Virus record (IMG/VR): IMGVR_UViG_3300046170_000378
Coordinates: 124,001-188,000 of that record
Length of the DNA stretch: 64,000 nucleotides
Direction: 5' to 3' (one strand)
Shown: positions 1 through 64,000 of the stretch, one piece after another
Layout: the number at the start of each line of letters is the position of its first letter
Position numbering within the stretch: position 1 is the stretch's first letter
Program-made: the position numbers and the translations under genes
The notes under the pieces: generated by a model
Seen by the model: the letters and a program-made list of their open reading frames with translations, nothing else
What the model was told of the DNA's origin: nothing
The model's database searches: none

Positions 1-489
1 AACGGCCTAAGAGCTTATAGATTCCAATATGCTGCAGTTATTGCAGATGTATGTGACTGGTACCCAGAATTTATGAATAGAGAATCAATGTTCTATTATG
101 GTACTAATGCAGTAGAATGCATCGGTTATCTTGCAGATCCTGTAGAAAAGAAAGGTAAAAAGAGTGAAGAATTCTTAGATGCTGTTATGACAAAAATATA
201 CGAAGATACTGGGTCTTTACCGTATAACGCAGAAGATGTTGCTTGTGATTTTATTAGATGGATTGAAAATTATTTAAGGCCAGGCGCAGACTATGCGCAT
301 ATTAATATGGACACTCTTTGGAATTCTTCTGAAATTAAAGACCATCCATATGGCAGACAAAAAGCAATGCTAGATTTGGGGCTTGTAAAAACATTTAATG
401 GAATGACTTCATTTCCATCAGACGATAAAATATTACAAAGCGCTGGAGTATCAGTTGAAGAGTACAAAAAAATGGTAGCAAAAATATGA
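1..489 (+). CDS. aGPT-Pplase/amino-acid:DNA transferase-like (HhH-glycosylase fold) DNA base-modification protein, 5' truncated by window edge
   Basis: Frame open from base 1: NGLRAYRFQYAAVIADVCDWYPEFMNRESMFYYGTNAVECIGYL...YNAEDVACDFIRW resembles the G.G.F....D......GpGa..Gl and diE..lCE..KY motifs of the aGPT-Pplase family; paralogous to the next gene. Confidence 0.5.
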   Translation, partial: NGLRAYRFQYAAVIADVCDWYPEFMNRESMFYYGTNAVECIGYLADPVEKKGKKSEEFLDAVMTKIYEDTGSLPYNAEDVACDFIRWIENYLRPGADYAHINMDTLWNSSEIKDHPYGRQKAMLDLGLVKTFNGMTSFPSDDKILQSAGVSVEEYKKMVAKI

Positions 490-1592
490 GTAACACTATA
501 AAAGAAATAAAAAAAGTAGCTAAACAAACACCTGATCTGGGTGTTTTGTTTACGTTTGAAGACGATGTTACACAAGAGTATAGAAATATTACATATGATG
601 GTACTTCTACAAATGTTGCATTTAAAAAGAAAAAGCCAGCAGAAAGTTGGATGAAAGATTGGTCAGAAGAAATGAGGCTAGCAAAGTTCTTTGAATTTTG
701 TCACGAGTTTGATAAGAGAGAAGATAAACTTTTGTTAGAAGATTATCAGATATTTTCTCATAGACTACATTGGCACGAGCATCCTTATTGTTATATGATG
801 CAAAAAGAAACAGACTTAGAGAAGCTACTTTATTATACCATTGTTTTCTCTTTTTCAAATGAACATTGGGGTACAATAACTCGCTTAATTAATGAAGGTG
901 AAGAAAAGACTAGGGCACATTTTGTAGAAAACAGACATGCAAGAAATGATTTATTTCAGATCTATTATCCTAAAGGTACAATAGTTAAAGATTGGTTAAT
1001 TGAAGGACCTAAAAAAGCAGCTAAAGACATGGCTCATATTCTAGAAGATTTAGAAAGACCATATACAATGATGGAATTTGCTAAATTATTAGAAGCTTAT
1101 TTTAAAGAACATCAAGGATTTAGGTCACCATTATATCCATGTAAAAACACAGCAAGATATGTTGCAATGAGTAGACCAGATCTGGTTGACCCAGAATCTA
1201 TTTTATTTGGAGGAACTGGACACTTTGATGGCATGCAACAAATATTTGGAGGAGTTAATTTAAATGGAAAAGTAAAATACACGATTGACAAAGATGGTCA
1301 ATTTATTGCAGAAAACAAACACGCTGAAGAATGGCTAAGACAAATGGATGTACTCGTAAATCATCCAAATAATCCAATGGAAAGTCAAAAGTATTTAAAT
1401 GTAGAAGATAAAACATGTTTCTTCTATAAACACATTGCGATTAGTCATGGCATTAAGTCACCTACAAAGAGAATTCCATATACTTGGATATTCGATGGTA
1501 ACTTTAATTTAGCTAAACATCCAGATAAAGAAATTAATGTTAACGCAGACACTACTCGACATTTATGGGGTAGAGATTATCCAAACGAATAA
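486..1592 (+). CDS. aGPT-Pplase/amino-acid:DNA transferase-like DNA base-modification protein
   Basis: GFRSPLYPCKNTARYVAMSRPDLVDPESILFGGTGHFDGMQQIF and LNVEDKTCFFYKH parallel the motifs of the upstream paralog; adjacent PLP enzyme. Confidence 0.5.
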   Translation: MSNTIKEIKKVAKQTPDLGVLFTFEDDVTQEYRNITYDGTSTNVAFKKKKPAESWMKDWSEEMRLAKFFEFCHEFDKREDKLLLEDYQIFSHRLHWHEHPYCYMMQKETDLEKLLYYTIVFSFSNEHWGTITRLINEGEEKTRAHFVENRHARNDLFQIYYPKGTIVKDWLIEGPKKAAKDMAHILEDLERPYTMMEFAKLLEAYFKEHQGFRSPLYPCKNTARYVAMSRPDLVDPESILFGGTGHFDGMQQIFGGVNLNGKVKYTIDKDGQFIAENKHAEEWLRQMDVLVNHPNNPMESQKYLNVEDKTCFFYKHIAISHGIKSPTKRIPYTWIFDGNFNLAKHPDKEINVNADTTRHLWGRDYPNE

Positions 1593-1595
1593 AAT

Positions 1596-2492
1596 ATGGC
1601 ACACGATAAACACACGACAAGCACAATGAATCAAGATTTAAATCTAATGATGCCAAATAGACAGGCGTGGTTAGATTTGGCCGGTGATTGGCAAGATCCA
1701 CTGGATGATCCAGTTATTGTGAATCATGAAGGATTTAATGTAGTTAGAGATGATTTAATGGGATTTGGATCTAAATGTAGATTTGGTGATATTCTAGTTC
1801 AAAAGGCACCAACGGATACTTTAGTATACGTACAGCCCAGGTTTGGTTTTGCAGGAATATCTCTCGCATATTTAGCCAAAAAATATAATAAGAAACTGGT
1901 ATTATTCATGCCATCGGGCAAAGTAATATCAGATCATCAAGCAATATGTATTGAGAGAGGAGCAATACCTAAATTTAGAAGAATTGCAGCAATGCCTAAT
2001 TTAAATAGAATTGCAAAACAATGGGCAGAAGATAATAATGCAACATTTATTCCACTAGGACTTAAACATGAACTAGTAACTGCAGCCGCAGTAAAGGTTG
2101 CATATGATGTAGCAGAAAAACATGGTTATCCAGAAGAAGTGTGGTCAGCAATATCTACTGGCGTTTTATCTAGATCTTTACAAATTGCATGGCCAGATGC
2201 TGAATTTAATGCAGTCGCGGTTTCTAGAAATATACAGACAGGTGAATTAGGTAGAGCTAAAGTTTGGTCACATCCAAAGGCGTTTGCATCAGATGTTAAT
2301 CCAGAATTTGCACCTCCGTTTCCATCTGCAATGAACTACGATGCAAAGGCTTGGGAATTTATGGTTAAGCATGGAAATCAAGGAGCTTGGTTTTGGAACG
2401 TAGGTGGACAACCTTACCCAGAATCAGAGGAAACTAAAGAAAAAACAAATTCAAAAAGAGAATGGGGAGAAGTTTTAGAAATGGACAAATAA
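1596..2492 (+). CDS. PLP-dependent enzyme, fold type II (cysteine synthase/desulfhydrase-like)
   Basis: VVRDDL..FGSKCR (PLP lysine), GFAGISLAYLAKKYNKKLVLFMP, SAISTGVLSR phosphate loop. Confidence 0.75.
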   Translation: MAHDKHTTSTMNQDLNLMMPNRQAWLDLAGDWQDPLDDPVIVNHEGFNVVRDDLMGFGSKCRFGDILVQKAPTDTLVYVQPRFGFAGISLAYLAKKYNKKLVLFMPSGKVISDHQAICIERGAIPKFRRIAAMPNLNRIAKQWAEDNNATFIPLGLKHELVTAAAVKVAYDVAEKHGYPEEVWSAISTGVLSRSLQIAWPDAEFNAVAVSRNIQTGELGRAKVWSHPKAFASDVNPEFAPPFPSAMNYDAKAWEFMVKHGNQGAWFWNVGGQPYPESEETKEKTNSKREWGEVLEMDK

Positions 2493-2496
2493 TACT

Positions 2497-2524
2497 GAAA
2501 CTATCTCACTAAAGATCATAGAAT
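2497..2524 (+). promoter_or_regulatory. Putative middle promoter variant GAAAC-N17-TAGAAT
   Basis: Same spacing as the GAAAC-N17/18-TATAA family; upstream of dNTPase/polymerase. Confidence 0.45.
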
Positions 2525-2542
2525 TAATATACACAAAAAAAT

Positions 2543-3007
2543 ATGGCAAACATAGACAACAAATGCGCAGATCTTGATATTCAAGATTATCACAAAGATA
2601 CTAAAGATACTTTTGGTTTACTCTTTGACAAGCAAAAAGAATTGCAATCTAGATTGGGCTTTGACTTTGAAGGTTGGAGCATTAAAGAGATTGCAGATTT
2701 CTGGATGGTAAACAAACATGCAATGAGCGATGAGCTTAATGAAATGTTTGATGCACTAGGTGGAATTAATGACGGTATTGGAAACGCAGGTTGGAAATAC
2801 TGGAAGAAGGACAATGTTAAGACTCCTGAAATGAAAATCGAAGATCTTAGCGAAGAAGATAAGCTAGAATTATTTTATGAGTGGATTGATGGTCTTCATT
2901 TTTATATGAACTTTGCAATTTCTATTGGTATGACAAGTAAAGATATAGTTAACTTGTACATGGCAAAGAATGCTGAGAATCACGATAGACAAGAGCGAGG
3001 ATATTAA
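2543..3007 (+). CDS. Dimeric (all-alpha, MazG-like) dUTPase/dNTP pyrophosphatase, T4 gp56-like
   Basis: SDELNEMFDALG...WKYWK...ELFYEWIDGLHF...YMAKNAENHDRQ. Confidence 0.75.
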   Translation: MANIDNKCADLDIQDYHKDTKDTFGLLFDKQKELQSRLGFDFEGWSIKEIADFWMVNKHAMSDELNEMFDALGGINDGIGNAGWKYWKKDNVKTPEMKIEDLSEEDKLELFYEWIDGLHFYMNFAISIGMTSKDIVNLYMAKNAENHDRQERGY

Positions 3008-3025
3008 TCAAACAACACACATAAT

Positions 3026-4442
3026 ATGTTACTAGACATAGAGCAAAAAGAAAACGAAGTTATTATTAGTTACTACGATAAGGAAGGTAAAGTTTCCTTT
3101 AAAAGATATTCTGTAAATAAATTTGAAAATTGGGTAGTTACTGAAGAAAAGGATCGTTGGAAAGATGTTAAGTTTAGGAACTGGGATAATAGACCTATTA
3201 AAAGATCTATCTCTAGAAGTTTTAATAAATTTAGCCTGCTCTATTTCATGGATTCATTGCCTGAAAAAGATCAAGAAGAAATCTTTGAATTTAATATGCC
3301 ACGTACATACTTTGTGGATATTGAAACTGAAATTGTAGATGGATTCCCAAAAGCAGAAGAAGCAAAAACTAGAATTCTATCGTTTTCTATTATTACACCC
3401 TGAGCGCAAAGCAATTGTTTTAGGTTTAGAAGACATGAGTTCTGATCAGATCAAGAAAATTGAAGAAGATACCAATAAACACTTCAAAGATTATGATCAA
3501 GACTGGGAATTTAGTTATTACAAGTTTGACGACGAGTATAACATGGTTTATAGTTTCTTACATAAGTTTTTACCTAAGTTCCCAATGATGACTGGTTGGA
3601 ACTTCATTAACTATGACTGGCAGTATATAGTAAACAGATGTAAGAGATTACAAATCGACCTGACTGATGTGGCTATCACTGGATCACTAGATCGAAATGA
3701 TAGTAGACCATTGCACATGGGTATTCTAGATTACATGCAATTATATGATAAATATGATAGATCAGTTGCAGTAAAAGAATCTAATTCTTTAGATTTTGTA
3801 TCGAGCTCAGTATTAGATGTTGCAAAAATCAAATACACTGGTGGATTACAAGAACTTTATGAAGATAATTTTCAAAAGTACATTTACTATAACGTAGTCG
3901 ATTCTTGTCTGGTATATTACATAGATCAACAACTTAGATCCATGGAAGTACTATTGACATTGGCAACTATCACAAGAATGCCGCTTTATAAAGCAGCATC
4001 TCCAGTGGCAGTAACTGAAGCACTTATAGCTAGAAAGCTAATAGGTCAGAATAAAAAAATTGGAATGGAATGGAATAAAGAAGATGCTAAAAAAGATGGC
4101 AAATTCGAAGGAGCATTTGTTAAACAGCCTATTGTAGGCTATTACTCTGGAGTTTCTGCGTTTGACTTTGCATCTCTGTATCCATCAATCATGCGTCAAT
4201 TTAATATATCTCCGGATGCATTTATTGAACAAGTGAATGAAATGGAAATTCCAGAAAGAAGAAAAGACAAAGATGTCATTGTCTGCGAAAACGGTGTTGT
4301 ATATAAGAAAGAAGATAGTATTCTTAAAAAGATACTAGCAGATTTATATGGTCAAAGAAAGGACTATAAAAGAACTTCTTACGAGTATTATGAAAAAGCC
4401 CATGAACTAGAAAAAAAATTAAAGAAAAAAATTAAGGTCTAA
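3026..4442 (+). CDS. Family B DNA polymerase, N-terminal subunit (gp43A-like: 3'-5' exonuclease + motif A); one apparent +1 indel at ~3400
   Basis: ExoI VDIET, ExoII GWNFINYD, ExoIII YNVVDS, motif A FDFASLYPS; removing one C from acaccctgag joins the ORFs as IITPERKAIV. Confidence 0.9.
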
Positions 4443-4468
4443 TTTTTAGAAAAAAGAAATAGTAGCAT

Positions 4469-4476
4469 GATATATA
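4469..4476 (+). promoter_or_regulatory. Putative late promoter GATATATA
   Basis: Motif shared with structural-gene leaders; upstream of nrdB. Confidence 0.4.
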
Positions 4477-4593
4477 AAATCCTAGCAGCGCTGCTATTAT
4501 TCTTACATCTAAATAGATTAGACTGGGTCTTACATAAGGCCCATTGTAGTCTTAACTGGATTCTGTAAAAAAACTTAAAAAAATAATAGCAAT

Positions 4594-5604
4594 ATGTCAA
4601 ATCTCTTTAAAGAACGCTTAGAATACAAACCGTTCGAATATCCTGAATACTATAACGAAGGTTGGCTTAAACAGGCCCAAGCCTTTTGGTTACACACTGA
4701 AATCTCAATGCAAGGTGATGTAAAAGATTGGAATGAAAATCTTATGCCACATGAAAAAAACCTTGTAGGTAATATTCTTTTGGGTTTTGCTCAAACCGAA
4801 TGTGCAGTTTCAGACTATTGGACTAATATGGTAACGAGTTGGTTTCCTAAACATGAGATTAGACAAATGGCTATGATGTTTGGATCACAAGAAACAATAC
4901 ATGCAGTTGCATATTCATATCTTAATGAAACATTGGGCTTAGAGGATTTTGCAGCATTTTTACACGAACCTGCAATTGCCGAAAAGTTTGACCTATTAAC
5001 TTCAACTTCTGCAGATTACACACATGAAGATCTAGCAGTTAATGAAGATGCTAGAAAAGAAGTCGCTAGATCATTAGCTATTTTCTCAGCATTTGCTGAA
5101 GGTGTTTCACTCTACAGTTCTTTTGCGGTTTTATATAGTTTCCAAATGAGAAACTTACTTAAAGGAATTGGCCAACAAATGAAGTGGTCAGTAAGAGATG
5201 AGTCTTTGCACTCAAAGATGGGATGCCAGTTATTCAGACACATGTGTACAGAGTATCCAGAATTAAAGGATCAAGTAGAATCAGAAGTTTTAGAAGCTGC
5301 TAGATTAATGGTTGAAATGGAACACAAGTTTATTGATAAAATGTTTGAGCAAGGTGATCTTGCAAATATGGAAGCAGAAAATCTAAAACATTTTATTGTT
5401 AAAAGAGCTAATGAAAAGATTGCAGAGCTTGGATACACCGATGGTCCTTTTATGGAATTAGATGATGAAAAAGCAAGTAACTTAGATTGGTTTTATCACC
5501 TAACAGGTGGACATACGCACACCGACTTTTTTGCTATCAGACCTACTGACTACGCAAAAGCAGGAGAAGACGAGAATTGGGACGAGGATGACTTGTTCGA
5601 CTAA
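4594..5604 (+). CDS. nrdB: Ribonucleotide reductase class Ia beta subunit
   Basis: QETIHAVAY, FAEGVSL, VRDESLH di-iron motifs; C-terminal acidic tail. Confidence 0.95.
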   Translation: MSNLFKERLEYKPFEYPEYYNEGWLKQAQAFWLHTEISMQGDVKDWNENLMPHEKNLVGNILLGFAQTECAVSDYWTNMVTSWFPKHEIRQMAMMFGSQETIHAVAYSYLNETLGLEDFAAFLHEPAIAEKFDLLTSTSADYTHEDLAVNEDARKEVARSLAIFSAFAEGVSLYSSFAVLYSFQMRNLLKGIGQQMKWSVRDESLHSKMGCQLFRHMCTEYPELKDQVESEVLEAARLMVEMEHKFIDKMFEQGDLANMEAENLKHFIVKRANEKIAELGYTDGPFMELDDEKASNLDWFYHLTGGHTHTDFFAIRPTDYAKAGEDENWDEDDLFD

Positions 5605-5618
5605 TACAGATAATAAAA

Positions 5619-7456
5619 ATGAGTAAAGAAAATAAAGTAAACTATGGAGCTTCATTAGGTTGGGAGCTAGGTGTTGATTTCCCAACATGGGGAAACACAG
5701 AGATATACGTTAAGACAATAAGCAAAGGATATTGTTACCAAGATGAAACGCCAAAAGGATGCATATTGGAGAGTTGCAACTACAATTGCTAAAAGATTAG
5801 GTAAACCTGAACTTGCATCGAAATTTTTTGATTATATATGGAAAGGTTGGTTGAATCTAGCCTCACCGGTTCTTTCAAACACTGGGCTAGAAAGAGGACT
5901 TCCTATTTCATGTTTTGGTATTGATGTCGCTGATTCTATTCATGACATTGGAGCTAAAAACTTAGAAATGATGTTACTCGCTAAGCATGGTGGAGGTGTT
6001 GGACTAGGTATTAATCAAATTAGACCAGCGGGTGCAAAAATCACAGGTAATGGAACAAGCGACGGAGTCGTACCGTTCTGTAAAATATATGACTCTACAA
6101 TCCTTGCTACTAACCAAGGGTCTGTCAGACGTGGAGCTGCGTCAGTTAATATTGATATTGAACATGATGATTTCTGGGAATGGCTAGAAATTAGAGAACC
6201 TAAAGGTGATGTAAATAGACAATCTTTAAATCTACATCAATGTGCTGTTGTTCCAGATGGTTTTATGCAAAAAGTAGAAGCAGGTGATAAGGAATCTCGT
6301 AAAAGATGGGCTGCACTTTTAAGAAAGCGTAGATCTACAGGAGAACCATATATCATGTATAAAGGAAATGTAAATAGAGCTAATCCAGAAGCATATCACA
6401 AAAATGGATTAAAAGTTTATATGACCAATATTTGTTCTGAAATTACATTACACACAGATGAATCGCATTCATTTCGTATGTTGTTTATCATCTGTAAACC
6501 TTGGCAAAATACAACGAATGGAAAGATACTGATCTTATTTACACCGCGACTTGGTTTTTAGATGGTGTTATGGAAGAATTTATCCAAAAGGCTAAATTTA
6601 TGAGAGGTTTTGAAAACTCAATTAGATCAGCTGAAAAAGGAAGAGCATTAGGACTTGGTGTATTAGGATGGCATACATATCTACAAGAAAAAAATATTCC
6701 ATTTGATTCTCTATCTGCTCAATTTGAAACACGTAAAATATTTTCACAATTAAAGATAGAATCTGAAAGAGCATCTAGAGATTTAGCTACAGAATATGGT
6801 GAACCACTTTGGTGCGTAGGGACTGGAATGAGAAACACACACCTAAGAGCTATTGCTCCTACAGTAACTAATTCAAAACTTAGTGGAAATGTTTCACCTG
6901 GTATTGAGCCATGGGCAGCAAATCTATTAACAGAACAAACAGCTAAAGGGCACTTTCATCAGAAAAAACCCAACATTAGAAAAGGTTTTAGAAACTATCG
7001 GTAAAAATACTAAAACAACATGGGACAAGATATTAGAAGATGGTGGTTCGGTTTTAGGTTTACCATGGATTGAAGATTATTTTGTTTCCTTCGTTTTCAG
7101 ATAACGATGGAACTGCAGGTATTCAAAAACCATTGACTCAAAAACAATTGGAAAAATTACCAACGTTAGAGCAGGCCGATTATATTCCCATGAAAGATGT
7201 ATTTAGAACATTTAAGGAAATTAATCAATTAGATCTAGTAAGACAAGCGGGTATTAGACAACAATATGTTGATCAAGCTGCAAGTTTAAATCTAGCTTTC
7301 CCAAAAGAAGCTGAACCCAAATTCATAAATCAAGTACACTTAGAAGCATACAGAAAGGGCGTAAAAACACTTTACTATATGAGAACTGAAAGTGTACTTA
7401 GAGGAGATATTGCTGCATCTGCTACAGATCCCGACTGTGCAGCGTGTGACGGATAA
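5619..7456 (+). CDS. nrdA: Ribonucleotide reductase class Ia alpha subunit (several apparent sequencing indels)
   Basis: LASPVLSN, ISCF, TNICSEI, IAPTVTNS, KTLYYMRT, C-terminal CAACDG; N-terminus WELGVDFPTWGNTEIY as in Flavobacteriia NrdA. Confidence 0.92.
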
Positions 7457-7512
7457 AAATAAAAAGGTGAGGTTTGAAGACCTCGTCTTAGGACCGGGAT
7501 AGTTCTCGGAAA

Positions 7513-7550
7513 GAGGCCAGACGTATCGCTACTGTCTGGCCTCGCTTTTT
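7513..7550 (+). terminator. Rho-independent terminator after nrdA
   Basis: GAGGCCAGAC...GTCTGGCCTC stem followed by T run. Confidence 0.75.
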
Positions 7551-7602
7551 ATAAAGAATTATCATATTAACAATCAAATGTTAATTATTTTAGATAAAAA
7601 AT

Positions 7603-7629
7603 GAAACCTTTTTTGTTTACATGGTATAA
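7603..7629 (+). promoter_or_regulatory. Putative middle promoter GAAAC-N17-TATAA
   Basis: tGAAACcttttttgtttacatggTATAAt upstream of OMP gene. Confidence 0.6.
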
Positions 7630-7772
7630 TAGACCAATTAACAAAGAAAAATGAACACAACTTCATTATACTTATTAACAAAGACTGCTAAAAATAACAG
7701 CAGCACATCTATCTTTACTCCTAGAACTGTTATCACAGACTGATAGATTTATTTTAACCAAAACATTTTAAT

Positions 7773-8189
7773 ATGAAAAATTTTATTTTAACATTAGCCC
7801 TTGTGGCATTGACAACATTCGGTGCAAATGCACAGAATGCAAAAGGTGACTGGTACGTAGGTACTGGCGATATTACTAACACGGCTTGGACTGAATTATC
7901 AATCCAACCAACAATCGGTTATGCATTTGCAGATAACTACATGGTGGGAATGAGCCTTTCACAGGCAGATTCAACTGAAGACATGTCTTTAGGCCTAGAA
8001 GGAAGATATTTCCACAAAGGGTTTTTTGGATATGTAGGACTTAATGATTTTGATTTCGATCAACTTCAATTAGGCGTAGGTAAAATGTTCGCATTCCATA
8101 AAGGATCTATGTTTGTAGATCCAAAAATCGTTTACGATTTAGGAACTGAGACAACTAACCTTCAAATCGGCTTTGGTTTAAAGTTCTAA
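7773..8189 (+). CDS. Small outer-membrane beta-barrel protein with signal peptide
   Basis: MKNFILTLALVALTTFGANA signal; alternating hydrophobic beta-strands; C-terminal LQIGFGLKF beta-signal. Confidence 0.75.
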   Translation: MKNFILTLALVALTTFGANAQNAKGDWYVGTGDITNTAWTELSIQPTIGYAFADNYMVGMSLSQADSTEDMSLGLEGRYFHKGFFGYVGLNDFDFDQLQLGVGKMFAFHKGSMFVDPKIVYDLGTETTNLQIGFGLKF

Positions 8190-8214
8190 ACTAAAACTGA
8201 TTTGGTTAAATTAT

Positions 8215-8246
8215 AAGCCCGAGTTTCTAGGATCTCGGGCTTTTTT
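8215..8246 (+). terminator. Rho-independent terminator
   Basis: AAGCCCGAG...CTCGGGCTTTTTT. Confidence 0.8.
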
Positions 8247-8249
8247 ATT

Positions 8250-8277
8250 GAAACATTTTAATAAGACAAAGTATAAT
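8250..8277 (+). promoter_or_regulatory. Putative middle promoter GAAAC-N18-TATAA
   Basis: Upstream of clamp and polymerase C-subunit. Confidence 0.6.
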
Positions 8278-8306
8278 AATAAATCATTATCAAAAAACAA
8301 ATATTT

Positions 8307-9051
8307 ATGAAACTTAAATTAGATCGTATTGACCAGCATGCTTTGACAGCATTCATCAACAGAGTAAAACCGATTGATTCTTTCATTTACATGAAAATTG
8401 CAGATGGAACAATTAATTCAACAGTTTATCTTCCACAAAGAGATGCAGTAAAACATCACTCAGTAGAAGTAAGTACTATTTTTCAAGTAGAAGAATGGCC
8501 AGAAAACTGACAAAGAAATGAAAATTGCATTCTTTGAAGGTAACAAAGTAATCGAAGCTATTAAGCACTTTGATGCAGATGCAATTAAAGGTGAAATTGA
8601 ATTCATCGAAAACGACAATGAATTAGTAGCATCTTCGCTACGTATTTTCAATGATGAGCTAGAAATTACTTTAGCTTGTTCAGAGCCTTCACTTGGCTTT
8701 AAAGATCTTACACAAGATCAGATTGATGCAATCTTTGCAAGAGAAGATAGTAAATTTGACTTTAGCTTTGACACTCACATGATAGGTAAAGTTAAAAATC
8801 TATTTTCACTAGATAAAGATGAAACATTTAGCATTAAATCTGATGTATCAGGTGTAAGCGTAAGTGGTAAATCATTTAGCGTTGTAATCAATCCAGATAC
8901 AAGCGGAAATGGTGAAGTAACAGTTTATAAAAAGTACTTAAGCTTACTTGACAAAGACGAACAAACAGTATATGTTTCAGGATCAAAGGTTGTTTTTAAC
9001 TCCAATGACACAAATACATTACTAACTGTTTCAACTTGTCAAACAGCATAA
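8307..9051 (+). CDS. Probable DNA polymerase sliding clamp (gp45-like); one apparent indel at ~8505
   Basis: ~247 aa when joined (EWPETDKEMKIAF), alpha/beta pattern, directly upstream of the polymerase gene; weak sequence recognition. Confidence 0.55.
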
Positions 9052-9053
9052 GT

Positions 9054-10262
9054 ATGAACATCGAAGCGCTAGAAAATAAATCTATCGAGGAATTGACTGA
9101 TAATGAGGCGAAGCTGCTTGTAGATCACTACAAGCAGCTTTCAGCCAAATATACAGCATATGAACAAGCAGTTAAGTTAACACTAAACTCGATCTACGGA
9201 GCCTTCGGTAATAAGTGGTTCCACTTTTTTAATATTGACATTGCCGAGTCAATTACAAAACAAGGCAAAAATGCAATTCTCTACTCAGAAACAATTCTTA
9301 ATAAATATGTTAATGAGTTTTGGCACAAAGACACAGCAGTCCACGCACATTTCGGTATCAAAGTAAAGGGTAAAATTGAAAAACCTGCAGTAATTTATAT
9401 TGATACAGATTCATGTTACGTACAGTTTCAGGATTTGTATGAATCAATAATTTGGCCAGAAGAAACCGAGAAGATGGAAATTGATGTGTTTATTTTAGCA
9501 CTTTATGGATTTAGGCTTAAAGATTATATAGCTAAATGTATGGAGAAGTATGCAGAAAAAAGAAACACAGATAATTATTTAATATTCGAACTAGAGGCGC
9601 TCGCGTACAATGGTATTTGGATGTCCAAGAAAAAGTATATTCAAAACATAGCATGGGACGATAAGTTAGAAATTACAGATCGTCACAAATCATTGAAGAA
9701 AATTAAGACAATTGGATTTGATACGATTCAATCTTCAACGCCCAAATTTGTTAGAGAAAAACTAGTAGAAGCACTTAAAATTATCTTTAAAAGTAGAGTA
9801 ACTCCAACTGCAGAAGATCTACAAGCATTGGTTGTTTTTATGAAAGAAACCAAGAAACAATTCAAACTGGCAGATATTGATGAGATTTCATTTAATAGAA
9901 GAACCAACAATATCGATAAGTATATTGTAGATGATCAGACAGAATTTCAGATAGGACTAAAATGTCCAGCCAATGTTAAAGCCGCAGGATATTATAACTA
10001 TCTACTAAATAACAATAAAAAGTATAAAAACAAATATAAGGTTATTGGTAACGGTGAAAAGCTAAAGATTTATAACTGTAAATCACCAATATCAGAGGTT
10101 TATGCATATATGCCAAATGAACACCCTTATGAAATTGCTCCAGAAATTGATTACGACACTCAATTTGAAAAAGCAATGATTGATCCTCTTAATAGAGTAT
10201 TGACAGCAATTGGTCTACAAACACTAGACACTAATCTAATTTACGCATCGTCGTTATTTTAA
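9054..10262 (+). CDS. Family B DNA polymerase, C-terminal subunit (gp43B-like: motifs B and C, thumb)
   Basis: KLTLNSIYGAFGN (motif B), YIDTDS (motif C), KKKY. Confidence 0.92.
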   Translation: MNIEALENKSIEELTDNEAKLLVDHYKQLSAKYTAYEQAVKLTLNSIYGAFGNKWFHFFNIDIAESITKQGKNAILYSETILNKYVNEFWHKDTAVHAHFGIKVKGKIEKPAVIYIDTDSCYVQFQDLYESIIWPEETEKMEIDVFILALYGFRLKDYIAKCMEKYAEKRNTDNYLIFELEALAYNGIWMSKKKYIQNIAWDDKLEITDRHKSLKKIKTIGFDTIQSSTPKFVREKLVEALKIIFKSRVTPTAEDLQALVVFMKETKKQFKLADIDEISFNRRTNNIDKYIVDDQTEFQIGLKCPANVKAAGYYNYLLNNNKKYKNKYKVIGNGEKLKIYNCKSPISEVYAYMPNEHPYEIAPEIDYDTQFEKAMIDPLNRVLTAIGLQTLDTNLIYASSLF

Positions 10263-10272
10263 AAAAAACATT

Positions 10273-10428
10273 ATGACACCAACATTTTACGAAACTATTT
10301 TAAGTTTAACAAAGCAAACACCTAATGACATGGAACTAGGTAATGCAGTAAGAAGATTAATTTGGAAATTAGATGCAGCTGAAGCGTCAGATCCAAATCA
10401 ATTAAAAATTAATTTTCCAGAAGAATAA
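10273..10428 (+). CDS. Hypothetical protein (51 aa)
   Basis: Manually read ORF MTPTFYETILSLTKQTPNDMELGNAVRR... Confidence 0.55.
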   Translation: MTPTFYETILSLTKQTPNDMELGNAVRRLIWKLDAAEASDPNQLKINFPEE

Positions 10429-10429
10429 C

Positions 10430-10639
10430 ATGCACGTAGAATTAACAACTAGGCAAAAAGAATATGTTGAACAGTATCAATATATTTTAAATAGATTAAA
10501 CCAAATTCAAAAAGAATTAAGCTCTCTTGGTCAAGAATCAACAGACCTTATCAAAAATCTTCAAGAATTAAGAGAGGCTGAGTCTATTGAATTTCCAAAT
10601 GCAAACTTAATAGAAACATTAAAAGAAGCCGACGAGTAA
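10430..10639 (+). CDS. Hypothetical coiled-coil protein
   Basis: ORF track; heptad pattern. Confidence 0.6.
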   Translation: MHVELTTRQKEYVEQYQYILNRLNQIQKELSSLGQESTDLIKNLQELREAESIEFPNANLIETLKEADE

Positions 10640-10651
10640 GTCGGTTTTTTT
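10626..10651 (+). terminator. Rho-independent terminator
   Basis: AGCCGAC...GTCGGTTTTTTT. Confidence 0.7.
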
Positions 10652-10656
10652 ATTTA

Positions 10657-10683
10657 GAAACAAACGAAGTTATAGTGATATAA
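10657..10683 (+). promoter_or_regulatory. Putative middle promoter GAAAC-N17-TATAA
   Basis: Upstream of uvsX. Confidence 0.6.
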
Positions 10684-10706
10684 CCTTAAACAAAAAGTAT
10701 AATTAC

Positions 10707-11816
10707 ATGGCAAAGAAAGATTTTAGTTTTGACGATATAAACGCTGAGTTAAAACAATTGAATCCTATGGGATCAATTATGGCAGACTCAACTTTTAGTG
10801 AAGTTACAGAGTGGATTGACACTGGTAACTATCACTTGAATGCATGTGTTAGTGGTTCACTTTTCGGTGGATGGCCAAACAGTAGAACATGTTCAATCGC
10901 AGGACCCTCAGGAACTGGTAAAACATTCTTAGTATTGAACTCAGTAAAAAGAGCAATCGATATGGGATATAATGTGATCTATTATGATAGTGAAGCTGCG
11001 GTAGATAAAGATCAAATGGAAAAGTTTGGTATTGATGTTACTAAAGTAAATTATCAACCAATTAACACTGTTCAAGAATTTAGAACATCGGTTACTACAT
11101 TAACTAGTAAGATGCAAGAGATCAAAAGAGTTGGTGGTAAAACACCAAAGGTTATGATGATTCTAGATTCTGCAGGTAACTTAGCAACACAAAAAGAAAT
11201 TGAAGATGCAAAATCAGGATCTGAAAAAGCAGATATGACAAGATCTAAGGTGCTAAAATCTATTTTTAGAATCATTATGACACCTTTAGCAGATCTTAAG
11301 ATACCGTTTATTTTTACTAACCATACTTATCAGACTCAAGATTTTATCTCAAGACAAGTAGCTGGTGGTGGAACTGGACCAGAATATGCAGCATCTATTG
11401 TTCTATTCTTAGGAAAGGCGCAACTTAAAGAATCTAGTGGTGAAAAAGCAGGTATTATTGTAACTGCTAAGCCAAATAAGAATCGTTTTGCAAAACCACA
11501 TAATATTAAATTTCACCTACACTTTACAGAAGGTATGAACAGATATGTTGGGTTAGAACAATATATTGATTGGGAAGAAATTGGTATTACAAAGGGTGTT
11601 ATCGAAAAGGGTGAGAAGATCCCTAAGAAAACTGCAAGAAATTGGATCTGTAAGCACTTAGACGAAACTGTACCTAATAAAGATTTCTTCTCAGAGAAAG
11701 TATTTACACAAGAAGTATTAGAAAAGATTGAAGCTAGAATCAAACATGTCTTTAATTACAATACTGAAGAAAGAGAAATAGACTTAGACGAAATATTAGA
11801 AGAGGATGCAAATTAA
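10707..11816 (+). CDS. uvsX: RecA-like recombinase (UvsX)
   Basis: IDTGNYHLN, GPSGTGKT, YYDSEAA, ILDSAGNL, GGGTG. Confidence 0.92.
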   Translation: MAKKDFSFDDINAELKQLNPMGSIMADSTFSEVTEWIDTGNYHLNACVSGSLFGGWPNSRTCSIAGPSGTGKTFLVLNSVKRAIDMGYNVIYYDSEAAVDKDQMEKFGIDVTKVNYQPINTVQEFRTSVTTLTSKMQEIKRVGGKTPKVMMILDSAGNLATQKEIEDAKSGSEKADMTRSKVLKSIFRIIMTPLADLKIPFIFTNHTYQTQDFISRQVAGGGTGPEYAASIVLFLGKAQLKESSGEKAGIIVTAKPNKNRFAKPHNIKFHLHFTEGMNRYVGLEQYIDWEEIGITKGVIEKGEKIPKKTARNWICKHLDETVPNKDFFSEKVFTQEVLEKIEARIKHVFNYNTEEREIDLDEILEEDAN

Positions 11817-12105
11817 TCAGGATAATCTACCCATAAAATATGTTATGGGCATAGAAAAAGATTTACCTGAATATCCAACCGGCTTTGACATACTCTACAA
11901 AGAGATACAATTGTGTGTTAGAATGCCAGATAGACATAAAGGCAATTTTACTTTACATGCCCTAAAAACATATAGGTTTACAGAAACCGACGAATCTAAA
12001 TTATTAGAATCTATCGAAGATTTAGTTAATCTAGGTATTGTAGAACCAGTAAACACCGAGAAGGGCAAGCTTTCTTGGAAAATAATTCAAAACCCATTCG
12101 CATGA
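11806..12105 (+). CDS. Hypothetical protein (possible winged helix)
   Basis: ORF track; translationally coupled. Confidence 0.6.
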   Translation: MQINQDNLPIKYVMGIEKDLPEYPTGFDILYKEIQLCVRMPDRHKGNFTLHALKTYRFTETDESKLLESIEDLVNLGIVEPVNTEKGKLSWKIIQNPFA

Positions 12106-12683
12106 TAACAGTAATTGACGATTTTATAAAAGATAAAAATCTCTTAGAAGAGATACAATCAAACGCACAGGATATATTTAAAGATCCAGGCGTTTACAAG
12201 TGGTATGATGGTTGGTGGAATTCACCGGTAAATAATACTACTAAAAAAATTATAGAATATGCATGGGGGCAGAATTGTCCAATTTCAACATCATATGATA
12301 TTTCTGGATTTGAATATTGGACTGGCATTCAACAGTCAAATCAAAACGGTCAAGATTTTGATGACTATTTAGAAATGCATTTCGATAAAGACGAAGCTTG
12401 GTTTGAAAAAACAGGAGAATTTAAAACCCCAATAATGGGATCTATTTATTATCCACACCAAGACGAGTTTGAAGGTGGAATGTTAGAAATATATTCTAAT
12501 GGAGATGAAAATCCACCAGAAGTACTTTATGCTAAACCAAATAGGCTGATTATATTCGAAGCTGGTAAACATCCACACCAGGTCACAGTAGTTACAAAAG
12601 GAACTAGATACGCAGTGGCCATAAATTTATGGGACGAGGAGCCTTATAGTAAACAAATTGGTAAATTTACCATAGAAGGATAA
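12102..12683 (+). CDS. 2OG-Fe(II) oxygenase (prolyl-hydroxylase-like)
   Basis: HFD...EGGML...HPHQV...GTRY: HxD..H..R jelly-roll motif; ATG at 12102 overlaps the upstream stop. Confidence 0.85.
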   Translation: MITVIDDFIKDKNLLEEIQSNAQDIFKDPGVYKWYDGWWNSPVNNTTKKIIEYAWGQNCPISTSYDISGFEYWTGIQQSNQNGQDFDDYLEMHFDKDEAWFEKTGEFKTPIMGSIYYPHQDEFEGGMLEIYSNGDENPPEVLYAKPNRLIIFEAGKHPHQVTVVTKGTRYAVAINLWDEEPYSKQIGKFTIEG

Positions 12684-12693
12684 ACAACATTAT

Positions 12694-14010
12694 ATGCAAT
12701 TCGGTCAAGATTTTGAAAAAATATTTTTTAGGTTATCATTAATCAAGCCTAAATATCTACAGAGTATTAAGAAAAGTTTTTATACTTCTGAAGAAATAGA
12801 TCTGTTAAGTTATTTAGCTAATAAGTTTTATGATAAATTTCATGAAACACCAAGTAAAGAGCAGTTATGGTTATTGGTTAATAGACATGAAAGGGCAAAG
12901 GAAAAGATTAATGAAGATTTATTAGACCTAGTATTTAAAACAGATCTTGATCAATATGACGAAGAATGGTTAACTACTACAGCTGAATCTTGGATTAAAT
13001 GGCGCACCTTTGACACCACACTAATAGATACTATAGAATTTATTAAGACTACTAAGGTAACACCTGAGAACGCAGACACTGTTATCCAAAAGGTTAAAGG
13101 TCTTATTAATGAAAGAAACAATCTTAGTTTTAATTCTGATCTTGGTTTAGACTTCTTTGATGTAGAATCACACGATCAAAAAGAATCAGAAAAAGTAAGT
13201 TCAGGATATAATTTTATTGACAGGCTTTTAGGAGGTGGATATGACAAGGGAGGTAACTTAATTGTATATGCTGGAGAACAGAATATTGGTAAGTCAATAT
13301 ATCTAGCAAATGATGCAGCAAACTTTGTAAAAATGGGAACTAACACTGTGGTTATTACCGCAGAAATGGCAGCTCATAAATTTGTAAAGAGAATTGGATC
13401 AAATCTTCTTAGCGTAAACATTAATGAATACGCAGAAAAGGCAAAGAATAAAGATCACATTAAGAGAAGGCTAGAAACGGTCGGCGATGGTTTTACACCA
13501 CCCGGTCAACTGTTTATTAAGCAAATGCCAACGTCACAGGCAACAGTATTAGATATTGAAGCGTATGTTAGTCAAATTGAAGAAGAGCGTCAGATTAAGA
13601 TCGGTGCAGTTGTGGTAGATTACATAAATATCTTAGCAAACTACAGAAATTTAAACACGGAAAATACTTATATGAAGATCAAGCAAATTGCAGAAGATCT
13701 TAGAGCTATGGGTATTAGAAATGATTGGTTGATAGTCACAGCGACTCAGATAAATAGAAATGGCTACAATTCTTCAGACATTTCAATGACAGACGTTGCA
13801 GAATCTGCAGGTCTTTCTCACACAGCAGACATCATGTTAGGTATTATACAAGATGATCTTATGCGAGCTAATGACGAATATTGGCTTAAGATTTTAAAAA
13901 TTAGGGACGGCGAGGGCAAAGGAACTAAGTGTAAATTGAATATTAATTGGAATTACATGAGGCTAATTGAAACCGACGACATTACAAATTCAAACTTACA
14001 CGGAATATAA
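12694..14010 (+). CDS. Replicative DnaB-like helicase (gp41)
   Basis: GEQNIGKS Walker A, ITAEM, VVDYINI, TATQINR, AESAGL. Confidence 0.92.
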   Translation: MQFGQDFEKIFFRLSLIKPKYLQSIKKSFYTSEEIDLLSYLANKFYDKFHETPSKEQLWLLVNRHERAKEKINEDLLDLVFKTDLDQYDEEWLTTTAESWIKWRTFDTTLIDTIEFIKTTKVTPENADTVIQKVKGLINERNNLSFNSDLGLDFFDVESHDQKESEKVSSGYNFIDRLLGGGYDKGGNLIVYAGEQNIGKSIYLANDAANFVKMGTNTVVITAEMAAHKFVKRIGSNLLSVNINEYAEKAKNKDHIKRRLETVGDGFTPPGQLFIKQMPTSQATVLDIEAYVSQIEEERQIKIGAVVVDYINILANYRNLNTENTYMKIKQIAEDLRAMGIRNDWLIVTATQINRNGYNSSDISMTDVAESAGLSHTADIMLGIIQDDLMRANDEYWLKILKIRDGEGKGTKCKLNINWNYMRLIETDDITNSNLHGI

Positions 14011-14012
14011 TT

Positions 14013-14450
14013 ATGGGAGCAAACGACAAAATATTTAACAATTCATTCGACGCACCAGACTTCGAATTAACAGACATAACATTTGATTTAGATCCTACAT
14101 TCAAGGACAATAGAGATGAAGAGATAAAAATTCATTTCGACATGATCGCTACAAAAATACATGCTCTTATAGAAGTTTCTAGATTTAAAAGCTTTAATGA
14201 AGTTGATGATTTAGGAAGATGCAATAAGCTTAAAAAATCAGACATTAATGATGTATATGGTTATATCTCAGACGAGATGGGAGCTAAATTTAGCCGTATA
14301 GATTTATTTAGCGAATTGTGTGTATACTTTGATATTAATCCAACTAAATTTTATAGTTCACTTTCAAATGTTTATAAAGAAGATCTAATACAAGAATTAG
14401 ATAAAAAGACTGGCGTTTTAGGAAAGAAGAACATTAACAAATTATTTTAA
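14013..14450 (+). CDS. Hypothetical protein
   Basis: ORF track, within replication operon. Confidence 0.65.
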   Translation: MGANDKIFNNSFDAPDFELTDITFDLDPTFKDNRDEEIKIHFDMIATKIHALIEVSRFKSFNEVDDLGRCNKLKKSDINDVYGYISDEMGAKFSRIDLFSELCVYFDINPTKFYSSLSNVYKEDLIQELDKKTGVLGKKNINKLF

Positions 14451-15565
14451 TGATTGACCAAAAGACATTGGGTCAAGAAGTCAAAAGAGTTTGGATTCTT
14501 GGCGATTTACACTTTGGCGTAAGAGCCAATTCTATGGAATGGTTAGAAATTCAAAAAGATTTCTTTGAGAATTTATTTATACCTACATTAAAGGAACACG
14601 TACAACCTGGAGATGTTCTAGTACAAGTGGGAGATACTTTTGATAATAGACAATCTATTAATATTAAAGTATTAAATTATGCAGTTAATCTATTTGAAAG
14701 ACTAGGTGAAATATTGCCAGTTCATGTTATATGTGGTAATCACGACATATGGGCTAAAAAGTCGAATGAGATAACATCGATCGATAGTTTAAAATGGATT
14801 CCTAATGTTCAGATCTATAAAGAACCTGAATTATTAAATTGGAATAATAGAAAGATATTAATGATGCCATGGAGAAGAGACGCAGAGCATGAAACTCAAA
14901 CTCTAGCAGATTTCCCACAAACAGATATTGTATTTTGTCATTCTGAAGTTAAAGGTATTTATCTTAATGCTAAAGTTAAGAATGAACACGGTACAGATTC
15001 TAATGTATATGATAAATACACACGGGTATACTCAGGACACATCCACTTTAGACAAGAACGTGGTAAGTTATTAATGGTTGGAACACCATATCAGTTGACC
15101 AGATCTGACGCAAATAACTCTAAGGGCTTTGATCTTGTAGATTTATCAAATATGGAAGAATCATTTTATGAGAATCATATTTCTCCTAAATTCCTTAAAT
15201 ACAATATTACGCAACTATTCGACATTACATTAGGGACATTTAAATCACAAATAGAAAATAATTTTGTTGACTTATTTGTGCCCAGTCAAATAGCCACTAC
15301 TAATGCTTTAAGTTTATTGATCAATAAGATTCAACACATAAGTAGAAAACTAGAGCCAAATATCTATCAAGAAGAAAACTACATCGACAAAGATTTTTAC
15401 GACATAGATGAGATAGAAGAAATGTATAAGAATTACAATATCTTAAATTTATGTGATATGTATGTTGATAGTATAGCAGATGATGAAGATATGAAACAAA
15501 AGCTCAAGACCAAATTAAAACAGCTGTACACACAATGTGCATATAACTACGATACAGAGGCATGA
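14450..15565 (+). CDS. Recombination endonuclease subunit (gp47/Mre11/SbcD-like)
   Basis: GDLHFG, VGDTFD, GNHD, SGHIH metallophosphoesterase motifs. Confidence 0.92.
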   Translation: MIDQKTLGQEVKRVWILGDLHFGVRANSMEWLEIQKDFFENLFIPTLKEHVQPGDVLVQVGDTFDNRQSINIKVLNYAVNLFERLGEILPVHVICGNHDIWAKKSNEITSIDSLKWIPNVQIYKEPELLNWNNRKILMMPWRRDAEHETQTLADFPQTDIVFCHSEVKGIYLNAKVKNEHGTDSNVYDKYTRVYSGHIHFRQERGKLLMVGTPYQLTRSDANNSKGFDLVDLSNMEESFYENHISPKFLKYNITQLFDITLGTFKSQIENNFVDLFVPSQIATTNALSLLINKIQHISRKLEPNIYQEENYIDKDFYDIDEIEEMYKNYNILNLCDMYVDSIADDEDMKQKLKTKLKQLYTQCAYNYDTEA

Positions 15566-17232
15566 GAATAGATTTTATAGAGTTTAAGAATTTTGCGAGT
15601 TATGGAAACCAGTTGCAAAGATTAGAATTTGAACAAACAAATTCTGAATTATTTTTGACACTTGGTAAAAATGGTGATGGTAAAACTACTATTGCTAACG
15701 CAATGATATATGCGCTTTACGGTAAAGTTGAAGGCGTCAAATTATCTGATCTACCAAATAGAATCAATAAAGAACTGTATGTCCGTATTGGATTAAAATG
15801 CGGAGCACTTAATGTCGAAATAGAAAGAGGATTATTGCCTAATAAATTTAGTGTCAAATTAAATGGTGTAGAATTCGATAAAGCCGGCAAAAAATCTGTA
15901 CAAGATTATCTAGAAGAAGAGGTCTTTGGTATTCCATATCACGTATTCAAAAACATTATTATTTTATCAGTAAATGATTTTAAATCATTTTTAACTATGT
16001 CTAATCAAGATAAAAAACAAATCATCGATAAGATGTTTGGTTTTTCTATTCTTAATGATATGCAGCGTCAAATAAAGGATGAAAGAAGACAGGTTAAGAT
16101 GGATATTGATTCATATGAAAGTGAACTCAATGAAATTATGAATTCAATAGGTTCTGTTAGAGGTAAGCTTAATACTTTATTAGAAGAATCAACCACTGCA
16201 AATAAATCAAAAATAGAGGAATTAAAAGAAAGTTTAGTTTCTCTTAAGTCCACAGTAGATGCATTAGACAAAGATAGAACAAATCACGAAAGTGAGATGA
16301 ATAAGTTTAATACGCAATATAATGATAAGCACTCAGATGCCAAAGACATTAAAAGAGAAATAGATTATCTCAATAAAAAATTAAAACTCTATGAAAGTGG
16401 TCATTGTCCAACATGTGAAACTAAATTAACTTCTGATTGGCACACAAACCAAATATGTGAATTTGAAGATAACATCAAAACTAACATGAACAATATCAAA
16501 TCACTTAAAGGTGAGATGGATGTTTTATCAGAAAGAGTAACGGATGCTAGAGAATCTAAATTAGAATTAGAGTCTCAAATTTCTGATCATAAAGTTACAA
16601 TGAGAGGCCTTAAAGGTGAATTGCTTAAATTAAAGAACACGCCAGCCGGTGGTGATTTTGATCATTTAAGAAATTTAATTACAGAATTTGAAGAAAAAGA
16701 ATCTGAAAAATCTAAAAGCAAAGATAACCTAAATGGAGATTATAGCTTTATGGAAATAGTTGAAAACATTTTAGGTGAAGATGGTGTTAAAAATCTAGCA
16801 GTGAAAACTATTCTACCAGGACTCAACACCAATATTGCAGCAATGGCTCAAACCATGCATTTACCATTTCATATAAGATTTGATGAGAAATTTAATTGTA
16901 TCATCAATCACTTAGGTGAAGATATTAATCCAATGACTTTGTCTACTGGTGAAAGAAAGAAGGCAGATTTTATTATTATCATTGCAATTATTAAAATACT
17001 TAAACTAAGATTTCCACAGCTTAATATGTTATTTTTAGATGAGCTTTTATCTTCAGTTGATCATGATGGTGTATACAATATCTTAAAGATTTTAAATCAG
17101 GTTATTAAAGAAAATAAGATTAATACATTTGTAATTAATCACACTGTACTACCTCATGAAATCTTCGATAAGAAGATACAAATTTATAGAGAAAATGGCT
17201 TTTCAAAACTATCTATAGAAAGCATAGAATAA
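15562..17232 (+). CDS. Recombination ATPase subunit (gp46/Rad50/SbcC-like)
   Basis: GKNGDGKTT, CPTC zinc hook in coiled coil, LSTGE signature, LFLDE. Confidence 0.92.
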   Translation: MRIDFIEFKNFASYGNQLQRLEFEQTNSELFLTLGKNGDGKTTIANAMIYALYGKVEGVKLSDLPNRINKELYVRIGLKCGALNVEIERGLLPNKFSVKLNGVEFDKAGKKSVQDYLEEEVFGIPYHVFKNIIILSVNDFKSFLTMSNQDKKQIIDKMFGFSILNDMQRQIKDERRQVKMDIDSYESELNEIMNSIGSVRGKLNTLLEESTTANKSKIEELKESLVSLKSTVDALDKDRTNHESEMNKFNTQYNDKHSDAKDIKREIDYLNKKLKLYESGHCPTCETKLTSDWHTNQICEFEDNIKTNMNNIKSLKGEMDVLSERVTDARESKLELESQISDHKVTMRGLKGELLKLKNTPAGGDFDHLRNLITEFEEKESEKSKSKDNLNGDYSFMEIVENILGEDGVKNLAVKTILPGLNTNIAAMAQTMHLPFHIRFDEKFNCIINHLGEDINPMTLSTGERKKADFIIIIAIIKILKLRFPQLNMLFLDELLSSVDHDGVYNILKILNQVIKENKINTFVINHTVLPHEIFDKKIQIYRENGFSKLSIESIE

Positions 17233-17238
17233 AGTCAT

Positions 17239-17246
17239 GATATATA
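17239..17246 (+). promoter_or_regulatory. Putative late promoter GATATATA
   Basis: Upstream of gp15-like gene. Confidence 0.55.
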
Positions 17247-17275
17247 AAACAACCATAAATACATACTTTAATTAA

Positions 17276-18322
17276 GTGGCTACATATAATCTTAAATACA
17301 ACAAAGACGATTCAGTTATTAGACATATCATTATAGGTCTATTAGCAGATCTAAATAGTAAATTAAGTTTTAAGAGACAGCTTACGAATGATAATAGAGT
17401 AGTTGTCGACGTTCCATTTTTTTATTCTGTTTCTGGGGATGAAAACTTCCTAAAAGATGCATTTTTATTTTCTAATGCAAATGGAGTTGGTTGTGATCCA
17501 GATGGAGAATTTGCAGATGGAAACTATGACAAAGTTCCAAGAGGAATTGTTAATCTAACATCATTTGCAGTTGATCCATCTAAATTAGTTAACAAAAGAA
17601 ATTTAGGTAATTATAACAGAATCAACGATGAGGGTTTTATGGAAGGTTTTGTTGCAGAATTTCAAATGATTCCTGTTAATGTAGGTGTAGATATTGAAAT
17701 TTTGCTTTCAAGTCAATTAGATTTGTTTAAAGTAACAGAAGCACTTGTTAAAAAAATGTATAAGGCTAATTTCTATCATGTAGATGCTGGACATATTGAA
17801 GACGGTACATATAGAATAAGTTCACAATACATGATGCCAGATGATTACACACAAGAAAGACCAATTGAATATGGATTCGACGATAAAGGAAATCATAAAG
17901 TAACTTTTAGCTTAGAGATAAATTCATTTATTCCTGATTTCCAATTTGAAGAAGATCAAATTAGAAAATATACCACTGAATACTTTTCACTTGGAGCTAA
18001 AGGTAATTTCGGAGATCCTAATGGATTTATAACTGGTATTCCAGTTGGACACGTATATTGTGATAATTCAACGGGTGCAAAATGGGAATTTAACGGTGAA
18101 GTTTGGCTACAAACAGGTATATGCGATGACGAGAACTTAGGAGAAAGACTAGAGCTTAGAGAAGAGATCGTTAACGTTACCAAAAGAAGAAAACAAAGTA
18201 ATAGAATGTTCACAATTGGTAATTCTTCAATAAATCTAGAAGATAAATTAACCGACCAAGAAAGAACTATGTTGGGGGACAATTATAACGTCACAGGGCG
18301 TGACTTACCATTCGATGAATAG
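17276..18322 (+). CDS. Tail terminator/sheath stabilizer (gp15-like)
   Basis: VDVPFFY...ENFL, VPRGIVNLTSFAVDPSK, PVNVGVDIEI parallel gp15; GTG start. Confidence 0.55.
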   Translation: MATYNLKYNKDDSVIRHIIIGLLADLNSKLSFKRQLTNDNRVVVDVPFFYSVSGDENFLKDAFLFSNANGVGCDPDGEFADGNYDKVPRGIVNLTSFAVDPSKLVNKRNLGNYNRINDEGFMEGFVAEFQMIPVNVGVDIEILLSSQLDLFKVTEALVKKMYKANFYHVDAGHIEDGTYRISSQYMMPDDYTQERPIEYGFDDKGNHKVTFSLEINSFIPDFQFEEDQIRKYTTEYFSLGAKGNFGDPNGFITGIPVGHVYCDNSTGAKWEFNGEVWLQTGICDDENLGERLELREEIVNVTKRRKQSNRMFTIGNSSINLEDKLTDQERTMLGDNYNVTGRDLPFDE

Positions 18323-18328
18323 TAGAAT

Positions 18329-18336
18329 GATATATA
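18329..18336 (+). promoter_or_regulatory. Putative late promoter GATATATA
   Basis: Upstream of 18362 ORF. Confidence 0.55.
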
Positions 18337-18361
18337 TAGTAAATAAAAAATCTTAAAAGAG

Positions 18362-19543
18362 ATGGCAAAATTAAATAAAAACATTATTTCACCTGTTTTA
18401 GAACACGGAAATGGCTATGTTTTCAATGTTGCTGGCCAAAATTTTAAAATAGTTGGAAGCCACATTGACATGTTCAACGAGGCTAATGCAGATTTTAATT
18501 CATTAATAGCAGGTCAAAGAACATTTAACATTAACGAAAATAGTGTTGACTTTATCTACGACTACAATAATAAATCAATAGTGTCTTCGATAGATGAAAG
18601 TGCATTCGATAATTTCAACAAAACAATCGAAGCTCAGGAAAAATTAGCTTTCTTAAAAGAAAGTACTAAAACTGTAAAGCTAGGAAAATCTACAGAAGCT
18701 TTAAATGAAGCTAAGAATGAAATCGCTCTATTAGAAGCGTTTCTTTCTACAATGAATAGATCTCCTAGAGCAATTAGATTCACATACAACGTAAGTGAAA
18801 ATACAGTTTTCGCAAATAACATTGAGATCTTAAATCACAGTGATTCTGTAGTAGAATCTATATTTGCTTCAGGATATATCAAATATGAAGATAAATCATT
18901 ATTTAGATTATTTGAATTTACTGGTAAAAACCACAGCGTTTATAAAAGATTAGATTTTATAGTAGAATCTAGATCTAACAATATTTCTATAGCAACAATG
19001 AAAGCTGGACATAACGTTTATGTTTGGAGATTAAACGAAGAAACTACTATCGGTAAATTTTCTAAATTATTACCAGACGCAGCGATTGATTATGTTGCAG
19101 AACACACAGGTGCAGATGTGACATTTTTAGTTGAAGATATTTTAGAATCATTTTCTGAGAGAAGAGATGCTAAAAGAACTAAAATTGCTCAACTACATGA
19201 AATGATCGCATTTCTAAAAGATCAAAAAGGACGTATAGCAGAAGCTGATAGAAATCTACCAGATATTAAAGCAGCGGATAATTTGATCAATACAGAAATA
19301 GCTAGATTGAGTGAAGAATTAACAGACGCTCAAAATGAAGAGTTACTTGGACTATCTGACGGATATTTAGATGCAACTATTTCTAGAGAAGCTGAAGGTT
19401 TAAAAATTGGAGATGCCATCAAAGTAGATGCAGTAGAATACGCGGCAGCTGGAAAAGATGACACACTAACTGTTTTTGCAAATGACGAACCGCTTAGAAT
19501 TGAAAAATTTAGAGTTGAGTTAGAAGCAGGCTCAGGAGTCTAA
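18362..19543 (+). CDS. Hypothetical protein, probably virion-associated
   Basis: 393-aa ORF with late motif upstream. Confidence 0.65.
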   Translation: MAKLNKNIISPVLEHGNGYVFNVAGQNFKIVGSHIDMFNEANADFNSLIAGQRTFNINENSVDFIYDYNNKSIVSSIDESAFDNFNKTIEAQEKLAFLKESTKTVKLGKSTEALNEAKNEIALLEAFLSTMNRSPRAIRFTYNVSENTVFANNIEILNHSDSVVESIFASGYIKYEDKSLFRLFEFTGKNHSVYKRLDFIVESRSNNISIATMKAGHNVYVWRLNEETTIGKFSKLLPDAAIDYVAEHTGADVTFLVEDILESFSERRDAKRTKIAQLHEMIAFLKDQKGRIAEADRNLPDIKAADNLINTEIARLSEELTDAQNEELLGLSDGYLDATISREAEGLKIGDAIKVDAVEYAAAGKDDTLTVFANDEPLRIEKFRVELEAGSGV

Positions 19544-19567
19544 ACTAATCTAATATAATTAATACTT

Positions 19568-19598
19568 AAGCCCGTTTGGAAACAAATGGGCTTTTTTT
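19568..19598 (+). terminator. Rho-independent terminator overlapping a middle promoter
   Basis: AAGCCCGTTTG-GAAA-CAAATGGGCTTTTTTT. Confidence 0.75.
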
Positions 19599-19605
19599 CG
19601 TATAA
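19579..19605 (+). promoter_or_regulatory. Putative middle promoter GAAAC-N17-TATAA
   Basis: Upstream of gp55-like sigma. Confidence 0.6.
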
Positions 19606-19626
19606 CCTTAAACTAAATAGGACAAA

Positions 19627-20004
19627 GTGGCTAGAAAGAAAAATTACCTCAACAATAAAGATCTTTACAACGCAATCGTAGAATCTAAAGATCAAGATAA
19701 ATTGACACCTACTGCAGAGAAAATGTTAATGTTACTCGCAGAAAGAGCAATAAATAAATTAACGTATGTAAATAATGATGACAGAGATGACTGTTTACAA
19801 TTTGCAATGTTAGATTTACTAAAATACTGGCGTAATTTCAACCCAAAGTATACCAATGCATTTGCGTATTTTACAGAGATAGCAAAGAGAGGATATGCTA
19901 AGGGGTGGAATAAAATACACCCTCAAAAATATAAAAATACGCTTTCAATGGATAAGATTTCATCTAAAGATTCTAGCGGCGAAAGTGGAATGTTCAATAT
20001 ATAA
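19627..20004 (+). CDS. Late-transcription sigma factor (gp55-like)
   Basis: NYLNNKDL...RDDCLQFAMLDLLKYWRNFNPKYTNAFAYFTEI. Confidence 0.85.
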   Translation: MARKKNYLNNKDLYNAIVESKDQDKLTPTAEKMLMLLAERAINKLTYVNNDDRDDCLQFAMLDLLKYWRNFNPKYTNAFAYFTEIAKRGYAKGWNKIHPQKYKNTLSMDKISSKDSSGESGMFNI

Positions 20005-20477
20005 TGTCAATAAAAAATGTTAGACCAACTAATAATTCAGGATTTGTACAGGGATATTTTACCCCAACTAATCCAGAAAAATATATTGGCCCAACACCGA
20101 TAATATACAGATCCTCTTGGGAAAGAAAGTTTATGATAATGTGTGACACTAAAGATAATGTTGTAAAATGGGCAAGTGAGCCAGTTGAAATCAAGTATAT
20201 CTGGTCTTTTGATAAAAGAGAGCATAAATATTATCCTGACTTTTATATGAAAACTAAAACTGAAGATGGATTCGAAGAGTTTTTAGTTGAAATAAAACCA
20301 GAAGCTCAAATTAAAAAACCACAACCACCAAAAAAGAGAAGCAAGGGAGCTATTAAATCCTATAAGTTTTTAGCTGAGCAGTATGTCAAGAATATGGATA
20401 AATATAAGTATGCCAGAGCCTGGTCAGAAAACAGGGGTTGGAGATTTATCGTACTTACAGAAAAGTCACTTAAATAA
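20004..20477 (+). CDS. Head completion nuclease (gp4-like, TnsA-type fold)
   Basis: YRSSWERKF, WASEP, YYPDF, VEIKP, FIVLTE. Confidence 0.85.
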   Translation: MSIKNVRPTNNSGFVQGYFTPTNPEKYIGPTPIIYRSSWERKFMIMCDTKDNVVKWASEPVEIKYIWSFDKREHKYYPDFYMKTKTEDGFEEFLVEIKPEAQIKKPQPPKKRSKGAIKSYKFLAEQYVKNMDKYKYARAWSENRGWRFIVLTEKSLK

Positions 20478-21074
20478 TGGGTCAAATCAAAAAAGACATA
20501 AAGCAACTATTTAAATCAGCTGGTAATAAAGGCAAAGCCATCAATGAGGCTAAAAAATGGTTTGATAAGGGTAAAACAAAAAGTATTGCAGATACTCGTA
20601 GACCATTTGAACCAGGAAAGATATATGTTTTTGAATATAAAAAACCCAAACACATTGACAGAATAGCATGGTTTCGATGCCTAATCCAGTTGTACTAGCA
20701 TTAGATCCAACTGATTTTGGAAATGACTGTGGCATAAATTTAAACTTATTACCACCCTAATATAAAAGAAGACTTACTAGATTTTGTTTATGAACAAATG
20801 AAAGGTCAAATAGAAAACCAAAAGAAAGGTGGTTCTGCAGATAACGCAAAAAAACAAAGTGAGCTTAAGTTCACTTATGAAGGTGCAAAGAGATTTCTAA
20901 AAGAGTATGGCTTTCGATTTTGCAATCAGACAATACATTCCAAATCTTAAATCAAATCAAAAGGTCGTGTCTTATGAAAGTTGGGCCAAAATAGCGATTT
21001 TAGACTTTGCAGACATTAATGGTAGCGACTTGAACAAGATCCAGGAAGCATTTAGAAACCACTTAAAGAAATGA
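20477..21074 (+). CDS. DNA end protector protein (gp2-like); several apparent indels
   Basis: PGKIYVFEY...WFDANPVVL...GINLNLLPP reconstructed across frames. Confidence 0.7.
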
Positions 21075-21082
21075 GATATATA
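21075..21082 (+). promoter_or_regulatory. Putative late promoter GATATATA
   Basis: Upstream of portal. Confidence 0.6.
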
Positions 21083-21105
21083 AAACATAACATAAATTAA
21101 AAAGT

Positions 21106-22704
21106 ATGGCAGGATTTACAGATAAAAGAAACGGGCCATTGAGCGTCAATACAAAACCGTTTAGCCTCTCAAGTGCACTTAAAACCTTGAGTAGTTTCGG
21201 TATGCGCTATGATGATCTAGTACTTAGACAGTCACAAGCCATCGGTCCAATGGAAGCCCAAATAGGGTATGGGGAAATGAACCCATTTGGATATGACAAT
21301 GACGACATCTACGGTGCATTCGCAGCCATGTCCATGACCGACATTAATCTTAAGAAGAATATTCCATTCTTTGATAAAGATTATCTAACAAAAAGAGATG
21401 AATTAAGAAGATTCTCAACCAATGATGAAATTGAAGATATTTTAGATATTCTATGTGATGAGACTATCGTATATGATGAAAAGAATTTCTTCGCTCAACC
21501 TGAAGTATTAGGACTTGACATATCTGATAAGGTAAACAAAGATCTTAACAGATACTTTAGACAAATCTATCACTATTTTGGTTTTACAGAAGATCAATCG
21601 GCATGGTACTACTATAGAAAATTCTTGATAGATGGTTATTTGGCATTTGAAATAATTTATTCCCCTGACCAAAAAGAAATTATAGGTTTTAAAGAACTTG
21701 ATCCTGTTACATTAATCCCAGGTTATAATACTGACGATGGTAAAAAGGTTTGGGTACAATATAAAGATGATCCAGTAAAAGAAAGAAAATTATACGATTC
21801 ACAAATCATATACGTATCTTATTCGTCTATTACAACAGCATCAAGAGTCTCTTACTTAGAAAGATTAGTAAGAGCATTTAACCTACTTAGAATTATGGAA
21901 CACACTAGAGTGATCTGGTCTGTTACCAATGCTTCGTTTAGAATGAAGTTTATTATCCCAGTTGGTGGTAAATCTAAAACAAGAGCAAAGCAATCACTTT
22001 CTCAGTTAATGAATTCTTATAAAGAACAAGTAGATTTCGATTGGGACTCAGCTTCTCTTTCAACTGATGGTAAACCAATGCTCCAGTTTAGTAAAGAATA
22101 TTGGTTACCTTCTAAGGACGGTGATTCACCAGAAATTGAAACTCTTGGTGGTGAAGGTCCAGAACTAAACGACACTGAAGCACTTAAATATTTCTCAGAT
22201 AAATTAAAACACGTATCTAAGATACCATTTAATAGATTCTTATATGAAGATGGTGGTGGGGAATTTAACCTTGCAGCCGATGGTATGATTAGAGACGAGA
22301 TTAAGTTTGGTAAATTTATCAAGCGTTTAAGATCTACGTTCCAAGAAATATTAGTTAAGCCATTGTATTTACAAATCTGTTTAAAATATCCAGAGTTTGT
22401 AGATGATCCACAATTTAAAACTCAAGTAGCTTTAAGATTCAATGAAGAAAACATGTTTGCTGAAATGAAGCACATGGAAATCATGGAAAAAAGACTTGAA
22501 TTTATTGGATCTATGAGAGATAGCTTAATGACTACTAATCAAGAAACAATGGAAGAAGAATATTACTTCGATCAGGAATACCTAGTTAAAAAATATCTAA
22601 AATTGTCTGATGATGAAATTAGATCAAATGAAGCTGCAAAAGCAGCAAAAGCTAGAGAAGACGCTGAGGCTCCTGAAGAAGAAGATGATGGGATGGGCAT
22701 CTAA
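21106..22704 (+). CDS. Portal protein (gp20)
   Basis: EIEDILDILCDE, FLIDGYL, SYLERLVRAFNLLRIME, EYWLPSKDG..PEIETLGG. Confidence 0.92.
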   Translation: MAGFTDKRNGPLSVNTKPFSLSSALKTLSSFGMRYDDLVLRQSQAIGPMEAQIGYGEMNPFGYDNDDIYGAFAAMSMTDINLKKNIPFFDKDYLTKRDELRRFSTNDEIEDILDILCDETIVYDEKNFFAQPEVLGLDISDKVNKDLNRYFRQIYHYFGFTEDQSAWYYYRKFLIDGYLAFEIIYSPDQKEIIGFKELDPVTLIPGYNTDDGKKVWVQYKDDPVKERKLYDSQIIYVSYSSITTASRVSYLERLVRAFNLLRIMEHTRVIWSVTNASFRMKFIIPVGGKSKTRAKQSLSQLMNSYKEQVDFDWDSASLSTDGKPMLQFSKEYWLPSKDGDSPEIETLGGEGPELNDTEALKYFSDKLKHVSKIPFNRFLYEDGGGEFNLAADGMIRDEIKFGKFIKRLRSTFQEILVKPLYLQICLKYPEFVDDPQFKTQVALRFNEENMFAEMKHMEIMEKRLEFIGSMRDSLMTTNQETMEEEYYFDQEYLVKKYLKLSDDEIRSNEAAKAAKAREDAEAPEEEDDGMGI

Positions 22705-22728
22705 AATAAATTGAATATATAAATTATT

Positions 22729-23097
22729 ATGAAAGTAATTAAAACAATAGAAGCGTTTGCTAAAGAGAAAAGCTACAATAAAGTTATTGAGGCAGCTACA
22801 AGAGTAGGCGAAGAATCAAAGGTTTATGTCGATGACATCGATCTAGATTCAGGTAAAACAGTAAAAGCTGTTGAAATTATTGGAGCTATTAATGCATTTC
22901 CAACAGAGAAAGAATTTAAAAAGTATTTCTATGATCAGTATGGAGAGAATGCATTTGGTGAAGGTGAAATTGAAGTGATTATTAAATATTACAATGACGT
23001 CAAAACCGAAGAAGCTGAAGCTGAAAAAGAAGCTGAAAAAGAAGAAGGCGGAGACGGCGAAGAAGGCGGTGAGGATGATCCTCTAGGAGACATCTAA
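22729..23097 (+). CDS. Probable prohead core/internal protein (acidic C-terminus)
   Basis: Position between portal and protease; N-terminus KTIEAFAKE; AATATATA motif upstream. Confidence 0.5.
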   Translation: MKVIKTIEAFAKEKSYNKVIEAATRVGEESKVYVDDIDLDSGKTVKAVEIIGAINAFPTEKEFKKYFYDQYGENAFGEGEIEVIIKYYNDVKTEEAEAEKEAEKEEGGDGEEGGEDDPLGDI

Positions 23098-23128
23098 AGG
23101 TAATAAGATAATTACATAATAACTAAAG

Positions 23129-23136
23129 GATATATA
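23129..23136 (+). promoter_or_regulatory. Putative late promoter GATATATA
   Basis: Upstream of protease-scaffold gene. Confidence 0.6.
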
Positions 23137-23159
23137 TTAAAAATAGAAAATCCATAAAT

Positions 23160-25622
23160 ATGAAAAAAGCAAAGGATTTGCTAATCGTTGAAATGTCGTC
23201 ATCGGCTCTGAATGTAACATCATCAGAGGAGAAAGATTACGTTCTCGAAGGAGTATTTGGTCAAATTGATCAAAAAAATAGAAACAATAGAATCTACACT
23301 GAAGATGAGTATGTTCCTCAAATTGAGGCTCTTCAGCAGAAAATTGAATCTTCTAAATTGTTAGGTGAATTAGATCACCCGCAGCAATTTGACACTTCAT
23401 TAAAGAATGTATCTCACATCGTTGAAGAACTTTTTTACGATAAAGAAAGCAAAGAAGTAAGAGGTAAAATCAGACTATTAGATACTGATGCAGGTAGACA
23501 AGCTAAAGCATTAGTTGATGCTGGTGTACCATTACAAATCTCATCAAGAGCAGCGGGCGCTGTCGAATCAAACGGTAAAGTAAAAATCAAACAACTATTC
23601 ACCTACGATTTAGTAGCTGACCCTGGTTTTGAAAATGCAGAACTTAAGAGAGTTAATGAATCTTACGGATATGCAACAGACGGTGGTTTATACATTTACG
23701 AAATGGGCGAAGCTAACGTTACCGAAAATATTGAAACTCAAAACTTAAATACAGAAATAAAAGAAAATAAAAACATGGAGGAATTCGTAAAAGCCGAAGA
23801 CTTTAATAGATATTCTGAATATCTAGCAAAAGAAATTAAAGGCATAAAAGAGTCAATGGACGCTAAAGCTGCTGATGCTAGTGAAGACATGACTGTAGAA
23901 AACATTAAATCTCACAATGATCATATTGCTGATAACGTTAATACATTATCAGAGTATGTTACTTATTTAGCTGAGAAACTAGACCAATCTATTCAATATT
24001 CTGAACACGTTGCTGAAAAAGCAGATCAAGGTATTTCATATACTGAGTCAGTTGCTGAGAAATTAGATCAAGGTATTCAATATTCTGAGCATTTAGCTGA
24101 GTCTATTACTAAAGTAAAAGATTTCGCTAACTATTTAGCAGAATCTCATAACGAAGGCGCTGATTCAGCTGCTAATATTTTAGGTTATGTAGAATACTTA
24201 AGAGAAAACTTACAATCTATTTCAGAATATGCAGAATACATTGCAGAATCAATCAACGAAAACTTAGTAGTTGAAGACGGTGCAGGTGTAGATGCTGAAG
24301 ACTTAGAAGACGAAACTGTCGATGAAACACCAGACGTTGTTGACGCAGACGGTGAAGAGTACGAAAAAGCTGACGATAGAGCAGAAGATAATTCAGACGA
24401 ATTAGAAGATGAAATCGAAGACGGCGAAGAAGGTGCTAAAGAAGTTACTGAAGACGAAGGTGAAGAAGCTGGCAAAGAAGTTGAAGAAATTGAAGACGAC
24501 GCAGCTGAAGATCTTGGTGAAGATAAAGCTGAAGAAATCGAAGACGACATCAACGACAAAGGTGAAGTTGAAGATCTAGACGACAAAGTAGAAGATACTC
24601 CAGAAGAAGTTGATAATGCTGAAGATCACGTAGGCGAAGATTTAGAAGATGAAGTTTCTGATATTGCTAAAGATGAAATCGAAGATCACGAAGAAGAAAT
24701 GCACTCTAAAGGTGAAGAAGAAGCTGAAGGTGAAGAAGAAGCTGAAGAAGAAGTTGAAGCTGAAGAAGAAGTTGAAGCTGAAGAAGAAGTTGAAGCTGAA
24801 GAAGAAGTTGAAGCTGAAGAAGAAGTTGAAGAAATGACTGAAGACGTTGAAGGTGAAGACGCTGGAGAAGAAGGTGAAGAAGTTGTTAAGAAAGGCGAAG
24901 AAGAACTAGACAAAATAGGCGATAACTCAGCTGAAGGTGATGTTGATTCTCACAAAGCTGGTGAAGAAGGCGAAGATCTAGAATCTGATTTAGATAACAG
25001 TGATCAAGAAATTCCACCAACAGGTAATACTGACGAAGCAGAACCTGGTGAAGGCGAAGAAGAAGCTGAAGGCGAAGATGGCGCACAAGATCCATTAGAA
25101 GCTTATAAAAGCGAAATCTCTGCAAAACTAAACAATTTGATCGAAACAGCTCAAATTAAAGAAAATGAAAATCCATCTTTCTTTAGAGTCGTATCATCAT
25201 CTACAATAGAAAAGTATAACGCTCTTAACGAAGACGCTAAAACAGAAGTTAGATCAGCAGTATCTAAAAGAGGTTTTATGACTGAAAGAGAAATTACTTC
25301 TATTATTGAATCATCTCAATTAATCGTTGAGAATAAAAACGCTGAACCATTTTTCCTAGCGGCTATGCCACTAGAATACAAAGAAACATGGGAAAACTTA
25401 AGCGAAGCTAAAAAATCTCAAATTGGTGCACAATCTAAGTATCACACTTTAAACACTGAATACCAAGTAAGAAACTTTTGGCAAACTAGAGATCTTAGAG
25501 AAACTAAGGTTGATTTAAACAAAGTAGCAATGGTTAACGAATCTAAGACAGAAGATAAGCCTTCACTTGGATATGATGCATCTAGCTACGCTGACGCGTT
25601 TAAGAAAAGATTCAACAAATAA
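23160..25622 (+). CDS. Prohead protease (gp21-like) fused to scaffold (gp22-like) with a long acidic insert
   Basis: KNRNNRIY, GELDHP, ISSRAAG, YDLVADPG in N-terminus; 14-aa AEKLDQxIxYxExx repeats; E/D-rich tract. Confidence 0.85.
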   Translation: MKKAKDLLIVEMSSSALNVTSSEEKDYVLEGVFGQIDQKNRNNRIYTEDEYVPQIEALQQKIESSKLLGELDHPQQFDTSLKNVSHIVEELFYDKESKEVRGKIRLLDTDAGRQAKALVDAGVPLQISSRAAGAVESNGKVKIKQLFTYDLVADPGFENAELKRVNESYGYATDGGLYIYEMGEANVTENIETQNLNTEIKENKNMEEFVKAEDFNRYSEYLAKEIKGIKESMDAKAADASEDMTVENIKSHNDHIADNVNTLSEYVTYLAEKLDQSIQYSEHVAEKADQGISYTESVAEKLDQGIQYSEHLAESITKVKDFANYLAESHNEGADSAANILGYVEYLRENLQSISEYAEYIAESINENLVVEDGAGVDAEDLEDETVDETPDVVDADGEEYEKADDRAEDNSDELEDEIEDGEEGAKEVTEDEGEEAGKEVEEIEDDAAEDLGEDKAEEIEDDINDKGEVEDLDDKVEDTPEEVDNAEDHVGEDLEDEVSDIAKDEIEDHEEEMHSKGEEEAEGEEEAEEEVEAEEEVEAEEEVEAEEEVEAEEEVEEMTEDVEGEDAGEEGEEVVKKGEEELDKIGDNSAEGDVDSHKAGEEGEDLESDLDNSDQEIPPTGNTDEAEPGEGEEEAEGEDGAQDPLEAYKSEISAKLNNLIETAQIKENENPSFFRVVSSSTIEKYNALNEDAKTEVRSAVSKRGFMTEREITSIIESSQLIVENKNAEPFFLAAMPLEYKETWENLSEAKKSQIGAQSKYHTLNTEYQVRNFWQTRDLRETKVDLNKVAMVNESKTEDKPSLGYDASSYADAFKKRFNK
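24741..24830 (+). repeat. Five exact tandem copies of GCTGAAGAAGAAGTTGAA (AEEEVE)
   Basis: Read directly. Confidence 0.9.
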
Positions 25623-25625
25623 AAG

Positions 25626-25633
25626 GATATATA
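25626..25633 (+). promoter_or_regulatory. Putative late promoter GATATATA
   Basis: Upstream of major capsid gene. Confidence 0.6.
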
Positions 25634-25726
25634 ATAATATAATCGACGAAAACGGGTGACAGAAGCAGAAAACCCAAGCATGTCGAGTTTAACTATAAAC
25701 ACAAACAAAAAAAGAACATTTACAAA

Positions 25727-27187
25727 ATGGCAAATTTAATTAACGAATCTGAGATCAGAGGTACTTGGGCTCCTATTATTGAGGAAGCAACAGGAATCAA
25801 TGAATCAGAAAAGCTAGCTTGGATGTCGACTTACTGTCACAATCACAAGCTTTATGAAGACGCTCAAATGATGGCGTTAAACCCAGTTTCTCCGGGAACT
25901 CAAAACATCGGTGGTATGGGCTCTGTAGTCCTTCCAGATGCAACTGCATCTTTCGCAAATCAAAGAGGTTCAGGTGACAAAGCTCCAACTTTATTACCTT
26001 TAGCAATGCAAGTTGCTGCTCAAACGATTGCATTAGACTTAGTACCAGTTGTACCAATGGCAGGTCCTATGGGCTTACTATCTTACTTAGACTTCGTATA
26101 CGAAGGTGGTAGAATTGACGGTGGTGTTGCTCCAACATTCATCAAGTCAGAAGATGCTGACGGTGCTGGTGAAGCAAGCGGTTACAAATTCACTAAATTA
26201 GACAAAGCATCAAGAATTGATGGTTTTGCTATCTATGAAGTTGAAGAAACTGGTGCACACGTTGACGCTAACGGTGCTCCTGTTACTTTACTAGCTGCAT
26301 TTAGAGCTACTAATGCTGCTGATGATGCTGATATCGAATTAGTAAAAGCGTTAGAAGACCACATTCCAGGATTCTCTGGTGCTGGTGCATTTAGCGGCGA
26401 AGGCGGTGTAAGCAATGTTTATCCAATGTCAAGAGAGACAGGGGAAAGAACTCCAGACAAATTAATGGGTCTAAGCTTATTCTCTAAGTCAGTTGCTGCT
26501 GAAACTTTCCAAGTTGCTGCTGCAGTTACAAGAGAGCAAGTACAAGATCTTAAGCAATTCGGTGTTGACGCTGTTGCTCAAGTAGAAGCAGTATTAACTA
26601 ACGAATTGACTCAGTCTATCAACCAACACATCTTAGCTGAAATGAGAAGATTAGCTAAAGAAAATGCTGGTACTGAATTAGCTGCTTCAGTTGATTTCAC
26701 TACAGCATACGATTTAGGTGGTAACACTTTCGGTGATGTAAACAGAAGAGTCCTTACTCACATCTTAGCTCACGCTAACTTCATCGCTAACAAAGGTAGA
26801 AGAGGTGCTGGTAACTTTGCAGTTGTTTCTGCAAAAATGGCATCAGTTTTACAAGGTGTTGCAGGTTTCGTACCTAACCCAATGGCTAACACAGTTAACC
26901 AAGTTGCAGGTGCAATCTATCCATTAGGTTCAGTTGCAGGTATCAACATATACACTGACCCTACTCAGAAATTTGAGTCAGGTGACGTATTAGTTGGTAG
27001 AAAAGGTGACGGTAACGGTCCTGGTTTAGTATTCATGCCATACTTAATGGCTGAATCAGTACAAACTATTGCTGAAGGTACTATGGCTCCAAAGGTAGCT
27101 GTAAAATCTAGATACGCATTAGTTGAAGCTGGATTCCACCCACAAACTCAATACTCTACGTTCGAGGTTAAGAACATCCAACTATAA
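25727..27187 (+). CDS. Major capsid protein (gp23-like)
   Basis: DLVPVVPMAGPMGLL, QDLKQFGVDA, RRGAGNF, PGLVFMPY, KSRYALV. Confidence 0.95.
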   Translation: MANLINESEIRGTWAPIIEEATGINESEKLAWMSTYCHNHKLYEDAQMMALNPVSPGTQNIGGMGSVVLPDATASFANQRGSGDKAPTLLPLAMQVAAQTIALDLVPVVPMAGPMGLLSYLDFVYEGGRIDGGVAPTFIKSEDADGAGEASGYKFTKLDKASRIDGFAIYEVEETGAHVDANGAPVTLLAAFRATNAADDADIELVKALEDHIPGFSGAGAFSGEGGVSNVYPMSRETGERTPDKLMGLSLFSKSVAAETFQVAAAVTREQVQDLKQFGVDAVAQVEAVLTNELTQSINQHILAEMRRLAKENAGTELAASVDFTTAYDLGGNTFGDVNRRVLTHILAHANFIANKGRRGAGNFAVVSAKMASVLQGVAGFVPNPMANTVNQVAGAIYPLGSVAGINIYTDPTQKFESGDVLVGRKGDGNGPGLVFMPYLMAESVQTIAEGTMAPKVAVKSRYALVEAGFHPQTQYSTFEVKNIQL

Positions 27188-27211
27188 GAGTTAAATAGCA
27201 ATATTTAAATT

Positions 27212-27242
27212 AAAAGGCCCTCTTTTTGAGGGTCTTTTTTTT
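27212..27242 (+). terminator. Rho-independent terminator after capsid gene
   Basis: AAAAGGCCCTC-TTTTT-GAGGGTCTTTTTTTT. Confidence 0.8.
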
Positions 27243-27269
27243 GCTTTAAACTTTAGGCTTATTTAAGAA

Positions 27270-27277
27270 GATATATA
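27270..27277 (+). promoter_or_regulatory. Putative late promoter GATATATA
   Basis: Upstream of 27308 ORF. Confidence 0.55.
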
Positions 27278-27307
27278 AACCATAGACATTTTAAAAAATA
27301 TACACAA

Positions 27308-29229
27308 ATGATGAAACTTAATAAAAGAATCAAATTGTATGAAGAATTTGCAGGAACTGCAATGGATTCTTCAAATAATACGGCACCTGCTTCTAAAACT
27401 ACGTCTAATTCTGTAGCAGTTGACAAGACTAACGTTAAATCAGATGATGCTACAAAAAAAGCAGAAGGTGAAAAAGTAAGAGCTAGTGTTATTAAGGATG
27501 TAGATGCTATTTTAACAAACTTATCTAAATTATCAGATCAGATCAAAGAACATTATATGATCAATGAAGAGGTTTCTATGGAAAGTGTTTTAGCTTCTCT
27601 TAAATCTTCTTTCGCTATAGCTAAATGCGAAAGTAAACTAGGAAAGTATAAAAAGATTGCATTGATGGCAAATAAAGATCAACAAACTGCAGATAACATA
27701 CAGAGTGAATTTAAAACAATGGCCAAATTTGATAAGCAGATAGAAGCAGCAGAAGGTGAAAAAAAGGTAAAACTTAAAGAAGCTAAGAAGAATGCTAAAA
27801 CAGAATTAGATCATAATAAAGAAGTTAACGCTGAAAAATTAAAAAATGCTCTTCAAGAATTCGAAGATGAACTAGGAGAAGCTGAAAAAAACATAGCTAA
27901 AGACAGTCCATTAGGAAAGGTATATTTTAAAAGAAAGGCAGTTTTAAAGAACATAGTCGCAGAAGAAGGTTTAGAGAATAAGGCTAAGGTATTTAAAGCT
28001 ATGGGTAAAAAAGAAGCGGCATTAGCTGCAGCTGGAGAATTAAAAGAAGTTCAACAAAAGGGAAAAGAATTAGCTCAGGCAATAGCAGATGGAGAAAAAG
28101 AAGCAAGTGACGATATTAAAGAACTAGAAGGCGTTAAAGCATTCCTTCCTGAAATTGAAGCTATTCAAAAAACTTCGGTTGCTATAAAGAAAATCGGAGA
28201 TCAAGCAGACGCTCATATAAATAAATTAAAGCCTGCTAAAAAGGAAGAAACAGCTGACGACACCAAGACTGACGACACCGAAGACTGACGACACCAAGAC
28301 TGACGACACCAAGACTGACGACACGAAGACTGACGACACGAAGACTGACGACACCAAGACTGACGACACCAAGACTGACGACACCAAGACTGACGACACG
28401 AAGACTGACGACACCGAAGACTGACGACACCAAGACTGACGAGATACCAAGACTGACGATGATACCAAGACTGACGATGACAAGAATAAAATAAAAGAAG
28501 AATCTTTGGACATAGACAATGTTGTAGAAAACGCTAAAGTAGAAGATCTTTATTCTGCAGCAAAGGGTGCTAATGATGAAGGTGCTTTAAATAAGGCTAA
28601 AGAATTAGCTTCATCCTTTAAATCGGCAGCTGCAGCTGAAGAATTAGCTGCAAAAACCTGCATTAGCAAATAAAATTGCAGGAAAAGAAGTTCCTAAAAC
28701 TATTATAATTCTAGCAGGTGGAGACGACGAGTCTGCCAAAGAAGGTGAAGACGGTTATACTCTCGGTAACTTTATTGACAAATACGGAGGCGGATCTTCT
28801 ATAGTAGGTAAAGAAGATTATTCACCTATTAAAATAGCAGATGAAATTTTAGCTAGCGTAGACGATGCAATTGCAAGTGCTACCGGTAAATCAGACGACA
28901 CTGACACTTCAAAAGATGATGACACTTCAAAAGACGATACATCTGATGATGAAACACCAGAAAAGAATTCTAAGAAAGACATGATTGCTAGATACAAAAA
29001 ATTAATTGACGGCACCGATGATGAAGAAAAGAAAAAGAAGTATCAAGATAAAATAGACAAGCTAAGTAAAACAGAAGAATCTAAATTTTTAGATCCAGAT
29101 TTTATAGCTGTATTAGAAGCTGAGCTATTAGCGTTTGAAAATTCAATAAATGAATCAGAAGAACTACCCAAGAAAGTTAAGCTTTATGTAGGTATGTCAA
29201 TTGCTGATAGATTTAAAGCATTAATGTAA
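27308..29229 (+). CDS. Large charged helical protein, probable internal head protein (~640 aa after correcting four apparent indels)
   Basis: N-terminal KLYEEF; K/E-rich helices; reading continues through the DDTKT repeat into the 28981-29229 ORF if indels are removed. Confidence 0.55.
28256..28484 (+). repeat. Tandem 15-bp repeat GACGACAC(C/G)AAGACT (DDTKT) x12, then two longer variants
   Basis: Read directly; two units carry an extra base. Confidence 0.9.
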
Positions 29230-29231
29230 TA

Positions 29232-29738
29232 TTAAAGAGAGCGCCTAGCGTTCTTTTTAGCCAACTTAAGAAACTCCTCTCGTTCTGCGAGCAGGAGTTT
29301 TTTACATTCCTTGCGAAACTCAATTGAAGATTTAAGTATACGACTGTCAATCATAGGAGCGTCTAAAACATCTAAGTATTCTGGATGAATAAAGTTTTCT
29401 AGATCAAAGTTCATAAATTTGGCCTTAATTGGTTTTAAGCTTATTGCACATAACCAATCTACACTATTATAAGAAGCGTGTAAAGTGTCAATATCAACGA
29501 CCTCGTTAGTACTATGATCCCAATATAATTTTAAACTACTTGCAGATTTACTACTGGTTCTGTGCATTCTCAGAATGCAGCCCATAAATTGATCACTATC
29601 TGACCATGTTTTAATATGTCTGTGTTCTATTAAGAATTTTCGATGATTCTTTTTTAGACAACCTAAAATTATCCCATGTCTATTCCTAGGATTTGGACCA
29701 TTTGTTCTTATTATTTGTATGTCAACCTTTCTAGCCAT
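29232..29738 (-). CDS. Hypothetical basic protein; the only credible minus-strand gene
   Basis: 168-aa ORF filling the gap between + strand genes; AT-rich leader. Confidence 0.65.
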   Translation of the reverse strand: MARKVDIQIIRTNGPNPRNRHGIILGCLKKNHRKFLIEHRHIKTWSDSDQFMGCILRMHRTSSKSASSLKLYWDHSTNEVVDIDTLHASYNSVDWLCAISLKPIKAKFMNFDLENFIHPEYLDVLDAPMIDSRILKSSIEFRKECKKLLLAEREEFLKLAKKNARRSL

Positions 29739-29755
29739 ATATTATATTTATCTTT

Positions 29756-29783
29756 GAAACTTTAACGCCTTGTGTGTGTATAA
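29756..29783 (+). promoter_or_regulatory. Putative middle promoter GAAAC-N18-TATAA
   Basis: Upstream of clamp loader. Confidence 0.6.
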
Positions 29784-29800
29784 TTACCAAAACATATTAT

Positions 29801-30760
29801 ATGCAGTCAATAAATCAACTCTTTACAGAGAAGTATCGTCCAAAAAATTTAGATGATTTGATTTTGCCAGATAGAGTCATGGCAAAATTTAAAGATGGAT
29901 TAGTCCAAAACATGTTGTTATCAGGGTTCACCAGGAACTGGTAAAACTTCATGTGCAAAAGCAATTGTTAATCAGTTTAAGCTACCATATCTTTATATTA
30001 ATGCGTCTACTGATACTTCAGTTGATGTTATTAGAACTAAGATTATAGATTTCTGTTCAACTGTGTCTATTATGGATGCACCTGGAATGTTCAAAGTAGT
30101 AATACTAGATGAGGTTGATGGAGTATCAGATCAATTCTTTAAAGCTTTGCGTGCAACAATGGAACAATTTGCTAGTAATTCTAGATTTATTGCAACATGT
30201 AATTACATTAACAAGCTACCAGATCCAATTCTTTCAAGATTTGAAGTTATTAATTTTGACTTTGATAAAGAAGAAGAATCAGAATTGACAAAGAAGTATA
30301 TTAAGCGAGTATACCAGATATGTGGTGATGAAGGTATGACAATTGAAAAACCAGCATTGGTTGAATTTGTTAGACGTAATTTTCCAGATTTAAGATCAAC
30401 TCTAAATAAGTTACAAGGGCTATAAAACACAAGGAACTTCTAATATTACAGTAGAAGATGTTAAGAAATTTAATTCTGTTTACAAAGATGTATTTGAACT
30501 TGTATTTAATGAGACAGATCCAGCTAAGAATTATCAACTTCTAGTTAGTAATTATGGTAATAAAGGTAGATGACATATTACAAACTTTAGGTGAAGAATT
30601 TGTTGAATATATACAACAAGAGAAATTACAACATATTAAACACATCCCTCAAATTATCATTACTGTTGCAAAACACCAAGCGCAACGAGTACATGTTATT
30701 GATCCAGTGATTACAATGTTAAGTTGTGTGTATGAAATACAATCTATTGTTAACTCTTAA
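29801..30760 (+). CDS. Clamp loader large subunit (gp44/RFC-like); three apparent indels
   Basis: EKYRP, GSPGTGKT, ILDEVD, TCNY, ILSRF, FPDLR. Confidence 0.9.
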
Positions 30761-30780
30761 AAAATAAGTTAGTATAAATT

Positions 30781-30810
30781 TTTTATTGTCAAATATTTTT
30801 GGTATATTAG
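30781..30810 (+). promoter_or_regulatory. Putative early promoter variant TTTTATTGTC-N9-TGGTATATTAG
   Basis: Matches the repeated motif family at 48604, 49993, 57863, 58159. Confidence 0.5.
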
Positions 30811-30834
30811 CAATAAGATAAAACAAATAAAGAT

Positions 30835-32103
30835 ATGAAAGTGGGAAAACACACACTATTAATCGACGGTAATTATTTTGTATTCAGTAGACTATTCGTC
30901 CTACCGAAACCTAAAAATGGAGTGCCATTGCTAGGCGATGATAAGCAAAAGTCTCAGTTTATGAGAAAGCTTGCTATTGATTTTGCATCAGAGATGCGTA
31001 AACTAAAAATGTTTGTAGATGATGTTGTATTAACAGTTGATTCTAAATCATGGCGTAAGGACTTATATCCTGAAGCAGATTACAAAGGTACTAGAAAGCA
31101 AAGTTCAGATGTGGATTGGACTGCAGTCTACGGAGTCTATGAAGAATTTCAAAAGATTGTAGCCAAAAAAGGTGTAACAGTACACCAGATCCAAGGCGCA
31201 GAAGCAGATGACGTAATTTTCGGATGGTCAACAATGCTTAATGCACGTGGCAAATCATGTATTGTATGGTCTGGTGATAAAGATCTTATTCAATTAGTAA
31301 ACTATTCAAATACTAATGATGCACACACATTGTGGTACTATAATACACGAAAGCAATTGTATGCATATAAAGGTTTTGCAGAAGATATGGCAACCTCTGC
31401 CGCTGCAGATCTATCAAACGACGATATGTTATTCAACATGGGCGGTCAAACGATGCTTAGAGATAATTATCAAGGTGACATTACGAATTGGATTACTGCC
31501 AATAAGATCTCTATTGAGGAAATAGATTGTGACGAGTTTATTCTTAAGAAGATCTTAACGGGCGACAAATCAGATAATATTCCTGCATGTGTTACATGGC
31601 AAAAAGAAATGAAGACAGGTAAGCTTCGTAATTATTCTTTAACAATGAAACATGCTGACACCATATATGATCAGTTTATTAAAGAATACGACAATTTTAT
31701 TATAGATCACCTGTTCTCTTCTGAATACAAAGATAAGCTATCTGATATAATTTATCGTGTAGTTGGTCATAGTACGCCCACACTCATTAAAGTAGCACTG
31801 TCAACGAATATTGCACTGATGTTATTGCATAATAAAACTATACCAGATGCAATACAACGTGCTATCTATGATTCTATTGAAAAGGATTGGGAAGGTGCAA
31901 TCGAGAATAAGGATTCTATTATGGAAATGGATAAAATATTAGAAGGCACTGGATGGTTGGATAAAGAAAATAGTTTTGCTCCCGATGCATTTGCAGGTAT
32001 GGACATTCCAAAAGAAGATAGCAAACCTAAAAGAAAGCCTATGAAATTGGTAGGTAAGAAAACTAAAAAAGTAACTAAGGATCCAACTAAAAAGTTATTT
32101 TAA
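30835..32103 (+). CDS. rnh: 5'-3' exonuclease / RNase H (T4 Rnh, FEN1-like)
   Basis: LLIDGNY, EADDVI, SGDKDL, GDKSDNIP. Confidence 0.9.
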   Translation: MKVGKHTLLIDGNYFVFSRLFVLPKPKNGVPLLGDDKQKSQFMRKLAIDFASEMRKLKMFVDDVVLTVDSKSWRKDLYPEADYKGTRKQSSDVDWTAVYGVYEEFQKIVAKKGVTVHQIQGAEADDVIFGWSTMLNARGKSCIVWSGDKDLIQLVNYSNTNDAHTLWYYNTRKQLYAYKGFAEDMATSAAADLSNDDMLFNMGGQTMLRDNYQGDITNWITANKISIEEIDCDEFILKKILTGDKSDNIPACVTWQKEMKTGKLRNYSLTMKHADTIYDQFIKEYDNFIIDHLFSSEYKDKLSDIIYRVVGHSTPTLIKVALSTNIALMLLHNKTIPDAIQRAIYDSIEKDWEGAIENKDSIMEMDKILEGTGWLDKENSFAPDAFAGMDIPKEDSKPKRKPMKLVGKKTKKVTKDPTKKLF

Positions 32104-32104
32104 T

Positions 32105-32266
32105 ATGACACTGACTGATTATATTCAAATAGAAGAAATATTAGCAGAAGCAAATGCACATAATCTAAAGCCAGAAGTTATTGAGCTAGCTAACAAAATA
32201 GAAATGCTCCATGATTTTTCAAAAGTAGATGCATATCAACATGCATTTAATACACTTATAGGGTAA
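32105..32266 (+). CDS. Hypothetical protein (53 aa)
   Basis: Manually read ORF MTLTDYIQIEEILAEANAH... Confidence 0.5.
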   Translation: MTLTDYIQIEEILAEANAHNLKPEVIELANKIEMLHDFSKVDAYQHAFNTLIG

Positions 32267-32290
32267 ACTTTCTTACCTAATAACATATAA
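32264..32290 (+). promoter_or_regulatory. Putative middle promoter variant TAAAC-N17-TATAA
   Basis: Same spacing; upstream of gp62-like gene. Confidence 0.45.
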
Positions 32291-32295
32291 TAAGT

Positions 32296-32727
32296 ATGCT
32301 AGACGAAACTAAATTATTTGACTTCGTAAAGATAATGTTTACGAAAAAAAGTCAATACGATAAAATAAAAAATCACAACAAAAAACGCCATCATTTTATG
32401 ATCAATCGTTTTATGGCTATTAAATATCCAGCGAATGCTCAGTTGTTTAACGTTAATGGAATTAGTGGTGCTAATGTTGTAGAATCTTGGGCAATGGTAG
32501 CTCAAAGATTTAAATCTGTACCAGGGTGGTTTTATACAAAAACCAAGAAATCGGCCACAAAAAATAAAGCTGATAAATATATTCCAACAGAACAATCTAT
32601 TCAAATATATCTTAATAAAAACGAGATAGGAATGAGAGAGTTTAATGAACTTAAAGTTTTTGCAAAAGAAGAACTTTATTCTGATTTAAAAAAAATAGAA
32701 GCCCAGGTCGATGTCTACAGGAAATAG
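32296..32727 (+). CDS. Probable clamp loader small subunit (gp62-like)
   Basis: HFMINRFMA resembles gp62 PFMINRALS; size fits. Confidence 0.5.
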   Translation: MLDETKLFDFVKIMFTKKSQYDKIKNHNKKRHHFMINRFMAIKYPANAQLFNVNGISGANVVESWAMVAQRFKSVPGWFYTKTKKSATKNKADKYIPTEQSIQIYLNKNEIGMREFNELKVFAKEELYSDLKKIEAQVDVYRK

Positions 32728-33361
32728 AGATAATTTTTCAGAGGTAATAGATATTACATTACATAAATATAATTCTATTGATCTAAGATTGTGGGGAATA
32801 ATCTCTAGATTTTCTACCGCTAAAACTTTAGGGGACAACACTATGTTGCTTTCAGTAGAAGATCTTAGAAAAATAATTTACAATGCATTTAAATCTGAAA
32901 TATCTAGGTTTAAAGCAATAAGTGATGTTGCCATTCATAAAGAAGCCACATCTATTTACTTTATAAATCAAATATTAGATACGATGTCTAATTTGATGTG
33001 GGTTAAATTTACACTTAACACTAATTCTAGTTATAGTAGAATCGTCAATATCGATCAAATAAAAACTATTAAATTTAGTACAAAAACACTTAGAGGTAGT
33101 ATTAGACTATTTGATATTTTTAATGAACACGAAGCTGATGTAGCAGGAATGATTCTAAGAAGGGCTAATCTATTGGGACCTGAAGATCATTTTATGGTCA
33201 TGAGAGTTAGAAAGTTTTTATCTACATTAGATTTATTCTTATCAGAGAATAATACCACTGAAGTTTATAACATAATCAACGCAATCATTCAACGAGTAGA
33301 GGTATACGAATCTGATGACCCAGAGATGCTTTTAATAGCTGACAAAAAATCAGATATATAA
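32711..33361 (+). CDS. Hypothetical protein
   Basis: ORF track. Confidence 0.6.
   Translation: MSTGNRDNFSEVIDITLHKYNSIDLRLWGIISRFSTAKTLGDNTMLLSVEDLRKIIYNAFKSEISRFKAISDVAIHKEATSIYFINQILDTMSNLMWVKFTLNTNSSYSRIVNIDQIKTIKFSTKTLRGSIRLFDIFNEHEADVAGMILRRANLLGPEDHFMVMRVRKFLSTLDLFLSENNTTEVYNIINAIIQRVEVYESDDPEMLLIADKKSDI
33353..33360 (+). promoter_or_regulatory. Putative late promoter GATATATA
   Basis: Upstream of neck gene. Confidence 0.55.
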
Positions 33362-33391
33362 ATAAAAATAGGTCGTAGACTTTAATCGTTA

Positions 33392-35329
33392 ATGGTAACT
33401 AATTTTACAGCAAATCAAATCGGTGACTTTATGTTCGCTAAACTTGTAGATCCTTATGAGGATATTACTAAAGTTACGGGCTGGAATGTTACTACGGGTG
33501 TTTCTACACCAAATACTGTTGGACTTTTATCTATGTCTCTTGGCGGTTTCAATATCACAGGAATAGACACTAACTTAGATTTAGTTCCAGGTGAAAAAAT
33601 ATTGATTTCTAATTATACAGTTACTGTTGATGCTATAATTAGCCCTAACGAGTTTACTATTTTAGAAGGAGCTCCGATTTCAACTACAGGAATCAAATTC
33701 TATAAAAAACCAGATTCTAATAATCATTTTGAATATTCATATAGATGGTCTCAAAATGGTCCTAGTACAGATGGTGGACAAATGTCTCCATCTAGGGTAT
33801 TAAATATGGGTACTGGACCTAATGATTTATTAGGCCAAACATTTGATCCTACAAAGCCGCTTTGGTTAGACGTTAAAGCAGAGGTTAATAGATTAAGTGA
33901 CTACAACACAATAACATTATTAAGTGTTACATTTGAATTACTTTCTGAGAACGGTGTAATAGAAAGTTGTCCACAATTTTGTGGGGATTGTGATGACGCA
34001 TGGTCAATGAGTGGATGTGCTAATATTGTTATAGACTGTGATGCACCGTTATATGATCCATATAATTTACAGAGGCCAGTTGATACTTATAGAGATATAA
34101 GTGAATTATCTTCAGAAATGTGGGGTCACCCAGTAAAATACTTTAGAGTAGAACCTGACAAAAGGTCGAGTGATGTGGTGTTAATGGAATATTCGCTGTA
34201 TAATGTAACAGAAAACGCGGAACTTAAAATAATGGTGCCAGACAATGCAATGCCTACCCAAGAATTTCAATATGATATTTTTGGAATGGGGTTTGAAGAC
34301 TTTGAGGTGCATATTACGCAAGGCCAATTTAAAGCGGCATTTGGTTTAGGACCAAGTCCTAGATCTAGAGATTACTTATATTTCCCACTAATGAATAGGA
34401 TGTACGAAGTACGTACGGTTTCTTTCGCAGATGAATTCAATATGGATATGACGTATTGGAGAGTAATGCTAACTAAATACGAAGAAAGAACAAGCTCTAT
34501 ACATACCGATACTGCAATTGAACAAGAGGTAGATGATTTAGTTACGGGAATAGAAGAGGTATTTGGTGAAGAGTTACAAGAAGAATATGCAAAGGTAACT
34601 AAACCAGAACAATATAAAACAGTTTTTAGTGAAGTTAATGATGGCACTAGATATAAAATACATAATGATTTAACTATCAAAGATACTGAAATTAGAAATC
34701 AGTGGACAATCGTAGCCAAAAACTGTTATGATATGTCTAGTATTAAAGATGTTGGCGTTGAAGCATTACAATATGTAAAAAAATCACAATTAGCAGTTGA
34801 TAAAAATCTAGCAATGACACTTTGGTTTAGACCTGGTGATAAATCATTTACTTCAATTAATCCAAATATAAACTTAGTAAAGGGTAGAACAGGATCTAAG
34901 GGATTAAGCTTAGAAACTTCTAAAGATTCAATTACAATAAAGTTAAACAACGATACACATACATTTAATTACAATTCTGAATTAGAACACAATGTATGGT
35001 ATGGTGTTGTATTTAATTTAAGTAATACTTATTTCGGGCTAAGTGTTGATGTTTATAGATTAGATCCTATGAGCAATTGGCAAAACGGCCAATCAATACA
35101 GGATACATTGACTTCAGTATTATCAGAAAAACTAGATAGTATTACCCCATATGGTTGGACAACGCCTGACAGATGGTCTCTGATGCCAGGTCCACATGAA
35201 ATAACAAACATAAGGTTATTTAATAAAGTTATTGGAGATGAACAACATATTAATCTTTTACAACAGTATGTCGTTAGAGATAATCAATATGCACATATTA
35301 TCGACAATGCAATACCTTCTATCAACTAA
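33392..35329 (+). CDS. Neck/head-closure protein (gp14-like core) with N- and C-terminal extensions (C-terminus LamG-like); last codons may be affected by an indel
   Basis: SEMWGHPVKYFRV, RDYLYFPLMNRMYEV..V...F....YWRVML; C-terminal MTLWFRP..WYGVVF..ITNIRLFN. Confidence 0.6.
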   Translation: MVTNFTANQIGDFMFAKLVDPYEDITKVTGWNVTTGVSTPNTVGLLSMSLGGFNITGIDTNLDLVPGEKILISNYTVTVDAIISPNEFTILEGAPISTTGIKFYKKPDSNNHFEYSYRWSQNGPSTDGGQMSPSRVLNMGTGPNDLLGQTFDPTKPLWLDVKAEVNRLSDYNTITLLSVTFELLSENGVIESCPQFCGDCDDAWSMSGCANIVIDCDAPLYDPYNLQRPVDTYRDISELSSEMWGHPVKYFRVEPDKRSSDVVLMEYSLYNVTENAELKIMVPDNAMPTQEFQYDIFGMGFEDFEVHITQGQFKAAFGLGPSPRSRDYLYFPLMNRMYEVRTVSFADEFNMDMTYWRVMLTKYEERTSSIHTDTAIEQEVDDLVTGIEEVFGEELQEEYAKVTKPEQYKTVFSEVNDGTRYKIHNDLTIKDTEIRNQWTIVAKNCYDMSSIKDVGVEALQYVKKSQLAVDKNLAMTLWFRPGDKSFTSINPNINLVKGRTGSKGLSLETSKDSITIKLNNDTHTFNYNSELEHNVWYGVVFNLSNTYFGLSVDVYRLDPMSNWQNGQSIQDTLTSVLSEKLDSITPYGWTTPDRWSLMPGPHEITNIRLFNKVIGDEQHINLLQQYVVRDNQYAHIIDNAIPSIN

Positions 35330-35388
35330 GACGCTACAATCAAGCTAGATAAATTAGTAACAAATTAATTTGTTACAATGTTTTATTA

Positions 35389-35396
35389 GATATATA
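35389..35396 (+). promoter_or_regulatory. Putative late promoter GATATATA
   Basis: Upstream of terminase genes. Confidence 0.55.
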
Positions 35397-35413
35397 GATT
35401 ATAATATAATAAT

Positions 35414-36080
35414 ATGAGCGAAGACAAAAAGAAAAGCATTTCGGATCAAGCTGATGAAATCAGAAAAGAATTAGATGCTTTAATAGGTGAAAATCAAATG
35501 GATGTAGAAACAGATCCGACCGATTTACCAATGATACAGAGAGAAACTAGTTTAGCTCCTGTAAATTATACCGAATTAAAATCAAGTGCTGCTAAAAAAG
35601 CAACAAAAACTATTACGTCCCTGATGAAGTTTTATCTCGATGCAGATATTATTGAAAAGGACGAATATATTCAAGCAAAAAAGAAAATGGATGAAATGAC
35701 AATGTCGTCATTGATCTATCAACTACAGGCAGGCGAAAGAGCACTTACAACACTATTAGAAACTATAGATTCTGGAGAATTGGCACCAAGGATGTTCGAA
35801 GTACTTGCAACTCTACAGAAATCAATGTTAGATATTATTAAATCTCAGACCATGTATTTAATGGCTGCAGAAGAATCTACTAAAAGAATAGCCAGAGATA
35901 TTGAGATTTATAGAAAAAGAGATGATGTTGCAGAAATTGAAGCAGCCGGTGGAGATTCATCAGAAAGAAATGTACAAAGAGGGTACAAAAGATTTAATGG
36001 CTGCAATTCAAGCAGGTATTAATCAAACAAAAGAAGAAGATATAGAAGACGTCGATATAGAAGAGTCTGACGAAGAATAA
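35414..36080 (+). CDS. Terminase small subunit (gp16-like); one apparent indel at ~35980
   Basis: DSGELAPRMFEVLATL parallels gp16 HPRAYEV; RGTKDL parallels GST.EL; directly upstream of large subunit. Confidence 0.6.
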
Positions 36081-37913
36081 TGAGCGATTACGTAGGAGAC
36101 AATAAATGGATACCAAAAGAAGACACTGCACAAGCAGCTTCTGATAGGATTGTTTGGTCTACTAAACAAGTAGACGATCTTATGCTTGCACTTGATCAAG
36201 GGTACAGGCCAAAGGTTGCAATGCCATTTTATGAAGGTAAACAGTTTCTACGTAAAGGTAATATTGTATTTGAATACACAGATGAAGAAATTACTGAATT
36301 AGCTAGATGTGCTCAAGACATCGTTTACTTTGCAGAAAAATATGCAGTAGTAATGACAGATGATGGTATTCAACAAGTAAAACTTAGAGAATATCAAAAA
36401 AGAATGTTGAGAAACTTTCAAAATGAAAGATTTAACATTGTTCTTGCATCTCGACAAATGGGTAAAACAGTAACTGCATCAATATTTAATGCGTGGTATG
36501 TTACTTTTAACACAGACAAAAATACACTTTTATTAGCTAATAAATCTGACTCGACAAAGGAAATTATAGATAAAGCAAAAGGTTGTAGTTGAAAATTTAC
36601 CATTCTTCATGAAGCCTGGTATTATCAAATATGACGTGATGAACGTGAGATGTGATAATGGTTGTCGATTAATAGGACAATCAACTACAGCAAAATCAGG
36701 TATTGGTTTTACAATTCACAACCTATACTTAGATGAGTTTGCCCACATTCACCCATCGATAGCCGATACTTTTTATGAAAATGTATATCCAACGCTATCG
36801 TCTTCTAAAGTTTCTAGAATTACTATTACTTCTACACCAAACGGATTTAATAAATTTTATAATATTTATGCCGCTGCAGAACGAGGTGATAACGAATACC
36901 ATGCAATGCGTATTGATTGGTGGGAACACCCAGACAGAGATGACGCATGGTATGAAAGAGAGCTGGCAAATTTAGGTACTATTGAGGCATTTAATAAACA
37001 ATATGGAAATGAATTTGTTTCGTCTTCAAACCTACTTCTAGATCCAGTCGATATGAAGAAAATGCGTAAGCGTATGAAAAAATATATTCATAACGAGTTT
37101 GATCAATTTGATTACATTAGTATTGATGTAAAAGACTATTTAACATGGGACCCTGAATTTGATATTGAAACATGTAAAGATGGTGGCAATTTTTGGTTAT
37201 TTTCGGTAGATATAGCAGAAGGAAATGGAGGTGATTATTCAGTGATTAATATTTTTAAAATAGATCACATGAATGAACAAGAAATAAAAAACGTTGTAAA
37301 TCCTGGAGCGATGTATGATTTCTTTAAATTTAAACAAGTTGCAGTCTTTAGGTCTAACGAACATGTTATTGAAGATTTTGCTAAAATACTATATACACTA
37401 AGCGTTGATATTTTCAATCCAGAGAATGTTAAGATGGTAGTAGAATACAACACATATGGTACTGTACTTTTCCAATACTTAGGAACTGTGTTTCCGCAAA
37501 GAAACGATTTTGATGAAGAGATGATTGTTAGATTTAAGCACAGACATGATAGTAAAACACTAAAACCAGGAATAAAATTAAAAACAGATAATAAAGCAAT
37601 ATTTTGTCAGAATTTTGCAAAATTATACAAGATAAATAGATTAGATTTGACAGATGAATCAACGATAGTAGAAGCTAGTTTGTTTGGTACATTAAGAAAT
37701 GGAAGTTACGGAGCTCAAATGGGAAATGACGATACCATTATGACAGCGATTACCGGAACAGAATTTTTTAATACCACAGACTATGCAGATTATATTGAGG
37801 AACTCTTAGATGTCATTGACCCTGATGTCCACGATGCAATGGAAAGAATCTTATTTAAAGATAACTCTGAGCAAGGGGATTTACAGTTTGACATTTATGA
37901 TCTGCTTAAATAA
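36080..37913 (+). CDS. Terminase large subunit (gp17); one apparent indel at ~36580
   Basis: SRQMGKT, LYLDEFA, ITSTPNG, SVDIAEGNGGDYS, NDDTIM. Confidence 0.92.
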
Positions 37914-37931
37914 ATTTACTAAACGGAAACG

Positions 37932-37939
37932 GATATATA
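37932..37939 (+). promoter_or_regulatory. Putative late promoter GATATATA
   Basis: Upstream of tail sheath. Confidence 0.6.
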
Positions 37940-37971
37940 ATAAAAGAACAAAAAAATAAACTAGAAAAATT

Positions 37972-40848
37972 ATGGCATTAAGTCCTCAATTACAACAGTT
38001 CAAAAGCTCAGGCGTATATCGTCTAGAGTTTGACAAATCACAAACTGTTAACATTCCAGCTGAAACTATTAGATTAGTTGTAGGTAGATCTAAAAAAGGT
38101 CCTTACAATACTCCAGTATTCATTGAAGATGTTGAACAGTTTACACAAGTTTTTGGCGGTGTAGATAAGTCTTTAGAAAAGAAAGGAATGTTTTTCCACA
38201 GATCTGCAATCGAAACTCTATCAAGAGGCCCAATCTTGGCACTAAACTTAACTGAAGCGGATATAGCTGACAAAGTAGCAATTGTATCTCCTTCAACTAA
38301 TTCTAGTCAAGAAGGCGGAACGGCAATAAACTTAGAAGCACAATATAGCGCAGTTTTCGATACAGATAAATTCTGGAATCCAGCTGACTATAAATTATTA
38401 GCTGCTGCAAATAATGAAGAAGAGACTTCTGATAACGCAATTTCATTTGTAAATATCAAGCAAGATCCTATTACTATCATTATTAGACAAGCTGCTAACA
38501 CTGAAGGTTTCAACTTAACAGCAAGAGAATGGTACGGAGAAGCTAACATTCCAGAAGGAATCGAAGAATTAGAATACGTATCTGACTACATGGTAGATGT
38601 AATGATCTTTAAAGGTAAGTTTGATGCAGCTGCATTAAACAATGACCCAACATATGGTGAAATGTTTGAACAAAGCGGTCTTAAAAGATCTGAGCTTTCA
38701 AAATTTGCTGCACTAAGAGAAGTTACTTTATTAGCACAATACACTGGATCACTTATTCCTGACTTTATGGATAATGAAGGTCGTCAATTATACATTGAGA
38801 CTTTAATTAATCTTGAAGCTAGAAGAACTGGTTTATTCTGTGCAATTAATGAAGAAGCATTAGAAAGAATCGATCTAGTAGGTAAAAACTTTAATATCTA
38901 CCAAGATTATCAAGTACTTTCACACAGAGTTGACCAAACTGTAACATCAGATGACGTTGCATTTGGTAAAGTAATGATCGTTGATGGTAATGAATTAGAA
39001 GTAGCTGATTTATCTGCTGCAGAATTAGCACTATTATCAACTCCAGTTGTACCTGGTAAATTCTTAAACTCATCAGTTTCAGGAGAATGGTTACAAATCT
39101 CATCTGTTGAAAACAGAGTAGACGGATCTGGCAACATTATAGGTTCTACTATTAAAACCTGAAGAAGGTACTTTTGACAAAGTTGAATACGAAGCATATG
39201 ACAGTGACGCTGCAAATGTTGCACCAGGCTACATGGGTAAGCAGGCGTAGATATTACAGTTGATGTTGATGGTTCTCTTATCATATCAAGTAACGCATGG
39301 ACACAAGGTCAAGTATTAGAAGGAAACTTCTTACCAAGTGCATCTAATGGTGAATTTGTTGCTATTTCAGCAGTTGATGTTAATTATGGTCAAGACGGAG
39401 ATCAAATTAGAATCGCACCTGCAGGTGGAGAAGCATTCTCTGCATCTTTCAACGGCTTAACAGGTATTACTACATTACAAGCTTCAGTTAGAAAAGCAAC
39501 CGAAACAGGCATTAGTATCTGTAGGTTGATCCTAACGACAGAGCGGTATTATTACCAAACGTTGGTTCAGGATGGAGCTTTGATGATATGGGTGCAGGTA
39601 AAATTATTTACTCTTACACTGGTACAGAACTAGATCCATTTAACTGGGCAGACGTTAAGGTTGGAATGTACATTCCTACTAAAAGCGGAAACTTAGCTAA
39701 AATTCAAAGAAAAGTAAAAGTTGTAGATGGTACAACTACTAAATATGAATTCCAAGTTCATAGAGATGTTGAGAACGAAAGACCTGGACATGCTCTTAAG
39801 AGATACGAAGAATCTACTGAACTTTATACAATGTTCCCATTAAATGGCGCAACACATACGCCTAAGAAAATTGCAGAATTAATGGCAGCAATTAAGCCAG
39901 GTACTGGTTTAGGTAATGCATTAGTAGACAAAGATAACATTACATTTAGATATGTTGTTGATACCTTTTGGATCATTAGAAGATGGTACTATCTTAAATA
40001 AAGAAGAATTAACACTTCTTTGTAAAGAAAGACAAAACGCATCAGCTATCCTAAATGCACCAATGGTAAAAGAATTGAAGAAATCAACAAATCCTTCATT
40101 CTTAAATACTTTATCTGGAGCATTTGATGTTAACACAATAGCAACTGGTGGTAATTTAGATTTAAATCCATCATTATTGTATACACTACCTTCAATCAAC
40201 GAAGGTGCTAACTACGGATTCTACTATGGTCCTGGTTTAAATGTACTTGAGAACGGTAAAACGTTGGTAATTCCACCAGCAGGTTACGTATCTAACAACT
40301 ACATTGATAAGTATACAAGTGCTTTACCATGGTCAATCATCGCAGGACCAAGAAGAGGTGTTGTTGGTGGTACAGGTGTACAAAGTGTTGAATTTGCATT
40401 CGATAAGAATGACAGAGATGTACTTGAGCCATTTGGTTACAACCCAATCGTATTCGAAAGAGGCGTTGGTCTTACAATCAAAGGTAACAAAACTGCACAA
40501 CAAGGAATTCAATCAGCATTATCTTCTGCACACGTTAGAGAAGCAATGATCTACATCGAAGATGGTTTAGCTGAGATATTGAAGAACTACTTGTTCGAGT
40601 TTAATACTGCTCAAACTAGATTAGAGATTAAAACTTTAGCAGACAACTTTATGGAGTCAGTTAAGAAAGATCAAGGTGTTTACGATTACAGAAACATCAT
40701 GGACGGAACTAACAACACTAACGAAGTTATTGACAACAACATGGGTATTTTAGATACTTACGTTGAGCCAGTTAAAGGTCTTGAAATCTTAGTATCGAGA
40801 GTAACAATCTTGAATACAGGAGAAATCGCAACAGGTAACTTTGCATAA
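37972..40848 (+). CDS. Contractile tail sheath protein (gp18-like, ~950 aa); several apparent indels between ~39150 and ~39970
   Basis: SSGVYRLEFD, VVGRSKKGPYNTPV, PWSIIAGPRRG, GYNPI, KGNKT, HVREAM, FEFNTAQTR. Confidence 0.88.
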
Positions 40849-40856
40849 GAAAACTA

Positions 40857-40864
40857 GATATATA
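40857..40864 (+). promoter_or_regulatory. Putative late promoter GATATATA
   Basis: Upstream of tail tube. Confidence 0.6.
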
Positions 40865-40885
40865 AAATAAACAAAGATAAAAATT

Positions 40886-41443
40886 ATGGCTTTACCACAT
40901 TATTCAGAGGATCAAACTCAAAAGAAAGGTAGAAATTTTGAAGCTGTACAGGCTAACCTGTTCGAAGTAACAATCTTACCACCAGACGGTGTAACAGGAC
41001 AAGGAATGTTATTACAGCACATTAACTCTATCTCAGGACTTGACACTCTACACAGGGAAGTAGCTGCGGTTGAACAAAAGTACAAGTTTGCTACCAGATC
41101 ATTTGCTGGTATGCCTGACGGAACTGCGATTGACGTAACAGTTAACTTTACATTAAACCTAAACGATTCTAACCAAGCTTACTTATACAAGACTATAAGA
41201 CAATGGTACAGATCTCAATATAATCCAGAAACTGGTGAAATGGGTCTTAAAAAGAATTACGTAGGTACAATTGTAATCGTACAATTCAACAGAGAAGGAG
41301 ATATTTACAGAAAGGTAACACTTGATGATTGTTTCATTACTTCTGGAGTTGGTTTCACAGGTGAATTAAACTATGAAACTGCTGATCCACAAACATTAGA
41401 GATCACTTGGAGAGCTGATGTTTGGGCTGAAGAACTAAACTAA
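40886..41443 (+). CDS. Tail tube protein (gp19-like)
   Basis: Follows sheath; NLFEVTI, IRQWY, IVQFNREG..YRKVTLDDCF, LEITWRAD. Confidence 0.85.
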   Translation: MALPHYSEDQTQKKGRNFEAVQANLFEVTILPPDGVTGQGMLLQHINSISGLDTLHREVAAVEQKYKFATRSFAGMPDGTAIDVTVNFTLNLNDSNQAYLYKTIRQWYRSQYNPETGEMGLKKNYVGTIVIVQFNREGDIYRKVTLDDCFITSGVGFTGELNYETADPQTLEITWRADVWAEELN

Positions 41444-41452
41444 GATAAATTT

Positions 41453-41490
41453 AAAGGAGAGGATGCTTCTGTATCTTCTCCTTTTATTTT
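41453..41490 (+). terminator. Rho-independent terminator
   Basis: AAAGGAGAGGATGC...GTATCTTCTCCTTTTATTTT. Confidence 0.7.
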
Positions 41491-41530
41491 GCACAGAAAA
41501 TATATTATATTATTAACATATCAAAATATT

Positions 41531-41753
41531 ATGAATAACAATAAATTAACCAAAAAAGCTCCAAGTGCTTCTAACAGAAGCCGAAGTACGAGAGGTTAAT
41601 CGGGTTATTTTAAATGAAGCATTAGAAACAGAAACTCGCCCAGTATCAGTAAGTGCATGGATACGAGATCTTATTCAAAAAGAGTTATCTTTAAAAACAC
41701 CCGATCAAAAATCAATTTTAAAACAAACACTTAAAAACCTAAAAGACAAATAA
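41531..41753 (+). CDS. Small ribbon-helix-helix-like DNA-binding protein (one apparent indel near 41558)
   Basis: KLQVLLTEAEVREVN...SVSAWIRDLIQKEL strand-helix-helix pattern. Confidence 0.5.
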
Positions 41754-41754
41754 T

Positions 41755-42750
41755 ATGAGTGACGAATTAAACAAAAAAGAAGAAGCGGCTAAAAGGGCTC
41801 TAGAGTCAAAGGACGCTATTAATCAATCTTCTGTTCCAGAAAACACAGAAGAAGTTTCTAACATGGAAGCCGTAATCGATAGTCAAGGATTAGGTAAAGT
41901 TAATATGGGTTCATTTAACCCACCAAAAGCTGCACCTTCTGATGATCTATTAGGATGGCATGTTGAGAATTTAGATAATTTGCCTTCAAAGGGTAAATTC
42001 TATCCAGCAGATACTATTATTAAGATTAGATCTGCAAAGGCAGCAGAGATTAGACATTTCTCTACAATGGACGATAACAATTATATCGACATGGAAGAAA
42101 AGCTAAACGCTATTGTAGAATCTTGTGCTAAAATCATGTCAGGTGATAGAAGATTATCTTACAAAGATATTTTAGAAGAAGACAGAATTGTACTTCTTTT
42201 GAGTATTAGAGACTTAACTTTCCCAGAACCTGAAAATAAGTTAATCCTAAAGGGTAAAACTAAAAAAGGTAAAAAGACAGTTGAAATTGAATTAGCAACT
42301 AAAAACTTAGTACCTACTGTGATTGAACCAGAAATTGAAAAATATTACAATTCTGGAGAAAGAATCTACACAATCCAAACTAGATCAGCTGGTGAAATCA
42401 GAATGAAACCACCTACAATTGGTGTAATGGAAGAAGTAACTGCTTACTTAAAAGATCGTCAAGAAAAAGAGATCGAAATGGATAAAGCATTTATTCAAGT
42501 TTTACCATATATTGTTGGTGATTGGAGATCTTTATCACTTCCTAAGATATTTCAATTAGAAGTTGATTATAAAGGTTGGGATGATAGAAAATACATGATC
42601 GTTTATAGATTAGCAGAAAAAATGAGAATTGGTGTACAAACAACACTTGAAACAGAAATCGATGGGGAGATCGCAACGGCCCCTCTTGACTTCCCAGGTG
42701 GCATCAAAAGTCTTTTCATTATTTCAGATCTCTCTGCAGAACTACTTTAA
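41755..42750 (+). CDS. Baseplate hub assembly / tail assembly chaperone (gp26-like)
   Basis: LPSKGKFYP...IKIRS...AIVESC...EDRIVLLLSIR; upstream of tape measure. Confidence 0.6.
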   Translation: MSDELNKKEEAAKRALESKDAINQSSVPENTEEVSNMEAVIDSQGLGKVNMGSFNPPKAAPSDDLLGWHVENLDNLPSKGKFYPADTIIKIRSAKAAEIRHFSTMDDNNYIDMEEKLNAIVESCAKIMSGDRRLSYKDILEEDRIVLLLSIRDLTFPEPENKLILKGKTKKGKKTVEIELATKNLVPTVIEPEIEKYYNSGERIYTIQTRSAGEIRMKPPTIGVMEEVTAYLKDRQEKEIEMDKAFIQVLPYIVGDWRSLSLPKIFQLEVDYKGWDDRKYMIVYRLAEKMRIGVQTTLETEIDGEIATAPLDFPGGIKSLFIISDLSAELL

Positions 42751-42994
42751 GACTAAGTTCTACCTGGGTATACATCTTAGAATGCAGCCCTCGGAGATTG
42801 AAGAAATGTACTACTATGAATATTGGTATTATGTTCAAAATCTTCAAGAGTACATTAAGGCTAAGAATAAACAAACATCGGAACAACAAGAACAACAGGA
42901 GAAACAATCGGCCGCTATGAGATCGCAGTCCTCTCCTAAGATGCCCAAAGTTCCATCAATGAAAGCACCTTCGTTTAAGATGCCGAAATTGTAA
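42728..42994 (+). CDS. gp51-like assembly catalyst segment; overlaps the gp26-like stop and lacks an ATG at its apparent start
   Basis: SLQNYFKTKFYLGIHLRMQPSEIEEMYYYEYWYYVQNL parallels gp51 SL.NYYKTNF..M..H.YSLTE.E.M. Confidence 0.55.
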   Translation: MSLQNYFKTKFYLGIHLRMQPSEIEEMYYYEYWYYVQNLQEYIKAKNKQTSEQQEQQEKQSAAMRSQSSPKMPKVPSMKAPSFKMPKL

Positions 42995-42995
42995 A

Positions 42996-43003
42996 GATAT
43001 ATA
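42996..43003 (+). promoter_or_regulatory. Putative late promoter GATATATA
   Basis: Upstream of tape measure. Confidence 0.55.
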
Positions 43004-43070
43004 GTATGAGAGACGGTGTGCTGGTCTAACGATCAGTACACCACATACTTAAAAAATATTTCTCTAAAAC

Positions 43071-46000
43071 TTGAATTTAAATTTCATGAAAAACGCCTTC
43101 GATAGAATGGGGGCGCAGAGCAAGGCGATTGAAGAACTCAATGAATCAGCTAAAGTAACTGCTGCGGCAGTTTCAGTAGGTGGAGATTTGTATTCTAGAA
43201 TCGACGCTCTAGTAACAGTATTAGAGGATATGGCTTCCGGTAAATCTAGGCGGCGGAGGCAATAAGACAAGCATTAAAGAAGCTATGGCCATGGCTATCA
43301 TGGCACCTACGCTAAAGCCAATAGGTACAGGTTTAGGTTATATAGTAGCAGCACTTAACAAATTAGGACCTGACGGTGAGAAAAAGGCTAAGGCAATGGA
43401 AGGTATTGCTGGCGCTTTATCAAAACTTGGTGCAGTCGGTAAGTCTATATTCGCATTCGCAGGGGTATATGGCACTTTCAATTCCACTTTTAATAATAAC
43501 AGCAATGGCATCGCCCTTTAATAGCGATAGCTCTTTTTGCGACAATTGGTGCAGTGATGTTAGTGGCCAAAATACTAGATAAAAAGAAGTTAAAGGCATT
43601 AGCACAGCTTAAAAAAGTAGGTTTAGCCCTTTTAGTTTTTGCTGGATCACTGGCTTTAATATCTTTATTTATAGGACCTGCAATTAAAGGAGCTGTAGGG
43701 GTTGCTATTATGTTAGGTATAATAGGTATAACTCTAAAGGTGCTTGAGATGTTAGGTATCCTAGACGGTAAAAGATTAAAAGAATTTGGAACGGGAATGA
43801 TGTTATTGGGTCTTGGTATATTAGCCATGGCTGTTTCATTCGCATTAGTTCAATTAATAATGCCACAAGCAATGAAAGGTGCTATATGGGCACTAGGTAT
43901 TATATTAGTAATGGGATTAATGTTCTGGATGCTAGATAAGATGGGAGTTGACAAAAGCATGCGAGAAGGTATTATGGCAATTGCCATGGCAGGTATCGCC
44001 ATTGTTGGTTTAGGTCTTGCATTCGCAATATTTAAGTATTTAATTCCAGATATGGAAACAATTTGGGCAGCTATTAAAATGTTAGCAATTATTGGTGTAA
44101 CATTTGCAATAATAGGGGTGTTCCAAAAACCAATCATGACAGGTGCTAAAGCTCTATTATGGGCTTCATTGGCGATAGTAGTTGTAGCATTAGCATTTCT
44201 AATCTTAAATGCATTAATTCCACCTGGAGAAATGACACTCGAATCATTTATGCCTCTTTTAGTAGTAGCAGGAATAGCAGCTGCATTCGTAGTTATAGGT
44301 TTAGGAGCTAGTTTAATTCAACAAGGTGCTATCGCAATGATTTTAGCAGGTGTGTCTATAATATTAATAGCGCTTGCAGTAAGAATGATCCAAAAGCCAC
44401 TTGAAAAAGGAGGTTGGGAACTTATCGGTCAAATAGGTGCTTTAGTAGCGATGATAGCCGTAGAATTCGGTTTACTTGGTTTAGCATCTCCGTTTATATT
44501 GGCAGGTGCCGCGGCAATGTTAGTTTCTGGTGTTGCATTGATCACTGTTGCAGGTGGTGTTGCAGCCATGGGCGCAGCAATGGATAAATCTAAAAAGTTA
44601 TTAGCACAACACCCATCTGGTGATGGGACAAATTTAGGCGTACTAATGAGTCAAATTGGAGATAGTTTCAATATGTGGCCATGGGAAGCAGCTGGTATAT
44701 TATTAGGATCAGCAGCAATGTTAACCGCAGGTTTAGCATTAATATCAATTGGTATAGGTATTAATAAATTCCAAAAAATATCTGAGAAGGCTGATTTACC
44801 TACGCTAGCTGAAAATATAGCGTTTATGGTCGGTTCATTAGCAGTTCCTTTTAATTTAATAGGTGGAGGTGGAACGCTTACTGTTAAGGATCCAATGACT
44901 GGGAAAGACACAGAAATTAAATTCACTGGTGGTGGAGGTGGTTTCTTCGGCTTAGGTGGTAGTAATCCAGTAGCTATGGGTATTTCTTCTGTACATGGTA
45001 TGGGAGCTGCATTAACTGGTATTGCTAAAGGTGTTCAAAACATGGCAAATCTTAAATTCCCAACAGGGTTTGATAAAGAAGGTAATGCTACAGGATATGA
45101 AACACTATCTGGAGATATTTGGAAAACAGTTATTGAAAATACAGTAACTATGGTCGGTTCATTAGCAGTTCCATTTGCTATGATTGGTAACGGTCTTACA
45201 ATAACAGATCCAGAAACTGGTCAACAAATTAAATTACCAGGTGGTGGTAAAAAAGGACTTTTAGCTTCTATATTTGGTGGAGGTGAATCTAATCCAGTAG
45301 CAGACGGTATTTCTTCTGTACAGGGTATGGGTGAAGCTTTAACTGGTATAGCAATGGGTGTACAAGCTATGGCAATGCTTAAAATGCCAACAGGTTTTGA
45401 TCCAGAAACGGGCGAACCAACAGGATTTGAGGTTTTTAATTTAGAGCATGCTAAAACAGTTACAGCAAACACTAAAACTTTGATAACAGCACTATCAGGT
45501 ACTTTTGCACAAATAGGTAATTCGCCTAATGCCAAAACTAGTTGGTGGGGAGGAAAGTCTACAATACAAAAAGGTATTGATCTAGCACAAGGCATGGGAA
45601 CACCTCTTAAAAACTTGGCAACAGGTGTTCAAGATATGGCTAATTTAAAATTTGCTAAAGGATATGATGCTGAAGGTAAAGCCACTGGATATTACACTAT
45701 TTCAGATCTAGATAAAATTGTACCTAAGATTGAAAAAAATTCACAAATGCTAATTAAGGCATTAACAAACGTATTTACTACTATTGGTGGTAGTGAAGCT
45801 GCTAAAGGTAGAGGATGGTCATTCTGGAAACCTACCAAGTTTGAAAAGGGTATTGCTCTAGTTGAAAAAATTGCAGATCCATTTAAGAAATTAGCGGGAG
45901 CTGCAAAGAACGCTGCAAATATAGTTAAGGATATTTCGAACGCTCAAGAGGTTCAAGAAAAGGTTAAAGCTATGATTCAAGCTATTACTGAAGCTGGTGG

Positions 46001-46955
46001 AGAAAAATCACAATCAGAAATAGAAACGGCAATTAGGATGATAAATGCCCTAGGCCACAACTACGATATATTTAGTTATGCTATACCCAAAATAGTAACC
46101 GCTGTAAATGGGTTCGAAGCTAAAAAGGGTAAAGCATTTATGAGTATTTTTGGTGGTGAATCAACACCGAAAACTTTAGTTCCTAAACTAATGATGTTAA
46201 AGGGACTTAGTACAGCATATGGTAAAATGTCATGGGCAATTCCAAAAATGACTGCAGCTATTAACAGTTTAGTAAAAGAACAAATGGATTCGTTTGTTAA
46301 AGTAATTGGAGGTAATGCTTGGAATCCTGCATTGGCAGGAGCCAAAATGGCATTATTTATGACAGTTGGTACCACATTTGGTATAATGGGTAATTCTATT
46401 CCAAAAATTACAGCAGCTATCAATGGTTTAAATCAAGTCAACGCAGTGACTATGAAGGAAATGTTCATTGGTCCTGTAAGCTACCTAAGACCTATCGCAG
46501 GATACCGAGCTCAAGCTGAATTGTGGAATGCTATCGGCAGAAACATGACTGCTAACTCTTCTGCATTCCCTAAAGTTGCTGAATCTATTAATTCAATGGA
46601 TCTTACTAAACTTAAAGAATCCAGACAAATGTTTGAAGCACTTGCGGTTCTTGCAAGCGGAGATAGTCCAGATGATATACTTGCTGCAATGGGAGAATCT
46701 TTAGAAGATGCATTACAGAATTTAGCAGATATGATTGAGCAATTTAAAACTTCGGTCGGTGAAGGTAATGCAGAAAATGCAAGTATTCTTGAAAAAGCAG
46801 CAGGTGGCATCGGTGGTGCCATTGGTGCATTTAAAGATGGAATCACCGGTGGTGGTGGCGGAGACTCTGCTCAAGTAGTTGCAGCCGTTAATACATTAAC
46901 TAAAGTATTAGTTAGAAGTGGTGTTAAGATTAGTAATATTGACGACTTAGTCTAA
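43071..46955 (+). CDS. Tape measure protein (~1290 aa; apparent indels near 43250 and 43460)
   Basis: Ala/Gly-rich, hydrophobic N-terminal third, internal repeats (MVGSLAVPF...NPVA.GISSV.GMG.ALTGIA.GVQ.MA); follows the chaperone pair. Confidence 0.75.
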
Positions 46956-46970
46956 TAAATAATTTATTTT

Positions 46971-46998
46971 GAAACCTTTTATACACGACGCGGTATAA
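46971..46998 (+). promoter_or_regulatory. Putative middle promoter GAAAC-N18-TATAA
   Basis: Upstream of KTSC gene. Confidence 0.6.
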
Positions 46999-47014
46999 CT
47001 ACTAAACAAAATAA

Positions 47015-47311
47015 ATGAGAACATCAACAACTTCACATTATAATAGTTCTACTTTAACATCAGCTGAATATGATTTTAAAGAAAAGACATTAATTGTAAA
47101 TTTTAACCATGCTAGTTACATGTATGAGGGTGTAGAGCCTGCAGACTTTAATGCCTTTGATCAAGCCGATTCTCAAGGTAAAGCACTAAACGAATTTATT
47201 AAAGGTAAATACGAGTATGATAAATTAGTTGATGAGAATATAGATACTAAATATCCAAAGGGTAGTCTATTAAATGAATTACCACCCGCGGATTATCAAC
47301 TAGATAATTAA
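47015..47311 (+). CDS. KTSC domain protein
   Basis: SSTLTSAEYD...L.VNF....Y.YEGV....F......S.GKALN..IKG.Y. Confidence 0.8.
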   Translation: MRTSTTSHYNSSTLTSAEYDFKEKTLIVNFNHASYMYEGVEPADFNAFDQADSQGKALNEFIKGKYEYDKLVDENIDTKYPKGSLLNELPPADYQLDN

Positions 47312-47322
47312 TATATCAAATC

Positions 47323-47514
47323 ATGACAAAAGCAAGCATTGTACAGAGATTGCTAGATGAAAAAAGAATTACAGCAGAAGAAGCGGTAATTTTGTTACAG
47401 TCAGAAACTGTAAATATTCCAATGTATACACCTAATCCTTATTACACTAGACCAGATTGGTCATCACCACCACCAGTTTGGTGCGAAGATAACACAACAA
47501 GTAACATCGATTAA
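47323..47514 (+). CDS. Hypothetical protein
   Basis: ORF track. Confidence 0.6.
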   Translation: MTKASIVQRLLDEKRITAEEAVILLQSETVNIPMYTPNPYYTRPDWSSPPPVWCEDNTTSNID

Positions 47515-47525
47515 ACTATTTACTA

Positions 47526-47684
47526 ATGAAGAAGCGTAAACTATCGCGTGAGGATATTAATCCCGAAGATCGTAAACGTAAACTCAACTTTAAAAAGAAG
47601 AGACAACGTAATCAAGAACCAACTTTTGACCACCGTAGAGTTAGAAGTTTAAAAGATTTAGATGACTATGAAGAAGAATTCTAA
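47526..47684 (+). CDS. Hypothetical basic protein (52 aa)
   Basis: Manually read MKKRKLSREDINPEDRKRK...DDYEEEF. Confidence 0.5.
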   Translation: MKKRKLSREDINPEDRKRKLNFKKKRQRNQEPTFDHRRVRSLKDLDDYEEEF

Positions 47685-47771
47685 ATGGAATTGGACCATG
47701 ATAATCACATGGTCTATTCTTATGACAATATCATATGCACTTTGGTCAACAATATTTAAAGCTGTTCTAAC

Positions 47772-47978
47772 ATGAATGGATATTATATAAGTGATGAGTA
47801 TAGAACTAATTCAAAAAGTCTTGTTCCAGGAGGATGGGATGTTGAAGTAGAATTTCACAACAATGAAAAGAGAATTTACTCAAACATTAAAAACACAGAA
47901 GCATACGCTAAGCATATATTGGCAAATGATAAAAATGTGAAATCAGTAACAGTAATCGGAGAAAGTAAGACGCAATGA
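47772..47978 (+). CDS. Hypothetical protein
   Basis: ORF track. Confidence 0.6.
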   Translation: MNGYYISDEYRTNSKSLVPGGWDVEVEFHNNEKRIYSNIKNTEAYAKHILANDKNVKSVTVIGESKTQ

Positions 47979-48184
47979 AAGAAGAAGATTTTATACACAG
48001 ACACATTGAGAGCATATTAGATGTTCCTGGTGATCTTAGTTCTGGAATCAACGGTTGTATACTCGCAACTGCATTCGACAGAGCATGTAATATCCTAGAA
48101 GCTAATGGATCTAAAAAACCCAGAGTCGTGCAAGTAATAGATGATCCAGAGTGCGAACTCACATATTTGGTAGAAAATGAATGA
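47975..48184 (+). CDS. Hypothetical protein
   Basis: ORF track; ATGA coupling. Confidence 0.6.
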   Translation: MKEEDFIHRHIESILDVPGDLSSGINGCILATAFDRACNILEANGSKKPRVVQVIDDPECELTYLVENE

Positions 48185-48249
48185 CGATATGATATTTTGG
48201 GACGATATGTGGAACATGTCGGATAAAAAATTAAAAAAAATAACAAAAC

Positions 48250-48582
48250 ATGAAGATACTTCAGAAGATAGCGTGGAAGACACGCAAGTGGAACCTAAAG
48301 ATTAACCTATTTGATTTATTCCTCCATGATGGCGATGGCTGTTGGGGATTTGTTTTGTTTGAAATAGTACATAATTTCGAAACAAAGTCATTGTTGGCTT
48401 TTGAGTTTAGATTACCAAACGGAGGCAATGTTAAAGAATTCACCATTGATAACTGGGATTTCTTATTCGTTAGAAGTTATATGTATAAGCAATGGGCAAA
48501 GTTAGACGACAGAAAGATGTGGTCTGGACCTCTTTCTAGATGGGATGAGATTAAATTGAAGGTGCTTGAGAAAATACTTTGA
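48250..48582 (+). CDS. Hypothetical protein
   Basis: ORF track. Confidence 0.55.
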   Translation: MKILQKIAWKTRKWNLKINLFDLFLHDGDGCWGFVLFEIVHNFETKSLLAFEFRLPNGGNVKEFTIDNWDFLFVRSYMYKQWAKLDDRKMWSGPLSRWDEIKLKVLEKIL

Positions 48583-48603
48583 TTTTTTTTGAAAATAGTT
48601 TAG

Positions 48604-48641
48604 CCCAGATTTTTTTATGTCAAAAGAATTTGGTATATTAG
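48604..48641 (+). promoter_or_regulatory. Putative early promoter CCCAGATTTTTTTATGTC-N9-TGGTATATTAG
   Basis: Repeated intergenic motif. Confidence 0.6.
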
Positions 48642-48677
48642 TAGAGTAATTAATAGTTAAACTAAAAAAAACAAATT

Positions 48678-49052
48678 ATGCCTTACATTAGTAAAGAACA
48701 AGTAAAAGAAAAAAGAAAAGCTCTTAAAGCTGCACTTCCGCAGTACAAATTATCTATTACCACTGAGCATTATAGCGGTATCAAAGTTGCCATTATGGAA
48801 GGACCTACAGATTTTGGGTCTACATACGAGCAGCTTAATCATTTTCACGATTACAGAGAAGAAAGATGGAATAGAGACACCGAACAGTATGAATCTAATC
48901 CACAAATAGCAGACGTTATGGATGTTATTATGCCTATTTTAAACGAGGGCAAAGGTGAAGGATTTGAAGACAGTGATTATGGACATGTGCCGTCATATTA
49001 CACTTGGGTACATATCGGTAAATGGGACAAACCATATACTATTAAAAAATAA
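48678..49052 (+). CDS. Hypothetical early protein (possibly LPD29-like)
   Basis: RKALKAALPQYKLSI...IKVAIMEGP...IGKWDKPY. Confidence 0.4.
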   Translation: MPYISKEQVKEKRKALKAALPQYKLSITTEHYSGIKVAIMEGPTDFGSTYEQLNHFHDYREERWNRDTEQYESNPQIADVMDVIMPILNEGKGEGFEDSDYGHVPSYYTWVHIGKWDKPYTIKK

Positions 49053-49219
49053 TGAAAAACGAAAAGTTTTTGGAAGCTGTAAATATTTTTGGTAAAGATG
49101 TGGTTGACGAGGTTATTGCCATCGTCAATCTCTCTGATCCAGATACTGCAGCAATTCAATTTGAAGACGATGATCTAGAGGATCATGTAGCATGTGTAGA
49201 ATTTATATACTTTAGTTAA
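49052..49219 (+). CDS. Hypothetical acidic protein (55 aa)
   Basis: Manually read MKNEKFLEAVNIFGKD... Confidence 0.5.
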   Translation: MKNEKFLEAVNIFGKDVVDEVIAIVNLSDPDTAAIQFEDDDLEDHVACVEFIYFS

Positions 49220-49364
49220 TATGAAAAAAATCAAAACAATTATTAGAAAAATAGAAGCAACCGACATCTTTTTGATTACGGCATTCGGCTTGTATTTAAC
49301 TCTTTTAATTTCAAATCTTTTGAAAATGATGTAAATTTTCCAGAAAGTATGTAATTATACTTAT

Positions 49365-49556
49365 ATGGAAAACAAAATCAAAACACCAATCGTAGAATTA
49401 ATTGAGCAATTTGAGTCAGAGCTACATCACAGTAGCACTCGTCAAGGATTACAATATGCGATTGAAATTTCTAAGCGAATGCTTAAGAAAGAACAGAAGA
49501 TAATGTGCTGGTTTGCTCAAGAGTGGCACGAAATGAAAATTAAAACAGAATACTAA
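49365..49556 (+). CDS. Hypothetical protein
   Basis: ORF track. Confidence 0.55.
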   Translation: MENKIKTPIVELIEQFESELHHSSTRQGLQYAIEISKRMLKKEQKIMCWFAQEWHEMKIKTEY

Positions 49557-49981
49557 TGCAAGAATTATTTAAAGAAAGAGTTAATTATAACAAATTAGGT
49601 GGCAAAGAGCAAGAGGTTTATAATTTTGCTAAAACAGCAGCAGTACTAGTAGAATATGGATTTGCGTGTTCTCAGATCACAGCAGATAAGCATGGTGCAG
49701 ACATGATTGCATATCATATAGATACAGCTACTCCATATTCTATTCAGCTAAAAGGCTCCAGGGCTACACTGGATCGTAAGTATTCTGGTAAAAACATTTG
49801 GATTGCATATACAGATCGTAAAACAAATGAGCTTTGTATTTATAATCATGATCAAGCTGCAGAGATATTTGAAAAAACCAAATCAGGTCAATGTGACACA
49901 TGGAAAAACAAAGGATGGTATAGTGGAATGAGTATGCATAAACATTTTGAAGAAATTATTACTCGTTTAAAAATAAATTGA
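49556..49981 (+). CDS. Putative PD-(D/E)XK nuclease-fold protein
   Basis: GADMIAY...SIQLKG. Confidence 0.5.
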   Translation: MQELFKERVNYNKLGGKEQEVYNFAKTAAVLVEYGFACSQITADKHGADMIAYHIDTATPYSIQLKGSRATLDRKYSGKNIWIAYTDRKTNELCIYNHDQAAEIFEKTKSGQCDTWKNKGWYSGMSMHKHFEEIITRLKIN

Positions 49982-49992
49982 AAATAATTAGT

Positions 49993-50030
49993 CCCAGATT
50001 TTTTTATGTCAATTATTTGTGGTATATTAG
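49993..50030 (+). promoter_or_regulatory. Putative early promoter CCCAGATTTTTTTATGTC-N9-TGGTATATTAG
   Basis: Repeated motif; downstream leader nearly identical to 57895-57921. Confidence 0.6.
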
Positions 50031-50054
50031 TATTGTATTTAAAAGCTAAAAGAT

Positions 50055-50285
50055 ATGACAATTAAACAATTTTACTTAGAGAACTATCCAAGCGATGATT
50101 TGGGTACTGAGATCGATGAAAGCGCAACTTTTGCAGGTTTGCTAAATAATATAATTACAGCCAACGACGTGTATTCATATATTGGTGTAGGTGATAGTAT
50201 TATTAGAGAAAGATTATTTTCTAAATTAGCAGAACAATTAAACACAAGTTACGATTACGTTTATAATTTATGGTTAAAAAAATAA
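50055..50285 (+). CDS. Hypothetical protein
   Basis: ORF track. Confidence 0.6.
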   Translation: MTIKQFYLENYPSDDLGTEIDESATFAGLLNNIITANDVYSYIGVGDSIIRERLFSKLAEQLNTSYDYVYNLWLKK

Positions 50286-50290
50286 AAGAC

Positions 50291-51580
50291 ATGACAGATT
50301 TTCAACTTATTGCAGATTTCGTTGAAGCATCAAATGCTACGAACTCTAATTCAGATAAACTAGAAGTTATCAAAGAATATACTCAGTATGATATTGTGTG
50401 TAAGGCACTTAATTATACTTACGACACATTTAAACAATATGGCGTAACTTCTGCTAATTGTAAGAAAAATTCAGATTTGGTAAGTCCTTACCACCAATTT
50501 GAAGACTTTTTCTTGTTGTTAGATTATCTAAACGATAGAACTCTTACGGGCCACGATGCAATTAAATCAGTTAACCGATATGTGTCAGATAATCCGCTTT
50601 ATGCAGATCTTATTTGGAATATTATCGATCGTAACTTGAAGACTAGATCTACTGCATCTATGATCAATAAAGTAAAACCTGGCCTAATTCCTACATTTGA
50701 TGTGGCACTCGCTCAAGCATATGACGAGAAGACTAAGAAAAAGGTAGATTGGAATGATGGTTGGTATGCAAGTCGTAAACTTGATGGAGTTAGGTGTCTT
50801 GGTGTTATTGATGATAAAGGTAAAGTTAAATTTTACTCAAGACAAGGTAAAGAGTTTTTGACTCTTGACAATCTTAAGCCATCGATTGAGAAGCTTGGCC
50901 TAACTAACATGGTTTTTGACGGAGAAGTTTGTGTAGTAGATGAAAATGGTAATGAAGATTTTCAAGGTATTATTAAAGAGATCAAACGAAAAGATCATAC
51001 TATTGAAAAGCCATTCTATTATATCTTTGATTTATTGACTTCTAAAGATTTTGCAGATAAAGAATCTATCACTACACTTTCTGAAAGACTTGAAACTGCA
51101 AGAGCATATGTAATGAATGACGATTACATTGGAGTTTTAAAACAAATTTTGGCAGATGACATGGTAATGGAAACTATGATGGAAAAGTCAAAGCGTGAAG
51201 GTTGGGAAGGTCTTATGTTGCGTAAAGATACAACTTACAAAGGTAAGCGTTCTAATGATGTTCTTAAAGTTAAGAAATTCTTTGATGATGAGTATGTAGT
51301 TGTCGATCTAGAAAACGATACACATCGTGTTATTGTCGATGGCACAGAGGTTGAAGAAGTAATGTTGAAGAATGTTATTATTGAACACAAAGGAAATCGC
51401 GTACAAGTCGGCAGTGGCTTTAATCATGAGCAGCGTAGATACTATTTCCAAAATCCTAATCAGATTTTAGGAAAACAAATCACAGTTCAATACTTTGAAG
51501 AAACAACAAATATGAATGGAACTCACTCACTAAGATTTCCAGTAATTAAAGCGGTGTATGAAACACCAAGAGACATTTAA
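50291..51580 (+). CDS. ATP-dependent DNA ligase (gp30-like)
   Basis: RKLDGVR, VFDGE, EGLMLRK, LKVKKF, SLRFP. Confidence 0.93.
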   Translation: MTDFQLIADFVEASNATNSNSDKLEVIKEYTQYDIVCKALNYTYDTFKQYGVTSANCKKNSDLVSPYHQFEDFFLLLDYLNDRTLTGHDAIKSVNRYVSDNPLYADLIWNIIDRNLKTRSTASMINKVKPGLIPTFDVALAQAYDEKTKKKVDWNDGWYASRKLDGVRCLGVIDDKGKVKFYSRQGKEFLTLDNLKPSIEKLGLTNMVFDGEVCVVDENGNEDFQGIIKEIKRKDHTIEKPFYYIFDLLTSKDFADKESITTLSERLETARAYVMNDDYIGVLKQILADDMVMETMMEKSKREGWEGLMLRKDTTYKGKRSNDVLKVKKFFDDEYVVVDLENDTHRVIVDGTEVEEVMLKNVIIEHKGNRVQVGSGFNHEQRRYYFQNPNQILGKQITVQYFEETTNMNGTHSLRFPVIKAVYETPRDI

Positions 51581-51591
51581 ATATAAATAAT

Positions 51592-51816
51592 ATGAGATAT
51601 ACAGTAACTTACGAGGTTTACATTGAAGGCGACAATGACAAACATGCCCTTTCTAAGGCAGAACTAATAGCCAAAAATCAAAACGCATTACATCCGAGTC
51701 AAAGATGGGATGTACATAAACTACATATCACTCCATTTGCATCATTAAATGTAAAAGAAGTCGATATTGATGCTATTAGAACAGAAAAATTACTAAAAGA
51801 AGATTTACCATTTTAA
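51592..51816 (+). CDS. Hypothetical protein
   Basis: ORF track. Confidence 0.6.
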   Translation: MRYTVTYEVYIEGDNDKHALSKAELIAKNQNALHPSQRWDVHKLHITPFASLNVKEVDIDAIRTEKLLKEDLPF

Positions 51817-51818
51817 TT

Positions 51819-52673
51819 ATGCCAGAATTAGCCGAACTTAAATTAACATCAGATTACGTAAATAATTGCTCAGAAGGAGTAACATATGCTCGCGTAGAAA
51901 AGAATCCCCAACACAAAGGTAAGGAGCTAGATATTCCATTTAAATATTTCAGGCTTAAATCAGAAAGTAAAGGTAAAGAAATTGTACTAACTATTAAAGA
52001 TGAAGATAGCAAAGATTTTATTCCTATTCGTATTACTATGGGAATGTCAGGTCATTTTCAACTAACAAATACTGGCCAAGAGCCAAAGCACGCACACCTT
52101 AAGTTCCATCGAAAAGACGGCACTACACTATCGTTTGTAGATGTACGTAGATTTGGTAAATGGACACAAGGTGTTGCATGGAACGAGGACAGAGGACCAG
52201 ATCCAACGTCAGATTTCGATGCCTTCTTTTTGAATATTATGACTAATCTTACTAAAAGAACATTTCGTAAGCCACTTTATGAAGTTCTTATGGACCAAAA
52301 ATGGTTTAATGGGATTGGTAATTATCTAAGAGCTGAAATTATATTTAGAGCAGAGAATGTTGATCCATTTCTCCCAGCATCTCAGCAAATTGCTAAGTAC
52401 CCAAAGATCTTGGAACTATGTAGAGATATTCCGATGTTGGCGTATGCCAAAGGAGGCGGAAGTATTCGAGACTGGGACAATCCATTTGGATCTGATGCCA
52501 TCCAAGAAAAATTTATGCTCTGTTATGGAAACAAAACGATGGATACTCGTATAGATCCTAAGGGACGTAGATTTTGGTATGATCCTAAATGGAACGCACC
52601 GATGCACAGAGACGATTTAAAAGATTGGGATTATTATAGCGGCTTACCAAGTCCTTCAGCATATAAATCATAA
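51819..52673 (+). CDS. Fpg/Nei-family DNA glycosylase/AP lyase
   Basis: N-terminal PELAE, GKE, GMSG, DVRRFG, H2TH LMDQKWFNGIGNYLRAEI; no Cys4 zinc finger. Confidence 0.9.
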   Translation: MPELAELKLTSDYVNNCSEGVTYARVEKNPQHKGKELDIPFKYFRLKSESKGKEIVLTIKDEDSKDFIPIRITMGMSGHFQLTNTGQEPKHAHLKFHRKDGTTLSFVDVRRFGKWTQGVAWNEDRGPDPTSDFDAFFLNIMTNLTKRTFRKPLYEVLMDQKWFNGIGNYLRAEIIFRAENVDPFLPASQQIAKYPKILELCRDIPMLAYAKGGGSIRDWDNPFGSDAIQEKFMLCYGNKTMDTRIDPKGRRFWYDPKWNAPMHRDDLKDWDYYSGLPSPSAYKS

Positions 52674-52678
52674 ATAAA

Positions 52679-52930
52679 TTGATAATGAGAAACACAGTTA
52701 AATTACCACAGCCACAAAAGGATATTATTGTAAAAGCCTTACAAGTTTATCAAACAGCATTAAGAACGTTAGAAGATAAAACTGATGATCAAGAATTTAC
52801 TGACTTTGATATTACTGCTTTAACTGGAATGTTTAAGGACATTGATGTTGATATAAGAATTGAATTAGATGAAGAGGTACACAACTCATTTGTACACCGT
52901 CATGGTGTAGATTTTCCAATGTATGTTTAA
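52679..52930 (+). CDS. Hypothetical protein
   Basis: ORF track. Confidence 0.6.
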   Translation: MIMRNTVKLPQPQKDIIVKALQVYQTALRTLEDKTDDQEFTDFDITALTGMFKDIDVDIRIELDEEVHNSFVHRHGVDFPMYV

Positions 52931-52941
52931 CACCAAAGACA

Positions 52942-53091
52942 ATGGGTAATTACTTAAAGCAAGGATTTGTAAGAGAGTTGGAATGGAAACTCAACAGAGA
53001 AGAAATCTCTTACTCTAAAATGGTAGAGTTGATGGAAGAAGAATGCATAAAGAACTATAATGCAGAAACCTTTAAAACCAAAGAGAGATGA
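52942..53091 (+). CDS. Mini-ORF cassette 1 (49 aa, ends ETFKTKER)
   Basis: Manually translated, repeat-bounded. Confidence 0.6.
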   Translation: MGNYLKQGFVRELEWKLNREEISYSKMVELMEEECIKNYNAETFKTKER

Positions 53092-53246
53092 GACCATTAG
53101 ACAATGTTCAAATGATTGAAGTCAAAGAAGGGGTAGTAACCATCACTTATAAAGATGGTACAACACTTACCACTAAAGAGGATATTACACTTGGACTTGG
53201 GTATAAGAATGAGAATGATATACCATTAAATGACCATTGTCTTTAA
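53088..53246 (+). CDS. Mini-ORF cassette 2 (52 aa)
   Basis: Manually translated MRPLDNVQMIEVKEG...DHCL. Confidence 0.55.
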   Translation: MRPLDNVQMIEVKEGVVTITYKDGTTLTTKEDITLGLGYKNENDIPLNDHCL

Positions 53247-53258
53247 CACCAAAGAGAA

Positions 53259-53543
53259 ATGAGTGAAGTAAATCCAAATTACAATCCACAAGCAGATTTT
53301 GACAACTTTGGTGAAGAGATGGAACACATCGTTAAGACAACACCTAAAGAGGTGCTAAAAAAGGAGTGGGATAAAGTATTAGCAGAATATGGTACTGATA
53401 CACACGACAAGATTCTATCTATGACTGATGACTTTGTTCAGTCTAATCGTAGTGAAGGACAAACCTATGCTCATTATCACTATGATATGATGGCAGACTT
53501 TGCTCTACATATATTAGAAACCTTTAACACCAAAGAGAGATGA
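53259..53543 (+). CDS. Mini-ORF cassette 3 (94 aa, ends ETFNTKER)
   Basis: ORF track, repeat-bounded. Confidence 0.65.
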   Translation: MSEVNPNYNPQADFDNFGEEMEHIVKTTPKEVLKKEWDKVLAEYGTDTHDKILSMTDDFVQSNRSEGQTYAHYHYDMMADFALHILETFNTKER

Positions 53544-53623
53544 AAGAAGAAAGAATTTATACAATAATTAATATTCTTACAGTGATTGGATTTTTTACTC
53601 TAATGATACTAGGATCAAAATGA
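53540..53623 (+). CDS. Mini-ORF cassette 4 (27-aa membrane peptide)
   Basis: MKEERIYTIINILTVIGFFTLMILGSK; ATGA coupled on both sides. Confidence 0.45.
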   Translation: MKEERIYTIINILTVIGFFTLMILGSK

Positions 53624-53859
53624 CAGAAGAACAAATTGATAGAATTATAGAAATGGCTTGGGAGGATAGAACTCCATTTGAAGCGATAGAATTCCAATTT
53701 GGTCTTAAAGAGAATGATGTTAGGAAGCTAATGAGGAAACACATGAAAGAATCCTCGTTTAAAATGTGGAGAGAAAGAGTTAAAGGCAGAAAAACAAAAC
53801 ATGCCAAAAATAGCGAAGGTACCAGATTTAAAAGCAAGAATCAAAAAGCAAATAGATGA
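53620..53859 (+). CDS. TIGR03643/DUF2805-like protein
   Basis: IDRIIEMAWEDRTPFEAI..QFGL.E..V..LMR......SF..WR.RV.GR.TKH. Confidence 0.8.
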   Translation: MTEEQIDRIIEMAWEDRTPFEAIEFQFGLKENDVRKLMRKHMKESSFKMWRERVKGRKTKHAKNSEGTRFKSKNQKANR

Positions 53860-54479
53860 AAAAATTAGAAAGAATGCAGAACTTGATTGTAGTTGGTCAT
53901 CCAGATCAAAAATCATTCTGTTACGATGGGATCTTTAAAACAATTCAAGAGACGTTATTGTCGCAAGATGGATATTTAAATGAGATCGAAGTAATTGATC
54001 TTTACAGAGATGATTTCTCTCAGCCGAGAACAGATCTTATTAAGAAATATCAAGAACTAGTGACATGGGCAGACAGAATCTATTTTGTATCTCCTGTTTG
54101 GTGGTTTAGACTTACACCAAGAACAGAAATCTTTTTTGATGAGGTGATGACACCTGGTTTTGCATATAAATTTATACCTCTTTTTGGTAACTATGCATAT
54201 CCTAAGCCATTCTTAAGTGATAAAAAGGTAAGAACGTACATTACTCACGGTGCTCCTGCGCTTCCGGTAAAAACACTCTATTTGAACTCAGTTAAACTAA
54301 GATTAGTAATGGGAGTATTTACATTTGTGTTCGGATGGAACATTTCTAGATGGCTAAAAACTAAACAATTTTGGGCAGTACCATTTGTAAGTGCAGAAAA
54401 AAGAGCTAAATATTTAGAAACAGTTAAGAAAGACATCATAAAAGATATTAAGAAACATCAAATAAAACAAGTAAAATGA
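53856..54479 (+). CDS. NAD(P)H-dependent flavodoxin-fold oxidoreductase (Flavodoxin_2/MdaB-like)
   Basis: GHPDQKSF, VIDLY, WADRIYFVSPVWWF, TPGFAY, ITHGAP. Confidence 0.85.
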   Translation: MKKLERMQNLIVVGHPDQKSFCYDGIFKTIQETLLSQDGYLNEIEVIDLYRDDFSQPRTDLIKKYQELVTWADRIYFVSPVWWFRLTPRTEIFFDEVMTPGFAYKFIPLFGNYAYPKPFLSDKKVRTYITHGAPALPVKTLYLNSVKLRLVMGVFTFVFGWNISRWLKTKQFWAVPFVSAEKRAKYLETVKKDIIKDIKKHQIKQVK

Positions 54480-54655
54480 AAAAGATTAACAAATTCTTTC
54501 AGAGCTGGTATCCAGTGATCTTCGCGTTTATGTGTCTACTCTATTCAGTAGGTTTGGGATTAGCTGGTCATACAGAAGAGGCCCAATACTCAGCACATTG
54601 GCCAGGAACTATCCTCCTTTTTGCGATAGCAATCAGACAAAGACGCACATCATGA
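54476..54655 (+). CDS. Small membrane protein (59 aa)
   Basis: Manually read; two hydrophobic segments. Confidence 0.5.
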   Translation: MKKINKFFQSWYPVIFAFMCLLYSVGLGLAGHTEEAQYSAHWPGTILLFAIAIRQRRTS

Positions 54656-54930
54656 GTCCAACGTTTTTTCTAGTAGGTGGAATTATTTTCGCAGCTTACA
54701 TGTATTTTACTATATGGAACATATTCTATAGTTCAAGAAAAAGCAGAGAAGAAAACTACCCTACTGTGAATAGAGTATCAGATGAAGTGGATATGGATGG
54801 CATGGGAAACTTTAGTAGGTTTCCTTCTACTGAACCAGCTCCCAGAAAAAGAAATAAAAAGAGTAAGAAAAGATCAATTAACGAGATTAGACAAGTTAAA
54901 GATTCTGTTTACAAAGCACCTGTAAAATAA
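54652..54930 (+). CDS. Small membrane protein
   Basis: MSPTFFLVGGIIFAAYMYFTIWNIF TM segment. Confidence 0.55.
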   Translation: MSPTFFLVGGIIFAAYMYFTIWNIFYSSRKSREENYPTVNRVSDEVDMDGMGNFSRFPSTEPAPRKRNKKSKKRSINEIRQVKDSVYKAPVK

Positions 54931-55689
54931 ATGAAGTTCGACAAGATCTACGTATTAGCAATAAATCATACACAAGAGAAAATTGATTCTATTGTAAAAA
55001 AATTATCTGCATTAGAAACAGATGGTGTAACTAACTATGAGATTTTGGTCGGACACAATGGTTGGCAAGAAGAGCTACCTGAAGGTGCAAAAATATATGA
55101 GAATTGGGGTCAACCTGAAAGTTGGAATGATTTTTGGAAAAAGGATGTTCAACCCGGAGAAGTTGGCTGTACATTAAGTCACATCTCCGCTTGGAATAAA
55201 ATAGTAGAAGACGGAGTTTCAAGAGCATTAATTCTAGAAGAGGACTTTGTACCCAAATTACCACTTTTAGAATTGCCAGAACCCGATGAGAATTGGCCAT
55301 ATAAATGGGACTATCTAAATCTAGGCCGATATATTTTTAATAAGGAAAATGACATCATGATCAACGATGCATATTGTATCCCATCTTTACACTATAACAT
55401 GCACGCATATGTGCTGACCAACATAGGAGCTCAAAAATTAGTAGATTATAATTTACAAAAAAATATATTCATTAATGACGAGTTTATAACGGCGACATAT
55501 ATGAATCACAGGAGATCAGATATAGAAGAATTATATCCAATTAAAAATATTAATGCATTAGCAACAAACAAAAATTGGATAGGTCAAAACTCTAACGCAG
55601 AAACTACAATGGTGAGTGGACACACTAAAACATTTGAAAATCCAAATAGAGAAAGCCTGTTAAAGGCAAACGAAAAAGAAACAAAATAA
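54931..55689 (+). CDS. Glycosyltransferase family 25
   Basis: IYVLAIN, GEVGCTLSH, ALILEEDF, HAYVLT..GAQKL. Confidence 0.8.
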   Translation: MKFDKIYVLAINHTQEKIDSIVKKLSALETDGVTNYEILVGHNGWQEELPEGAKIYENWGQPESWNDFWKKDVQPGEVGCTLSHISAWNKIVEDGVSRALILEEDFVPKLPLLELPEPDENWPYKWDYLNLGRYIFNKENDIMINDAYCIPSLHYNMHAYVLTNIGAQKLVDYNLQKNIFINDEFITATYMNHRRSDIEELYPIKNINALATNKNWIGQNSNAETTMVSGHTKTFENPNRESLLKANEKETK

Positions 55690-55709
55690 ACACATTACGT
55701 ATAAGTTAT

Positions 55710-56183
55710 ATGAAAATAATACTCGTAGGCAAAGCAGCTGCTGGAAAAGACTTTTTAAAGAATAAACTCTCAGATAGAGGGTTTAAAGCTGGAGTTAGTC
55801 ATACTACTAGACCACCCAGACAAAACGAAACAAATGGTGTAGATTATCATTTTGTCAGTAAAGATGAATTTCTGATTATGATTGATCAGGGTAAGTTTAT
55901 AGAGTATATGGAATTTAATGGATGGTATTATGGTCAAACAGAAGAAGATTTTGACGGTGCTGACATTATGATTATGTCTAAAGATGGTTTAGATATGTTA
56001 CCAAAAAAATACAGAAGTCAATGTATTGTAATATATTTAGATCCTTCTAGATTAGAAAGATTAAAAAGACTAGAATCTAGAAATGACTTAAATGATTCTA
56101 TTGTAAGAAGAATGGACACTGATGATCAACAATTTAAAGGCTTTAGAGATTATGACATCCGAATCTCTAATGCTGATTTTTAA
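55710..56183 (+). CDS. Guanylate kinase-like nucleotide kinase
   Basis: GKAAAGKD, SHTTRPPR..E.NGVDYHFV. Confidence 0.88.
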   Translation: MKIILVGKAAAGKDFLKNKLSDRGFKAGVSHTTRPPRQNETNGVDYHFVSKDEFLIMIDQGKFIEYMEFNGWYYGQTEEDFDGADIMIMSKDGLDMLPKKYRSQCIVIYLDPSRLERLKRLESRNDLNDSIVRRMDTDDQQFKGFRDYDIRISNADF

Positions 56184-56220
56184 TTAGGATAAATAATAAA
56201 TACACTTAAATATTTTAAAA

Positions 56221-56760
56221 ATGAGTACAGAACAAACTAAAACTAATGAGCAATTAATTCAAGAAAGATTTGAGTTAGAGCAAGAAGTAAACAAACTACA
56301 AGTTGCTTCAGCTGAACGTAAATTTGAAATTAATTTCTCTGATCAAAAGATGATCAAAACAGTAATGGATCACCTTAACAAAGGTTATACTTGGAAAACT
56401 GCGGATGCTGCGGTTCTAGTGACGCTTTATGACCAGCTTAAAAATCAAAATAAAGCATATACTAAAGCTAATGAAGAATTAGAAACGTATACAATTGAAC
56501 TTAGAGGTCATGAGCTAAACGCACTATATCAAGCGCTTTTAAATGTTACAGGAACTGGTGTTGAAAACGCTAGAAGATTTATTACAATGTTAACACACGT
56601 CGGTGAAACTGTTTCTATCGCTATGAGTGAGCTTGCAGATCTTAACACTGAGATCAATGAAATGCACACAAAACTAGCAGAACTTGATGCTACTATTGTT
56701 ACTGAACAAATTGATGCAGAACTAGAAGAGAATAAAGAGACAGCAAACGCCGGTAAATAA
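56221..56760 (+). CDS. Hypothetical coiled-coil protein
   Basis: ORF track. Confidence 0.65.
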   Translation: MSTEQTKTNEQLIQERFELEQEVNKLQVASAERKFEINFSDQKMIKTVMDHLNKGYTWKTADAAVLVTLYDQLKNQNKAYTKANEELETYTIELRGHELNALYQALLNVTGTGVENARRFITMLTHVGETVSIAMSELADLNTEINEMHTKLAELDATIVTEQIDAELEENKETANAGK

Positions 56761-56771
56761 AACCAGCAAGT

Positions 56772-57308
56772 ATGAAACAAGCTAGTAAAAGTCAGAAAAG
56801 AATAGACTTCTTAGACTTAGTCACAGAAGCTATTACTCACGAAGACATCTTCGGAACAATTGACTACAAGAACAAAAGCGAAGACAAAATCATACAATTC
56901 ATTTATCCACACCTTGTGAGTTCCTTAACAGAATATGTTATGGAAACACAGGGCAAGGATAAGGATTCTGCCAAAGACTTCGTTAAGAAAAACCTTAAAT
57001 GGGAAGGTAATGTTAATACAACAGTAAACCACATTCTATTTATGGGTACTCAAAATAGACCAGATATGGTCTTAGAGATTAACGGTTTAAAGATTGGTAT
57101 TGAATTTAAAAGAGGTCAAAAAGGATCAGAATTAAGAAGTGGTATTGGACAATCTATGGTCTATGCAACACATTATGATTTTGTACTCTACTTATTTGTT
57201 GATACTAGTGATGATAGTCGTATTAAGAATGCCCAAACGGGTGTAAATGAAACCGAATTCATAGATAATCTGTGGAATCAATATAACATAAAATTTATAG
57301 TAGCTTAA
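56772..57308 (+). CDS. Putative PD-(D/E)XK (restriction-endonuclease-like) nuclease
   Basis: NRPDMVL...IGIEFKRG...GIGQSMVY. Confidence 0.6.
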   Translation: MKQASKSQKRIDFLDLVTEAITHEDIFGTIDYKNKSEDKIIQFIYPHLVSSLTEYVMETQGKDKDSAKDFVKKNLKWEGNVNTTVNHILFMGTQNRPDMVLEINGLKIGIEFKRGQKGSELRSGIGQSMVYATHYDFVLYLFVDTSDDSRIKNAQTGVNETEFIDNLWNQYNIKFIVA

Positions 57309-57826
57309 TGGCAATATTTGTAACATCCAATCTCCAGCTCGGAAGACCTGGTGCAATCAAAAAATATAATAGGAATTACGACAACGTTGATCAAATGACA
57401 GAAGATCTTATTCTGAAGTGGAACGAAGTCGTAAAACAAGAGGATACCGTATATCATTTAGGTAATTTTGCTTGGGATCCAAAGACTGCACAAGATGCAC
57501 TATTGCGTCTTAATGGTAGAATTTATTTTACAAGGGGTGATCACGATAAAGCTTTAGAAGTTTTAGACGAAAAGGGAATGCTTAGAAATAGAGTACAGAT
57601 GATTGATTGTCTTACTACCCTACCAGAACTCAATCTTAGTTTAACATATTGGCCATTAAAAGCGTGGCCTAATAAAAGAGGTAAAAAAGCATATAACATT
57701 ATAGGTTATCCTGAAAAGAAATTTAAATCAGATCCAAAAGAAAGAATCATTAATGTTTCTACTGATTTATGGAAGAACCAACCACAAGACCTTAATAAAT
57801 TATTAGAAATATTTTCAGATTTCTAA
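57308..57826 (+). CDS. Calcineurin-like metallophosphoesterase homolog with substituted metal ligands
   Basis: TSNLQLG, WNEVV..EDTVYHLGNF, LNG....RGDHD. Confidence 0.7.
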   Translation: MAIFVTSNLQLGRPGAIKKYNRNYDNVDQMTEDLILKWNEVVKQEDTVYHLGNFAWDPKTAQDALLRLNGRIYFTRGDHDKALEVLDEKGMLRNRVQMIDCLTTLPELNLSLTYWPLKAWPNKRGKKAYNIIGYPEKKFKSDPKERIINVSTDLWKNQPQDLNKLLEIFSDF

Positions 57827-57862
57827 TTGTTCGTAACTTTTAGTAAAATAACCGTCATTTAA

Positions 57863-57894
57863 TTTTTTTATGTCGGTTATTTGTGGTATATTAG
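57863..57894 (+). promoter_or_regulatory. Putative early promoter TTTTTTTATGTC-N9-TGGTATATTAG
   Basis: Repeated motif. Confidence 0.6.
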
Positions 57895-57918
57895 TACTGT
57901 ATTTAAAAGCTAAAAGAT

Positions 57919-58143
57919 ATGATTAGATCAAAACAACCAAAATCAGAAATAATTATCGATTTAACAGGACCGCAAGGAAATGCATTTTATCTACTTGGAG
58001 TTGCAAAGGATTTTTGTAAGCAATTAGATATGACAAAGAAAAATACACAATCAATTCTTGATGAAATGACCAGTGGTGATTACGAAAACTTAATTCAAGT
58101 TTTTGATCGTGAATTCGGATCAGTGGTAATTTTAGAAAGATAA
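57919..58143 (+). CDS. Hypothetical phage protein
   Basis: IDLTGPQGNAFYLLG; ORF track. Confidence 0.65.
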   Translation: MIRSKQPKSEIIIDLTGPQGNAFYLLGVAKDFCKQLDMTKKNTQSILDEMTSGDYENLIQVFDREFGSVVILER

Positions 58144-58158
58144 TTAAAAATAATTCAG

Positions 58159-58196
58159 CCCAGATTTTTTTATGTCAAAAAGATTTGGTATATTAG
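58159..58196 (+). promoter_or_regulatory. Putative early promoter CCCAGATTTTTTTATGTC-N9-TGGTATATTAG
   Basis: Upstream of ECF sigma gene. Confidence 0.6.
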
Positions 58197-58224
58197 CCTA
58201 GTAATAATTAAAAAAAGAAAACAT

Positions 58225-58836
58225 ATGTCAAAATCAAAAGAGTTAAGCTACCGTCAGCTATCAGAGAATTTCATCAATTCTAAATCAGAAAAAGATTATA
58301 ATGCGCTTTACGTTCGTGTGAAGCCAGGTTTGAAAAACTACATTCATAATGTGGTCAAAGATAATGAAGCTACAGATGATATTTTGACAAATACTCTTAC
58401 GAAGATGTGGACCAAGATAGATCAATATGATCCTAAATATCAAATCACTACATGGCTTTATCGTATTGCCTTTAATGAATGTCTTGGTTGGATTCGTCAA
58501 CGTAATCGTAAATATAGCATCGATGCAATGAAAGAATATGGTATTGAAATCTCAGAACACTATTCTCATACATCAGCTCATGATCTTCTTATTGAGATTG
58601 AGAGTAAAACCGAAGCAGATTTTATTGAAGAAGACGAAGCACTTATGAATTCTTATGAATTGGCACTAAAAGCAATTCAAGATCTAAAGCCAATGTATCG
58701 AGATATTATCGAAGATCGTCTACTTAACAACATGAAATACGAAGATATTGCATCAAAGTATGGTGTGCCTCTTCAAACTGTTAAGAATCGTATCCGTAGG
58801 GGTAAGATTTTGATTCAAGAATCAATGACAAAATAA
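58225..58836 (+). CDS. ECF-type (RpoE-like) sigma-70 factor
   Basis: Region 2 DDILTNT..KMW.KIDQYD...TTWLYRIAFN; region 4 L...YR.II......MKYEDIA...GVPLQTVKNRIRRG. Confidence 0.9.
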   Translation: MSKSKELSYRQLSENFINSKSEKDYNALYVRVKPGLKNYIHNVVKDNEATDDILTNTLTKMWTKIDQYDPKYQITTWLYRIAFNECLGWIRQRNRKYSIDAMKEYGIEISEHYSHTSAHDLLIEIESKTEADFIEEDEALMNSYELALKAIQDLKPMYRDIIEDRLLNNMKYEDIASKYGVPLQTVKNRIRRGKILIQESMTK

Positions 58837-58850
58837 ATATCCCACCAATT

Positions 58851-58877
58851 GAAACCTTGCAAATAGCGCAAGTATAA
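58851..58877 (+). promoter_or_regulatory. Putative middle promoter GAAAC-N17-TATAA
   Basis: Upstream of tRNA cluster. Confidence 0.6.
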
Positions 58878-58940
58878 AGATAGCAATCAGCAACGGCAGA
58901 TTGAATGAAGAGCGAATTTGAAATGTAGATAGAAATCAAT

Positions 58941-59029
58941 GCCGGAATGGTGGAATTGGTAGACACGAGGGACTTAAAATCCCTTGGGCAGTAATGCCCG
59001 TGACGGTTCGAGCCCGTCTTCCGGTACCA
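58941..59029 (+). tRNA. tRNA-Leu(UAA), CCA encoded
   Basis: Cloverleaf; AGGGA-CTTAAAA-TCCCT; long variable arm. Confidence 0.92.
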
Positions 59030-59090
59030 AGCAGGGAGTTATACAATACATGTTGGAACTATATAACTTTAAAATAGAACCCTGCGATAT

Positions 59091-59164
59091 GGACCAGTAG
59101 CTCAGCTGGATAGAGCATCTGCCTTCTAAGCAGACGGTCACAGGTTCGAATCCTGTCTGGTTCA
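59091..59164 (+). tRNA. tRNA-Arg(UCU)
   Basis: TCTGC-CTTCTAA-GCAGA; GGTTCGAATCC. Confidence 0.92.
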
Positions 59165-59172
59165 CTAAATAT

Positions 59173-59288
59173 GGGGAGTTAGTCAAATAGGTACGACGCT
59201 CCAGCTATAAGGCCGAAAACATCATACTAGTTACGAGGTGTGATTAGGCTTGTTGGCAGAAGTAGGGGTTCGAATCCCCTACTCCCCC
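59173..59288 (+). ncRNA. tRNA-like RNA with canonical acceptor, D and T arms but a ~66-nt extended central hairpin
   Basis: GGGGAGT/ACTCCCC, GTC/GAC D-stem with GG loop, AGGGG-TTCGAAT-CCCCT. Confidence 0.6.
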
Positions 59289-59389
59289 GCTCTTAGATAG
59301 GTTTAACAACCGAACAACGAGGCGTCAAATCTCACGCCTACAAGTCGAAAGACGGAGTCTAAGTGGAGTAATTTAAATATATAAACCTC

Positions 59390-59477
59390 GGAGAGGTGGC
59401 AGAGTGGTCGAATGCACTGGTCTTGAAAACCAGCGTACAGCAATGTACCGGGGGTTCGAATCCCTCCCTCTCCGCCA
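59390..59477 (+). tRNA. tRNA-Ser(UGA), CCA encoded
   Basis: CTGGT-CTTGAAA-ACCAG; long variable arm. Confidence 0.92.
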
Positions 59478-59479
59478 TT

Positions 59480-59556
59480 GGTCTGGTAGTTCAGTTGGTT
59501 AGAATACTTGCCTGTCACGCAAGGGGTCGCGAGTTCGAGTCTCGTCCAGACCGCCA
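59480..59556 (+). tRNA. tRNA-Asp(GUC), CCA encoded
   Basis: CTTGC-CTGTCAC-GCAAG. Confidence 0.92.
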
Positions 59557-59574
59557 AAAAGAAAGAGAGAGAGT

Positions 59575-60000
59575 ATGAGGTTGTTGGTGGCACTTCTTTT
59601 TAGTACAATGATGTGGGCACAAGATTGTTCACCATATCATAAGGTTGATAAGTGGGAAGTAAATGATGATGTAGATTTTACTGCAGCTTGGGTTAGTTGT
59701 TTCCACGCATCTGGCTTAGCGTTTTCAATGGATTATAACAACATCTCTTTAGGAACTCATCTGATGGGCGAAGGCCATATGAATTCTGCATACGTGTTCT
59801 TGAGCTATCAATATCAACCACTCGATAGAATTAAATTATCTGCTGGACCTCTGTATAAATTAAATAACAATAGTGGCTTAATGGTTGCACAATATGGTGG
59901 AGATATTAAGTTATATAAATCTATCTGGCTCACGAGTAGAATTTTGCAAATTAGAACAGATTTAAATTATCTTAACGTAGGACTTAAAATTGTGCTATAA
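59575..60000 (+). CDS. Secreted/possible outer-membrane beta-barrel protein
   Basis: Short signal MRLLVALLFSTMMWA; amphipathic strands; C-terminal LNVGLKIVL. Confidence 0.5.
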   Translation: MRLLVALLFSTMMWAQDCSPYHKVDKWEVNDDVDFTAAWVSCFHASGLAFSMDYNNISLGTHLMGEGHMNSAYVFLSYQYQPLDRIKLSAGPLYKLNNNSGLMVAQYGGDIKLYKSIWLTSRILQIRTDLNYLNVGLKIVL

Positions 60001-60003
60001 TTG

Positions 60004-60011
60004 GATATATA
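60004..60011 (+). promoter_or_regulatory. Putative late promoter GATATATA
   Basis: Upstream of 60032 ORF. Confidence 0.5.
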
Positions 60012-60031
60012 AAATAAATATATGTCCTTAA

Positions 60032-60490
60032 ATGTCATTCACAGAATTCAAAAATAAATTCGGTAACGTTATTTTTACAGTTACTGCTATTGGTGCATTG
60101 GTTACATTAATTGGTTACATTAGCCCAATTGTTGACTATGCGTCTGACCTTAATAAATTAGTTAATGAGTACGAGCAAATTCATAAATCTATGCAGAGAA
60201 TAGAAACTCACATAGATCAATATGAAAGTGACAGAACTAATAAGAAGAAAACCTTCTCTATCGGACTTAGATCTGATACTGAAAATGGACAAATGATCTA
60301 TGTAGATGAGAACAATGGAATCTATAGAGCGTTTCTAGACCCTAAAACTAAAGAATATTTTTATTATGATTCCGATGGACATCCGGTCTATTGTTATTCA
60401 CAAAGAAAGGTTAATGGCGAAAAAGATCATATAGAAATTAAGCCTCTAGTTCTACCTGAAATTATTATCCTTACAGACTCTATCCAATAA
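60032..60490 (+). CDS. Membrane-anchored coiled-coil protein, late (possible lysis accessory)
   Basis: N-terminal TM helix followed by coiled coil. Confidence 0.5.
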   Translation: MSFTEFKNKFGNVIFTVTAIGALVTLIGYISPIVDYASDLNKLVNEYEQIHKSMQRIETHIDQYESDRTNKKKTFSIGLRSDTENGQMIYVDENNGIYRAFLDPKTKEYFYYDSDGHPVYCYSQRKVNGEKDHIEIKPLVLPEIIILTDSIQ

Positions 60491-60673
60491 ATCAAATGAA
60501 ACAGTATTATACTGTATTGTATAAGTATTGGCTGTCAGTCAAGCTTTAGAGAGGTAGTGAAGCTGTAGTTAAGAAGTAGAGTGTATTAATTGTCGAAAAA
60601 GGGTTTATAGTAGACAGGCGTTACTCATTGCACTTAACCAGAAACCCCGAAAGACCCGAAGCCTCTCTAATTT

Positions 60674-60745
60674 GCTCCGTTCGTCTAACGGTTAGGACAT
60701 TAGGTTTTCATCCTAAAAATAGGAGTTCGATTCTCCTACGGAGTA
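60674..60745 (+). tRNA. tRNA-Glu(UUC)
   Basis: TTAGG-TTTTCAT-CCTAA. Confidence 0.9.
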
Positions 60746-60777
60746 CAATTATATAGCAAGTTTATATAAGTAAACAA

Positions 60778-60850
60778 TGTCCCTTGGTGTAATTGGCAAC
60801 ACGTCTGGTTTTGGTCCAGAAGAGTATAGGTTCGACCCCTGTAGGGACAA
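60778..60850 (+). tRNA. tRNA-Gln(UUG)
   Basis: TCTGG-TTTTGGT-CCAGA. Confidence 0.9.
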
Positions 60851-60858
60851 CAATTTTT

Positions 60859-60933
60859 CGGGGTGTAGCGTAGCCCGGTTATCGCGCCACGTTTGGGACG
60901 TGGAGGCCGCAGGTTCGAATCCTGCCACCCCGA
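60859..60933 (+). tRNA. tRNA-Pro(UGG)
   Basis: CCACG-TTTGGGA-CGTGG. Confidence 0.92.
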
Positions 60934-60953
60934 CATTTTAACACCATTTCACT

Positions 60954-60980
60954 GAAACCTTTCAAATCAGCTTAATATAA
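60954..60980 (+). promoter_or_regulatory. Putative middle promoter GAAAC-N17-TATAA
   Basis: Upstream of the Ile/Lys/Leu tRNA sub-cluster. Confidence 0.6.
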
Positions 60981-61087
60981 CTATCAAATCTAACAAACCT
61001 AGATTTTAAAAGTTATTTGACTTGCTAAACAAATAGATCATAGATCGAGTCTTGCACCTCTACATAGATTATAGGTGTTTTCAACAT

Positions 61088-61164
61088 GGGGATGTAGCTC
61101 AGTTGGTTAGAGCAGGACTCTTATATAGTCAAGGTCGTGGGTTCGAGCCCCGCCATCCCTACCA
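61088..61164 (+). tRNA. tRNA-Ile(UAU), CCA encoded
   Basis: GACT-CTTATAT-AGTC anticodon arm, anticodon TAT. Confidence 0.8.
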
Positions 61165-61185
61165 AAGGCAACTATGATTTATTAA

Positions 61186-61258
61186 GATCTCTTAGCTCAG
61201 TTGGTAGAGCATCACACTTTTAATGTGAGGGTCCAGGGTTCGAGCCCCTGAGGGATCA
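61186..61258 (+). tRNA. tRNA-Lys(UUU)
   Basis: TCACA-CTTTTAA-TGTGA. Confidence 0.92.
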
Positions 61259-61261
61259 CTT

Positions 61262-61343
61262 GCGGATGTGGTGAAATTGGTAGACACGCTAGTTTTAGGC
61301 ACTAGTGCTTTATAGCTTGAAGGTTCGAGTCCTTTCATCCGCA
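61262..61343 (+). tRNA. tRNA-Leu(UAG)
   Basis: CTAGT-TTTAGGC-ACTAG; variable arm. Confidence 0.9.
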
Positions 61344-61408
61344 CGTGTCATGCAAGCGCAAAAGACGGGGTCCCAAACAAAAGACAAGTTTGGGGCCCCG
61401 GTAAGAAT

Positions 61409-61416
61409 GATATATA
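61409..61416 (+). promoter_or_regulatory. Putative late promoter GATATATA
   Basis: Upstream of CCA-adding enzyme. Confidence 0.5.
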
Positions 61417-61438
61417 GTATGTAAAATAAACTATTGTT

Positions 61439-62578
61439 ATGCAAAAATTTAGTAACTTTATGCTTCTTAGAGAAGCTGAAACCAAACTTAAAGTTAATGT
61501 ACCTTCGGATATATTAGACTTATACAATCTTTTCAAAAAGAATGGTAAAGAATTGTATGTGGTTGGTGGTGCAGTACGAGATGCATTATTAGGTAAAAAA
61601 CCAAAAGACTTTGATTTGGCTACTGACGCATTTCCTGCAGAAGTTATTGATATTGTTACTAAAGGAGGTTATTCAACAACAGGTGAAGTTGGACACCAAT
61701 TTGGTGTAGTTATTGTAAACGTACCTTCTGATCCAGCGGGTGTTGAGATTGCTACTTTTAGAGAAGACATTGGAAAGGGTAGAAGACCAGATGCAGTTGA
61801 GTATTCTACTATTGATAAAGATGTACTAAGACGAGATTTAACAATCAATGCACTGTTCTATGATATGGGCAGACAAGAGGTTGTTGATTTAGTTGGTGGT
61901 TTGGATGATATAAAAAATTCAAAGATTAGAACTGTAGGTGTTGCAGCTGATAGATTCGCTGAAGATCCTTTAAGAAAACTAAGAGCTTTAAGATTTGCTG
62001 GTAGAACTGGATCAAACTTAGAAGAAGAAACTGCTAATGCCATTTTAACAGATAATAGTTTAGAAGGTATTAGTGCAGAGAGAATTAGAGATGAGTTTAA
62101 AAAATCTATAGTTTCTGCTAAGTCCGCTAAGAAGTACTTAGAGATGGTCTCTGAATTCAACCTGTGGTCTGTTATGTTTCCTACATTAGAGATCAATAAA
62201 AAATTCATAGACACCAATACTTGGCTTGTTCAATTGGGTACACTGTTTATTGCCAATGAACATAAAAAAGAAATGAACAAACTTACATTTACCAATGATG
62301 AGATTGATGCATGTATTTTCTTAAAGAGAATCATGGCGTTCGATGTAAATGACGTGTTTGATTTACATAAGCAATTTAAAAACACCAACATGGACAAGAA
62401 AGAAGTTCTTGAATTTGCAAAAATACACAAATTAGATATTAAAACCTTGAAGGCGTTCTTTAAATATAAACCAACTACTAATGGTAAGGATGTAATGAAA
62501 GAGTTCGGCATCAAAGGACCAGAAGTTGCAATAAAGATAAAACAAATAGAATCAGATAAATTTAAAAAGACTATTTAA
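61439..62578 (+). CDS. cca: tRNA nucleotidyltransferase (CCA-adding enzyme, class II)
   Basis: VGGAVRD..LG..PKDFDLAT, EIATFR, RRDLTINAL, EDPLRKLRALRF. Confidence 0.88.
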   Translation: MQKFSNFMLLREAETKLKVNVPSDILDLYNLFKKNGKELYVVGGAVRDALLGKKPKDFDLATDAFPAEVIDIVTKGGYSTTGEVGHQFGVVIVNVPSDPAGVEIATFREDIGKGRRPDAVEYSTIDKDVLRRDLTINALFYDMGRQEVVDLVGGLDDIKNSKIRTVGVAADRFAEDPLRKLRALRFAGRTGSNLEEETANAILTDNSLEGISAERIRDEFKKSIVSAKSAKKYLEMVSEFNLWSVMFPTLEINKKFIDTNTWLVQLGTLFIANEHKKEMNKLTFTNDEIDACIFLKRIMAFDVNDVFDLHKQFKNTNMDKKEVLEFAKIHKLDIKTLKAFFKYKPTTNGKDVMKEFGIKGPEVAIKIKQIESDKFKKTI

Positions 62579-62964
62579 TGGAATTAATTTCAACACACCC
62601 TGTTAAAAAATCAGATTTAGGTTTTCATGGTAATCTTTTCGGTGGTAAATTATTAGCATGGGTAGATGCAGCTGGCGCATCTTACGCATCTCAGGTATGT
62701 GATACGCCAAGAATGGTAACAGTACTTATTGACGAGTGTGTATTTAAGAAACCTGCAAAAGAAGGACATTTACTTAAAATTTACGGAGAAGTAGAAACCA
62801 TAGGTAGAACTTCAGTAATATTAAAGGTTGAGGCTAGATCACATAATGTGTATGATGGAAGGCAAGCTATTATTCTTGCTACAAATATTAAATTTGTTAG
62901 AATAGATGAACAAGGGGAAGCAATTCCTATTAGTCAAAGGGTAAAAGATAAATTTAAGAAATAA
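62578..62964 (+). CDS. Hotdog-fold acyl-CoA thioesterase (YciA-like)
   Basis: GNLFGGKLLAWVD, FKKP..EG, GRTS. Confidence 0.88.
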   Translation: MELISTHPVKKSDLGFHGNLFGGKLLAWVDAAGASYASQVCDTPRMVTVLIDECVFKKPAKEGHLLKIYGEVETIGRTSVILKVEARSHNVYDGRQAIILATNIKFVRIDEQGEAIPISQRVKDKFKK

Positions 62965-63023
62965 GAGTAATATATACTAGCCATAGTTATTTTAGCCATG
63001 GAAAGTAAGAAACAATAATAGCA

Positions 63024-63164
63024 ATGAATAACGAGCAACAAAACGGTAACACTCAGTTAAATCAAGACAGAAACGCTTTCAATCAGAAAGTAAGTAAACT
63101 ATCTATGTTAGGCAGAACTAAGAAAGTTCAATGGTCTAATAGACGTAGATGGAGAAACGTGTAA
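63024..63164 (+). CDS. Hypothetical protein (46 aa)
   Basis: Manually read MNNEQQNGNTQLNQDR...RRRWRNV. Confidence 0.4.
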   Translation: MNNEQQNGNTQLNQDRNAFNQKVSKLSMLGRTKKVQWSNRRRWRNV

Positions 63165-63178
63165 ACACATAAAATCTT

Positions 63179-63772
63179 ATGGAATTTTTATTAAACGTCT
63201 TAACGGTGTTTTTAACACTGTTCGCTGTCATAGATATGCCAGGAAACGTACCTTTGATTATTAAGCTACGTAAAGAAAATGGTGAAATAGAATCTCTAAA
63301 ATCTACAATAATAGCCACGGTTATTATGGTCTCAATTCTATTTGTAGGGCAAACTTTATTTAGACTTTTGGGAATTGAAACATTTCACTTTGCATTGGCA
63401 GGCGCGATGCTTCTCCTATATTTCGGTGTTAAGATGGTACTAGGGATAGAATCAGAATCTAATTCAGAACCAATGCCAGCAACTATATTTCCAATAGCAT
63501 TTCCAATTATAGCAGGACCAGGAACCTTATCAACTATCATGTCACTGACTCAAGATTTAAGTAATATTGAAATTATTTTGGGTATTATATTGAATGCTAT
63601 AATGATTTACATATTCTTAAAGACAGCACCTTGGATTCAAAACAAATTAGGCGTTGTTGGAATTACTATTATGGAGAGAGTCTTTGGAATCTTACTAGTT
63701 GCCATTGGAATGAAAATACTAATCAATTCTTTGGTACTAAGTGTTGTTGCAGCTCAATCAGCGATAGGCTAA
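63179..63772 (+). CDS. MarC family membrane protein
   Basis: LFAVIDMPGNVP, FPIAFPIIAGPGTLST, RVFGILLVAIG. Confidence 0.88.
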   Translation: MEFLLNVLTVFLTLFAVIDMPGNVPLIIKLRKENGEIESLKSTIIATVIMVSILFVGQTLFRLLGIETFHFALAGAMLLLYFGVKMVLGIESESNSEPMPATIFPIAFPIIAGPGTLSTIMSLTQDLSNIEIILGIILNAIMIYIFLKTAPWIQNKLGVVGITIMERVFGILLVAIGMKILINSLVLSVVAAQSAIG

Positions 63773-64000
63773 ATAATGGCCAATGTAAATACAAGTACCA
63801 TAATTACTACGTAAAGTACTTTAGATATGTCAATTCTTTTTTCCATGTAATATTTATTTGAAAGCTACAGTGGAAACAAGATTCGGCACATTAATTAATT
63901 GTTAAGCAATTATTAAATGTTAGTACAGTATTTGTTTAGGATATTTTTCAAATAAGATATATCCGGATCTAATTCTAGCATCTACGTGAGGAGTAGCGTA

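Follow-up and report, generated by a model that had tools for sequence, protein, structure and literature searches.

A conserved gene cassette of a marine T4-like phage that most likely decorates a hydroxymethylated pyrimidine in its DNA, apparently without a DNA kinase

Results

Three operon-like genes upstream of a gene 56 homolog and gene 43

Phages such as ViI and M6 graft amino acids onto a thymine-derived base of their DNA, and the locus studied here raises the question of whether a marine T4-like phage does something similar, on which base, and with which enzymes. We analyzed a window of 64,000 nucleotides (IMGVR_UViG_3300046170_000378:124001-188000) from a 212-kb contig of an uncultured phage whose host is probably a member of the Bacteroidota. 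A sequence-only reading had proposed that the first 2,492 nucleotides encode two divergent aGPT-Pplase-like paralogs and a fold-type II PLP enzyme, upstream of a dNTPase and the DNA polymerase, and that these genes hypermodify thymine. The observation itself was confirmed, with all three ORFs on the + strand, whereas the interpretation was only partly supported, as detailed below. The features of the locus are as follows.

1..489 (+): ORF1, the C-terminal 162 aa of a 402-aa protein assigned to the aGPT-Pplase/HMUDK_hel superfamily
232..258 (+): putative active-site motif of ORF1, E-D-V-A-C-D-F-I-R (E-x3-C-x3-R)
486..1592 (+): ORF2, a 368-aa protein, predicted all-alpha, of the aGPT-Pplase superfamily, closest to the HMUDK_hel (PF18723, "clade 1") branch
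1212..1232 (+): G-T-G-x3-G loop of ORF2
1404..1430 (+): putative active-site motif of ORF2, E307-D-K-T-C311-F-F-Y-K315
1596..2492 (+): ORF3, a fold-type II PLP-dependent enzyme (PHROG 7093 family)
1773..1775 (+): Lys60 of ORF3 (GSK), the predicted Schiff-base lysine
2543..3007 (+): homolog of the T4 gene 56 dCTPase/dUTPase
3026..4442 (+): N-terminal part of a split gene 43 (B-family DNA polymerase)

ORF1 runs off the left end of the window, and its first residue there is residue 241 of the full-length protein, which is seen in a near-identical contig (L011:11572-12780). ORF1 and ORF2 overlap by ATGA (486-489), and ORF3 starts 3 nt after the ORF2 stop, so the three genes are operon-like. Contigs from three independent seawater DNA runs (Logan assemblies) showed no insertions or deletions in 1-2492, and contigs over ORF2 were found in a metatranscriptome. 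By contrast, the independent assemblies lack one base in the homopolymers at 3398-3400 and 5753-5756, which led us to reject stop-codon recoding or programmed frameshifting as the cause of the broken polB and nrdA genes; the frame break at 3398-3400 is thus an assembly error. A eukaryotic giant virus, suggested by eIF-1a, DUF5824, and DUF5856 near the homolog in another contig (L003), was ruled out by the presence of gp20, gp23, gp21, UvsX, gp41, and gp46/47. Megablast of positions 1-8000 against phage genomes and tblastn of ORF2 and full-length ORF1 against 50,697 phage records found nothing.

ORF1 and ORF2 are remote paralogs of the aGPT-Pplase/HMUDK_hel/amino-acid:DNA-transferase superfamily

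The two motifs on which the sequence-only reading based its family call are real: ORF1 contains PEFMNRESMFYYGT and NAEDVACDF, and ORF2 contains PDLVDPESILFGGTG and NVEDKTCFF. Pairwise BLASTP of the two proteins was not significant on its own (E=0.22) but aligned exactly these motifs, while comparison of the family profiles with hhalign gave E=5e-4 over 147 columns. The structure models hit each other's orthologs in BFVD at E=5.8e-5 and 3.5e-3 with probability 1.0, indicating that remote paralogy is better than chance.

The superfamily call, made from motifs alone, is right at the level of fold and superfamily. The ORF2 model (AF2, pLDDT 86) hit aGPT-Pplase1 at 3e-4, the HMUDK_hel protein of PhiW-14 (C9DG43) at 8e-3, and the SP10 kinase and a mycobacteriophage ADDT at 0.1 in Foldseek searches of BFVD. 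The ORF1-family model (pLDDT 67) hit ADDT-named proteins, aGPT-Pplase1 at 0.22, and an ORF2-type protein. ESM Atlas neighbours carry PF18723, PF18724, and PF18746 at scores of 0.96-0.97 (PF18723/PF18724 for ORF1), and a structural neighbour has TM 0.75-0.87. With hhalign, ORF2 matched PaMx11 gp50, itself PF18723 at 5.6e-41, at E=7e-4 over 156 columns with both motifs aligned, although the ORF1 profile did not. UniProt already names orthologs of both ORFs (for ORF1, A0A6J5L8T5) "Amino acid:DNA transferase domain-containing protein", so the family assignment itself is not new. However, ORF2 and ORF1, as a fragment or at full length, hit no Pfam model of the superfamily at E<=1 or <=0.05, and only 3 of 22 ORF2-family members gave weak PF18723 hits, with a best E of 0.0038. 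Comparisons of the ORF1 and ORF2 profiles with the clade-2 transferases PaMx11 gp46 and ViI gp247 gave E of 0.13-0.28 over short, spurious alignments, and phmmer of ORF2 and the ORF1 family against PDB sequences found nothing. The solved gp46 structure (8Z2M) is not among the 50 listed PDB Foldseek matches to ORF2, none of which is significant.

Conservation within the families points to the putative active sites. In 22 ORF2 sequences down to 23% identity, E307, C311, and K315 are invariant, as are G243 and G249, whereas T244 and G245 are at least 90% conserved; the G-T-G-x3-G loop aligns with the PGPGAARG loop of gp50. ORF1 is 67% identical to P0121, and its family has 945 members, all unnamed; in the family alignment, the E, C (C322), and R of the motif are invariant. 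The remark in the sequence-only reading that there is no clear match to CE..KY therefore understates the similarity, since the E-x3-C-x3-K spacing of gp50 (EHTLCEFDK) is reproduced in ORF2 (EDKTCFFYK) and, with Arg, in ORF1 (EDVACDFIR). PaMx11 gp46 has E243-x3-C247, and Cys and Glu are essential in M6 gp51 and ViI gp247 (PMC8989533); for ORF1 and ORF2, a catalytic role of these residues is inferred from sequence alone.

ORF3 is a probable fold-type II PLP enzyme of a family with a link to DNA

ORF3 hit PHROG 7093 at 4e-39 and, below the curated cutoff, Pfam PALP (PF00291) at 1.5e-4 (21.6 bits against a cutoff of 35), and its family profile hit cysteine synthases at 4e-3. Lys60 is invariant in the family alignment and aligns with the PLP lysine of cysteine synthases and with K92 of ViI gp226 (named in PMC8989533), the characterized decarboxylase, which is also a weak-PALP fold-type II enzyme. 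The relationship to gp226 is nonetheless only remote (hhalign E=0.004, probability 8%), and BLASTP showed only a C-terminal YDAK...FWNVG patch at E=0.009. The same domain is fused to an N6/N4 DNA methylase in Erythrobacter phage R6L gp1, where it scores 40.6 bits against PALP, and it is placed next to ParB genes in Mae-JY30.

The cassette has a fourth, SGNH-like member, and no 5-hmdU DNA kinase was found near it

Examination of related contigs revealed that an SGNH-like gene just upstream of the window (L011:10358-11419) also belongs to the cassette. Among 80 related loci, ORF1 is present in 80, SGNH in 71, and ORF3 in 59, and the missing cases are mostly contig ends. The four genes stay adjacent in permuted orders: here SGNH-ORF1-ORF2-ORF3, followed by the gene 56 homolog and gene 43, and elsewhere ORF1-ORF2-SGNH-ORF3 or ORF1-ORF3-ORF2-SGNH. 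ORF2, ORF3, and SGNH are adjacent even in a phage whose ORF2 is only 23% identical. This persistence, the fusion of the ORF3 domain to a DNA methylase, the fusion of the SGNH protein described below, and the conserved Cys/Glu motif of the transferases (HhH glycosylases use Asp/Lys) make it very unlikely that ORF1 and ORF2 are merely glycosylase-like repair or anti-defence proteins and ORF3 an auxiliary metabolic enzyme (ACC deaminase, D-cysteine desulfhydrase, or cysteine synthase type) sharing their operon. In favor of that reading, the best PDB match of ORF2 by TM-score, though weak, is an 8-oxoguanine glycosylase (7ou3, probability 0.14), the ORF3 profile hits cysteine synthases, and no modification has been observed.

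The SGNH assignment rests on invariant GDSH, G-N-I-D, and C-terminal His motifs (blocks I, III, and V) and on ESM Atlas leads only (Lipase_GDSL neighbours at 0.91, TM of 0.4-0.68), with no Pfam or PDB profile hit. A P-loop at the N terminus of this protein was considered and rejected because the GK motif is not conserved in homologs. Homologs at 30-37% identity occur in Aeromonas phages. In phages 31 and 44RR2.8t, the protein (ORF233c of phage 31, 795 aa) is SGNH plus a C-terminal domain that we assign to the HMUDK_hel family because its homologs at 40-60% identity carry PF18723. That assignment relies on this annotation alone, since hhalign of the domain, singly or as a 14-sequence profile, against the ORF1 and ORF2 profiles or gp50 gave no signal other than a shared C-terminal tail.

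A P-loop 5-hmdU DNA kinase and a dUMP hydroxymethylase, whose presence elsewhere in the genome had been set beforehand as a test of the thymine reading, were not found near any of the 80 copies or in the roughly 114 kb of this genome that could be read, about 100 kb remaining unseen. Specifically, tblastn with PaMx11 gp49 or ViI gp243 had no kinase hit in the 80 loci (+/-10 kb), and the Pfam content of the 114 kb included no kinase other than a guanylate-kinase-like gene. Parts of the contig read upstream and downstream of the window contained neither a kinase nor a thymidylate-synthase (TS) homolog. The closest IMG/VR TS homolog (L098) lies on other contigs without overlap with this genome.

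Alternatively, the cassette could make or trim a sugar-containing modification, in which the SGNH-like protein and the helical proteins would act on a glycosylated 5hmC or 5-hydroxycytosine, for example by acylating, deacylating, or aminating the sugar, rather than graft an amino acid onto the base. In Aeromonas phage 25, the SGNH gene follows a UDP-galactopyranose mutase, which hints at sugar rather than acyl chemistry. In L003, the cassette is flanked by an NAD-dependent sugar epimerase/dehydratase and an NAGPA-type phosphodiester glycosidase; an epimerase lies near gp42 in the related contig L174 and in 18 of 80 TS loci; the N-terminal domain of the SGNH protein of contig L088 has a weak T4 beta-glucosyltransferase hit (E=0.0023); and the window has a GT25 gene. 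We nevertheless consider this reading unlikely. The E-x3-C motif typical of C6-attacking pyrimidine enzymes is invariant in both helical proteins, the sugar genes are not conserved next to the cassette (there is none in the window's clade), and the TS homologs of relatives keep Asp169, so they are not of the 5-hydroxy-dCMP type.

The nucleotide-metabolism context points to cytosine rather than thymine

The gene at 2543-3007, read earlier as a dNTPase, is a T4 gene 56 dCTPase homolog. It carries Pfam dUTPase_2 and PHROG 173, follows ORF3 in 34 of the 80 loci, and matched 1413 phage records by tblastn at 33-41% identity over about 88% of the protein to Tevenvirinae gp56, including T4T "56: dCTP pyrophosphatase"; its substrate preference is inferred from this homology. 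A cyanophage-type MazG was ruled out because all tblastn hits are gp56 of Straboviridae. In relatives, gp42-type TS homologs are adjacent to the cassette (contigs L017, L088, L089/L094, and L174) or 3 kb away (L079/L090), all with Asp at ThyA positions 143, 169, and 177, the signature of 5-hydroxymethyl-dCMP synthases (diagnostic residues from PMC13326640). Aeromonas phages 44RR, 31, and 25 have genes 42 and 56 but no glucosyltransferase (PMC2993671). However, gp56 homologs also occur in T4 relatives without gene 42 (PMC2993671), and in the absence of a TS homolog from the part of this genome that was read, the source of a hydroxymethyl base in this particular phage is unproven.

The base is not shown to be thymine. 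A thymine module, in which 5-hmdU would be phosphorylated by a kinase encoded elsewhere in the genome, ORF1 or ORF2 would be the amino-acid:DNA transferase, and ORF3 the decarboxylase, has in its favor that every characterized member of the superfamily acts on 5-hmdU-derived bases (PMC8989533, PMC11472151) and that a paralogous pair plus a fold-type II PLP enzyme is the architecture described for thymidine hypermodification clusters (PMC8989533). A dCMP deaminase between the TS homolog and the cassette in L017, L094, and L174 could also feed uracil nucleotides, and about 100 kb of the genome is unseen. We consider it unlikely given the lack of a detected kinase in the 80 loci and in the roughly 114 kb of this genome that could be read, the gp56 homolog, and the adjacent TS homologs, which have Asp, not Asn, at the ThyA-177 position, making them dCMP-specific.

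Discussion

With moderate confidence, we read the locus as three genes of a four-gene, post-replicative hypermodification cassette, more likely acting on 5hmC than on 5hmU. While the genes, their remote superfamily membership, their conserved motifs, and their linkage come from the analysis, every step of the mechanism that follows, including catalysis by any of the four proteins, is inferred. A hydroxymethylated pyrimidine would enter the DNA during replication; going by the neighbourhood in relatives and the gp56 context, this would be 5-hydroxymethylcytosine made by a gp42-type enzyme. ORF1 and ORF2 would be base-flipping, HhH-glycosylase-like proteins whose cysteine, as shown for M6 gp51 and ViI gp247, would attack C6 of the flipped pyrimidine, so that the C5 substituent leaves and an exocyclic methylene accepts a nucleophile such as an amino acid. 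ORF2 is nearest to the "clade 1" branch, though, and the paper showing transferase activity for clade 2 left open whether the other paralog is needed. In this view, the leaving group is not made by a P-loop kinase, and the SGNH-like protein, fused to an HMUDK_hel domain in Aeromonas phages in the same way the kinase is fused to one in SP10, is the best candidate for the activating or partner enzyme, for example by O-acylation. ORF3 would then process the DNA-tethered amino acid through its free amine, most likely by decarboxylation as ViI gp226 and M6 gp52 do. The expected result is a bulky, probably cationic base that protects the genome from host nucleases, taking the place of T4's glucosylation.

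Hypermodified bases decide which restriction, CRISPR, and glycosylase defences a phage escapes, and they are a source of DNA-modifying enzymes. All characterized aGPT-Pplase systems act on thymine precursors and need a DNA kinase, so a kinase-less version tied to the T4 cytosine-replacement pathway would widen both the chemistry and the substrate range of this superfamily. More tentatively, this would be the first non-glycosyl, amino-acid-type hypermodification of 5-hydroxymethylcytosine, installed by aGPT-Pplase-like enzymes whose leaving group is made by an SGNH-type enzyme. The same SGNH-helical machinery would then explain what the gene 42-positive, glucosyltransferase-negative Aeromonas phages 44RR2.8t, 31, and 25 do with their hmC, a question left open in 2010 (PMC2993671); these cultured phages allow the idea to be tested directly. 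The cassette is not rare, as the ORF1 and ORF2 families have hundreds of near-full-length members at about 70% identity on 150-270 kb contigs from marine and freshwater metagenomes. A widespread phage lineage may therefore carry an undescribed base, and such DNA may also be under-represented or mis-called in sequencing.

Comparison with known systems

The thymidine hypermodification clusters of phages M6, ViI, PaMx11, PhiW-14, and SP10 comprise a 5-HMUDK kinase, an aGPT-Pplase clade 1/clade 2 pair, and a PLP decarboxylase, rSAM, or FAD enzyme (Iyer et al. 2013; PMC5889632; PMC8989533; PMC11472151). The cassette shares with them a paralogous pair of all-alpha, glycosylase-like proteins with a G-x-G loop and a Glu/Cys motif near the C terminus, an adjacent fold-type II PLP enzyme with a conserved lysine, and a location among replication and nucleotide-metabolism genes. 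It differs in that no P-loop kinase was found, an SGNH-like two-domain protein is present instead, sequence similarity to the clade-2 ADDTs gp46 and gp247 is undetectable, the ORF3 family is only remotely related to gp226, and the nucleotide context (gp42- and gp56-type genes) points to cytosine rather than to a dUMP hydroxymethylase.

PaMx11 gp50, a stand-alone "clade 1" protein of the PF18723 family that also provides the helical domain of the SP10 gp186 kinase, is the best profile match to ORF2, and in both lineages the helical domain occurs fused to a catalytic partner. ORF2 has an extra N-terminal region of about 60-100 residues, and the fused partner in its lineage is SGNH-like (Aeromonas phages), not a kinase.

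With the T-even hmC system (gene 42 hydroxymethylase, gene 56 dCTPase, and alpha/beta-glucosyltransferases next to gene 43), the locus shares a T4-like genome, an adjacent gp56 homolog, proximity to gene 43 and, in relatives, an adjacent gp42-type enzyme 54% identical to T-even gp42. There is no glucosyltransferase in the cassette, gp42 has not been located in the part of this genome that was read, and the predicted chemistry is group transfer by C6 attack rather than O-glycosylation.

Finally, ORF233c of Aeromonas phages 31 and 44RR2.8t (PHROG 17781) and ORF225c of phage 25 (PHROG 13881) are homologs of the SGNH-like gene. No ORF2 or ORF3 homolog was detected in cultured phages by tblastn, but the 795-aa form combines the SGNH-like protein with an HMUDK_hel-family domain in T4 relatives that are gene 42/56 positive and glucosyltransferase negative.

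Genomic context of the cluster

The window is a strand-uniform stretch (33% G+C) of a T4-like myophage that encodes gp20 portal, gp21 protease, gp23 capsid, UvsX, gp41, gp46/47, gp15, sheath, and terminase, and it corresponds to positions ~124,001-188,000 of a 212,342-bp JGI seawater contig, 3300046170 Ga0494229_00520. The capsid protein is nearest to those of an uncultured huge phage, Tenacibaculum phages PTm1/PTm5, and Lak phages. Together with a Bacteroidota-style signal peptide at 7773 and a 599-aa protein carrying a CHU_C (type IX secretion sorting) domain about 0.7 kb past the window end (positions 11438-13237 of the downstream contig segment L185), this points to a Bacteroidota host. 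Three genes occupy the left end:

1-489, ORF1, cut by the window edge
486-1592, ORF2
1596-2492, ORF3

ORF1 and ORF2 overlap by ATGA, and ORF3 starts 3 nt after the ORF2 stop. A near-identical IMG/VR contig (L011) shows full-length ORF1 to be 402 aa.

Contigs from three independent seawater DNA runs cover the region without indels, and the reading frames are therefore sound. Further along, frame breaks occur in polB-N, nrdA, terminase, and sheath (3398-3400 and 5753-5756; also 6501-6561, 7004-7070, 36592-36609, and 39952-40001). At the first two sites, the window carries one-base homopolymer insertions (CCC and AAAA, respectively) relative to three independent assemblies. These assembly errors, which are not biology, explain the broken polB-N and nrdA frames and probably also the split terminase and sheath ORFs. 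The homopolymer errors suggest a long-read assembly. The B-family DNA polymerase (gene 43) is split into two genes about 4.6 kb apart (3026-4442 and 9036-10262), with nrdB, nrdA, a signal-peptide ORF (7773-8189), and two further ORFs between them. Gene 43 is split in Aeromonas phages 44RR and 25, the same phages that share the SGNH-like gene described below.

ORF1 and ORF2 are remote paralogs

The sequence-only reading had noted that ORF1 and ORF2 share a pair of motifs, and this observation held, as both motifs exist in both ORFs. BLASTP between the two ORFs is not significant (E=0.22) but aligns precisely those motifs, whereas the family profiles align over 147 columns with an hhalign E value of 5e-4. 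Consistently, the AlphaFold models (pLDDT 86 for ORF2 and 67 for the ORF1 family) each hit the other family's ortholog in BFVD with probability 1.0. ORF1 and ORF2 are therefore remote paralogs.

Neither protein hits Pfam, PHROGs, or any PDB sequence, and the ORF2 model has no significant PDB fold match. Several independent lines still place both in the aGPT-Pplase/HMUDK_hel/amino-acid:DNA-transferase superfamily. ESM Atlas lists PF18723, PF18724, and PF18746 clusters as the nearest named neighbours of both. Foldseek against BFVD finds, for ORF2, an aGPT-Pplase1 protein (3e-4), the PhiW-14 HMUDK_hel protein (8e-3), and the SP10 kinase and a mycobacteriophage ADDT (0.1), and UniProt already names the orthologs of both ORFs 'Amino acid:DNA transferase domain-containing protein'. 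Three of 22 ORF2-family members give weak PF18723 hits. Finally, the ORF2 profile aligns with PaMx11 gp50, itself PF18723 at 5.6e-41, at E=7e-4 over 156 columns, which puts the GTGxxxG of ORF2 on the PGPGAARG of gp50 and E307-x3-C311-x3-K315 on E-H-T-L-C-E-F-D-K. These three ORF2 residues are invariant down to 23% identity, and ORF1 has the invariant equivalent E-D-V-x-C-D-F-I-R. The solved transferase gp46 has E243-x3-C247. In M6 gp51 and ViI gp247 this Cys and Glu are essential, and the Cys is proposed to attack C6 of the pyrimidine (PMC8989533). However, neither family shows any profile similarity to the characterised clade-2 transferases, and ORF2 is closest to the 'clade 1'/HMUDK_hel branch, for which no activity has been established. 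An ORF2-like protein of 394 aa (P0251) and the HMUDK_hel proteins related to the Aeromonas fusion described below share a C-terminal tail, W.IL..L.K.G...K...Y (hhalign E=0.0024), which may be a small DNA-binding module.

ORF3 belongs to a family of putative PLP-dependent enzymes with a possible link to DNA

ORF3 hits PHROG 7093 at 4e-39 and Pfam PALP below threshold, and its family profile hits cysteine synthases. Lys60 is invariant and aligns both with the CysK lysine and with K92 of ViI gp226, the lysine named in PMC8989533. The latter protein, a proven decarboxylase of DNA-linked serine, is likewise a sub-threshold PALP protein, but specific homology between the two is only marginal. Independent signs that the ORF3 family works on DNA come from two cultured phages: in Erythrobacter phage R6L the domain is fused to an N6/N4 DNA methylase, and in Microcystis phage Mae-JY30 it follows two ParB genes.

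The cassette includes an SGNH-like gene

Inspection of 80 IMG/VR loci carrying ORF2 relatives revealed a cassette larger than the three genes initially noticed. ORF1 is present in all 80 loci, ORF3 in 59, and a gene encoding a 353-aa protein in 71. In this genome, the 353-aa gene lies immediately upstream of ORF1 (L011:10358-11419). The protein has invariant GDSH, G-N-I-D, and C-terminal His motifs and Lipase_GDSL neighbours in ESM Atlas but no Pfam or PDB hit, and we therefore refer to it only as SGNH-like. The usual order is DUF6378-SGNH-ORF1-ORF2-ORF3-gp56-gene 43, but ORF1-ORF2-SGNH-ORF3 and ORF1-ORF3-ORF2-SGNH also occur. In a 179-kb T4-like contig whose ORF2 is only 23% identical, the order is ORF2-ORF3-SGNH; in this distant relative (L017), a C5 DNA methyltransferase (L017:13388-14614) follows these three genes. 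Such adjacency, surviving permutation, is good evidence of a functional unit. The DUF6378 gene (102 aa; L011:10046-10354) precedes the SGNH-like gene in 63 of the 80 loci, and a 49-aa ORF lies between the SGNH-like gene and ORF1. A 301-aa protein 3 kb upstream of the cassette (L011:7553-8458) gives a weak hit (E=0.006) to Nmad5, a 'nucleotide modification associated domain'.

The SGNH-like protein has homologs in cultured T4 relatives (38 Aeromonas, 3 Tenacibaculum, and 2 Stenotrophomonas phage records); Tenacibaculum phage PTm1 is among the carriers. In Aeromonas phages 31, 44RR2.8t, and UP87, it is the N-terminal third of a 795-805-aa protein (PHROG 17781). The C-terminal 444 residues of that protein have homologs at 40-60% identity, most of which carry PF18723; they give weak direct PF18723 hits themselves, and they keep G-x-G-A and an invariant E-x3-C. 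The SGNH-like module is therefore fused to an HMUDK_hel domain in the same way the P-loop kinase is fused to one in SP10. By analogy, this makes it the candidate for the step that the kinase performs elsewhere, or for a tightly coupled step. A sugar-centred pathway is an alternative suggested by Aeromonas phage 25, in which the stand-alone SGNH-like gene is preceded by a UDP-galactopyranose mutase and a 358-aa protein of unknown function, both annotated as absent from 44RR2.8t (locus L186:276-3547), and by the sugar-nucleotide genes next to the cassette in another locus, L003.

The nucleotide-metabolism context points to cytosine

The gene following ORF3, read from the sequence alone as a dNTPase, is a homolog of T4 gene 56 dCTPase/dUTPase. 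Thymidylate-synthase (TS) homologs lie beside the cassette in the related loci L017, L088, L089/L094, and L174, and 3 kb away in L079/L090; that of L017 is 54% identical to T-even gp42. Those aligned (L017, L088, L094, L079, and L090) have Asp at ThyA positions 143, 169, and 177. According to PMC13326640, D177 gives dCMP specificity, an acidic residue at 143 goes with hydroxymethylation, and N169 would mark 5-hydroxy-dCMP synthases. These enzymes therefore read as 5hm-dCMP synthases. However, no TS homolog at all occurs in the about 114 kb of this genome that were read (12+10+7 kb upstream, the 64-kb window, and about 20 kb downstream), a search that left out about 100 kb. Aeromonas phages 44RR, 31, and 25 are the T4 relatives noted in 2010 as having genes 42 and 56 but no glucosyltransferase, with the fate of their hmC unknown (PMC2993671).

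The sequence-only reading had inferred a hypermodified thymine, with reference to phages ViI and M6, in which 5-hmdU is phosphorylated by a DNA kinase, and this interpretation was supported only in part: the superfamily placement is borne out, but no P-loop HMUDK and no dUMP hydroxymethylase were found in any of the 80 loci. The 5hmU-plus-kinase route remains a rival to the cytosine-based model. Other genes in the window could bear on handling of a modified base:

51819-52673, Fpg/Nei-type DNA glycosylase
54931-55689, family-25 glycosyltransferase
55710-56183, guanylate-kinase-like protein (a possible dNMP kinase)

These three lie close together. A 2OG-Fe(II) oxygenase (PF13640; 12075-12683), conceivably a pyrimidine dioxygenase, lies between uvsX and gene 41.

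Proposed mechanism and comparison with known systems

What our analysis establishes is homology, motif conservation, gene linkage, and fusions, whereas every chemical step that follows is inference. In the proposed model, a hydroxymethyl-pyrimidine in DNA, more likely 5hmC, would be flipped into ORF1 and/or ORF2; Cys attack at C6, with Glu as general acid, would expel an activated C5 substituent, and a nucleophile, probably an amino acid, would add to the exocyclic methylene. The SGNH-like protein would provide activation or a coupled transfer, and ORF3 would then act on the free amine of the adduct, most simply by decarboxylation. Besides the 5hmU-plus-kinase and sugar-centred routes, a role unrelated to DNA modification is a further rival.

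The cassette is abundant in environmental T4-like phages (477 and 945 database relatives; 422 IMG/VR loci), and contigs of a marine metatranscriptome cover parts of it, including ORF2, although this does not prove transcription. It is inferred to work like the M6, ViI, and PaMx11 clusters, and ORF1 and ORF2 belong to the same protein superfamily. It departs from them in that ORF1 and ORF2 lack the profile similarity expected of clade-2 ADDT, in that no co-occurring kinase was found in the loci examined, and in the addition of a new component, the SGNH-like protein.

What the first reader, a model, noticed from the sequence alone, without database searches (positions are those of the whole stretch)
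3026..10262. DNA polymerase B split into two genes ~4.6 kb apart, with RNR, an OMP and the clamp between the halves
Seen: 3026-4442 holds ExoI-III and motif A and ends in a basic helix (RKDYKRTSYEYYEKAHELEKKLKKK). 9054-10262 begins with an acidic helix (EALENKSIEELTDNEAKLL) leading into motifs B and C. The break falls in the fingers hairpin, and no intein motifs are visible. Established: split gp43A/gp43B polymerases are known in some Aeromonas/Acinetobacter T4 relatives. Inference: a heterodimer held by a charge-complementary fingers coiled coil, with each half behind its own middle-type promoter. The wide separation by essential genes argues for an old, stable split rather than an assembly error.
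Basis: partly seen in the sequence, partly recalled or inferred. Interest (0 to 1): 0.68.

Follow-up and report, generated by a model that had tools for sequence, protein, structure and literature searches.

The report
Two-gene phage DNA polymerase, fingertip split
A marine large phage encodes its T4-type replicative DNA polymerase as two separate genes, cut at the tip of the fingers domain and kept about 4.6 kb apart; the split is real and old, but it is the same kind of split already known from some Aeromonas and Acinetobacter phages.

Summary
The split is real. The N-half (3026-4442) carries Exo I-III and motif A. The C-half (9054-10262) carries motifs B, C, KKxY and the thumb. Between them lie nrdB, nrdA, a small OMP-like gene and a sliding-clamp gene.

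It is not an assembly error. About 60 of 80 independent viral contigs (66-99% identical C-half) hold both halves and keep the same gene order. Contigs from three seawater runs bridge both junctions.

The break maps to the fingertip, at the same position as gp43A/gp43B of Aeromonas phage 44RR2.8t. Tenacibaculum phage PTm1, Prevotella Lak-A2 and huge phages LR756500 and LR756504 share it. In Lak and huge-phage records the halves lie 10-280 kb apart.

Both halves are under strong purifying selection (dN/dS 0.02-0.09). A complex model supports binding (0.79 against 0.00 for the best control). The interface is mostly palm, with the fingers helices adding to it.

- 3026-4442 is not one open frame in this record. 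One extra base at 3398 breaks it. Five more break nrdA and one breaks the clamp. All seven are absent from relatives and from other runs, so they are record errors.
- Neither half has room for a promoter of its own. The C-half starts 2 nt after the clamp stop.

Verdict: a new lineage-wide member of a known kind, of moderate interest.

The parts
2543..3007 (+). MazG-like NTP pyrophosphohydrolase gene directly upstream of the N-half (18-nt gap); probably the same transcription unit
   Evidence: phrog_173 E 3e-22; kept upstream of the N-half in most relatives that reach far enough upstream
3026..4442 (+). PolB N-half (gp43A-like, 471 aa once the record's extra base at 3398 is discounted): N-terminal domain, Exo I-III, motif A (DFASLYPS), first fingers helix (QRKDYK), basic tail
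   Evidence: single 471-aa ORF in L003 3980-5395
3398..3398 (+). One extra C (CC to CCC) that breaks the N-half frame in this record only
   Evidence: absent in L003, L004, L006, L012 and, among the runs that cover the place, in contigs of X2, X3 and X15 (X1 has no depth there)
4483..4496 (+). Short GC palindrome followed by a T-rich stretch in the 151-nt spacer after the N-half; a possible weak terminator. This spacer is also where relatives carry different downstream cassettes
   Evidence: sequence; X2 contig joins 4429 to 7773 and an X3 contig diverges at 4429
4594..5604 (+). nrdB, ribonucleotide reductase small subunit
   Evidence: PF00268 E 1e-56
5619..7456 (+). nrdA, ribonucleotide reductase large subunit (610 aa in L003); broken into five frames here by extra bases at 5757, 6472, 6503, 6948 and 7090
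7513..7550 (+). Strong hairpin (GAGGCCAGAC...GTCTGGCCTC) plus T-run after nrdA: terminator-like
   Evidence: sequence
7773..8189 (+). 138-aa protein with a signal peptide and 8 predicted beta-strands, ending ...GFGLKF: a candidate small outer-membrane beta-barrel; present in only some relatives
   Evidence: PF13505 E 0.004; AF2 pLDDT 73.7; Foldseek best E 3e-3 to porins, designed TM barrels and OprF-N; Atlas shows only viral hypothetical clusters
8216..8277 (+). Hairpin plus T-run (8216-8246), then TGAAAC-N17-TATAAT (8249-8277): terminator-like and promoter-like pair before the clamp/C-half operon
   Evidence: the TGAAAC...TA(T/C)AAT arrangement recurs upstream of the clamp in the relatives
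8307..9051 (+). Sliding clamp (gp45-like, 247 aa in L003); frame broken here by an extra base at 8502
   Evidence: AF2 pLDDT 78.9, pTM 0.76; Foldseek PDB top hits beta-clamp and PCNA, E 5e-10, prob 1.0, TMq 0.6-0.68; no Pfam or PHROG hit
9054..10262 (+). PolB C-half (gp43B-like, 402 aa from ATG 9054): acidic second fingers helix, motif B (KLTLNSIYG), motif C (YIDTDS), KKKY, thumb, hydrophobic C-terminal tail ...LIYASSLF
10629..10652 (+). Hairpin plus T-run after two small ORFs (10273-10428, 10430-10639): terminator-like end of the clamp/C-half unit
   Evidence: sequence
10707..11816 (+). uvsX recombinase. The order C-half, uvsX, DnaB-like helicase (12694-14010) matches gp43, uvsX, gp41 of cyanophage S-PM2
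   Evidence: phrog_97 E 3e-62; phrog_19 E 2e-60; S-PM2 annotation

Best explanation
This is the replicative family-B DNA polymerase of a marine large phage (212-kb record, about 76% complete, host unknown). It is encoded permanently as two polypeptides cut at the tip of the fingers helical hairpin. The N-half supplies the N-terminal and exonuclease domains, the motif A part of the palm and the first fingers helix. The C-half supplies the second fingers helix with motif B, the motif C part of the palm, the thumb and the clamp-binding tail. After translation the two chains assemble into one enzyme with a composite active site (inferred). Assembly is driven mainly by completion of the palm sheet, with the two antiparallel fingers helices and their oppositely charged ends adding to it (modelled). 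The halves sit in different transcription units. The N-half follows a MazG-like gene. The C-half is the second gene of a clamp/C-half operon and is probably translationally coupled to the clamp (inferred from spacing). The split is ancestral to a lineage that also holds Tenacibaculum phage PTm1, Lak megaphages and several huge phages. It arose independently of the identical-position split in Aeromonas T4-like phages. The space behind the N-half then became a place where gene cassettes (RNR of two kinds, an OMP-like gene) come and go. The seven frame breaks in this stretch of the window are errors of this sequence record, not biology.
For: Identity and break position: Pfam and PHROGs. Alignment to RB69 and T4 gp43 ends at RB69 487 / T4 498 for the N-half, with 22 and 8 residues left over. 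It starts at RB69 554 / T4 538 for the C-half, with about 33 and 21 residues before. The break therefore falls near RB69 510-520. Real and stable: 80 contigs hold a free-standing full-length C-half. About 60 of them also hold an N-half ORF of about 465-475 aa ending at the same place, 3654-5772 nt upstream (the other contigs end too soon upstream), with the same gene order. Logan contigs of three seawater runs bridge 4442 and 9054. Function kept: dN/dS is 0.02-0.09 with equal dN in both halves. Motif A, QRKxYK, motifs B and C and KKKY are in 46 of 46 distinct relatives. Only one N and one C piece are in the 212-kb record. Assembly: complex prediction ipSAE 0.79 (runs 0.78-0.80) against a best control of 0.00, about 385 contacts, at least 96% contact agreement, partner pLDDT at least 84. 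This mark was reached by 51 of 78 solved complexes and 2 of 108 mismatched pairs. Precedent: phage 25 gp43A/B co-purify and are active (PMC2988022); Pfu split at the fingertip is fully active (PMC3061061). Same site elsewhere: 44RR 43B M1 aligns to our C-half M1, and 43A ends within 3 residues of our N-half end. PTm1, Lak-A2, LR756500 and LR756504 share the site. Independent origin: 44RR groups with unsplit VR20 at 99/98 support, and all sampled split large phages fall on the other side at 100/99. Operon: the clamp-stop to C-half-ATG distance is -1 to +4 nt in 49 of 50 distinct relatives. Record errors.
Against: No biochemical evidence exists for this phage. The complex model may score high from memory of single-chain PolB structures, so it shows likeness rather than binding. 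Transcription units are inferred from hairpins, a conserved promoter-like motif and spacing; the sigma-70-type scan found no excess over shuffles (37 against 43). The tree has only 15 rows and several long branches (PTm1, Lak-A2), so 'one ancient split' is parsimony, not proof. The source sample of this record was not identified, so the seven extra bases could in principle be a real defective variant.
Confidence: 0.85

Rival explanations
1. Assembly artefact: the two halves belong to one gene, or to two genomes, wrongly joined around an RNR/clamp block.
For: The record is of poor quality: about 20 one-base insertions in 64 kb.
Against: The same order and the same ORF ends occur in about 60 independent contigs from many metagenomes. 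Both junctions are bridged by contigs from three other runs. The same split is present in the cultured phage PTm1 and in the complete Lak-A2 genome.
Confidence: 0.01
2. The halves are rejoined before use: by a split intein, by RNA splicing or trans-splicing, or by DNA excision of the 4.6-kb block during infection.
For: Inteins do sit in the C-halves of PTm1, Lak-A2 and LR756500. Introns and homing endonucleases commonly split polymerase genes in Bacteroides jumbo phages (PMC12880540).
Against: 471 + 402 = 873 aa covers RB69's 903 aa with no spare length for intein halves. There is no intein Pfam hit. The C-half starts MNIE, not Cys/Ser/Thr after an intein block. The intervening DNA is four conserved, selected genes with their own terminators, not an intron. 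No contig joins about 4440 to about 9054 in the three DNA runs or the RNA run. No Rfam or group I intron scan was run.
Confidence: 0.03
3. The halves work apart. The N-half is a free-standing proofreading exonuclease and the C-half is a remnant or serves another partner, so no heterodimeric polymerase forms.
For: The halves are in separate transcription units. They lie up to 280 kb apart and on opposite strands in relatives. Exonuclease and polymerase are separate genes in some phages (RM378, cited in PMC3061061).
Against: Catalytic motif A lies in the N-half and motif C in the C-half, and both are invariant in 46 of 46 relatives, so neither half alone has a complete active site. The two halves have equal dN and strong purifying selection. 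The complex prediction passes with about 385 contacts. The record has exactly one N and one C piece, although it is only about 76% complete.
Confidence: 0.05
4. The copy in this window is a decaying, non-functional phage genome. The frame breaks in polN, nrdA and the clamp are real mutations.
For: All seven breaks hit essential replication genes within 5 kb, and more lie further along the window.
Against: All breaks are one-base extensions of a short run of the same base, and nearly all go in the same direction. That is an error signature, not a mutation spectrum. Near-identical contigs in every laid run that covers each place lack every one of them. About 20 frameshifts in essential genes without any other decay (98.6% identity to the intact L003) is implausible for a replicating phage.
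Confidence: 0.05

Closest known systems
gp43A/gp43B of Aeromonas phages 44RR2.8t, 25, 31, 65 and Acinetobacter phage 133 (Petrov et al. 2006, 2010, as cited in PMC3061061 and PMC2988022)
   Same: T4-type PolB cut at the fingertip. Our C-half M1 aligns to 44RR 43B M1, and the N-half ends within 3 residues of the 43A end. Sizes are similar: 498+391 aa there, 471+402 aa here. There is no intein. The N end is basic and the C start acidic.
   Different: There the cistrons are 2 bp to 3 kb apart, separated by an untranslated spacer or a homing-endonuclease gene, and the state is limited to a few phages nested among unsplit Straboviridae. Here 3.7-5.8 kb of conserved cellular-type genes (RNR, clamp) lie between the halves, the halves are in different transcription units, and the state is fixed across a whole lineage.
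Tenacibaculum phage PTm1 (AP019524) ORF-236 / ORF-239 / ORF-241
   Same: It is a cultured large phage of a marine flavobacterium with the same fingertip break: our N-half residue 468 aligns to residue 490 of 497. The C part lies about 2 kb downstream on the same strand.
   Different: Only 27-28% identical. Two hypothetical genes lie between the halves rather than RNR and the clamp. Its C-half is further interrupted at motif C by an intein with a VSR endonuclease gene; GenBank calls it 'intein-containing split DNA polymerase precursor'.
Prevotella Lak megaphages and huge phages LR756500, LR756502, LR756504, LR745206
   Same: These are the closest polymerase relatives in the phage collection (33-47% identity). 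In Lak-A2, LR756500 and LR756504 the N-half ORF ends about 25-35 aa after QRKxYK; the ORF ends of LR756502 and LR745206 were not inspected.
   Different: The halves are 10 kb (LR756500) to about 100-280 kb apart and often on opposite strands. Those records carry no annotation, and I found no paper describing this split.
Methanothermobacter thermautotrophicus split PolB (Kelman et al. 1999, as cited in PMC3061061)
   Same: A natural two-gene family-B polymerase with distant genes (85 kb apart).
   Different: It is archaeal, and the break lies in the palm, about 83 residues C-terminal to the fingertip site.
PhiKZ DNAP-N (gp82) / DNAP-C (gp50) (bioRxiv 10.64898/2026.09.30.755723)
   Same: A jumbo-phage family-B polymerase made of two separately encoded subunits that form a stable 1:1 complex, with motif A in N and motif C in C.
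   Different: The break is inside a large palm insertion, so fingers and thumb are all in the C subunit. It uses a clamp-derived monomeric subunit (Rhc) instead of a ring clamp.
Engineered fingertip-split Pfu polymerase (PMC3061061)
   Same: The cut is at the fingertip, and the fragments reassemble into a fully active enzyme. The C fragment needs the N fragment to fold.
   Different: It is artificial, archaeal and bicistronic with coupled translation.

Membership tests
Fingertip-split T4-type family-B DNA polymerase (gp43A/gp43B type) | Two separate ORFs, each with its own start and stop, that together cover one gp43 | tested here: met
   471-aa and 402-aa ORFs in L003 and about 60 other contigs. 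Together they align to RB69/T4 gp43 from the exonuclease domain on, about residues 185-890; the N-terminal ~160 aa are covered only by PHROG profiles. In the window itself the N ORF is broken by a record error at 3398.
Fingertip-split T4-type family-B DNA polymerase (gp43A/gp43B type) | The break lies between the first fingers helix (R482/K486 of RB69) and the motif B helix | tested here: met
   The N-half ends 22 aa after the residue aligned to RB69 487. The C-half's motif B lysine is at residue 40-41. The ends coincide with 44RR 43A/43B.
Fingertip-split T4-type family-B DNA polymerase (gp43A/gp43B type) | Exo I-III and motif A are in the N subunit; motifs B, C, KKxY and the thumb are in the C subunit; all are conserved | tested here: met
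   46 of 46 distinct relatives for motifs A, B, C, KKKY and QRKxYK. Exo I and II patterns matched in 46 of 46 (loose patterns); Exo III matched my strict pattern in 26 of 46.
Fingertip-split T4-type family-B DNA polymerase (gp43A/gp43B type) | The subunits associate and the complex has polymerase activity | not testable with these tools
   Only a model: ipSAE 0.79 against a best control of 0.00. Activity has been shown for phage 25 and split Pfu, not for this phage.
Fingertip-split T4-type family-B DNA polymerase (gp43A/gp43B type) | Common descent with the Aeromonas/Acinetobacter split | tested here: not met
   44RR 43A groups with unsplit VR20 (99/98), away from the window clade, PTm1 and Lak (100/99). 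Same kind, separate origin. The tree is small and has long branches.
Split-intein (trans-spliced) polymerase | Intein N and C fragments flank the break, with a nucleophile at +1 of the C extein | tested here: not met
   No intein Pfam hit and no spare length. The C-half starts MNIEAL.
Sliding clamp (gp45/PCNA/beta-clamp fold), for the 8307-9051 gene | Two tandem clamp domains of about 120 aa with the clamp fold | tested here: met
   AF2 model pLDDT 78.9. Foldseek PDB hits to beta-clamp and PCNA at E 5e-10, prob 1.0, TMq up to 0.68. Ring formation and polymerase binding were not tested. No sequence-family hit.
Small outer-membrane beta-barrel (OmpA/OmpX-like), for the 7773-8189 gene | Signal peptide, 8 antiparallel amphipathic strands and a C-terminal aromatic residue | tested here: inconclusive
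   A signal-peptide-like N-terminus, about 8 strands and a terminal F are present. But Pfam gives E 0.004, below the cut-off, and the best Foldseek E is 3e-3.

The most novel reading that the evidence does not exclude
The fingertip split is the fixed, ancestral state of the replicative polymerase in a whole lineage of large phages: this marine clade, Tenacibaculum PTm1, Prevotella Lak megaphages and several 460-640-kb phages. It arose independently of the Aeromonas/Acinetobacter split at the same residue-level position. In this lineage the split is exploited rather than merely tolerated. The C-half has become a translationally coupled operon partner of the sliding clamp, while the N-half is expressed elsewhere. 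This would allow ordered assembly, separate dosage of the two subunits, or free movement of the halves around the genome.
Probability: 0.3. Interest if true: 0.55.

Novelty: new member of a known kind. Interest (0 to 1): 0.38.

Why it matters
It shows that a replicative family-B polymerase can stay permanently in two chains cut at the fingertip across a large and ecologically important group of phages, including Lak megaphages, and not only in a few Aeromonas or Acinetobacter isolates. The same cut site has been reached at least twice in nature and once in the laboratory (Pfu), which marks it as the permissive seam of the fold. Practically, annotation pipelines and PolB marker-gene phylogenies of large phages will mis-handle these genomes unless both halves are found and joined. 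The window record also needs a warning about its one-base insertions.

Tried and rejected
- Megablast of 2500-10700 against the phage collection found nothing; protein-level searches were needed.
- The sigma-70-type promoter scan showed no excess over shuffles (37 against 43 +/- 6.7). The exact motif TGAAAC-N15-20-TAWAAT occurs 3 times in the window against 0.68 expected, and 7 of 100 shuffles reach 3. That is weak on its own; only its recurrence before the clamp gene in relatives gives it weight.
- I tested whether PTm1 ORF-237 or ORF-238, which lie between its halves, is the clamp. hhalign against the clamp alignment gave probability 4% and 0.1%, so no support.
- Pfam and PHROGs found nothing for the clamp. 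Only the fold identified it.
- For the OMP-like protein, the Atlas shows only viral hypothetical clusters and Foldseek gives nothing below E 1e-3.
- I considered programmed +1 frameshifting at CCC-TGA (3398). I rejected it because the extra base is absent from relatives and other runs, and the other six sites have no common shifty context.
- MAFFT --addfragments of both halves onto unsplit S-PM2 and VR20 mis-stacked the two fingers helices and was discarded. Break coordinates rest on the HMMER alignments.
- I listed the ORFs of the Lak-A2 and huge-phage loci under tables 11 and 15, because Lak phages are reported as alternatively coded (PMC8346664 abstract). The ends of the polymerase halves were the same under both. 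No alternative code was used for the window.
- The first complex-prediction run found the machine busy and one script call returned no answer; both were repeated unchanged.

Full report
**What is in the window.** The window is bases 124001-188000 of a 212,342-base IMG/VR virus record, linear and about 76% complete. G+C is about 33%.

On the + strand, ORF listing and family scans give this gene order:
- a MazG-like NTP pyrophosphohydrolase (2543-3007)
- the N-terminal half of a T4-type family-B DNA polymerase (3026-4442)
- nrdB (4594-5604)
- nrdA (5619-7456)
- a 138-aa signal-peptide protein (7773-8189)
- a 247-aa protein (8307-9051)
- the C-terminal half of the polymerase (ATG 9054 to 10262)
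- two small ORFs
- uvsX (10707-11816)
- a 2OG-Fe(II) oxygenase
- a DnaB-like helicase (12694-14010)

The N piece matches Pfam DNA_pol_B_exo1 and DNA_pol_B profile positions 23-137. The C piece matches DNA_pol_B positions 152-237. PHROGs already has separate families for such halves. The N piece covers phrog_2062 almost end to end (E 4e-67). The C piece covers phrog_1918 positions 7-371 of 382 (E 9e-70). The whole record holds exactly these two PolB pieces.

**Correction to the observation: the record carries one-base insertions.** The stretch 3026-4442 is not one open frame here. It reads as 3026-3403 plus 3339-4442 in a different frame. nrdA is spread over five frames and the 247-aa gene over two.

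Alignment with contig L003 (98.6% identical over 13.5 kb) shows exactly seven one-base insertions in the window, at 3398, 5757, 6472, 6503, 6948, 7090 and 8502. Each one lengthens a short run of the same base.
- In L003 the genes are intact: polN 471 aa, nrdA 610 aa, the clamp-like gene 247 aa.
- In every other relative each gene lies in one frame.
- Logan contigs of three seawater DNA runs (X1-X3), nearly identical to the window, leave out one letter at each of the seven places in every run that covers the place.
- Against an 87%-identical relative, 12 of 74 large ORFs hit the window in more than one frame. Nearly all of these shifts are +1, and they are scattered to at least 43.5 kb.

So the record has about 20 single-base insertion errors. 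I considered a programmed +1 frameshift at CCC-TGA (3398) and rejected it for these reasons.

**The split is real, conserved and selected.** A scan of viral contigs found 219 loci that encode a relative of the C-half. The best 80 (66-99% identity) all match residues 1-402 end to end, so the C-half is a free-standing gene in each.
- Wherever enough upstream DNA is held, the order polN, nrdB, nrdA, (OMP-like gene), clamp, polC, uvsX is kept, usually with the MazG-like gene upstream.
- In about 60 of these contigs an N-half ORF of about 465-475 aa ends at the same place, 3654-5772 nt upstream of the C-half; the other contigs end too soon upstream.
- N-halves end ...QRKxYKKTSYxYYEKAHELEKK(L/F)K.. 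and C-halves of 397-402 aa start M(N/D)I(E/K)ELENK....
- Contigs from X1, X2 and X3 bridge both the N-half/nrdB junction and the clamp/C-half junction.
- dN/dS is 0.02-0.09 for both halves, and their dN values track each other: 0.018/0.018, 0.13/0.09, 0.18/0.16 and 0.23/0.24.
- Motif A (DFASLYPS) and QRKxYK in the N-half, and motif B (KxxxNSxYG), motif C (YIDTDS) and KKKY in the C-half, are present in 46 of 46 distinct relatives.

**Where the break lies.** HMMER alignment to solved gp43 structures carries the N-half to RB69 residue 487 (T4 residue 498), with 22 (8) residues left over. It picks up the C-half at RB69 554 (T4 538), with about 33 (21) residues before. The break therefore falls near RB69 510-520, at the tip of the fingers hairpin, with roughly ten residues fewer than in the single-chain enzymes.

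The two halves together have 873 residues against 903 in RB69. No intein domain is detected, so nothing is left over for a split intein.

**Same site in known and unannotated phages.**
- In Aeromonas phage 44RR2.8t, the annotated genes 43 (498 aa) and 43B (391 aa, 'split gene') lie 49 nt apart. Our C-half M1 aligns with 43B M1, and our N-half ends within three residues of the 43A end.
- The closest polymerase relatives in the phage collection are huge phages LR756500, LR756502, LR756504 and LR745206 and the Prevotella Lak phages (33-47% identity).
- In those records the two halves map 10 kb (LR756500), about 100-135 kb (LR745206, LR756502), about 220 kb (Lak-A2) and about 280 kb (LR756504) apart, often on opposite strands.
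- In the three I inspected (Lak-A2, LR756500, LR756504) the N-half ORF stops at the homologous place.
- The cultured Tenacibaculum phage PTm1 has the same break: our residue 468 aligns to residue 490 of 497. Its C part lies 2 kb downstream and is further interrupted by an intein with a VSR endonuclease gene.

A maximum-likelihood tree of N-halves puts 44RR 43A with the unsplit E. coli phage VR20 (99/98) and cyanophage S-PM2. PTm1, Lak-A2, LR756500, LR756504 and the window clade, all split, fall on the other side (100/99). The simplest reading is two independent origins of the same cut, one of them old and lineage-wide. The tree is small and has long branches, so this is an inference.

**How the halves probably work together.** The complex test on the intact L003 halves supports binding.
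- The score is 0.79 in three runs (0.78-0.80), against a best control of 0.00.
- There are about 385 contacts, with at least 96% agreement between runs and a partner pLDDT of at least 84.
- This mark was reached by 51 of 78 solved complexes and by 2 of 108 mismatched pairs.
- Because single-chain PolB structures are known, the pass may reflect memory of that fold. It shows likeness, not binding.

The lowest-error contacts pair N residues 370-394 (the motif A strand region) with C residues 122-123 and 175-189 (the motif C hairpin and neighbouring strands) and with C 66-70. The fingers helices (N 433-469 with C 11-50) form a second part of the interface.

The last 25 residues of N have net charge +4.2 (range +2 to +8). 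The first 25 residues of C have -4.2 (range -6 to -2), across 41 distinct end pairs. The values are +3/-7 in 44RR, +1/-5 in Lak-A2, and reversed (-3/+2) in LR756504.

So electrostatic pairing of the fingertip helices is plausible, but the model says the enzyme is held mainly by the palm.

Published work gives precedent. Phage 25 gp43A and gp43B co-purify and are active (PMC2988022). Pfu cut at the fingertip is fully active, and its C fragment needs the N fragment to fold (PMC3061061).

**Expression.**
- Only 18 nt precede the N-half and 2 nt precede the C-half.
- The clamp stop and the C-half ATG are -1 to +4 nt apart in 49 of 50 distinct relatives. The C-half is therefore the second cistron of a clamp operon and is probably translationally coupled to it.
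- That unit is framed by a hairpin plus T-run (8216-8246), a TGAAAC-N17-TATAAT element (8249-8277) and another hairpin plus T-run (10629-10652).
- The TGAAAC...TA(T/C)AAT arrangement recurs before the clamp gene across the relatives. In the window the exact pattern is only weakly above chance: 3 copies against 0.68 expected.
- A marine metatranscriptome run (X15) has contigs over the clamp and the start of the C-half, and very deep ones over the OMP-like gene. DNA carry-over cannot be excluded.

**The genes between the halves.** The 247-aa protein has no sequence-family hit. It folds with pLDDT 78.9 into two clamp-like domains, and Foldseek matches beta-clamps and PCNA at E 5e-10 with probability 1.0.

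The 138-aa protein has a signal peptide, about eight strands and a terminal Phe. Support is otherwise weak: Pfam E 0.004 and Foldseek E 3e-3. 'OMP' is a reasonable lead, not a finding.

The block between the halves varies among relatives.
- Six relatives carry a different RNR, only 27-43% identical, in the same place.
- Many relatives lack the OMP-like gene.
- One X2 contig joins 4429 directly to 7773, skipping the RNR genes.

The order polC, uvsX, helicase, with MazG nearby, mirrors gp43, uvsX, gp41, MazG of cyanophage S-PM2. This suggests the cassette block sits inside what was once a single gene 43.

**Comparison with what is known, and verdict.** Natural fingertip splits of gp43 are established for Aeromonas phages 44RR, 25, 31 and 65 and Acinetobacter phage 133, with the cistrons 2 bp to 3 kb apart (Petrov 2006, 2010). 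[quoted passage not shown]

PTm1's GenBank record already calls one piece a split polymerase precursor.

In the searched library I found no description of the lineage-wide fingertip split in Lak, huge and marine large phages, nor of the clamp/C-half coupling. The moraphage paper lists two separate 'DNA-directed DNA polymerase' orthogroups as core genes, which may reflect the same split.

I file this as a new member of a known kind. It is of moderate interest as a lineage marker, as a case of convergence on one permissive seam, and as an annotation warning.

Noticed in passing
window 3398, 5757, 6472, 6503, 6948, 7090, 8502; further frame changes near 20.9, 28.2-28.5, 29.93, 30.42, 30.56, 36.58, 39.5, 39.97, 41.55, 43.25, 43.46 and 43.52 kb: The record carries about 20 one-base insertions, nearly all +1 and each extending a short run of one base. 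They break about a dozen large genes. The first seven are absent from 99%-identical contigs and from every laid run that covers the place. Any 'frameshift' or 'pseudogene' finding on this window should be read as record error first.
   Followed up: partly
window 4443-7772; loci L018, L027, L028, L055, L056, L072; X2 contig joining 4429 to 7773: The block behind the N-half is a variable cassette site. Six relatives carry a different class of nrdA/nrdB (27-43% identity) at the same place, many lack the OMP-like gene, and one seawater contig skips the RNR genes altogether.
   Followed up: partly
window 7560-8260 (OMP-like gene 7773-8189): In a marine metatranscriptome run (X15), contigs 92-95% identical to this small signal-peptide beta-barrel gene have word depth 108-511, far above the rest of the stretch. 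It may be a highly expressed phage gene, but DNA carry-over and relatives cannot be excluded.
   Followed up: no
L087 (Lak-A2 344059-349114), L085 (LR756500), L091 8696-11502 (PTm1): The C-halves of PTm1, Lak-A2 and LR756500 are further interrupted near motif C by an intein (end block ...VYDIEVDD(N/T)HTF...). In PTm1 a separate VSR endonuclease gene lies between the pieces. The window's C-half has no such insert.
   Followed up: partly
window 7602-7630, 8249-8277, 29755-29784; upstream of the clamp in L003-L080: A TGAAAC-N17-19-TATAAT element directly after a hairpin plus T-run recurs before the clamp gene in the relatives and occurs three times in the window. It is a candidate clade-specific promoter. 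Its sigma-70-like form is not the TTTG/TAnnTTTG type usual for Bacteroidota hosts, so the host remains open.
   Followed up: partly
window 2543-3007 and 9054-14010; L092 (S-PM2): The gene order C-half, uvsX, DnaB-like helicase, with a MazG-like gene next to the N-half, mirrors gp43, uvsX, gp41, MazG of cyanophage S-PM2. This fits insertion of the RNR/clamp block into an originally single gene 43.
   Followed up: no
PMC12619734 (moraphages), core-gene table: The recently described aquatic 'moraphages' (200-307 kb, predicted Bacteroidota hosts, reported there as sharing a more recent ancestor with Lak phages than with T4 phages) list two different 'DNA-directed DNA polymerase' orthogroups (VOG00275, VOG00710) as core genes. 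These may be the two halves of the same split polymerase. The window's phage may belong to or near this group.
   Followed up: no

Follow-up and report, generated by a model that had tools for sequence, protein, structure and literature searches.

A 26-nt gene junction shared by uncultured marine phages brackets mini-genes that occur in different orders

A sequence of about 26 nt that ends one tiny gene and starts the next is shared by at least 119 contigs of uncultured marine phages. The mini-genes bracketed by it occur in different orders and with different neighbours, so that the sequence apparently marks where these phages swap small genes, although recombination itself is inferred. The element was found in a window of 64,000 nt (bases 124001-188000) of the IMG/VR virus record IMGVR_UViG_3300046170_000378, which has 212 kb, is estimated to be 76% complete and thus derives from a jumbo phage. 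An initial annotation had described an array of mini-ORF cassettes delimited by a repeat that supplies the start codon. This observation was confirmed in every detail. Its interpretation as a cassette-exchange system of small effector genes, either integron-like or driven by homology, was only partly supported: the homology-driven form holds, while the integron-like form fails.

The junction element and the mini-genes of the array

Exact copies of TTTAAMACCAAAGA are located on the + strand at 52926, 53071, 53242 and 53523, and no other exact copy exists in the window. With one mismatch allowed, the 212-kb record contains no further copy on that strand and one on the other strand. A dinucleotide shuffle of the window gives an expectation of 3.7 matches with up to two mismatches scattered along it, whereas the four exact copies lie within 600 bp. 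The full element is AAACC-TTTAACACCAAAGAGAR-ATG-A. It contains a TAA stop in one frame, a TGA stop in another and the start codon of the next gene.

The four copies bound ORFs of 49, 52, 94 and 27 aa, all on the + strand. The left-hand neighbour ORF0 (52685-52930, 81 aa counted from the ATG at 52685) has its TAA stop (52928-52930) inside copy 1 (52926-52944, TTTAACACCAAAGACA-ATG). This copy is one base shorter (GACA-ATG), lacks the AAACC flank and provides the start of ORF1 (52942-53091, 49 aa). Copy 2 (53066-53091, AAACC TTTAAAACCAAAGAGAG ATG A) is read through by ORF1, which ends with ETFKTKER, and the TGA stop overlaps the ATG of ORF2 (53088-53246, 52 aa, ending with NDHCL). Within copy 3 (53242-53262, TTTAACACCAAAGAGAA ATG A), the internal TAA (53244-53246) is the stop of ORF2 in the frame of the next ATG. 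Copy 4 (53518-53543, AAACC TTTAACACCAAAGAGAG ATG A) is read through by ORF3 (53259-53543, 94 aa), which ends with ETFNTKER, and has an ATGA overlap onto ORF4 (53540-53623, 27 aa), a hydrophobic mini-protein. Copies 2 and 4 share GAAACC in front. The TGA of ORF4 overlaps the ATG of a DUF2805 gene (53620-53859, 79 aa), but no full junction is located there, and the repeat is likewise absent from the start of ORF0.

Searches of Pfam, PHROGs and the ESM Atlas gave no match for ORF0 to ORF4. The designation of the cassettes as effectors has therefore no support. ORF1 and ORF2 are real genes under purifying selection, with dN/dS values of about 0.06-0.3 (ORF1) and 0.1-0.2 (ORF2) at dS values of 0.1-1.4, while the junctions stay unchanged. 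The array is flanked by auxiliary genes at 51819-52673, 53856-54479 and 54931-55689, namely an Fpg/Nei-like DNA glycosylase, a flavodoxin-like-fold protein and a family-25 glycosyltransferase. The DUF2805 gene reached a summed contig depth of about 420 in a seawater metagenome compared to about 16 for neighbouring phage genes. Many other organisms or phages in that sample hence carry close copies, which suggests a widely shared, host-like gene.

A second repeat of about 55-59 nt, unrelated to the junction and containing ATTTTTTTATGTCAnTTATTTnTGGTATATTAGTAnTGTAnTTAAAA, was observed in the window at 49981-50058 and 57845-57922 (95% identity between these two full copies), with a partial copy at 57093-57112. 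It is conserved in relatives (L128 at 3047-3116, 4043-4124 and 4910-5003; L139 at 688-753; L numbers denote the retrieved loci), ends about 10 nt before an ATG and sits before different genes in different relatives. It looks like a phage promoter or regulatory cassette.

Distribution and conservation of the element

A scan of IMG/VR for a 17-mer of the junction returned at least 119 contigs. Of 156 instances, 135 (87%) were directly followed by ATG and 129 by ATGA, whereas chance would give about 2%; all are co-oriented with the genes. A logo of 140 distinct instances showed a conserved block with sharp edges at -5 and +21, beyond which the information content falls to background. In a set of 191 junctions with up to two mismatches, the upstream ORF ended at the TGA overlapping the ATG in 73, at the internal TAA in 36 and just before the element in 12, and in 43 no long upstream ORF was present. 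The AAACC flank is conserved in all these classes, so the element is conserved as nucleic acid and not as a peptide. The initial annotation had also stated that many proteins of uncultured phages end in FNTKE(K/R), and this holds: 73 of the 191 junctions have an upstream ORF with the C-terminus TFNTKE[KR]. The downstream ORFs are tiny, with a median of about 60 aa and 91% of them not longer than 100 aa. The 161 distinct downstream proteins fall into 97 families, 72 of which are singletons, and 17% have a hydrophobic segment.

The element is carried by phages of about 60 kb and about 118 kb (both 85% complete), which contain clusters of it, and by a 297-kb relative (99% complete) with all six copies in a single 1-kb array. 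The L118 contig, a fragment of a distant jumbo relative (about 66% nucleotide identity in shared genes), has 21 copies in two arrays at 260-3046 and 18792-22465. One of these lies upstream of its Nei-like gene, whereas the array of the window lies downstream of that gene; array size and position are therefore hypervariable. Nucleotide and protein searches against 50,697 GenBank phage records found nothing for the window region, the junction, the L118 array or a large protein family recurring in the arrays (MKTPMQE...), and only distant hits for the exonuclease mentioned below; no cultured phage carrying the element or its array genes was found.

The element is not a generic initiation context of the host or of this phage. 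Gene starts across the 212-kb record are A-rich and lack a Shine-Dalgarno signal, as described for Bacteroidota (PMC6847099), and G occurs with a frequency of about 0.1 at -3, -5 and -7, where the element has G. Only 13 of 185,579 species genomes contain the 20-mer plus ATG. The multi-copy hits are short or phage-like contigs binned mostly with Flavobacteriaceae, Flavobacteriales and Saprospiraceae. The hosts are thus probably Flavobacteriia or other Bacteroidota, but this assignment is not proven, as seven of the 13 hits are in bins of other phyla. The same phage-like segment with junction copies and an ORF1 homologue occurs in an alphaproteobacterial (L136) and a Marinimicrobia (L137) single-cell genome, and other hits (L125, L130, L132 and L134) lie in bins of Pseudomonadales, Rickettsiaceae, Methanobacteriota and Ruminiclostridium. 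These are probably mis-binned or co-sorted phage DNA, but they leave the host range uncertain.

No significant RNA structure, sigma70-type promoter or terminator was detected at the junctions; the promoter scan covered only the sigma70-type consensus, from which Bacteroidota promoters differ. Folding of the four junctions gave z-scores of -0.3 to -0.6 for three of them and -2.6 for one, where the structure comes from an upstream hairpin outside the element. Pairing with 16S rRNA (a Shine-Dalgarno, epsilon or TURBS-like tether) was not significant, as the best duplex with a Winogradskyella 16S fragment (positions 488-1520) was no better than with shuffled motifs (p = 0.2; for the 3' tail p = 0.41). 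In two other contigs, L133 (3834-3929, - strand) and L013 (2529-2624), the 20-mer core begins at the very next base after a tRNA gene (tRNA-Met and tRNA-Arg), with the 3'-terminal ACC of the tRNA in place of the AAACC flank, which might point to an RNA-processing role. The window has 10 tRNA genes at 58941-61344, but none is followed by the element.

Cassette orders, homology breakpoints and recombination genes

As had been proposed in the initial annotation, it was examined whether the same cassettes occur in different orders and genomes bounded by the repeat, and this was the case. Homologues were retrieved by protein similarity, independently of the motif. While the order in the window is ORF0-1-2-3-4-DUF2805, it is ORF0-1-3-2-[new 84-aa ORF]-4-DUF2805 in L139, a close relative with core genes of 81-92% identity, ORF3-1-[51-aa ORF] in L150 and ORF1-2-DUF2805 in L128. 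In the latter, the DUF2805 gene sits directly behind a full junction copy, and ORF3 and ORF4 are absent. ORF4 and DUF2805 are contiguous in L139 (92%), as are ORF0 and ORF1 (91.5% nucleotide identity).

The block 53241-53545 containing ORF3 is 100% identical (305/305) to L139 (2702-3006), exactly from junction to junction, and lies before ORF2 there. The ORF2 block (53067-53262) is 97% identical in L139, 96% in L129 and 87% in L008 and is bounded by the junctions. Neighbouring cassettes thus have separate histories. ORF1 has homologues with 84-87% nucleotide identity in L021, L133, L136 and L137, with homology ending at the junctions, and its downstream neighbours are ORF2, ORF3, a 36-aa, a 30-aa and a 51-aa ORF. 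ORF2 has eight different downstream neighbours in nine contexts. Homologues of ORF3 are held by nineteen loci, with at least seven different upstream and nine different downstream neighbours. The shortened junction form (GAGA-ATGGG) stays with ORF1 homologues in L133, L150 and a further contig (G011).

Across all retrieved loci, alignments of at least 75% identity ended at the junction in 158 of 167 encounters (95%), compared to 551 of 1139 (48%) at gene starts without the element. These counts are not independent of each other and the loci were found through the motif itself. Linkage of motif variants was also tested. Base 5 of the 20-mer showed no association with the upstream cassette, while base 16, the A/G at -1, was mainly genome-specific rather than segregating with the downstream cassette, and is uniform within a genome (p < 0.0005). 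Junctions are decayed in some lineages: an ORF2 homologue with 75% amino-acid identity in L143 and L144 (around 2983-3180) has the degenerate junctions ACAAAGAAGAGATAATG upstream and TTTAAAATTAAAACAAAAAGATATG downstream, and decay was also seen upstream of ORF3 in L151-L154. The exact motif is hence not required for the genes to persist.

With regard to enzymes, a profile search with PF00589 gave no match in the 212-kb record, which is 76% complete, so that no tyrosine integrase was found, and no integrase family is among the common neighbours in the retrieved loci. The phage encodes a RecA/UvsX-like recombinase (10707-11816, + strand; PF00154, 50.8 bits, at 134770-135537 of the record, i.e. 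10770-11537 of the window), which is the candidate general recombination enzyme but is not linked to the array. In the smaller phages, the arrays sit in the replication and recombination module with a RecE-like PD-(D/E)XK exonuclease in 37 loci, primase/helicase and RusA, which are the most frequent neighbours. The genes found nearby are general recombination genes and not site-specific ones, which fits homology-driven shuffling. Small HNH endonuclease genes occur in 22 of the retrieved loci.

Interpretation and relation to known systems

The simplest reading, to which a probability of approx. 0.68 is assigned, is a translational stop/start linker used by general homologous recombination. As every copy is the same, recombination between copies could move one tiny gene at a time and leave it correctly terminated and started. 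Within one genome this would delete, duplicate or reorder cassettes, and between co-infecting genomes it would exchange them, with the UvsX/RecA-like protein as the enzyme in this jumbo phage and RecE-like exonuclease and RusA in the smaller phages. The analysis itself establishes the element, its fixed fusion to start codons, its conservation regardless of frame, its spread and the reshuffling of cassettes with homology breakpoints at the element. That recombination occurs within the element by homology is, in contrast, inferred from the exact position of the breakpoints and from the shorter variant that stays with ORF1, without a directly observed event, and its role as translation-initiation or re-initiation region is likewise inferred. 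The within-genome homogeneity of the -1 base fits this reading. Still, 26 bases is short for RecA-type recombination, and the reading does not explain why all 26 positions are held. One possibility is that cassettes with canonical junctions spread more often, so that the element is maintained by its own mobility.

It is less likely that the 26-mer is an expression signal only, i.e. a translation-initiation or coupling element or the binding or processing site of a host or phage factor, and merely marks boundaries while shuffling arises from illegitimate recombination followed by selection for intact genes. The fusion to ATG, the unstructured, A-rich sequence with A at -6 and -13, the ATGA overlaps typical of translational coupling, the uniform -1 base, which could reflect a lineage-specific factor, and the two junctions behind tRNA genes agree with this view. 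However, complete or near-complete jumbo phages confine the element to one array covering about 1% of their genes, which makes a dedicated factor unlikely, breakpoints coincide with it far more often than with other gene starts, and a 100%-identical block ends exactly at two copies. Moreover, homologues persist with decayed junctions, G at -3 is not the favoured Bacteroidota context and no significant 16S pairing was found.

A site-specific system with a dedicated recombinase or homing nuclease appears very unlikely. Although the long, exactly conserved asymmetric site, the single arrays per genome and the one-gene cassettes resemble integron arrays and HNH genes occur, no tyrosine integrase was found in this genome, the element has no inverted repeat or hairpin, no recombinase family is consistently adjacent and the element occurs in phages with unrelated gene sets. 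Diverged paralogues from tandem duplication are hardly probable either: many upstream ORFs share a C-terminal YYNETFNTKEK tail and the MKTPMQE family recurs, but the downstream proteins fall into 97 families, the element is equally conserved when read in another frame or not at all, and the same cassette is found beside many different neighbours in different phages. Mis-joining at the 26-mer is the least likely explanation. All data are metagenome assemblies and Logan contigs fragment around the array, but both orders were reproduced independently. ORF1 is followed by ORF2 in the window, L145, L128 and contigs from two DNA runs (X1 and X12), and by ORF3 in L139 and a contig from an independent metatranscriptome run (X15), which joins a diverged ORF1 allele to an identical ORF3 by skipping exactly 171 nt. 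In addition, the exactly shared stretch is shorter than usual assembly k-mers, and the cassettes differ in their identity level (100%, 97% and 91%), which a chimera within one sample would not produce. A more far-reaching reading, which is not excluded but is doubtful, is that the 26-mer is recognised by an unidentified trans-acting nuclease, recombinase or ribosome-directed re-initiation factor. Together they would form a gene-cassette commons, a phage counterpart of the integron, in which unrelated marine Bacteroidota phages draw tiny, ready-to-express genes from one shared pool.

The closest known system is the PeSL (promoter-early stem-loop) cassette of T4-type phages (Arbiol et al. 2010, PMC2839356; Comeau et al. 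2014, PMC4122927). Both are short conserved sequences repeated between small ORFs, non-essential in the PeSL case, in hyperplastic regions of large lytic phages, insertions, deletions and replacements between close relatives are bounded by the repeats, and exchange is attributed to homologous recombination in phages with UvsX-type recombination. PeSLs, however, combine a sigma70-like promoter with a terminator stem-loop, act on transcription and form mini-circles by recombination between nearby repeats. Neither a promoter nor a terminator was detected here; the element is fused to the start codon, often lies inside the upstream coding sequence, carries stops in two frames and is shared by phages of very different genome size rather than by one phage family. 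The start-associated sequences of Cluster K mycobacteriophages (Pope et al. 2011, PMC3203893) are also one-orientation repeats at translation starts of a subset of genes, with a suspected role in translation. They have 13 bp, are scattered over the genomes of one phage cluster, about half carry upstream inverted repeats (ESAS), and they are linked to particular gene families, whereas the present element is confined to one or two arrays per genome, has no inverted repeat, crosses phage lineages and coincides with homology breakpoints. Integron cassettes are likewise arrays of co-oriented, mostly promoter-less single small genes with variable content and order, but neither an IntI-type integrase nor an attC-like imperfect inverted repeat was found, and the site overlaps coding sequence and supplies the stop and start codons. 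The array is no CRISPR array, in which short regular repeats are separated by non-coding spacers of similar length (about 30-40 nt), usually with cas genes, as the spacings here are 145, 171 and 281 nt and the intervals are protein-coding and under purifying selection. A full-text literature search for the motif returned only irrelevant papers, and a concept search for such an element in Bacteroidota phages found nothing.

The element also fits the short conserved boundary or linker sequences of the modular theory of phage evolution (lambdoid phages), which serve as sites for homologous recombination and create mosaics (PMC3029335). How phage mosaics form is an old question, and the opposing view of random illegitimate joining followed by selection has been favoured because linkers are rarely found at mosaic boundaries (PMC3029335). 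Here, one sequence marks most junctions of the mini-gene arrays in more than 100 environmental phage contigs with genome sizes from about 60 to 297 kb, the unit exchanged is a single gene of about 60 aa instead of a functional module, and close relatives differ by clean cassette reordering. This gives a natural and easily tracked system for measuring linker-mediated exchange. It also gives a simple sequence tag for the pool of mobile small phage genes in marine Bacteroidota viromes, 17% of whose proteins have a membrane segment and none of which, among those tested, matched a known family. The element is furthermore a candidate portable translation start for hosts that do not use Shine-Dalgarno pairing.

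What the first reader, a model, noticed from the sequence alone, without database searches (positions are those of the whole stretch)
58159..58877. T4-like phage apparently running a two-sigma cascade: ECF sigma for middle genes, gp55 for late genes
Seen: an intact ECF-type sigma gene (58225-58836) sits behind the repeated early-type motif. A motif GAAAC-N17/18-TATAA recurs with tight spacing at 7603, 8250, 10657, 19579, 29756, 46971, 58851 and 60954, with variants at 2497 and 32264. It lies ahead of the polymerase, clamp, uvsX, clamp loader, tRNAs and, crucially, the gp55 late sigma. Established: a -35 containing AAC/GAAAC is the hallmark of ECF promoters (e.g. B. subtilis sigW TGAAAC). T4 uses MotA/AsiA for middle transcription, whereas SPO1 uses a sigma cascade. 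Inference: early promoter -> ECF sigma -> middle genes including gp55 -> late genes, an SPO1-like logic on a T4-like core.
Basis: partly seen in the sequence, partly recalled or inferred. Interest (0 to 1): 0.85.

Follow-up and report, generated by a model that had tools for sequence, protein, structure and literature searches.

The report
Phage sigma factor and its promoters
An uncultured marine T4-like phage, probably of Flavobacteria, carries its own small ECF-type sigma factor and a conserved two-part promoter class ahead of replication genes, tRNAs and the late sigma gp55, which fits a sigma cascade that has not been tested.

Summary
ORF 58225-58836 is an intact ECF-type sigma factor. It has sigma-2 and sigma-4 domains, passes NCBIfam TIGR02937, and its best sequence and fold matches are SigW and sigmaE.

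GAAAC-N17/18-TATAA occurs 11 times, all on the + strand, against about 1 expected. The extended consensus is TGAAAC-N16/17-(A/G)TATAA.

It behaves as a promoter:
- In 29 of 219 unique sites an ATG lies exactly 10 nt after the T of TATAA, which points to leaderless mRNAs.
- It precedes gp55 in 45 of 45 unique relatives and the clamp loader in 39 of 44.
- Across 59 related loci that carry the sigma gene there are 208 hits on the + strand and 1 on the - strand (9.2 and 4.2 expected).

Two other classes exist. A long "early-type" motif sits ahead of the sigma gene, and GATATATA(A/T) sits ahead of structural genes.

The complete Tenacibaculum phage PTm1 has gp55 but neither the sigma nor the motif. 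Distant sigma homologues with a different recognition helix (crAss-like, Lak) also lack the motif nearby.

That this sigma reads the GAAAC promoters is inferred, not shown. The -10 lacks the usual ECF CGT, and only 64 of 212 kb was seen. I rate it a new variant of a known kind, the phage sigma cascade.

The parts
58159..58197 (+). 'Early-type' promoter-like motif ahead of the sigma gene: T-run, ATGTCAA, N6, TTGGTATATTAG.
   Evidence: Four more near-identical copies lie at 30773, 48604, 49993 and 57857. The core word occurs 6 times on + and 0 on -, against 0.17 expected; one of the six, at 43814, is a partial match inside a coding region. In relatives the TATATT(A/T)(G/A) part is kept ahead of the sigma gene while the upstream half varies.
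58225..58836 (+). ECF-type (group 4) sigma factor, 203 aa.
   Evidence: Pfam r2 and r4_2. NCBIfam TIGR02937 scores 72 bits against a cutoff of 42.9. The best PDB sequence match is SigW 5wuq. The AF2 model has pLDDT 83.5, and the top Foldseek hits are all ECF sigmas. More than 1100 homologues were found, essentially all on phage-like contigs.
58850..58877 (+). Middle-type promoter (TGAAAC-N17-GTATAA) directly after the sigma gene, ahead of the first tRNA cluster. Predicted start is near 58883.
   Evidence: A strict motif lies within about 400 nt after the sigma stop codon in 21 of 55 relatives.
58941..61344 (+). Ten tRNA genes in three clusters. Further middle-type promoters lie at 60497-60524 and 60953-60980.
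   Evidence: ARAGORN; motif hits.
19566..19605 (+). Middle-type promoter of gp55, fused to the terminator of the upstream gene. GAAAC forms the top of the hairpin and the T-run is the spacer.
   Evidence: The strict motif is present in 45 of 45 unique relatives. In the hairpin, 8 of 11 pairs show compensatory changes and 93% of cells are paired; 0 of 500 shuffles reached this.
19627..20004 (+). gp55-like late sigma, 125 aa.
   Evidence: phrog_234 'late sigma transcription factor', E 4e-12. A homologue is present in PTm1.
10656..10683 (+). Middle-type promoter ahead of uvsX (10707), followed by the gp41-like helicase and the gp47/gp46-like nuclease genes.
29755..29783 (+). Middle-type promoter ahead of the clamp-loader gene. 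The gene is broken in this contig.
   Evidence: The motif lies upstream in 39 of 44 unique relatives, which carry an intact 318-aa ORF.
7602..7629 (+). Middle-type promoter ahead of a short ORF and ORF 7773-8189.
8249..8276 (+). Middle-type promoter, placed after a terminator hairpin. It precedes ORFs 8307 and 8518 and the C-terminal DNA polymerase piece (9036).
46970..46998 (+). Middle-type promoter ahead of the KTSC-domain ORF 47015 and a run of small ORFs.
51559..51586 (+). Middle-type promoter. The ATG at 51592 lies exactly at the predicted +1, so the mRNA would be leaderless.
55677..55704 (+). Middle-type promoter. The ATG of the guanylate-kinase-like gene (55710) lies at the predicted +1. 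It heads the conserved block that runs up to the sigma gene.
21075..21083 (+). Example of the late-type motif GATATATA(A/T), here ahead of the portal gene. Ten other strict copies are at 4469, 17239, 18329, 23129, 25626, 27270, 33353, 37932, 40857 and 60004.
   Evidence: 11 copies on +, 0 on -, against 2.2 expected. They lie ahead of the portal, protease, major capsid, sheath and tube genes.

Best explanation
The window comes from a T4-like myovirus of an abundant, uncultured marine clade whose host is probably in the Flavobacteriaceae. I propose three promoter classes.

1. A host-read class, T-rich followed by TATATT(A/T)(G/A), drives a few genes, including the phage's own ECF-type sigma.
2. 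That sigma joins host core RNA polymerase and reads TGAAAC (-33 to -28), N16/17, (A/G)TATAA (-11 to -6), starting at an A 6 nt after the final A of TATAA. These promoters drive recombination and replication genes, nucleotide metabolism genes, the tRNA clusters and gp55.
3. gp55 then reads the single-element GATATATA(A/T) promoters of the structural genes.

Shown here: the sigma is ECF-type; the three motifs exist; the GAAAC motif behaves as a promoter and is conserved ahead of orthologous genes; the sigma and the motif co-occur.

Inferred: which factor reads which motif, and the order in time.
For: **The motif is real and strand-specific.**
- Window: 11 hits against 0.99 expected.
- 59 sigma-bearing relatives: 208 on + and 1 on -, against 9.2 and 4.2 expected. 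All 59 loci have at least one.

**It behaves as a promoter.**
- The two blocks keep a fixed spacing: N17 in 129 sites and N18 in 42 of the 171 unique sites profiled.
- A Y-A step lies at offsets 9-10.
- An ATG lies at exactly offset 10 in 29 of 219 unique sites, with 0-2 at neighbouring offsets.

**It is conserved ahead of orthologous genes.** It precedes gp55 in 45 of 45 unique relatives and the clamp loader in 39 of 44.

**A two-part motif fits a two-domain sigma.**
- The sigma passes the ECF superfamily model.
- Its nearest solved relative is B. subtilis SigW, whose -35 is TGAAAC (PMC5758882).
- The recognition helices match closely: TVKNRIRRGK in the phage, TVKTRIHRGR in SigW.
- The helix and region 2.4 are invariant across homologues of 53-100% identity, as is the motif.

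**Co-occurrence across outgroups.**
- PTm1 (complete genome, has gp55) has no sigma homologue (best E 0.33) and chance-level motif counts.
- LR756500.1 keeps the helix and shows 4 hits against 0.68 expected.
- The crAss-like and Lak homologues have a different helix and no motif within 20 kb on either side.

**The sigma gene is not behind its own motif in any relative examined**.

**No rival factor was seen in the window.** There was no MotA or AsiA PHROG hit in any of the 92 window ORFs scanned.

**The host is probably Bacteroidota.**
- Only 4 of 61 genes have a Shine-Dalgarno-like word upstream (PMC6847099).
- The only hit among cellular genomes is a contig binned into a Flavobacteriaceae MAG.
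- The primary sigma of that phylum reads TAnnTTTG (PMC9723704), which the GAAAC class does not resemble.
Against: - The -10 element (A/G)TATAA has no CGT, the usual ECF -10 signature, including in flavobacteria (PMC9723704, PMC5758882).
- The sigma gene has no adjacent anti-sigma gene and is not autoregulated, so it is an atypical ECF.
- Only 64 kb (about 69 kb with locus L001) of the 212 kb genome was seen. Another sigma or an activator could be encoded elsewhere.
- The co-occurrence test rests on one distant sigma-less genome. Within the clade, the sigma and the motif could simply share ancestry.
- The canonical Bacteroidota promoter TTG-N17-21-TAnnTTTG is not enriched in the window (3 against 2.9), so even the 'host-read' label of the early-type class is unsure.
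- There are no expression data.
Confidence: 0.6

Rival explanations
1. The GAAAC-N17/18-TATAA sites are real promoters, but something else reads them. Candidates are a host alternative (ECF) sigma, host primary sigma redirected by a phage activator in the manner of MotA/AsiA, or another phage sigma encoded outside the window. The ECF-type sigma would then have a different regulon, possibly host genes.
For: - The -10 lacks the ECF CGT (PMC9723704).
- 148 kb of the genome is unseen.
- Bacteroidota carry many ECF sigmas whose -35 elements also contain AAC. This rests on established knowledge and was not tested here.
- Phage sigmas that act on host programmes are known (PMC9429907).
Against: - No MotA or AsiA family hit in the window.
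- The fixed -35/-10 spacing fits one two-domain sigma better than an activator box.
- The motif is absent from sigma-less PTm1, which infects a Flavobacteriaceae host.
- Host ECF sigmas are normally held by anti-sigmas, which makes them a poor basis for an obligatory phage programme. This is inference.
- The motif is abundant on the phage genome itself.
Confidence: 0.25
2. The assignments are swapped. The sigma is autoregulated, as most ECF sigmas are, and reads the long 'early-type' motif in front of its own gene. The GAAAC class is read by host polymerase.
For: - ECF sigma genes are typically preceded by their own promoter (established knowledge).
- The early-type motif is unusually long and nearly identical in five copies.
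- It does not match the canonical TTG / TAnnTTTG spacing.
Against: - Across relatives the upstream half of that motif changes (ATGTCAA, TTTCCCGTTTAAA, TTTTACCGTTTG), while the sigma's DNA-reading helices are invariant.
- The motif has no AAC at -35.
- Its -10 resembles the Bacteroidota -7 box in 7 of 8 positions.
- A phage sigma that depends only on itself could not be switched on.
- The GAAAC class resembles neither TAnnTTTG nor the words enriched in PTm1 intergenic regions.
Confidence: 0.08
3. The motif is not a promoter. It would instead be an RNA-level or DNA-level signal of another kind, such as a processing site, part of a terminator, or a replication or packaging signal.
For: At gp55 the GAAAC lies in a covarying terminator hairpin. 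Several sites precede tRNA clusters, where processing signals are expected.
Against: - Most sites have no hairpin.
- GAAAC stays invariant even where the closing base pair is lost, in 10 of 30 sequences.
- The spacer sequence is free while its length is fixed.
- An ATG lies at exactly offset 10 in 13% of sites.
- Sites lie 6-45 nt ahead of gene starts and only on the coding strand.
Confidence: 0.04

Closest known systems
Bacillus phage SPO1 sigma cascade (gp28, then gp33/gp34)
   Same: Host sigma transcribes an early phage sigma gene. The phage sigma redirects host core polymerase to middle promoters, and a further phage sigma is made for late genes (PMC13401047 abstract and established knowledge).
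   Different: SPO1 is not T4-like. Its middle promoters are unrelated in sequence. Here the late factor is the T4-type gp55, and the middle factor is a two-domain ECF-like protein of a separate, phage-only family.
T4 middle and late transcription (MotA/AsiA, then gp55/gp33/gp45)
   Same: A T4-like core genome; replication genes and gp55 lie behind a non-early promoter class; there is a single-element A/T-rich late promoter and a gp55 homologue.
   Different: No MotA or AsiA homologue was seen in the window. The middle promoter has a true -35-like element at sigma-type spacing rather than a MotA box, and a complete extra sigma is encoded.
B. subtilis SigW and other ECF sigmas
   Same: The sigma-2 plus sigma-4 architecture and fold; the recognition helix TVKxRIxRG(K/R); the -35 TGAAAC, often followed by a T-tract (PMC5758882).
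   Different: The -10 is (A/G)TATAA, not CGTA. There is no anti-sigma partner and no autoregulation. The linker between domains is about 50 residues long and acidic. The family is phage-encoded.
Sigma factors of Salmonella phage 7-11 (gp47) and phiEco32 (gp36)
   Same: A phage-encoded small sigma that redirects host core polymerase. For gp47 the promoter is bipartite, GTAAtg-N16-aCTA, shown experimentally (PMC8948821).
   Different: Those are podoviruses of enterobacteria. Their sigmas drive late (7-11) or middle and late (phiEco32) genes, and there is no gp55.
RpoE-like sigma of the T4-superfamily rhizobiophages PhiM9 and P10VF; the 'fuller' sigmas of T4-like jumbo phages
   Same: A T4-type phage that carries an ECF-like sigma in addition to gp55 (PMC4621102; PMC7824862).
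   Different: Those sigmas are close to host RpoE. They were suggested as late factors standing in for the missing gp33, and no cognate promoter class was reported. Here the sigma family is phage-specific and a candidate regulon is defined.

Membership tests
ECF (group 4) sigma-70 family | Only sigma-2 and sigma-4 domains; no region 1.1 and no region 3. | tested here: met
   Pfam finds Sigma70_r2 (28-95) and r4_2 (147-194) and nothing else. The AF2 model shows two helical domains joined by a disordered linker.
ECF (group 4) sigma-70 family | Scores above the curated ECF superfamily model. | tested here: met
   TIGR02937 sigma70-ECF scores 72.1 bits against a cutoff of 42.9. No subfamily or equivalog cutoff is reached; the best is TIGR02985, at 80 bits against 126.
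ECF (group 4) sigma-70 family | Fold closest to solved ECF sigmas. | tested here: met
   The top 8 Foldseek PDB hits are sigmaE, M. tuberculosis SigE, AlgU and SigW. The sigma-2 domain superposes on sigmaE region 2 at 2.0 A.
ECF (group 4) sigma-70 family | Cognate anti-sigma factor encoded next to the gene. | tested here: not met
   tRNA genes lie downstream. The gene upstream is a 74-aa protein of unknown function (phrog_1933), present next to the sigma in only some relatives, or otherwise a phosphoesterase. This feature is common but not universal among ECF sigmas.
ECF (group 4) sigma-70 family | Positive autoregulation from its own promoter. | tested here: not met
   No GAAAC-N17/18-TATAA lies directly ahead of the sigma gene in any of about 55 relatives. 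Read-through from the promoter at 55677 remains possible.
ECF (group 4) sigma-70 family | Promoter with AAC in the -35 and CGT in the -10. | tested here: inconclusive
   The candidate regulon has TGAAAC at -35 but (A/G)TATAA at -10. Assigning that regulon to this sigma is itself inferred.
T4-like phages (Straboviridae-type core) | T4 core genes for the head, tail, replication and late transcription. | tested here: met
   The following were found: gp23-like capsid, gp20 portal, gp21 protease, sheath, tube, terminase, gp43 polymerase, gp44 clamp loader, gp41 helicase, gp46/47, UvsX and gp55. The nearest cultured capsid is Tenacibaculum phage PTm1 at 35% identity, so it is a distant ('Far-T4'-grade) member.
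Phage sigma cascade (SPO1-type logic) | The phage sigma gene is read by host polymerase; the phage sigma reads a distinct promoter class that includes the next regulator. | not testable with these tools
   The sequence is compatible with this. The sigma lies behind a different motif, and gp55 lies behind the GAAAC motif in 45 of 45 relatives. Specificity and timing need experiments.
T4 MotA/AsiA middle mode | MotA and AsiA homologues, and a MotA box about 12 nt upstream of the -10. | tested here: not met
   No PHROG hit to either family in the 92 window ORFs scanned. The motif geometry is -35-like. The rest of the genome was not seen.

The most novel reading that the evidence does not exclude
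A globally distributed clade of T4-like phages of marine Flavobacteria has replaced the MotA/AsiA 'sigma appropriation' mode with a self-contained, anti-sigma-free ECF-like sigma. That sigma reads an unusual hybrid promoter, with an ECF -35 TGAAAC and an A/T-only -10. It would be the master switch that turns on replication genes, tRNAs and gp55.

The promoters are built into compact punctuation units. In some the terminator loop is the -35 element. In others the start codon is the +1, giving leaderless mRNA.
Probability: 0.45. Interest if true: 0.7.

Novelty: new variant of a known kind. Interest (0 to 1): 0.6.

Why it matters
T4 is the textbook case of middle-gene control by remodelling host sigma-70. 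How the many T4-like phages without MotA/AsiA time their genes is largely unknown, especially in Bacteroidota, whose primary sigma and translation signals are unusual.

Here a candidate regulator and a candidate regulon are both defined at base resolution. The clade is very large: more than 1100 sigma homologues and about 500 gp55 and clamp-loader loci in public viromes. That makes the question directly testable.

A small sigma without an anti-sigma partner, paired with a well-defined promoter, could also serve as an orthogonal expression part for flavobacteria.

Tried and rejected
- **Nucleotide search (megablast) of the region against GenBank phages.** Only tRNA-sized matches came back; there is no close cultured relative.
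- **E. coli-type promoter scan.** Not enriched: 21 against 23.6 expected.
- **Canonical Bacteroidota promoter TTG-N17-21-TAnnTTTG.** Not enriched: 3 against 2.9. I could not positively tie the early-type motif to host sigma-A.
- **The 43814 'early-type' hit.** It is a partial match inside a coding region and was dropped.
- **The 74-aa gene next to the sigma as an obligatory partner or anti-sigma.** Rejected, because it is adjacent in only a minority of relatives.
- **Search for cellular relatives of the sigma.** One hit, itself a phage-like contig binned into a Flavobacteriaceae MAG.
- **Literature searches for a prior description of this sigma and promoter pair.** They found precedents but not this system.
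- **First k-mer and dyad counts.** They were dominated by a coding tandem repeat, which had to be masked.
- **Not attempted.** I did not walk out to the other 148 kb of the contig, because it would take too many scans. I did not read any broken gene through its stops.

Full report
**What the window is**

The window is 64 kb at 34% G+C, with nearly all genes on the + strand. It lies at positions 124001-188000 of the 212 kb contig IMGVR_UViG_3300046170_000378.

PHROG and Pfam scans find a T4-type core:
- DNA polymerase, in pieces
- ribonucleotide reductase
- UvsX
- gp41-like helicase and gp47/gp46-like nuclease
- gp55 (19627-20004)
- head-completion protein, portal, prohead protease and a gp23-like capsid protein
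- clamp loader, terminase, sheath, tube and ligase

Ten tRNA genes and a CCA-adding enzyme are also present.

The nearest capsid proteins are from an uncultured 462 kb phage, LR756500.1 (50% identity), from the Prevotella Lak phages (about 40% over partial alignments), and from Tenacibaculum phages PTm1/PTm5 (35%), the nearest cultured relatives. This makes it a distant T4 relative.

**The likely host**

Three indirect lines point to a Bacteroidota host, probably in the Flavobacteriaceae:
- Only 4 of 61 genes have a Shine-Dalgarno-like word upstream, and the leaders are A-rich. That pattern is described for this phylum (PMC6847099).
- The only hit among 185,579 representative cellular genomes is a 29 kb contig binned into a Flavobacteriaceae MAG.
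- The short nucleotide (megablast) matches to the tRNA genes come mostly, but not only, from Cellulophaga and Bacteroides phages.

**The sigma gene**

ORF 58225-58836 is intact and encodes 203 aa.
- It has Sigma70_r2 and Sigma70_r4_2 domains and no region 3.
- It passes the NCBIfam ECF superfamily model. It reaches no subfamily cutoff; the best subfamily model is the 'Bacteroides expansion' family.
- Its best solved relative by sequence is B. subtilis SigW.
- An AlphaFold model (pLDDT 83.5) shows two helical domains joined by a roughly 50-residue acidic, partly disordered linker.
- Its best fold matches are all ECF sigmas.

More than 1100 homologues exist, on contigs of up to about 270 kb. Sixty loci were fetched, at 53-100% identity. 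In these the 2.4-like segment YQITTWLYRIAFN and the recognition helix QT(V/I)KNRIRRGK are invariant or nearly so.

The gene sits in a conserved block: guanylate kinase, two unknown genes, a phosphoesterase, then the sigma. The phosphoesterase-sigma pair is kept even in LR756500.1. No anti-sigma gene is adjacent.

**The motif**

GAAAC-N17/18-TATAA occurs 11 times, all on the + strand, against 0.99 expected. An unbiased dyad count recovers it.

From 171 unique sites in the window and the sigma loci, the consensus is T-GAAAC-A-(A/T)-(A/T), then a free spacer, then (A/G, never T)-TATAA. A pyrimidine-A step lies 9-10 nt after the T of TATAA. N17 occurs 129 times and N18 42 times.

**Evidence that it is a promoter**

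- In 219 unique sites an ATG lies at exactly offset 10 in 29 cases, with 0-2 at neighbouring offsets. A second peak falls at offsets 22-28.
- The simplest reading is that transcription starts at offset 10. That gives leaderless mRNAs in about 13% of cases and 12-18 nt leaders in most others.
- Window examples are ATG 51592, ATG 55710, and the variant site ahead of ATG 32296.
- With that start, TGAAAC occupies -33 to -28 and (A/G)TATAA occupies -11 to -6.

**Conservation of the motif**

- 59 of 59 further sigma loci carry it: 208 hits on + and 1 on -, against 9.2 and 4.2 expected.
- It precedes gp55 in 45 of 45 unique relatives.
- It precedes the clamp loader in 39 of 44.

At gp55 the promoter is fused to the terminator of the upstream gene. 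GAAAC forms the top of a hairpin (a G-C closing pair plus a GAAA loop in most sequences), and the T-run is the spacer. Eight of 11 stem pairs show compensatory changes. GAAAC stays invariant even in the 10 of 30 sequences where the closing pair is lost. So its conservation is not explained by the RNA structure.

**Two other promoter-like classes**

- **Early-type.** A 39-nt 'early-type' motif (T-run, ATGTCAA, N6, TTGGTATATTAG) lies ahead of five genes: the sigma, the 74-aa gene before it, a small ORF ahead of the ligase, ORF 48678, and an RNase H-like exonuclease. Ahead of the sigma gene in relatives, the TATATT(A/T)(G/A) part persists while the upstream half changes. This -10 matches the Bacteroidota -7 box TAnnTTTG in 7 of 8 positions (PMC9723704). 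The canonical full consensus is not enriched in the window, however.
- **Late-type.** GATATATA(A/T) occurs 11 times on +, 0 on -, against 2.2 expected. It lies ahead of the portal, protease, capsid, sheath, tube and other genes. It is the analogue of the T4 late TATAAATA element read by gp55.

**Linking the sigma to the GAAAC class**

This link is inference. Six observations support it:
1. A two-block motif at sigma-type spacing fits a two-domain sigma. gp55 has no region 4 and fits the single-block late motif.
2. The -35 is the SigW-type TGAAAC, and the recognition helix is close to that of SigW (PMC5758882).
3. The invariance of the DNA-reading segments matches the invariance of the motif across the clade. 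The early-type motif varies.
4. The outgroups agree.
   - PTm1 (complete genome, Flavobacteriaceae host, gp55 present) has no sigma homologue. It has only 2 motif hits in 225 kb, and its intergenic regions are instead enriched in TAnnTTTG-like words.
   - LR756500.1 keeps the helix and has 4 hits against 0.68 expected in 41 kb.
   - The crAss-like and Lak homologues have different helices and no hits within 20 kb either side of the gene.
5. The sigma gene is never directly behind its own motif, as a cascade requires.
6. No MotA or AsiA family member is found in the window.

**Weaknesses**

- The -10 lacks the CGT of ECF promoters.
- 148 kb of the genome was not examined.
- The single sigma-less outgroup is distant.
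- Within the clade, co-occurrence could reflect common descent.
- Nothing is known about timing.

I put the cascade as stated at about 0.6.

**Comparison with what is known**

The logic is that of SPO1. The core genome and late system are those of T4. The sigma is a member of the ECF group by domain content, model score and fold, although it lacks the usual anti-sigma partner and autoregulation.

Precedents exist for ECF-like sigmas in T4-superfamily phages. PhiM9 and P10VF carry a host-like RpoE that was suggested as a late factor (PMC4621102). A survey of jumbo phages noted 'fuller' sigmas beside gp55 (PMC7824862). Experimentally defined bipartite promoters of a phage sigma are known for phage 7-11 (PMC8948821).

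I found no description of this phage-specific sigma family or of the TGAAAC/TATAA promoter class. I therefore rate it a new variant of a known kind. It is of solid but not extreme interest, and directly testable.

Noticed in passing
window 29801-30760; also 36080-37913, 37972-40848, 5743-7456, 3026-4442: Several essential genes are split across reading frames in this contig: clamp loader, large terminase, tail sheath, RNR large subunit and the N-terminal part of the DNA polymerase. For the clamp loader, relatives 99% identical carry one intact 318-aa ORF, so the breaks look like indel errors of this assembly rather than biology. Intact copies exist. I did not read any of these genes through their stops.
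   Followed up: partly
window 3339-4442 and 9036-10262: The two halves of the family-B DNA polymerase lie 4.6 kb apart, with ribonucleotide reductase genes and two middle-type promoters between them. Tenacibaculum phage PTm1 is annotated with a split, intein-bearing polymerase, so this split may be genuine.
   Followed up: no
window 19566-19600; relatives L061-L140: A terminator-promoter fusion. The hairpin that ends the upstream gene carries the -35 GAAAC at its top (usually a G-C pair plus a GAAA tetraloop), and its T-run serves as the promoter spacer. The stem covaries in 8 of 11 pairs.
   Followed up: yes
window 51592, 55710, 32296; 29 of 219 sites in relatives: The start codon sits exactly at the predicted transcription start, 10 nt after the T of TATAA. 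This implies leaderless mRNAs for a subset of middle genes.
   Followed up: yes
window 28254-28477: A 15-nt tandem array of 14.5 copies at 92% match. It begins inside the end of ORF 27308-28288 and runs past it. It probably encodes, or once encoded, a 5-residue peptide repeat.
   Followed up: no
window 57308-57826 with 58225-58836: A 172-aa metallophosphoesterase-like gene lies directly upstream of the sigma gene in 60 of 62 loci, including the very distant LR756500.1. This is a conserved pair of unknown meaning. The 74-aa gene between them in this window is present there in only some relatives.
   Followed up: partly
window 4469 and 61409: Late-type motifs also lie ahead of the RNR small subunit gene (strict match at 4469) and ahead of the CCA-adding enzyme gene (a looser match at 61409, GATATATAG). 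Neither is a structural gene.
   Followed up: no
window 29232-29738, minus strand: This is the only convincing minus-strand gene (168 aa, no family hit). It diverges from the clamp-loader promoter region.
   Followed up: no
whole window, upstream of 61 genes: Shine-Dalgarno-like words are almost absent (4 of 61 genes), and leaders are A-rich with G depleted at -14 to -11. This is the translation-initiation style described for Bacteroidota.
   Followed up: yes
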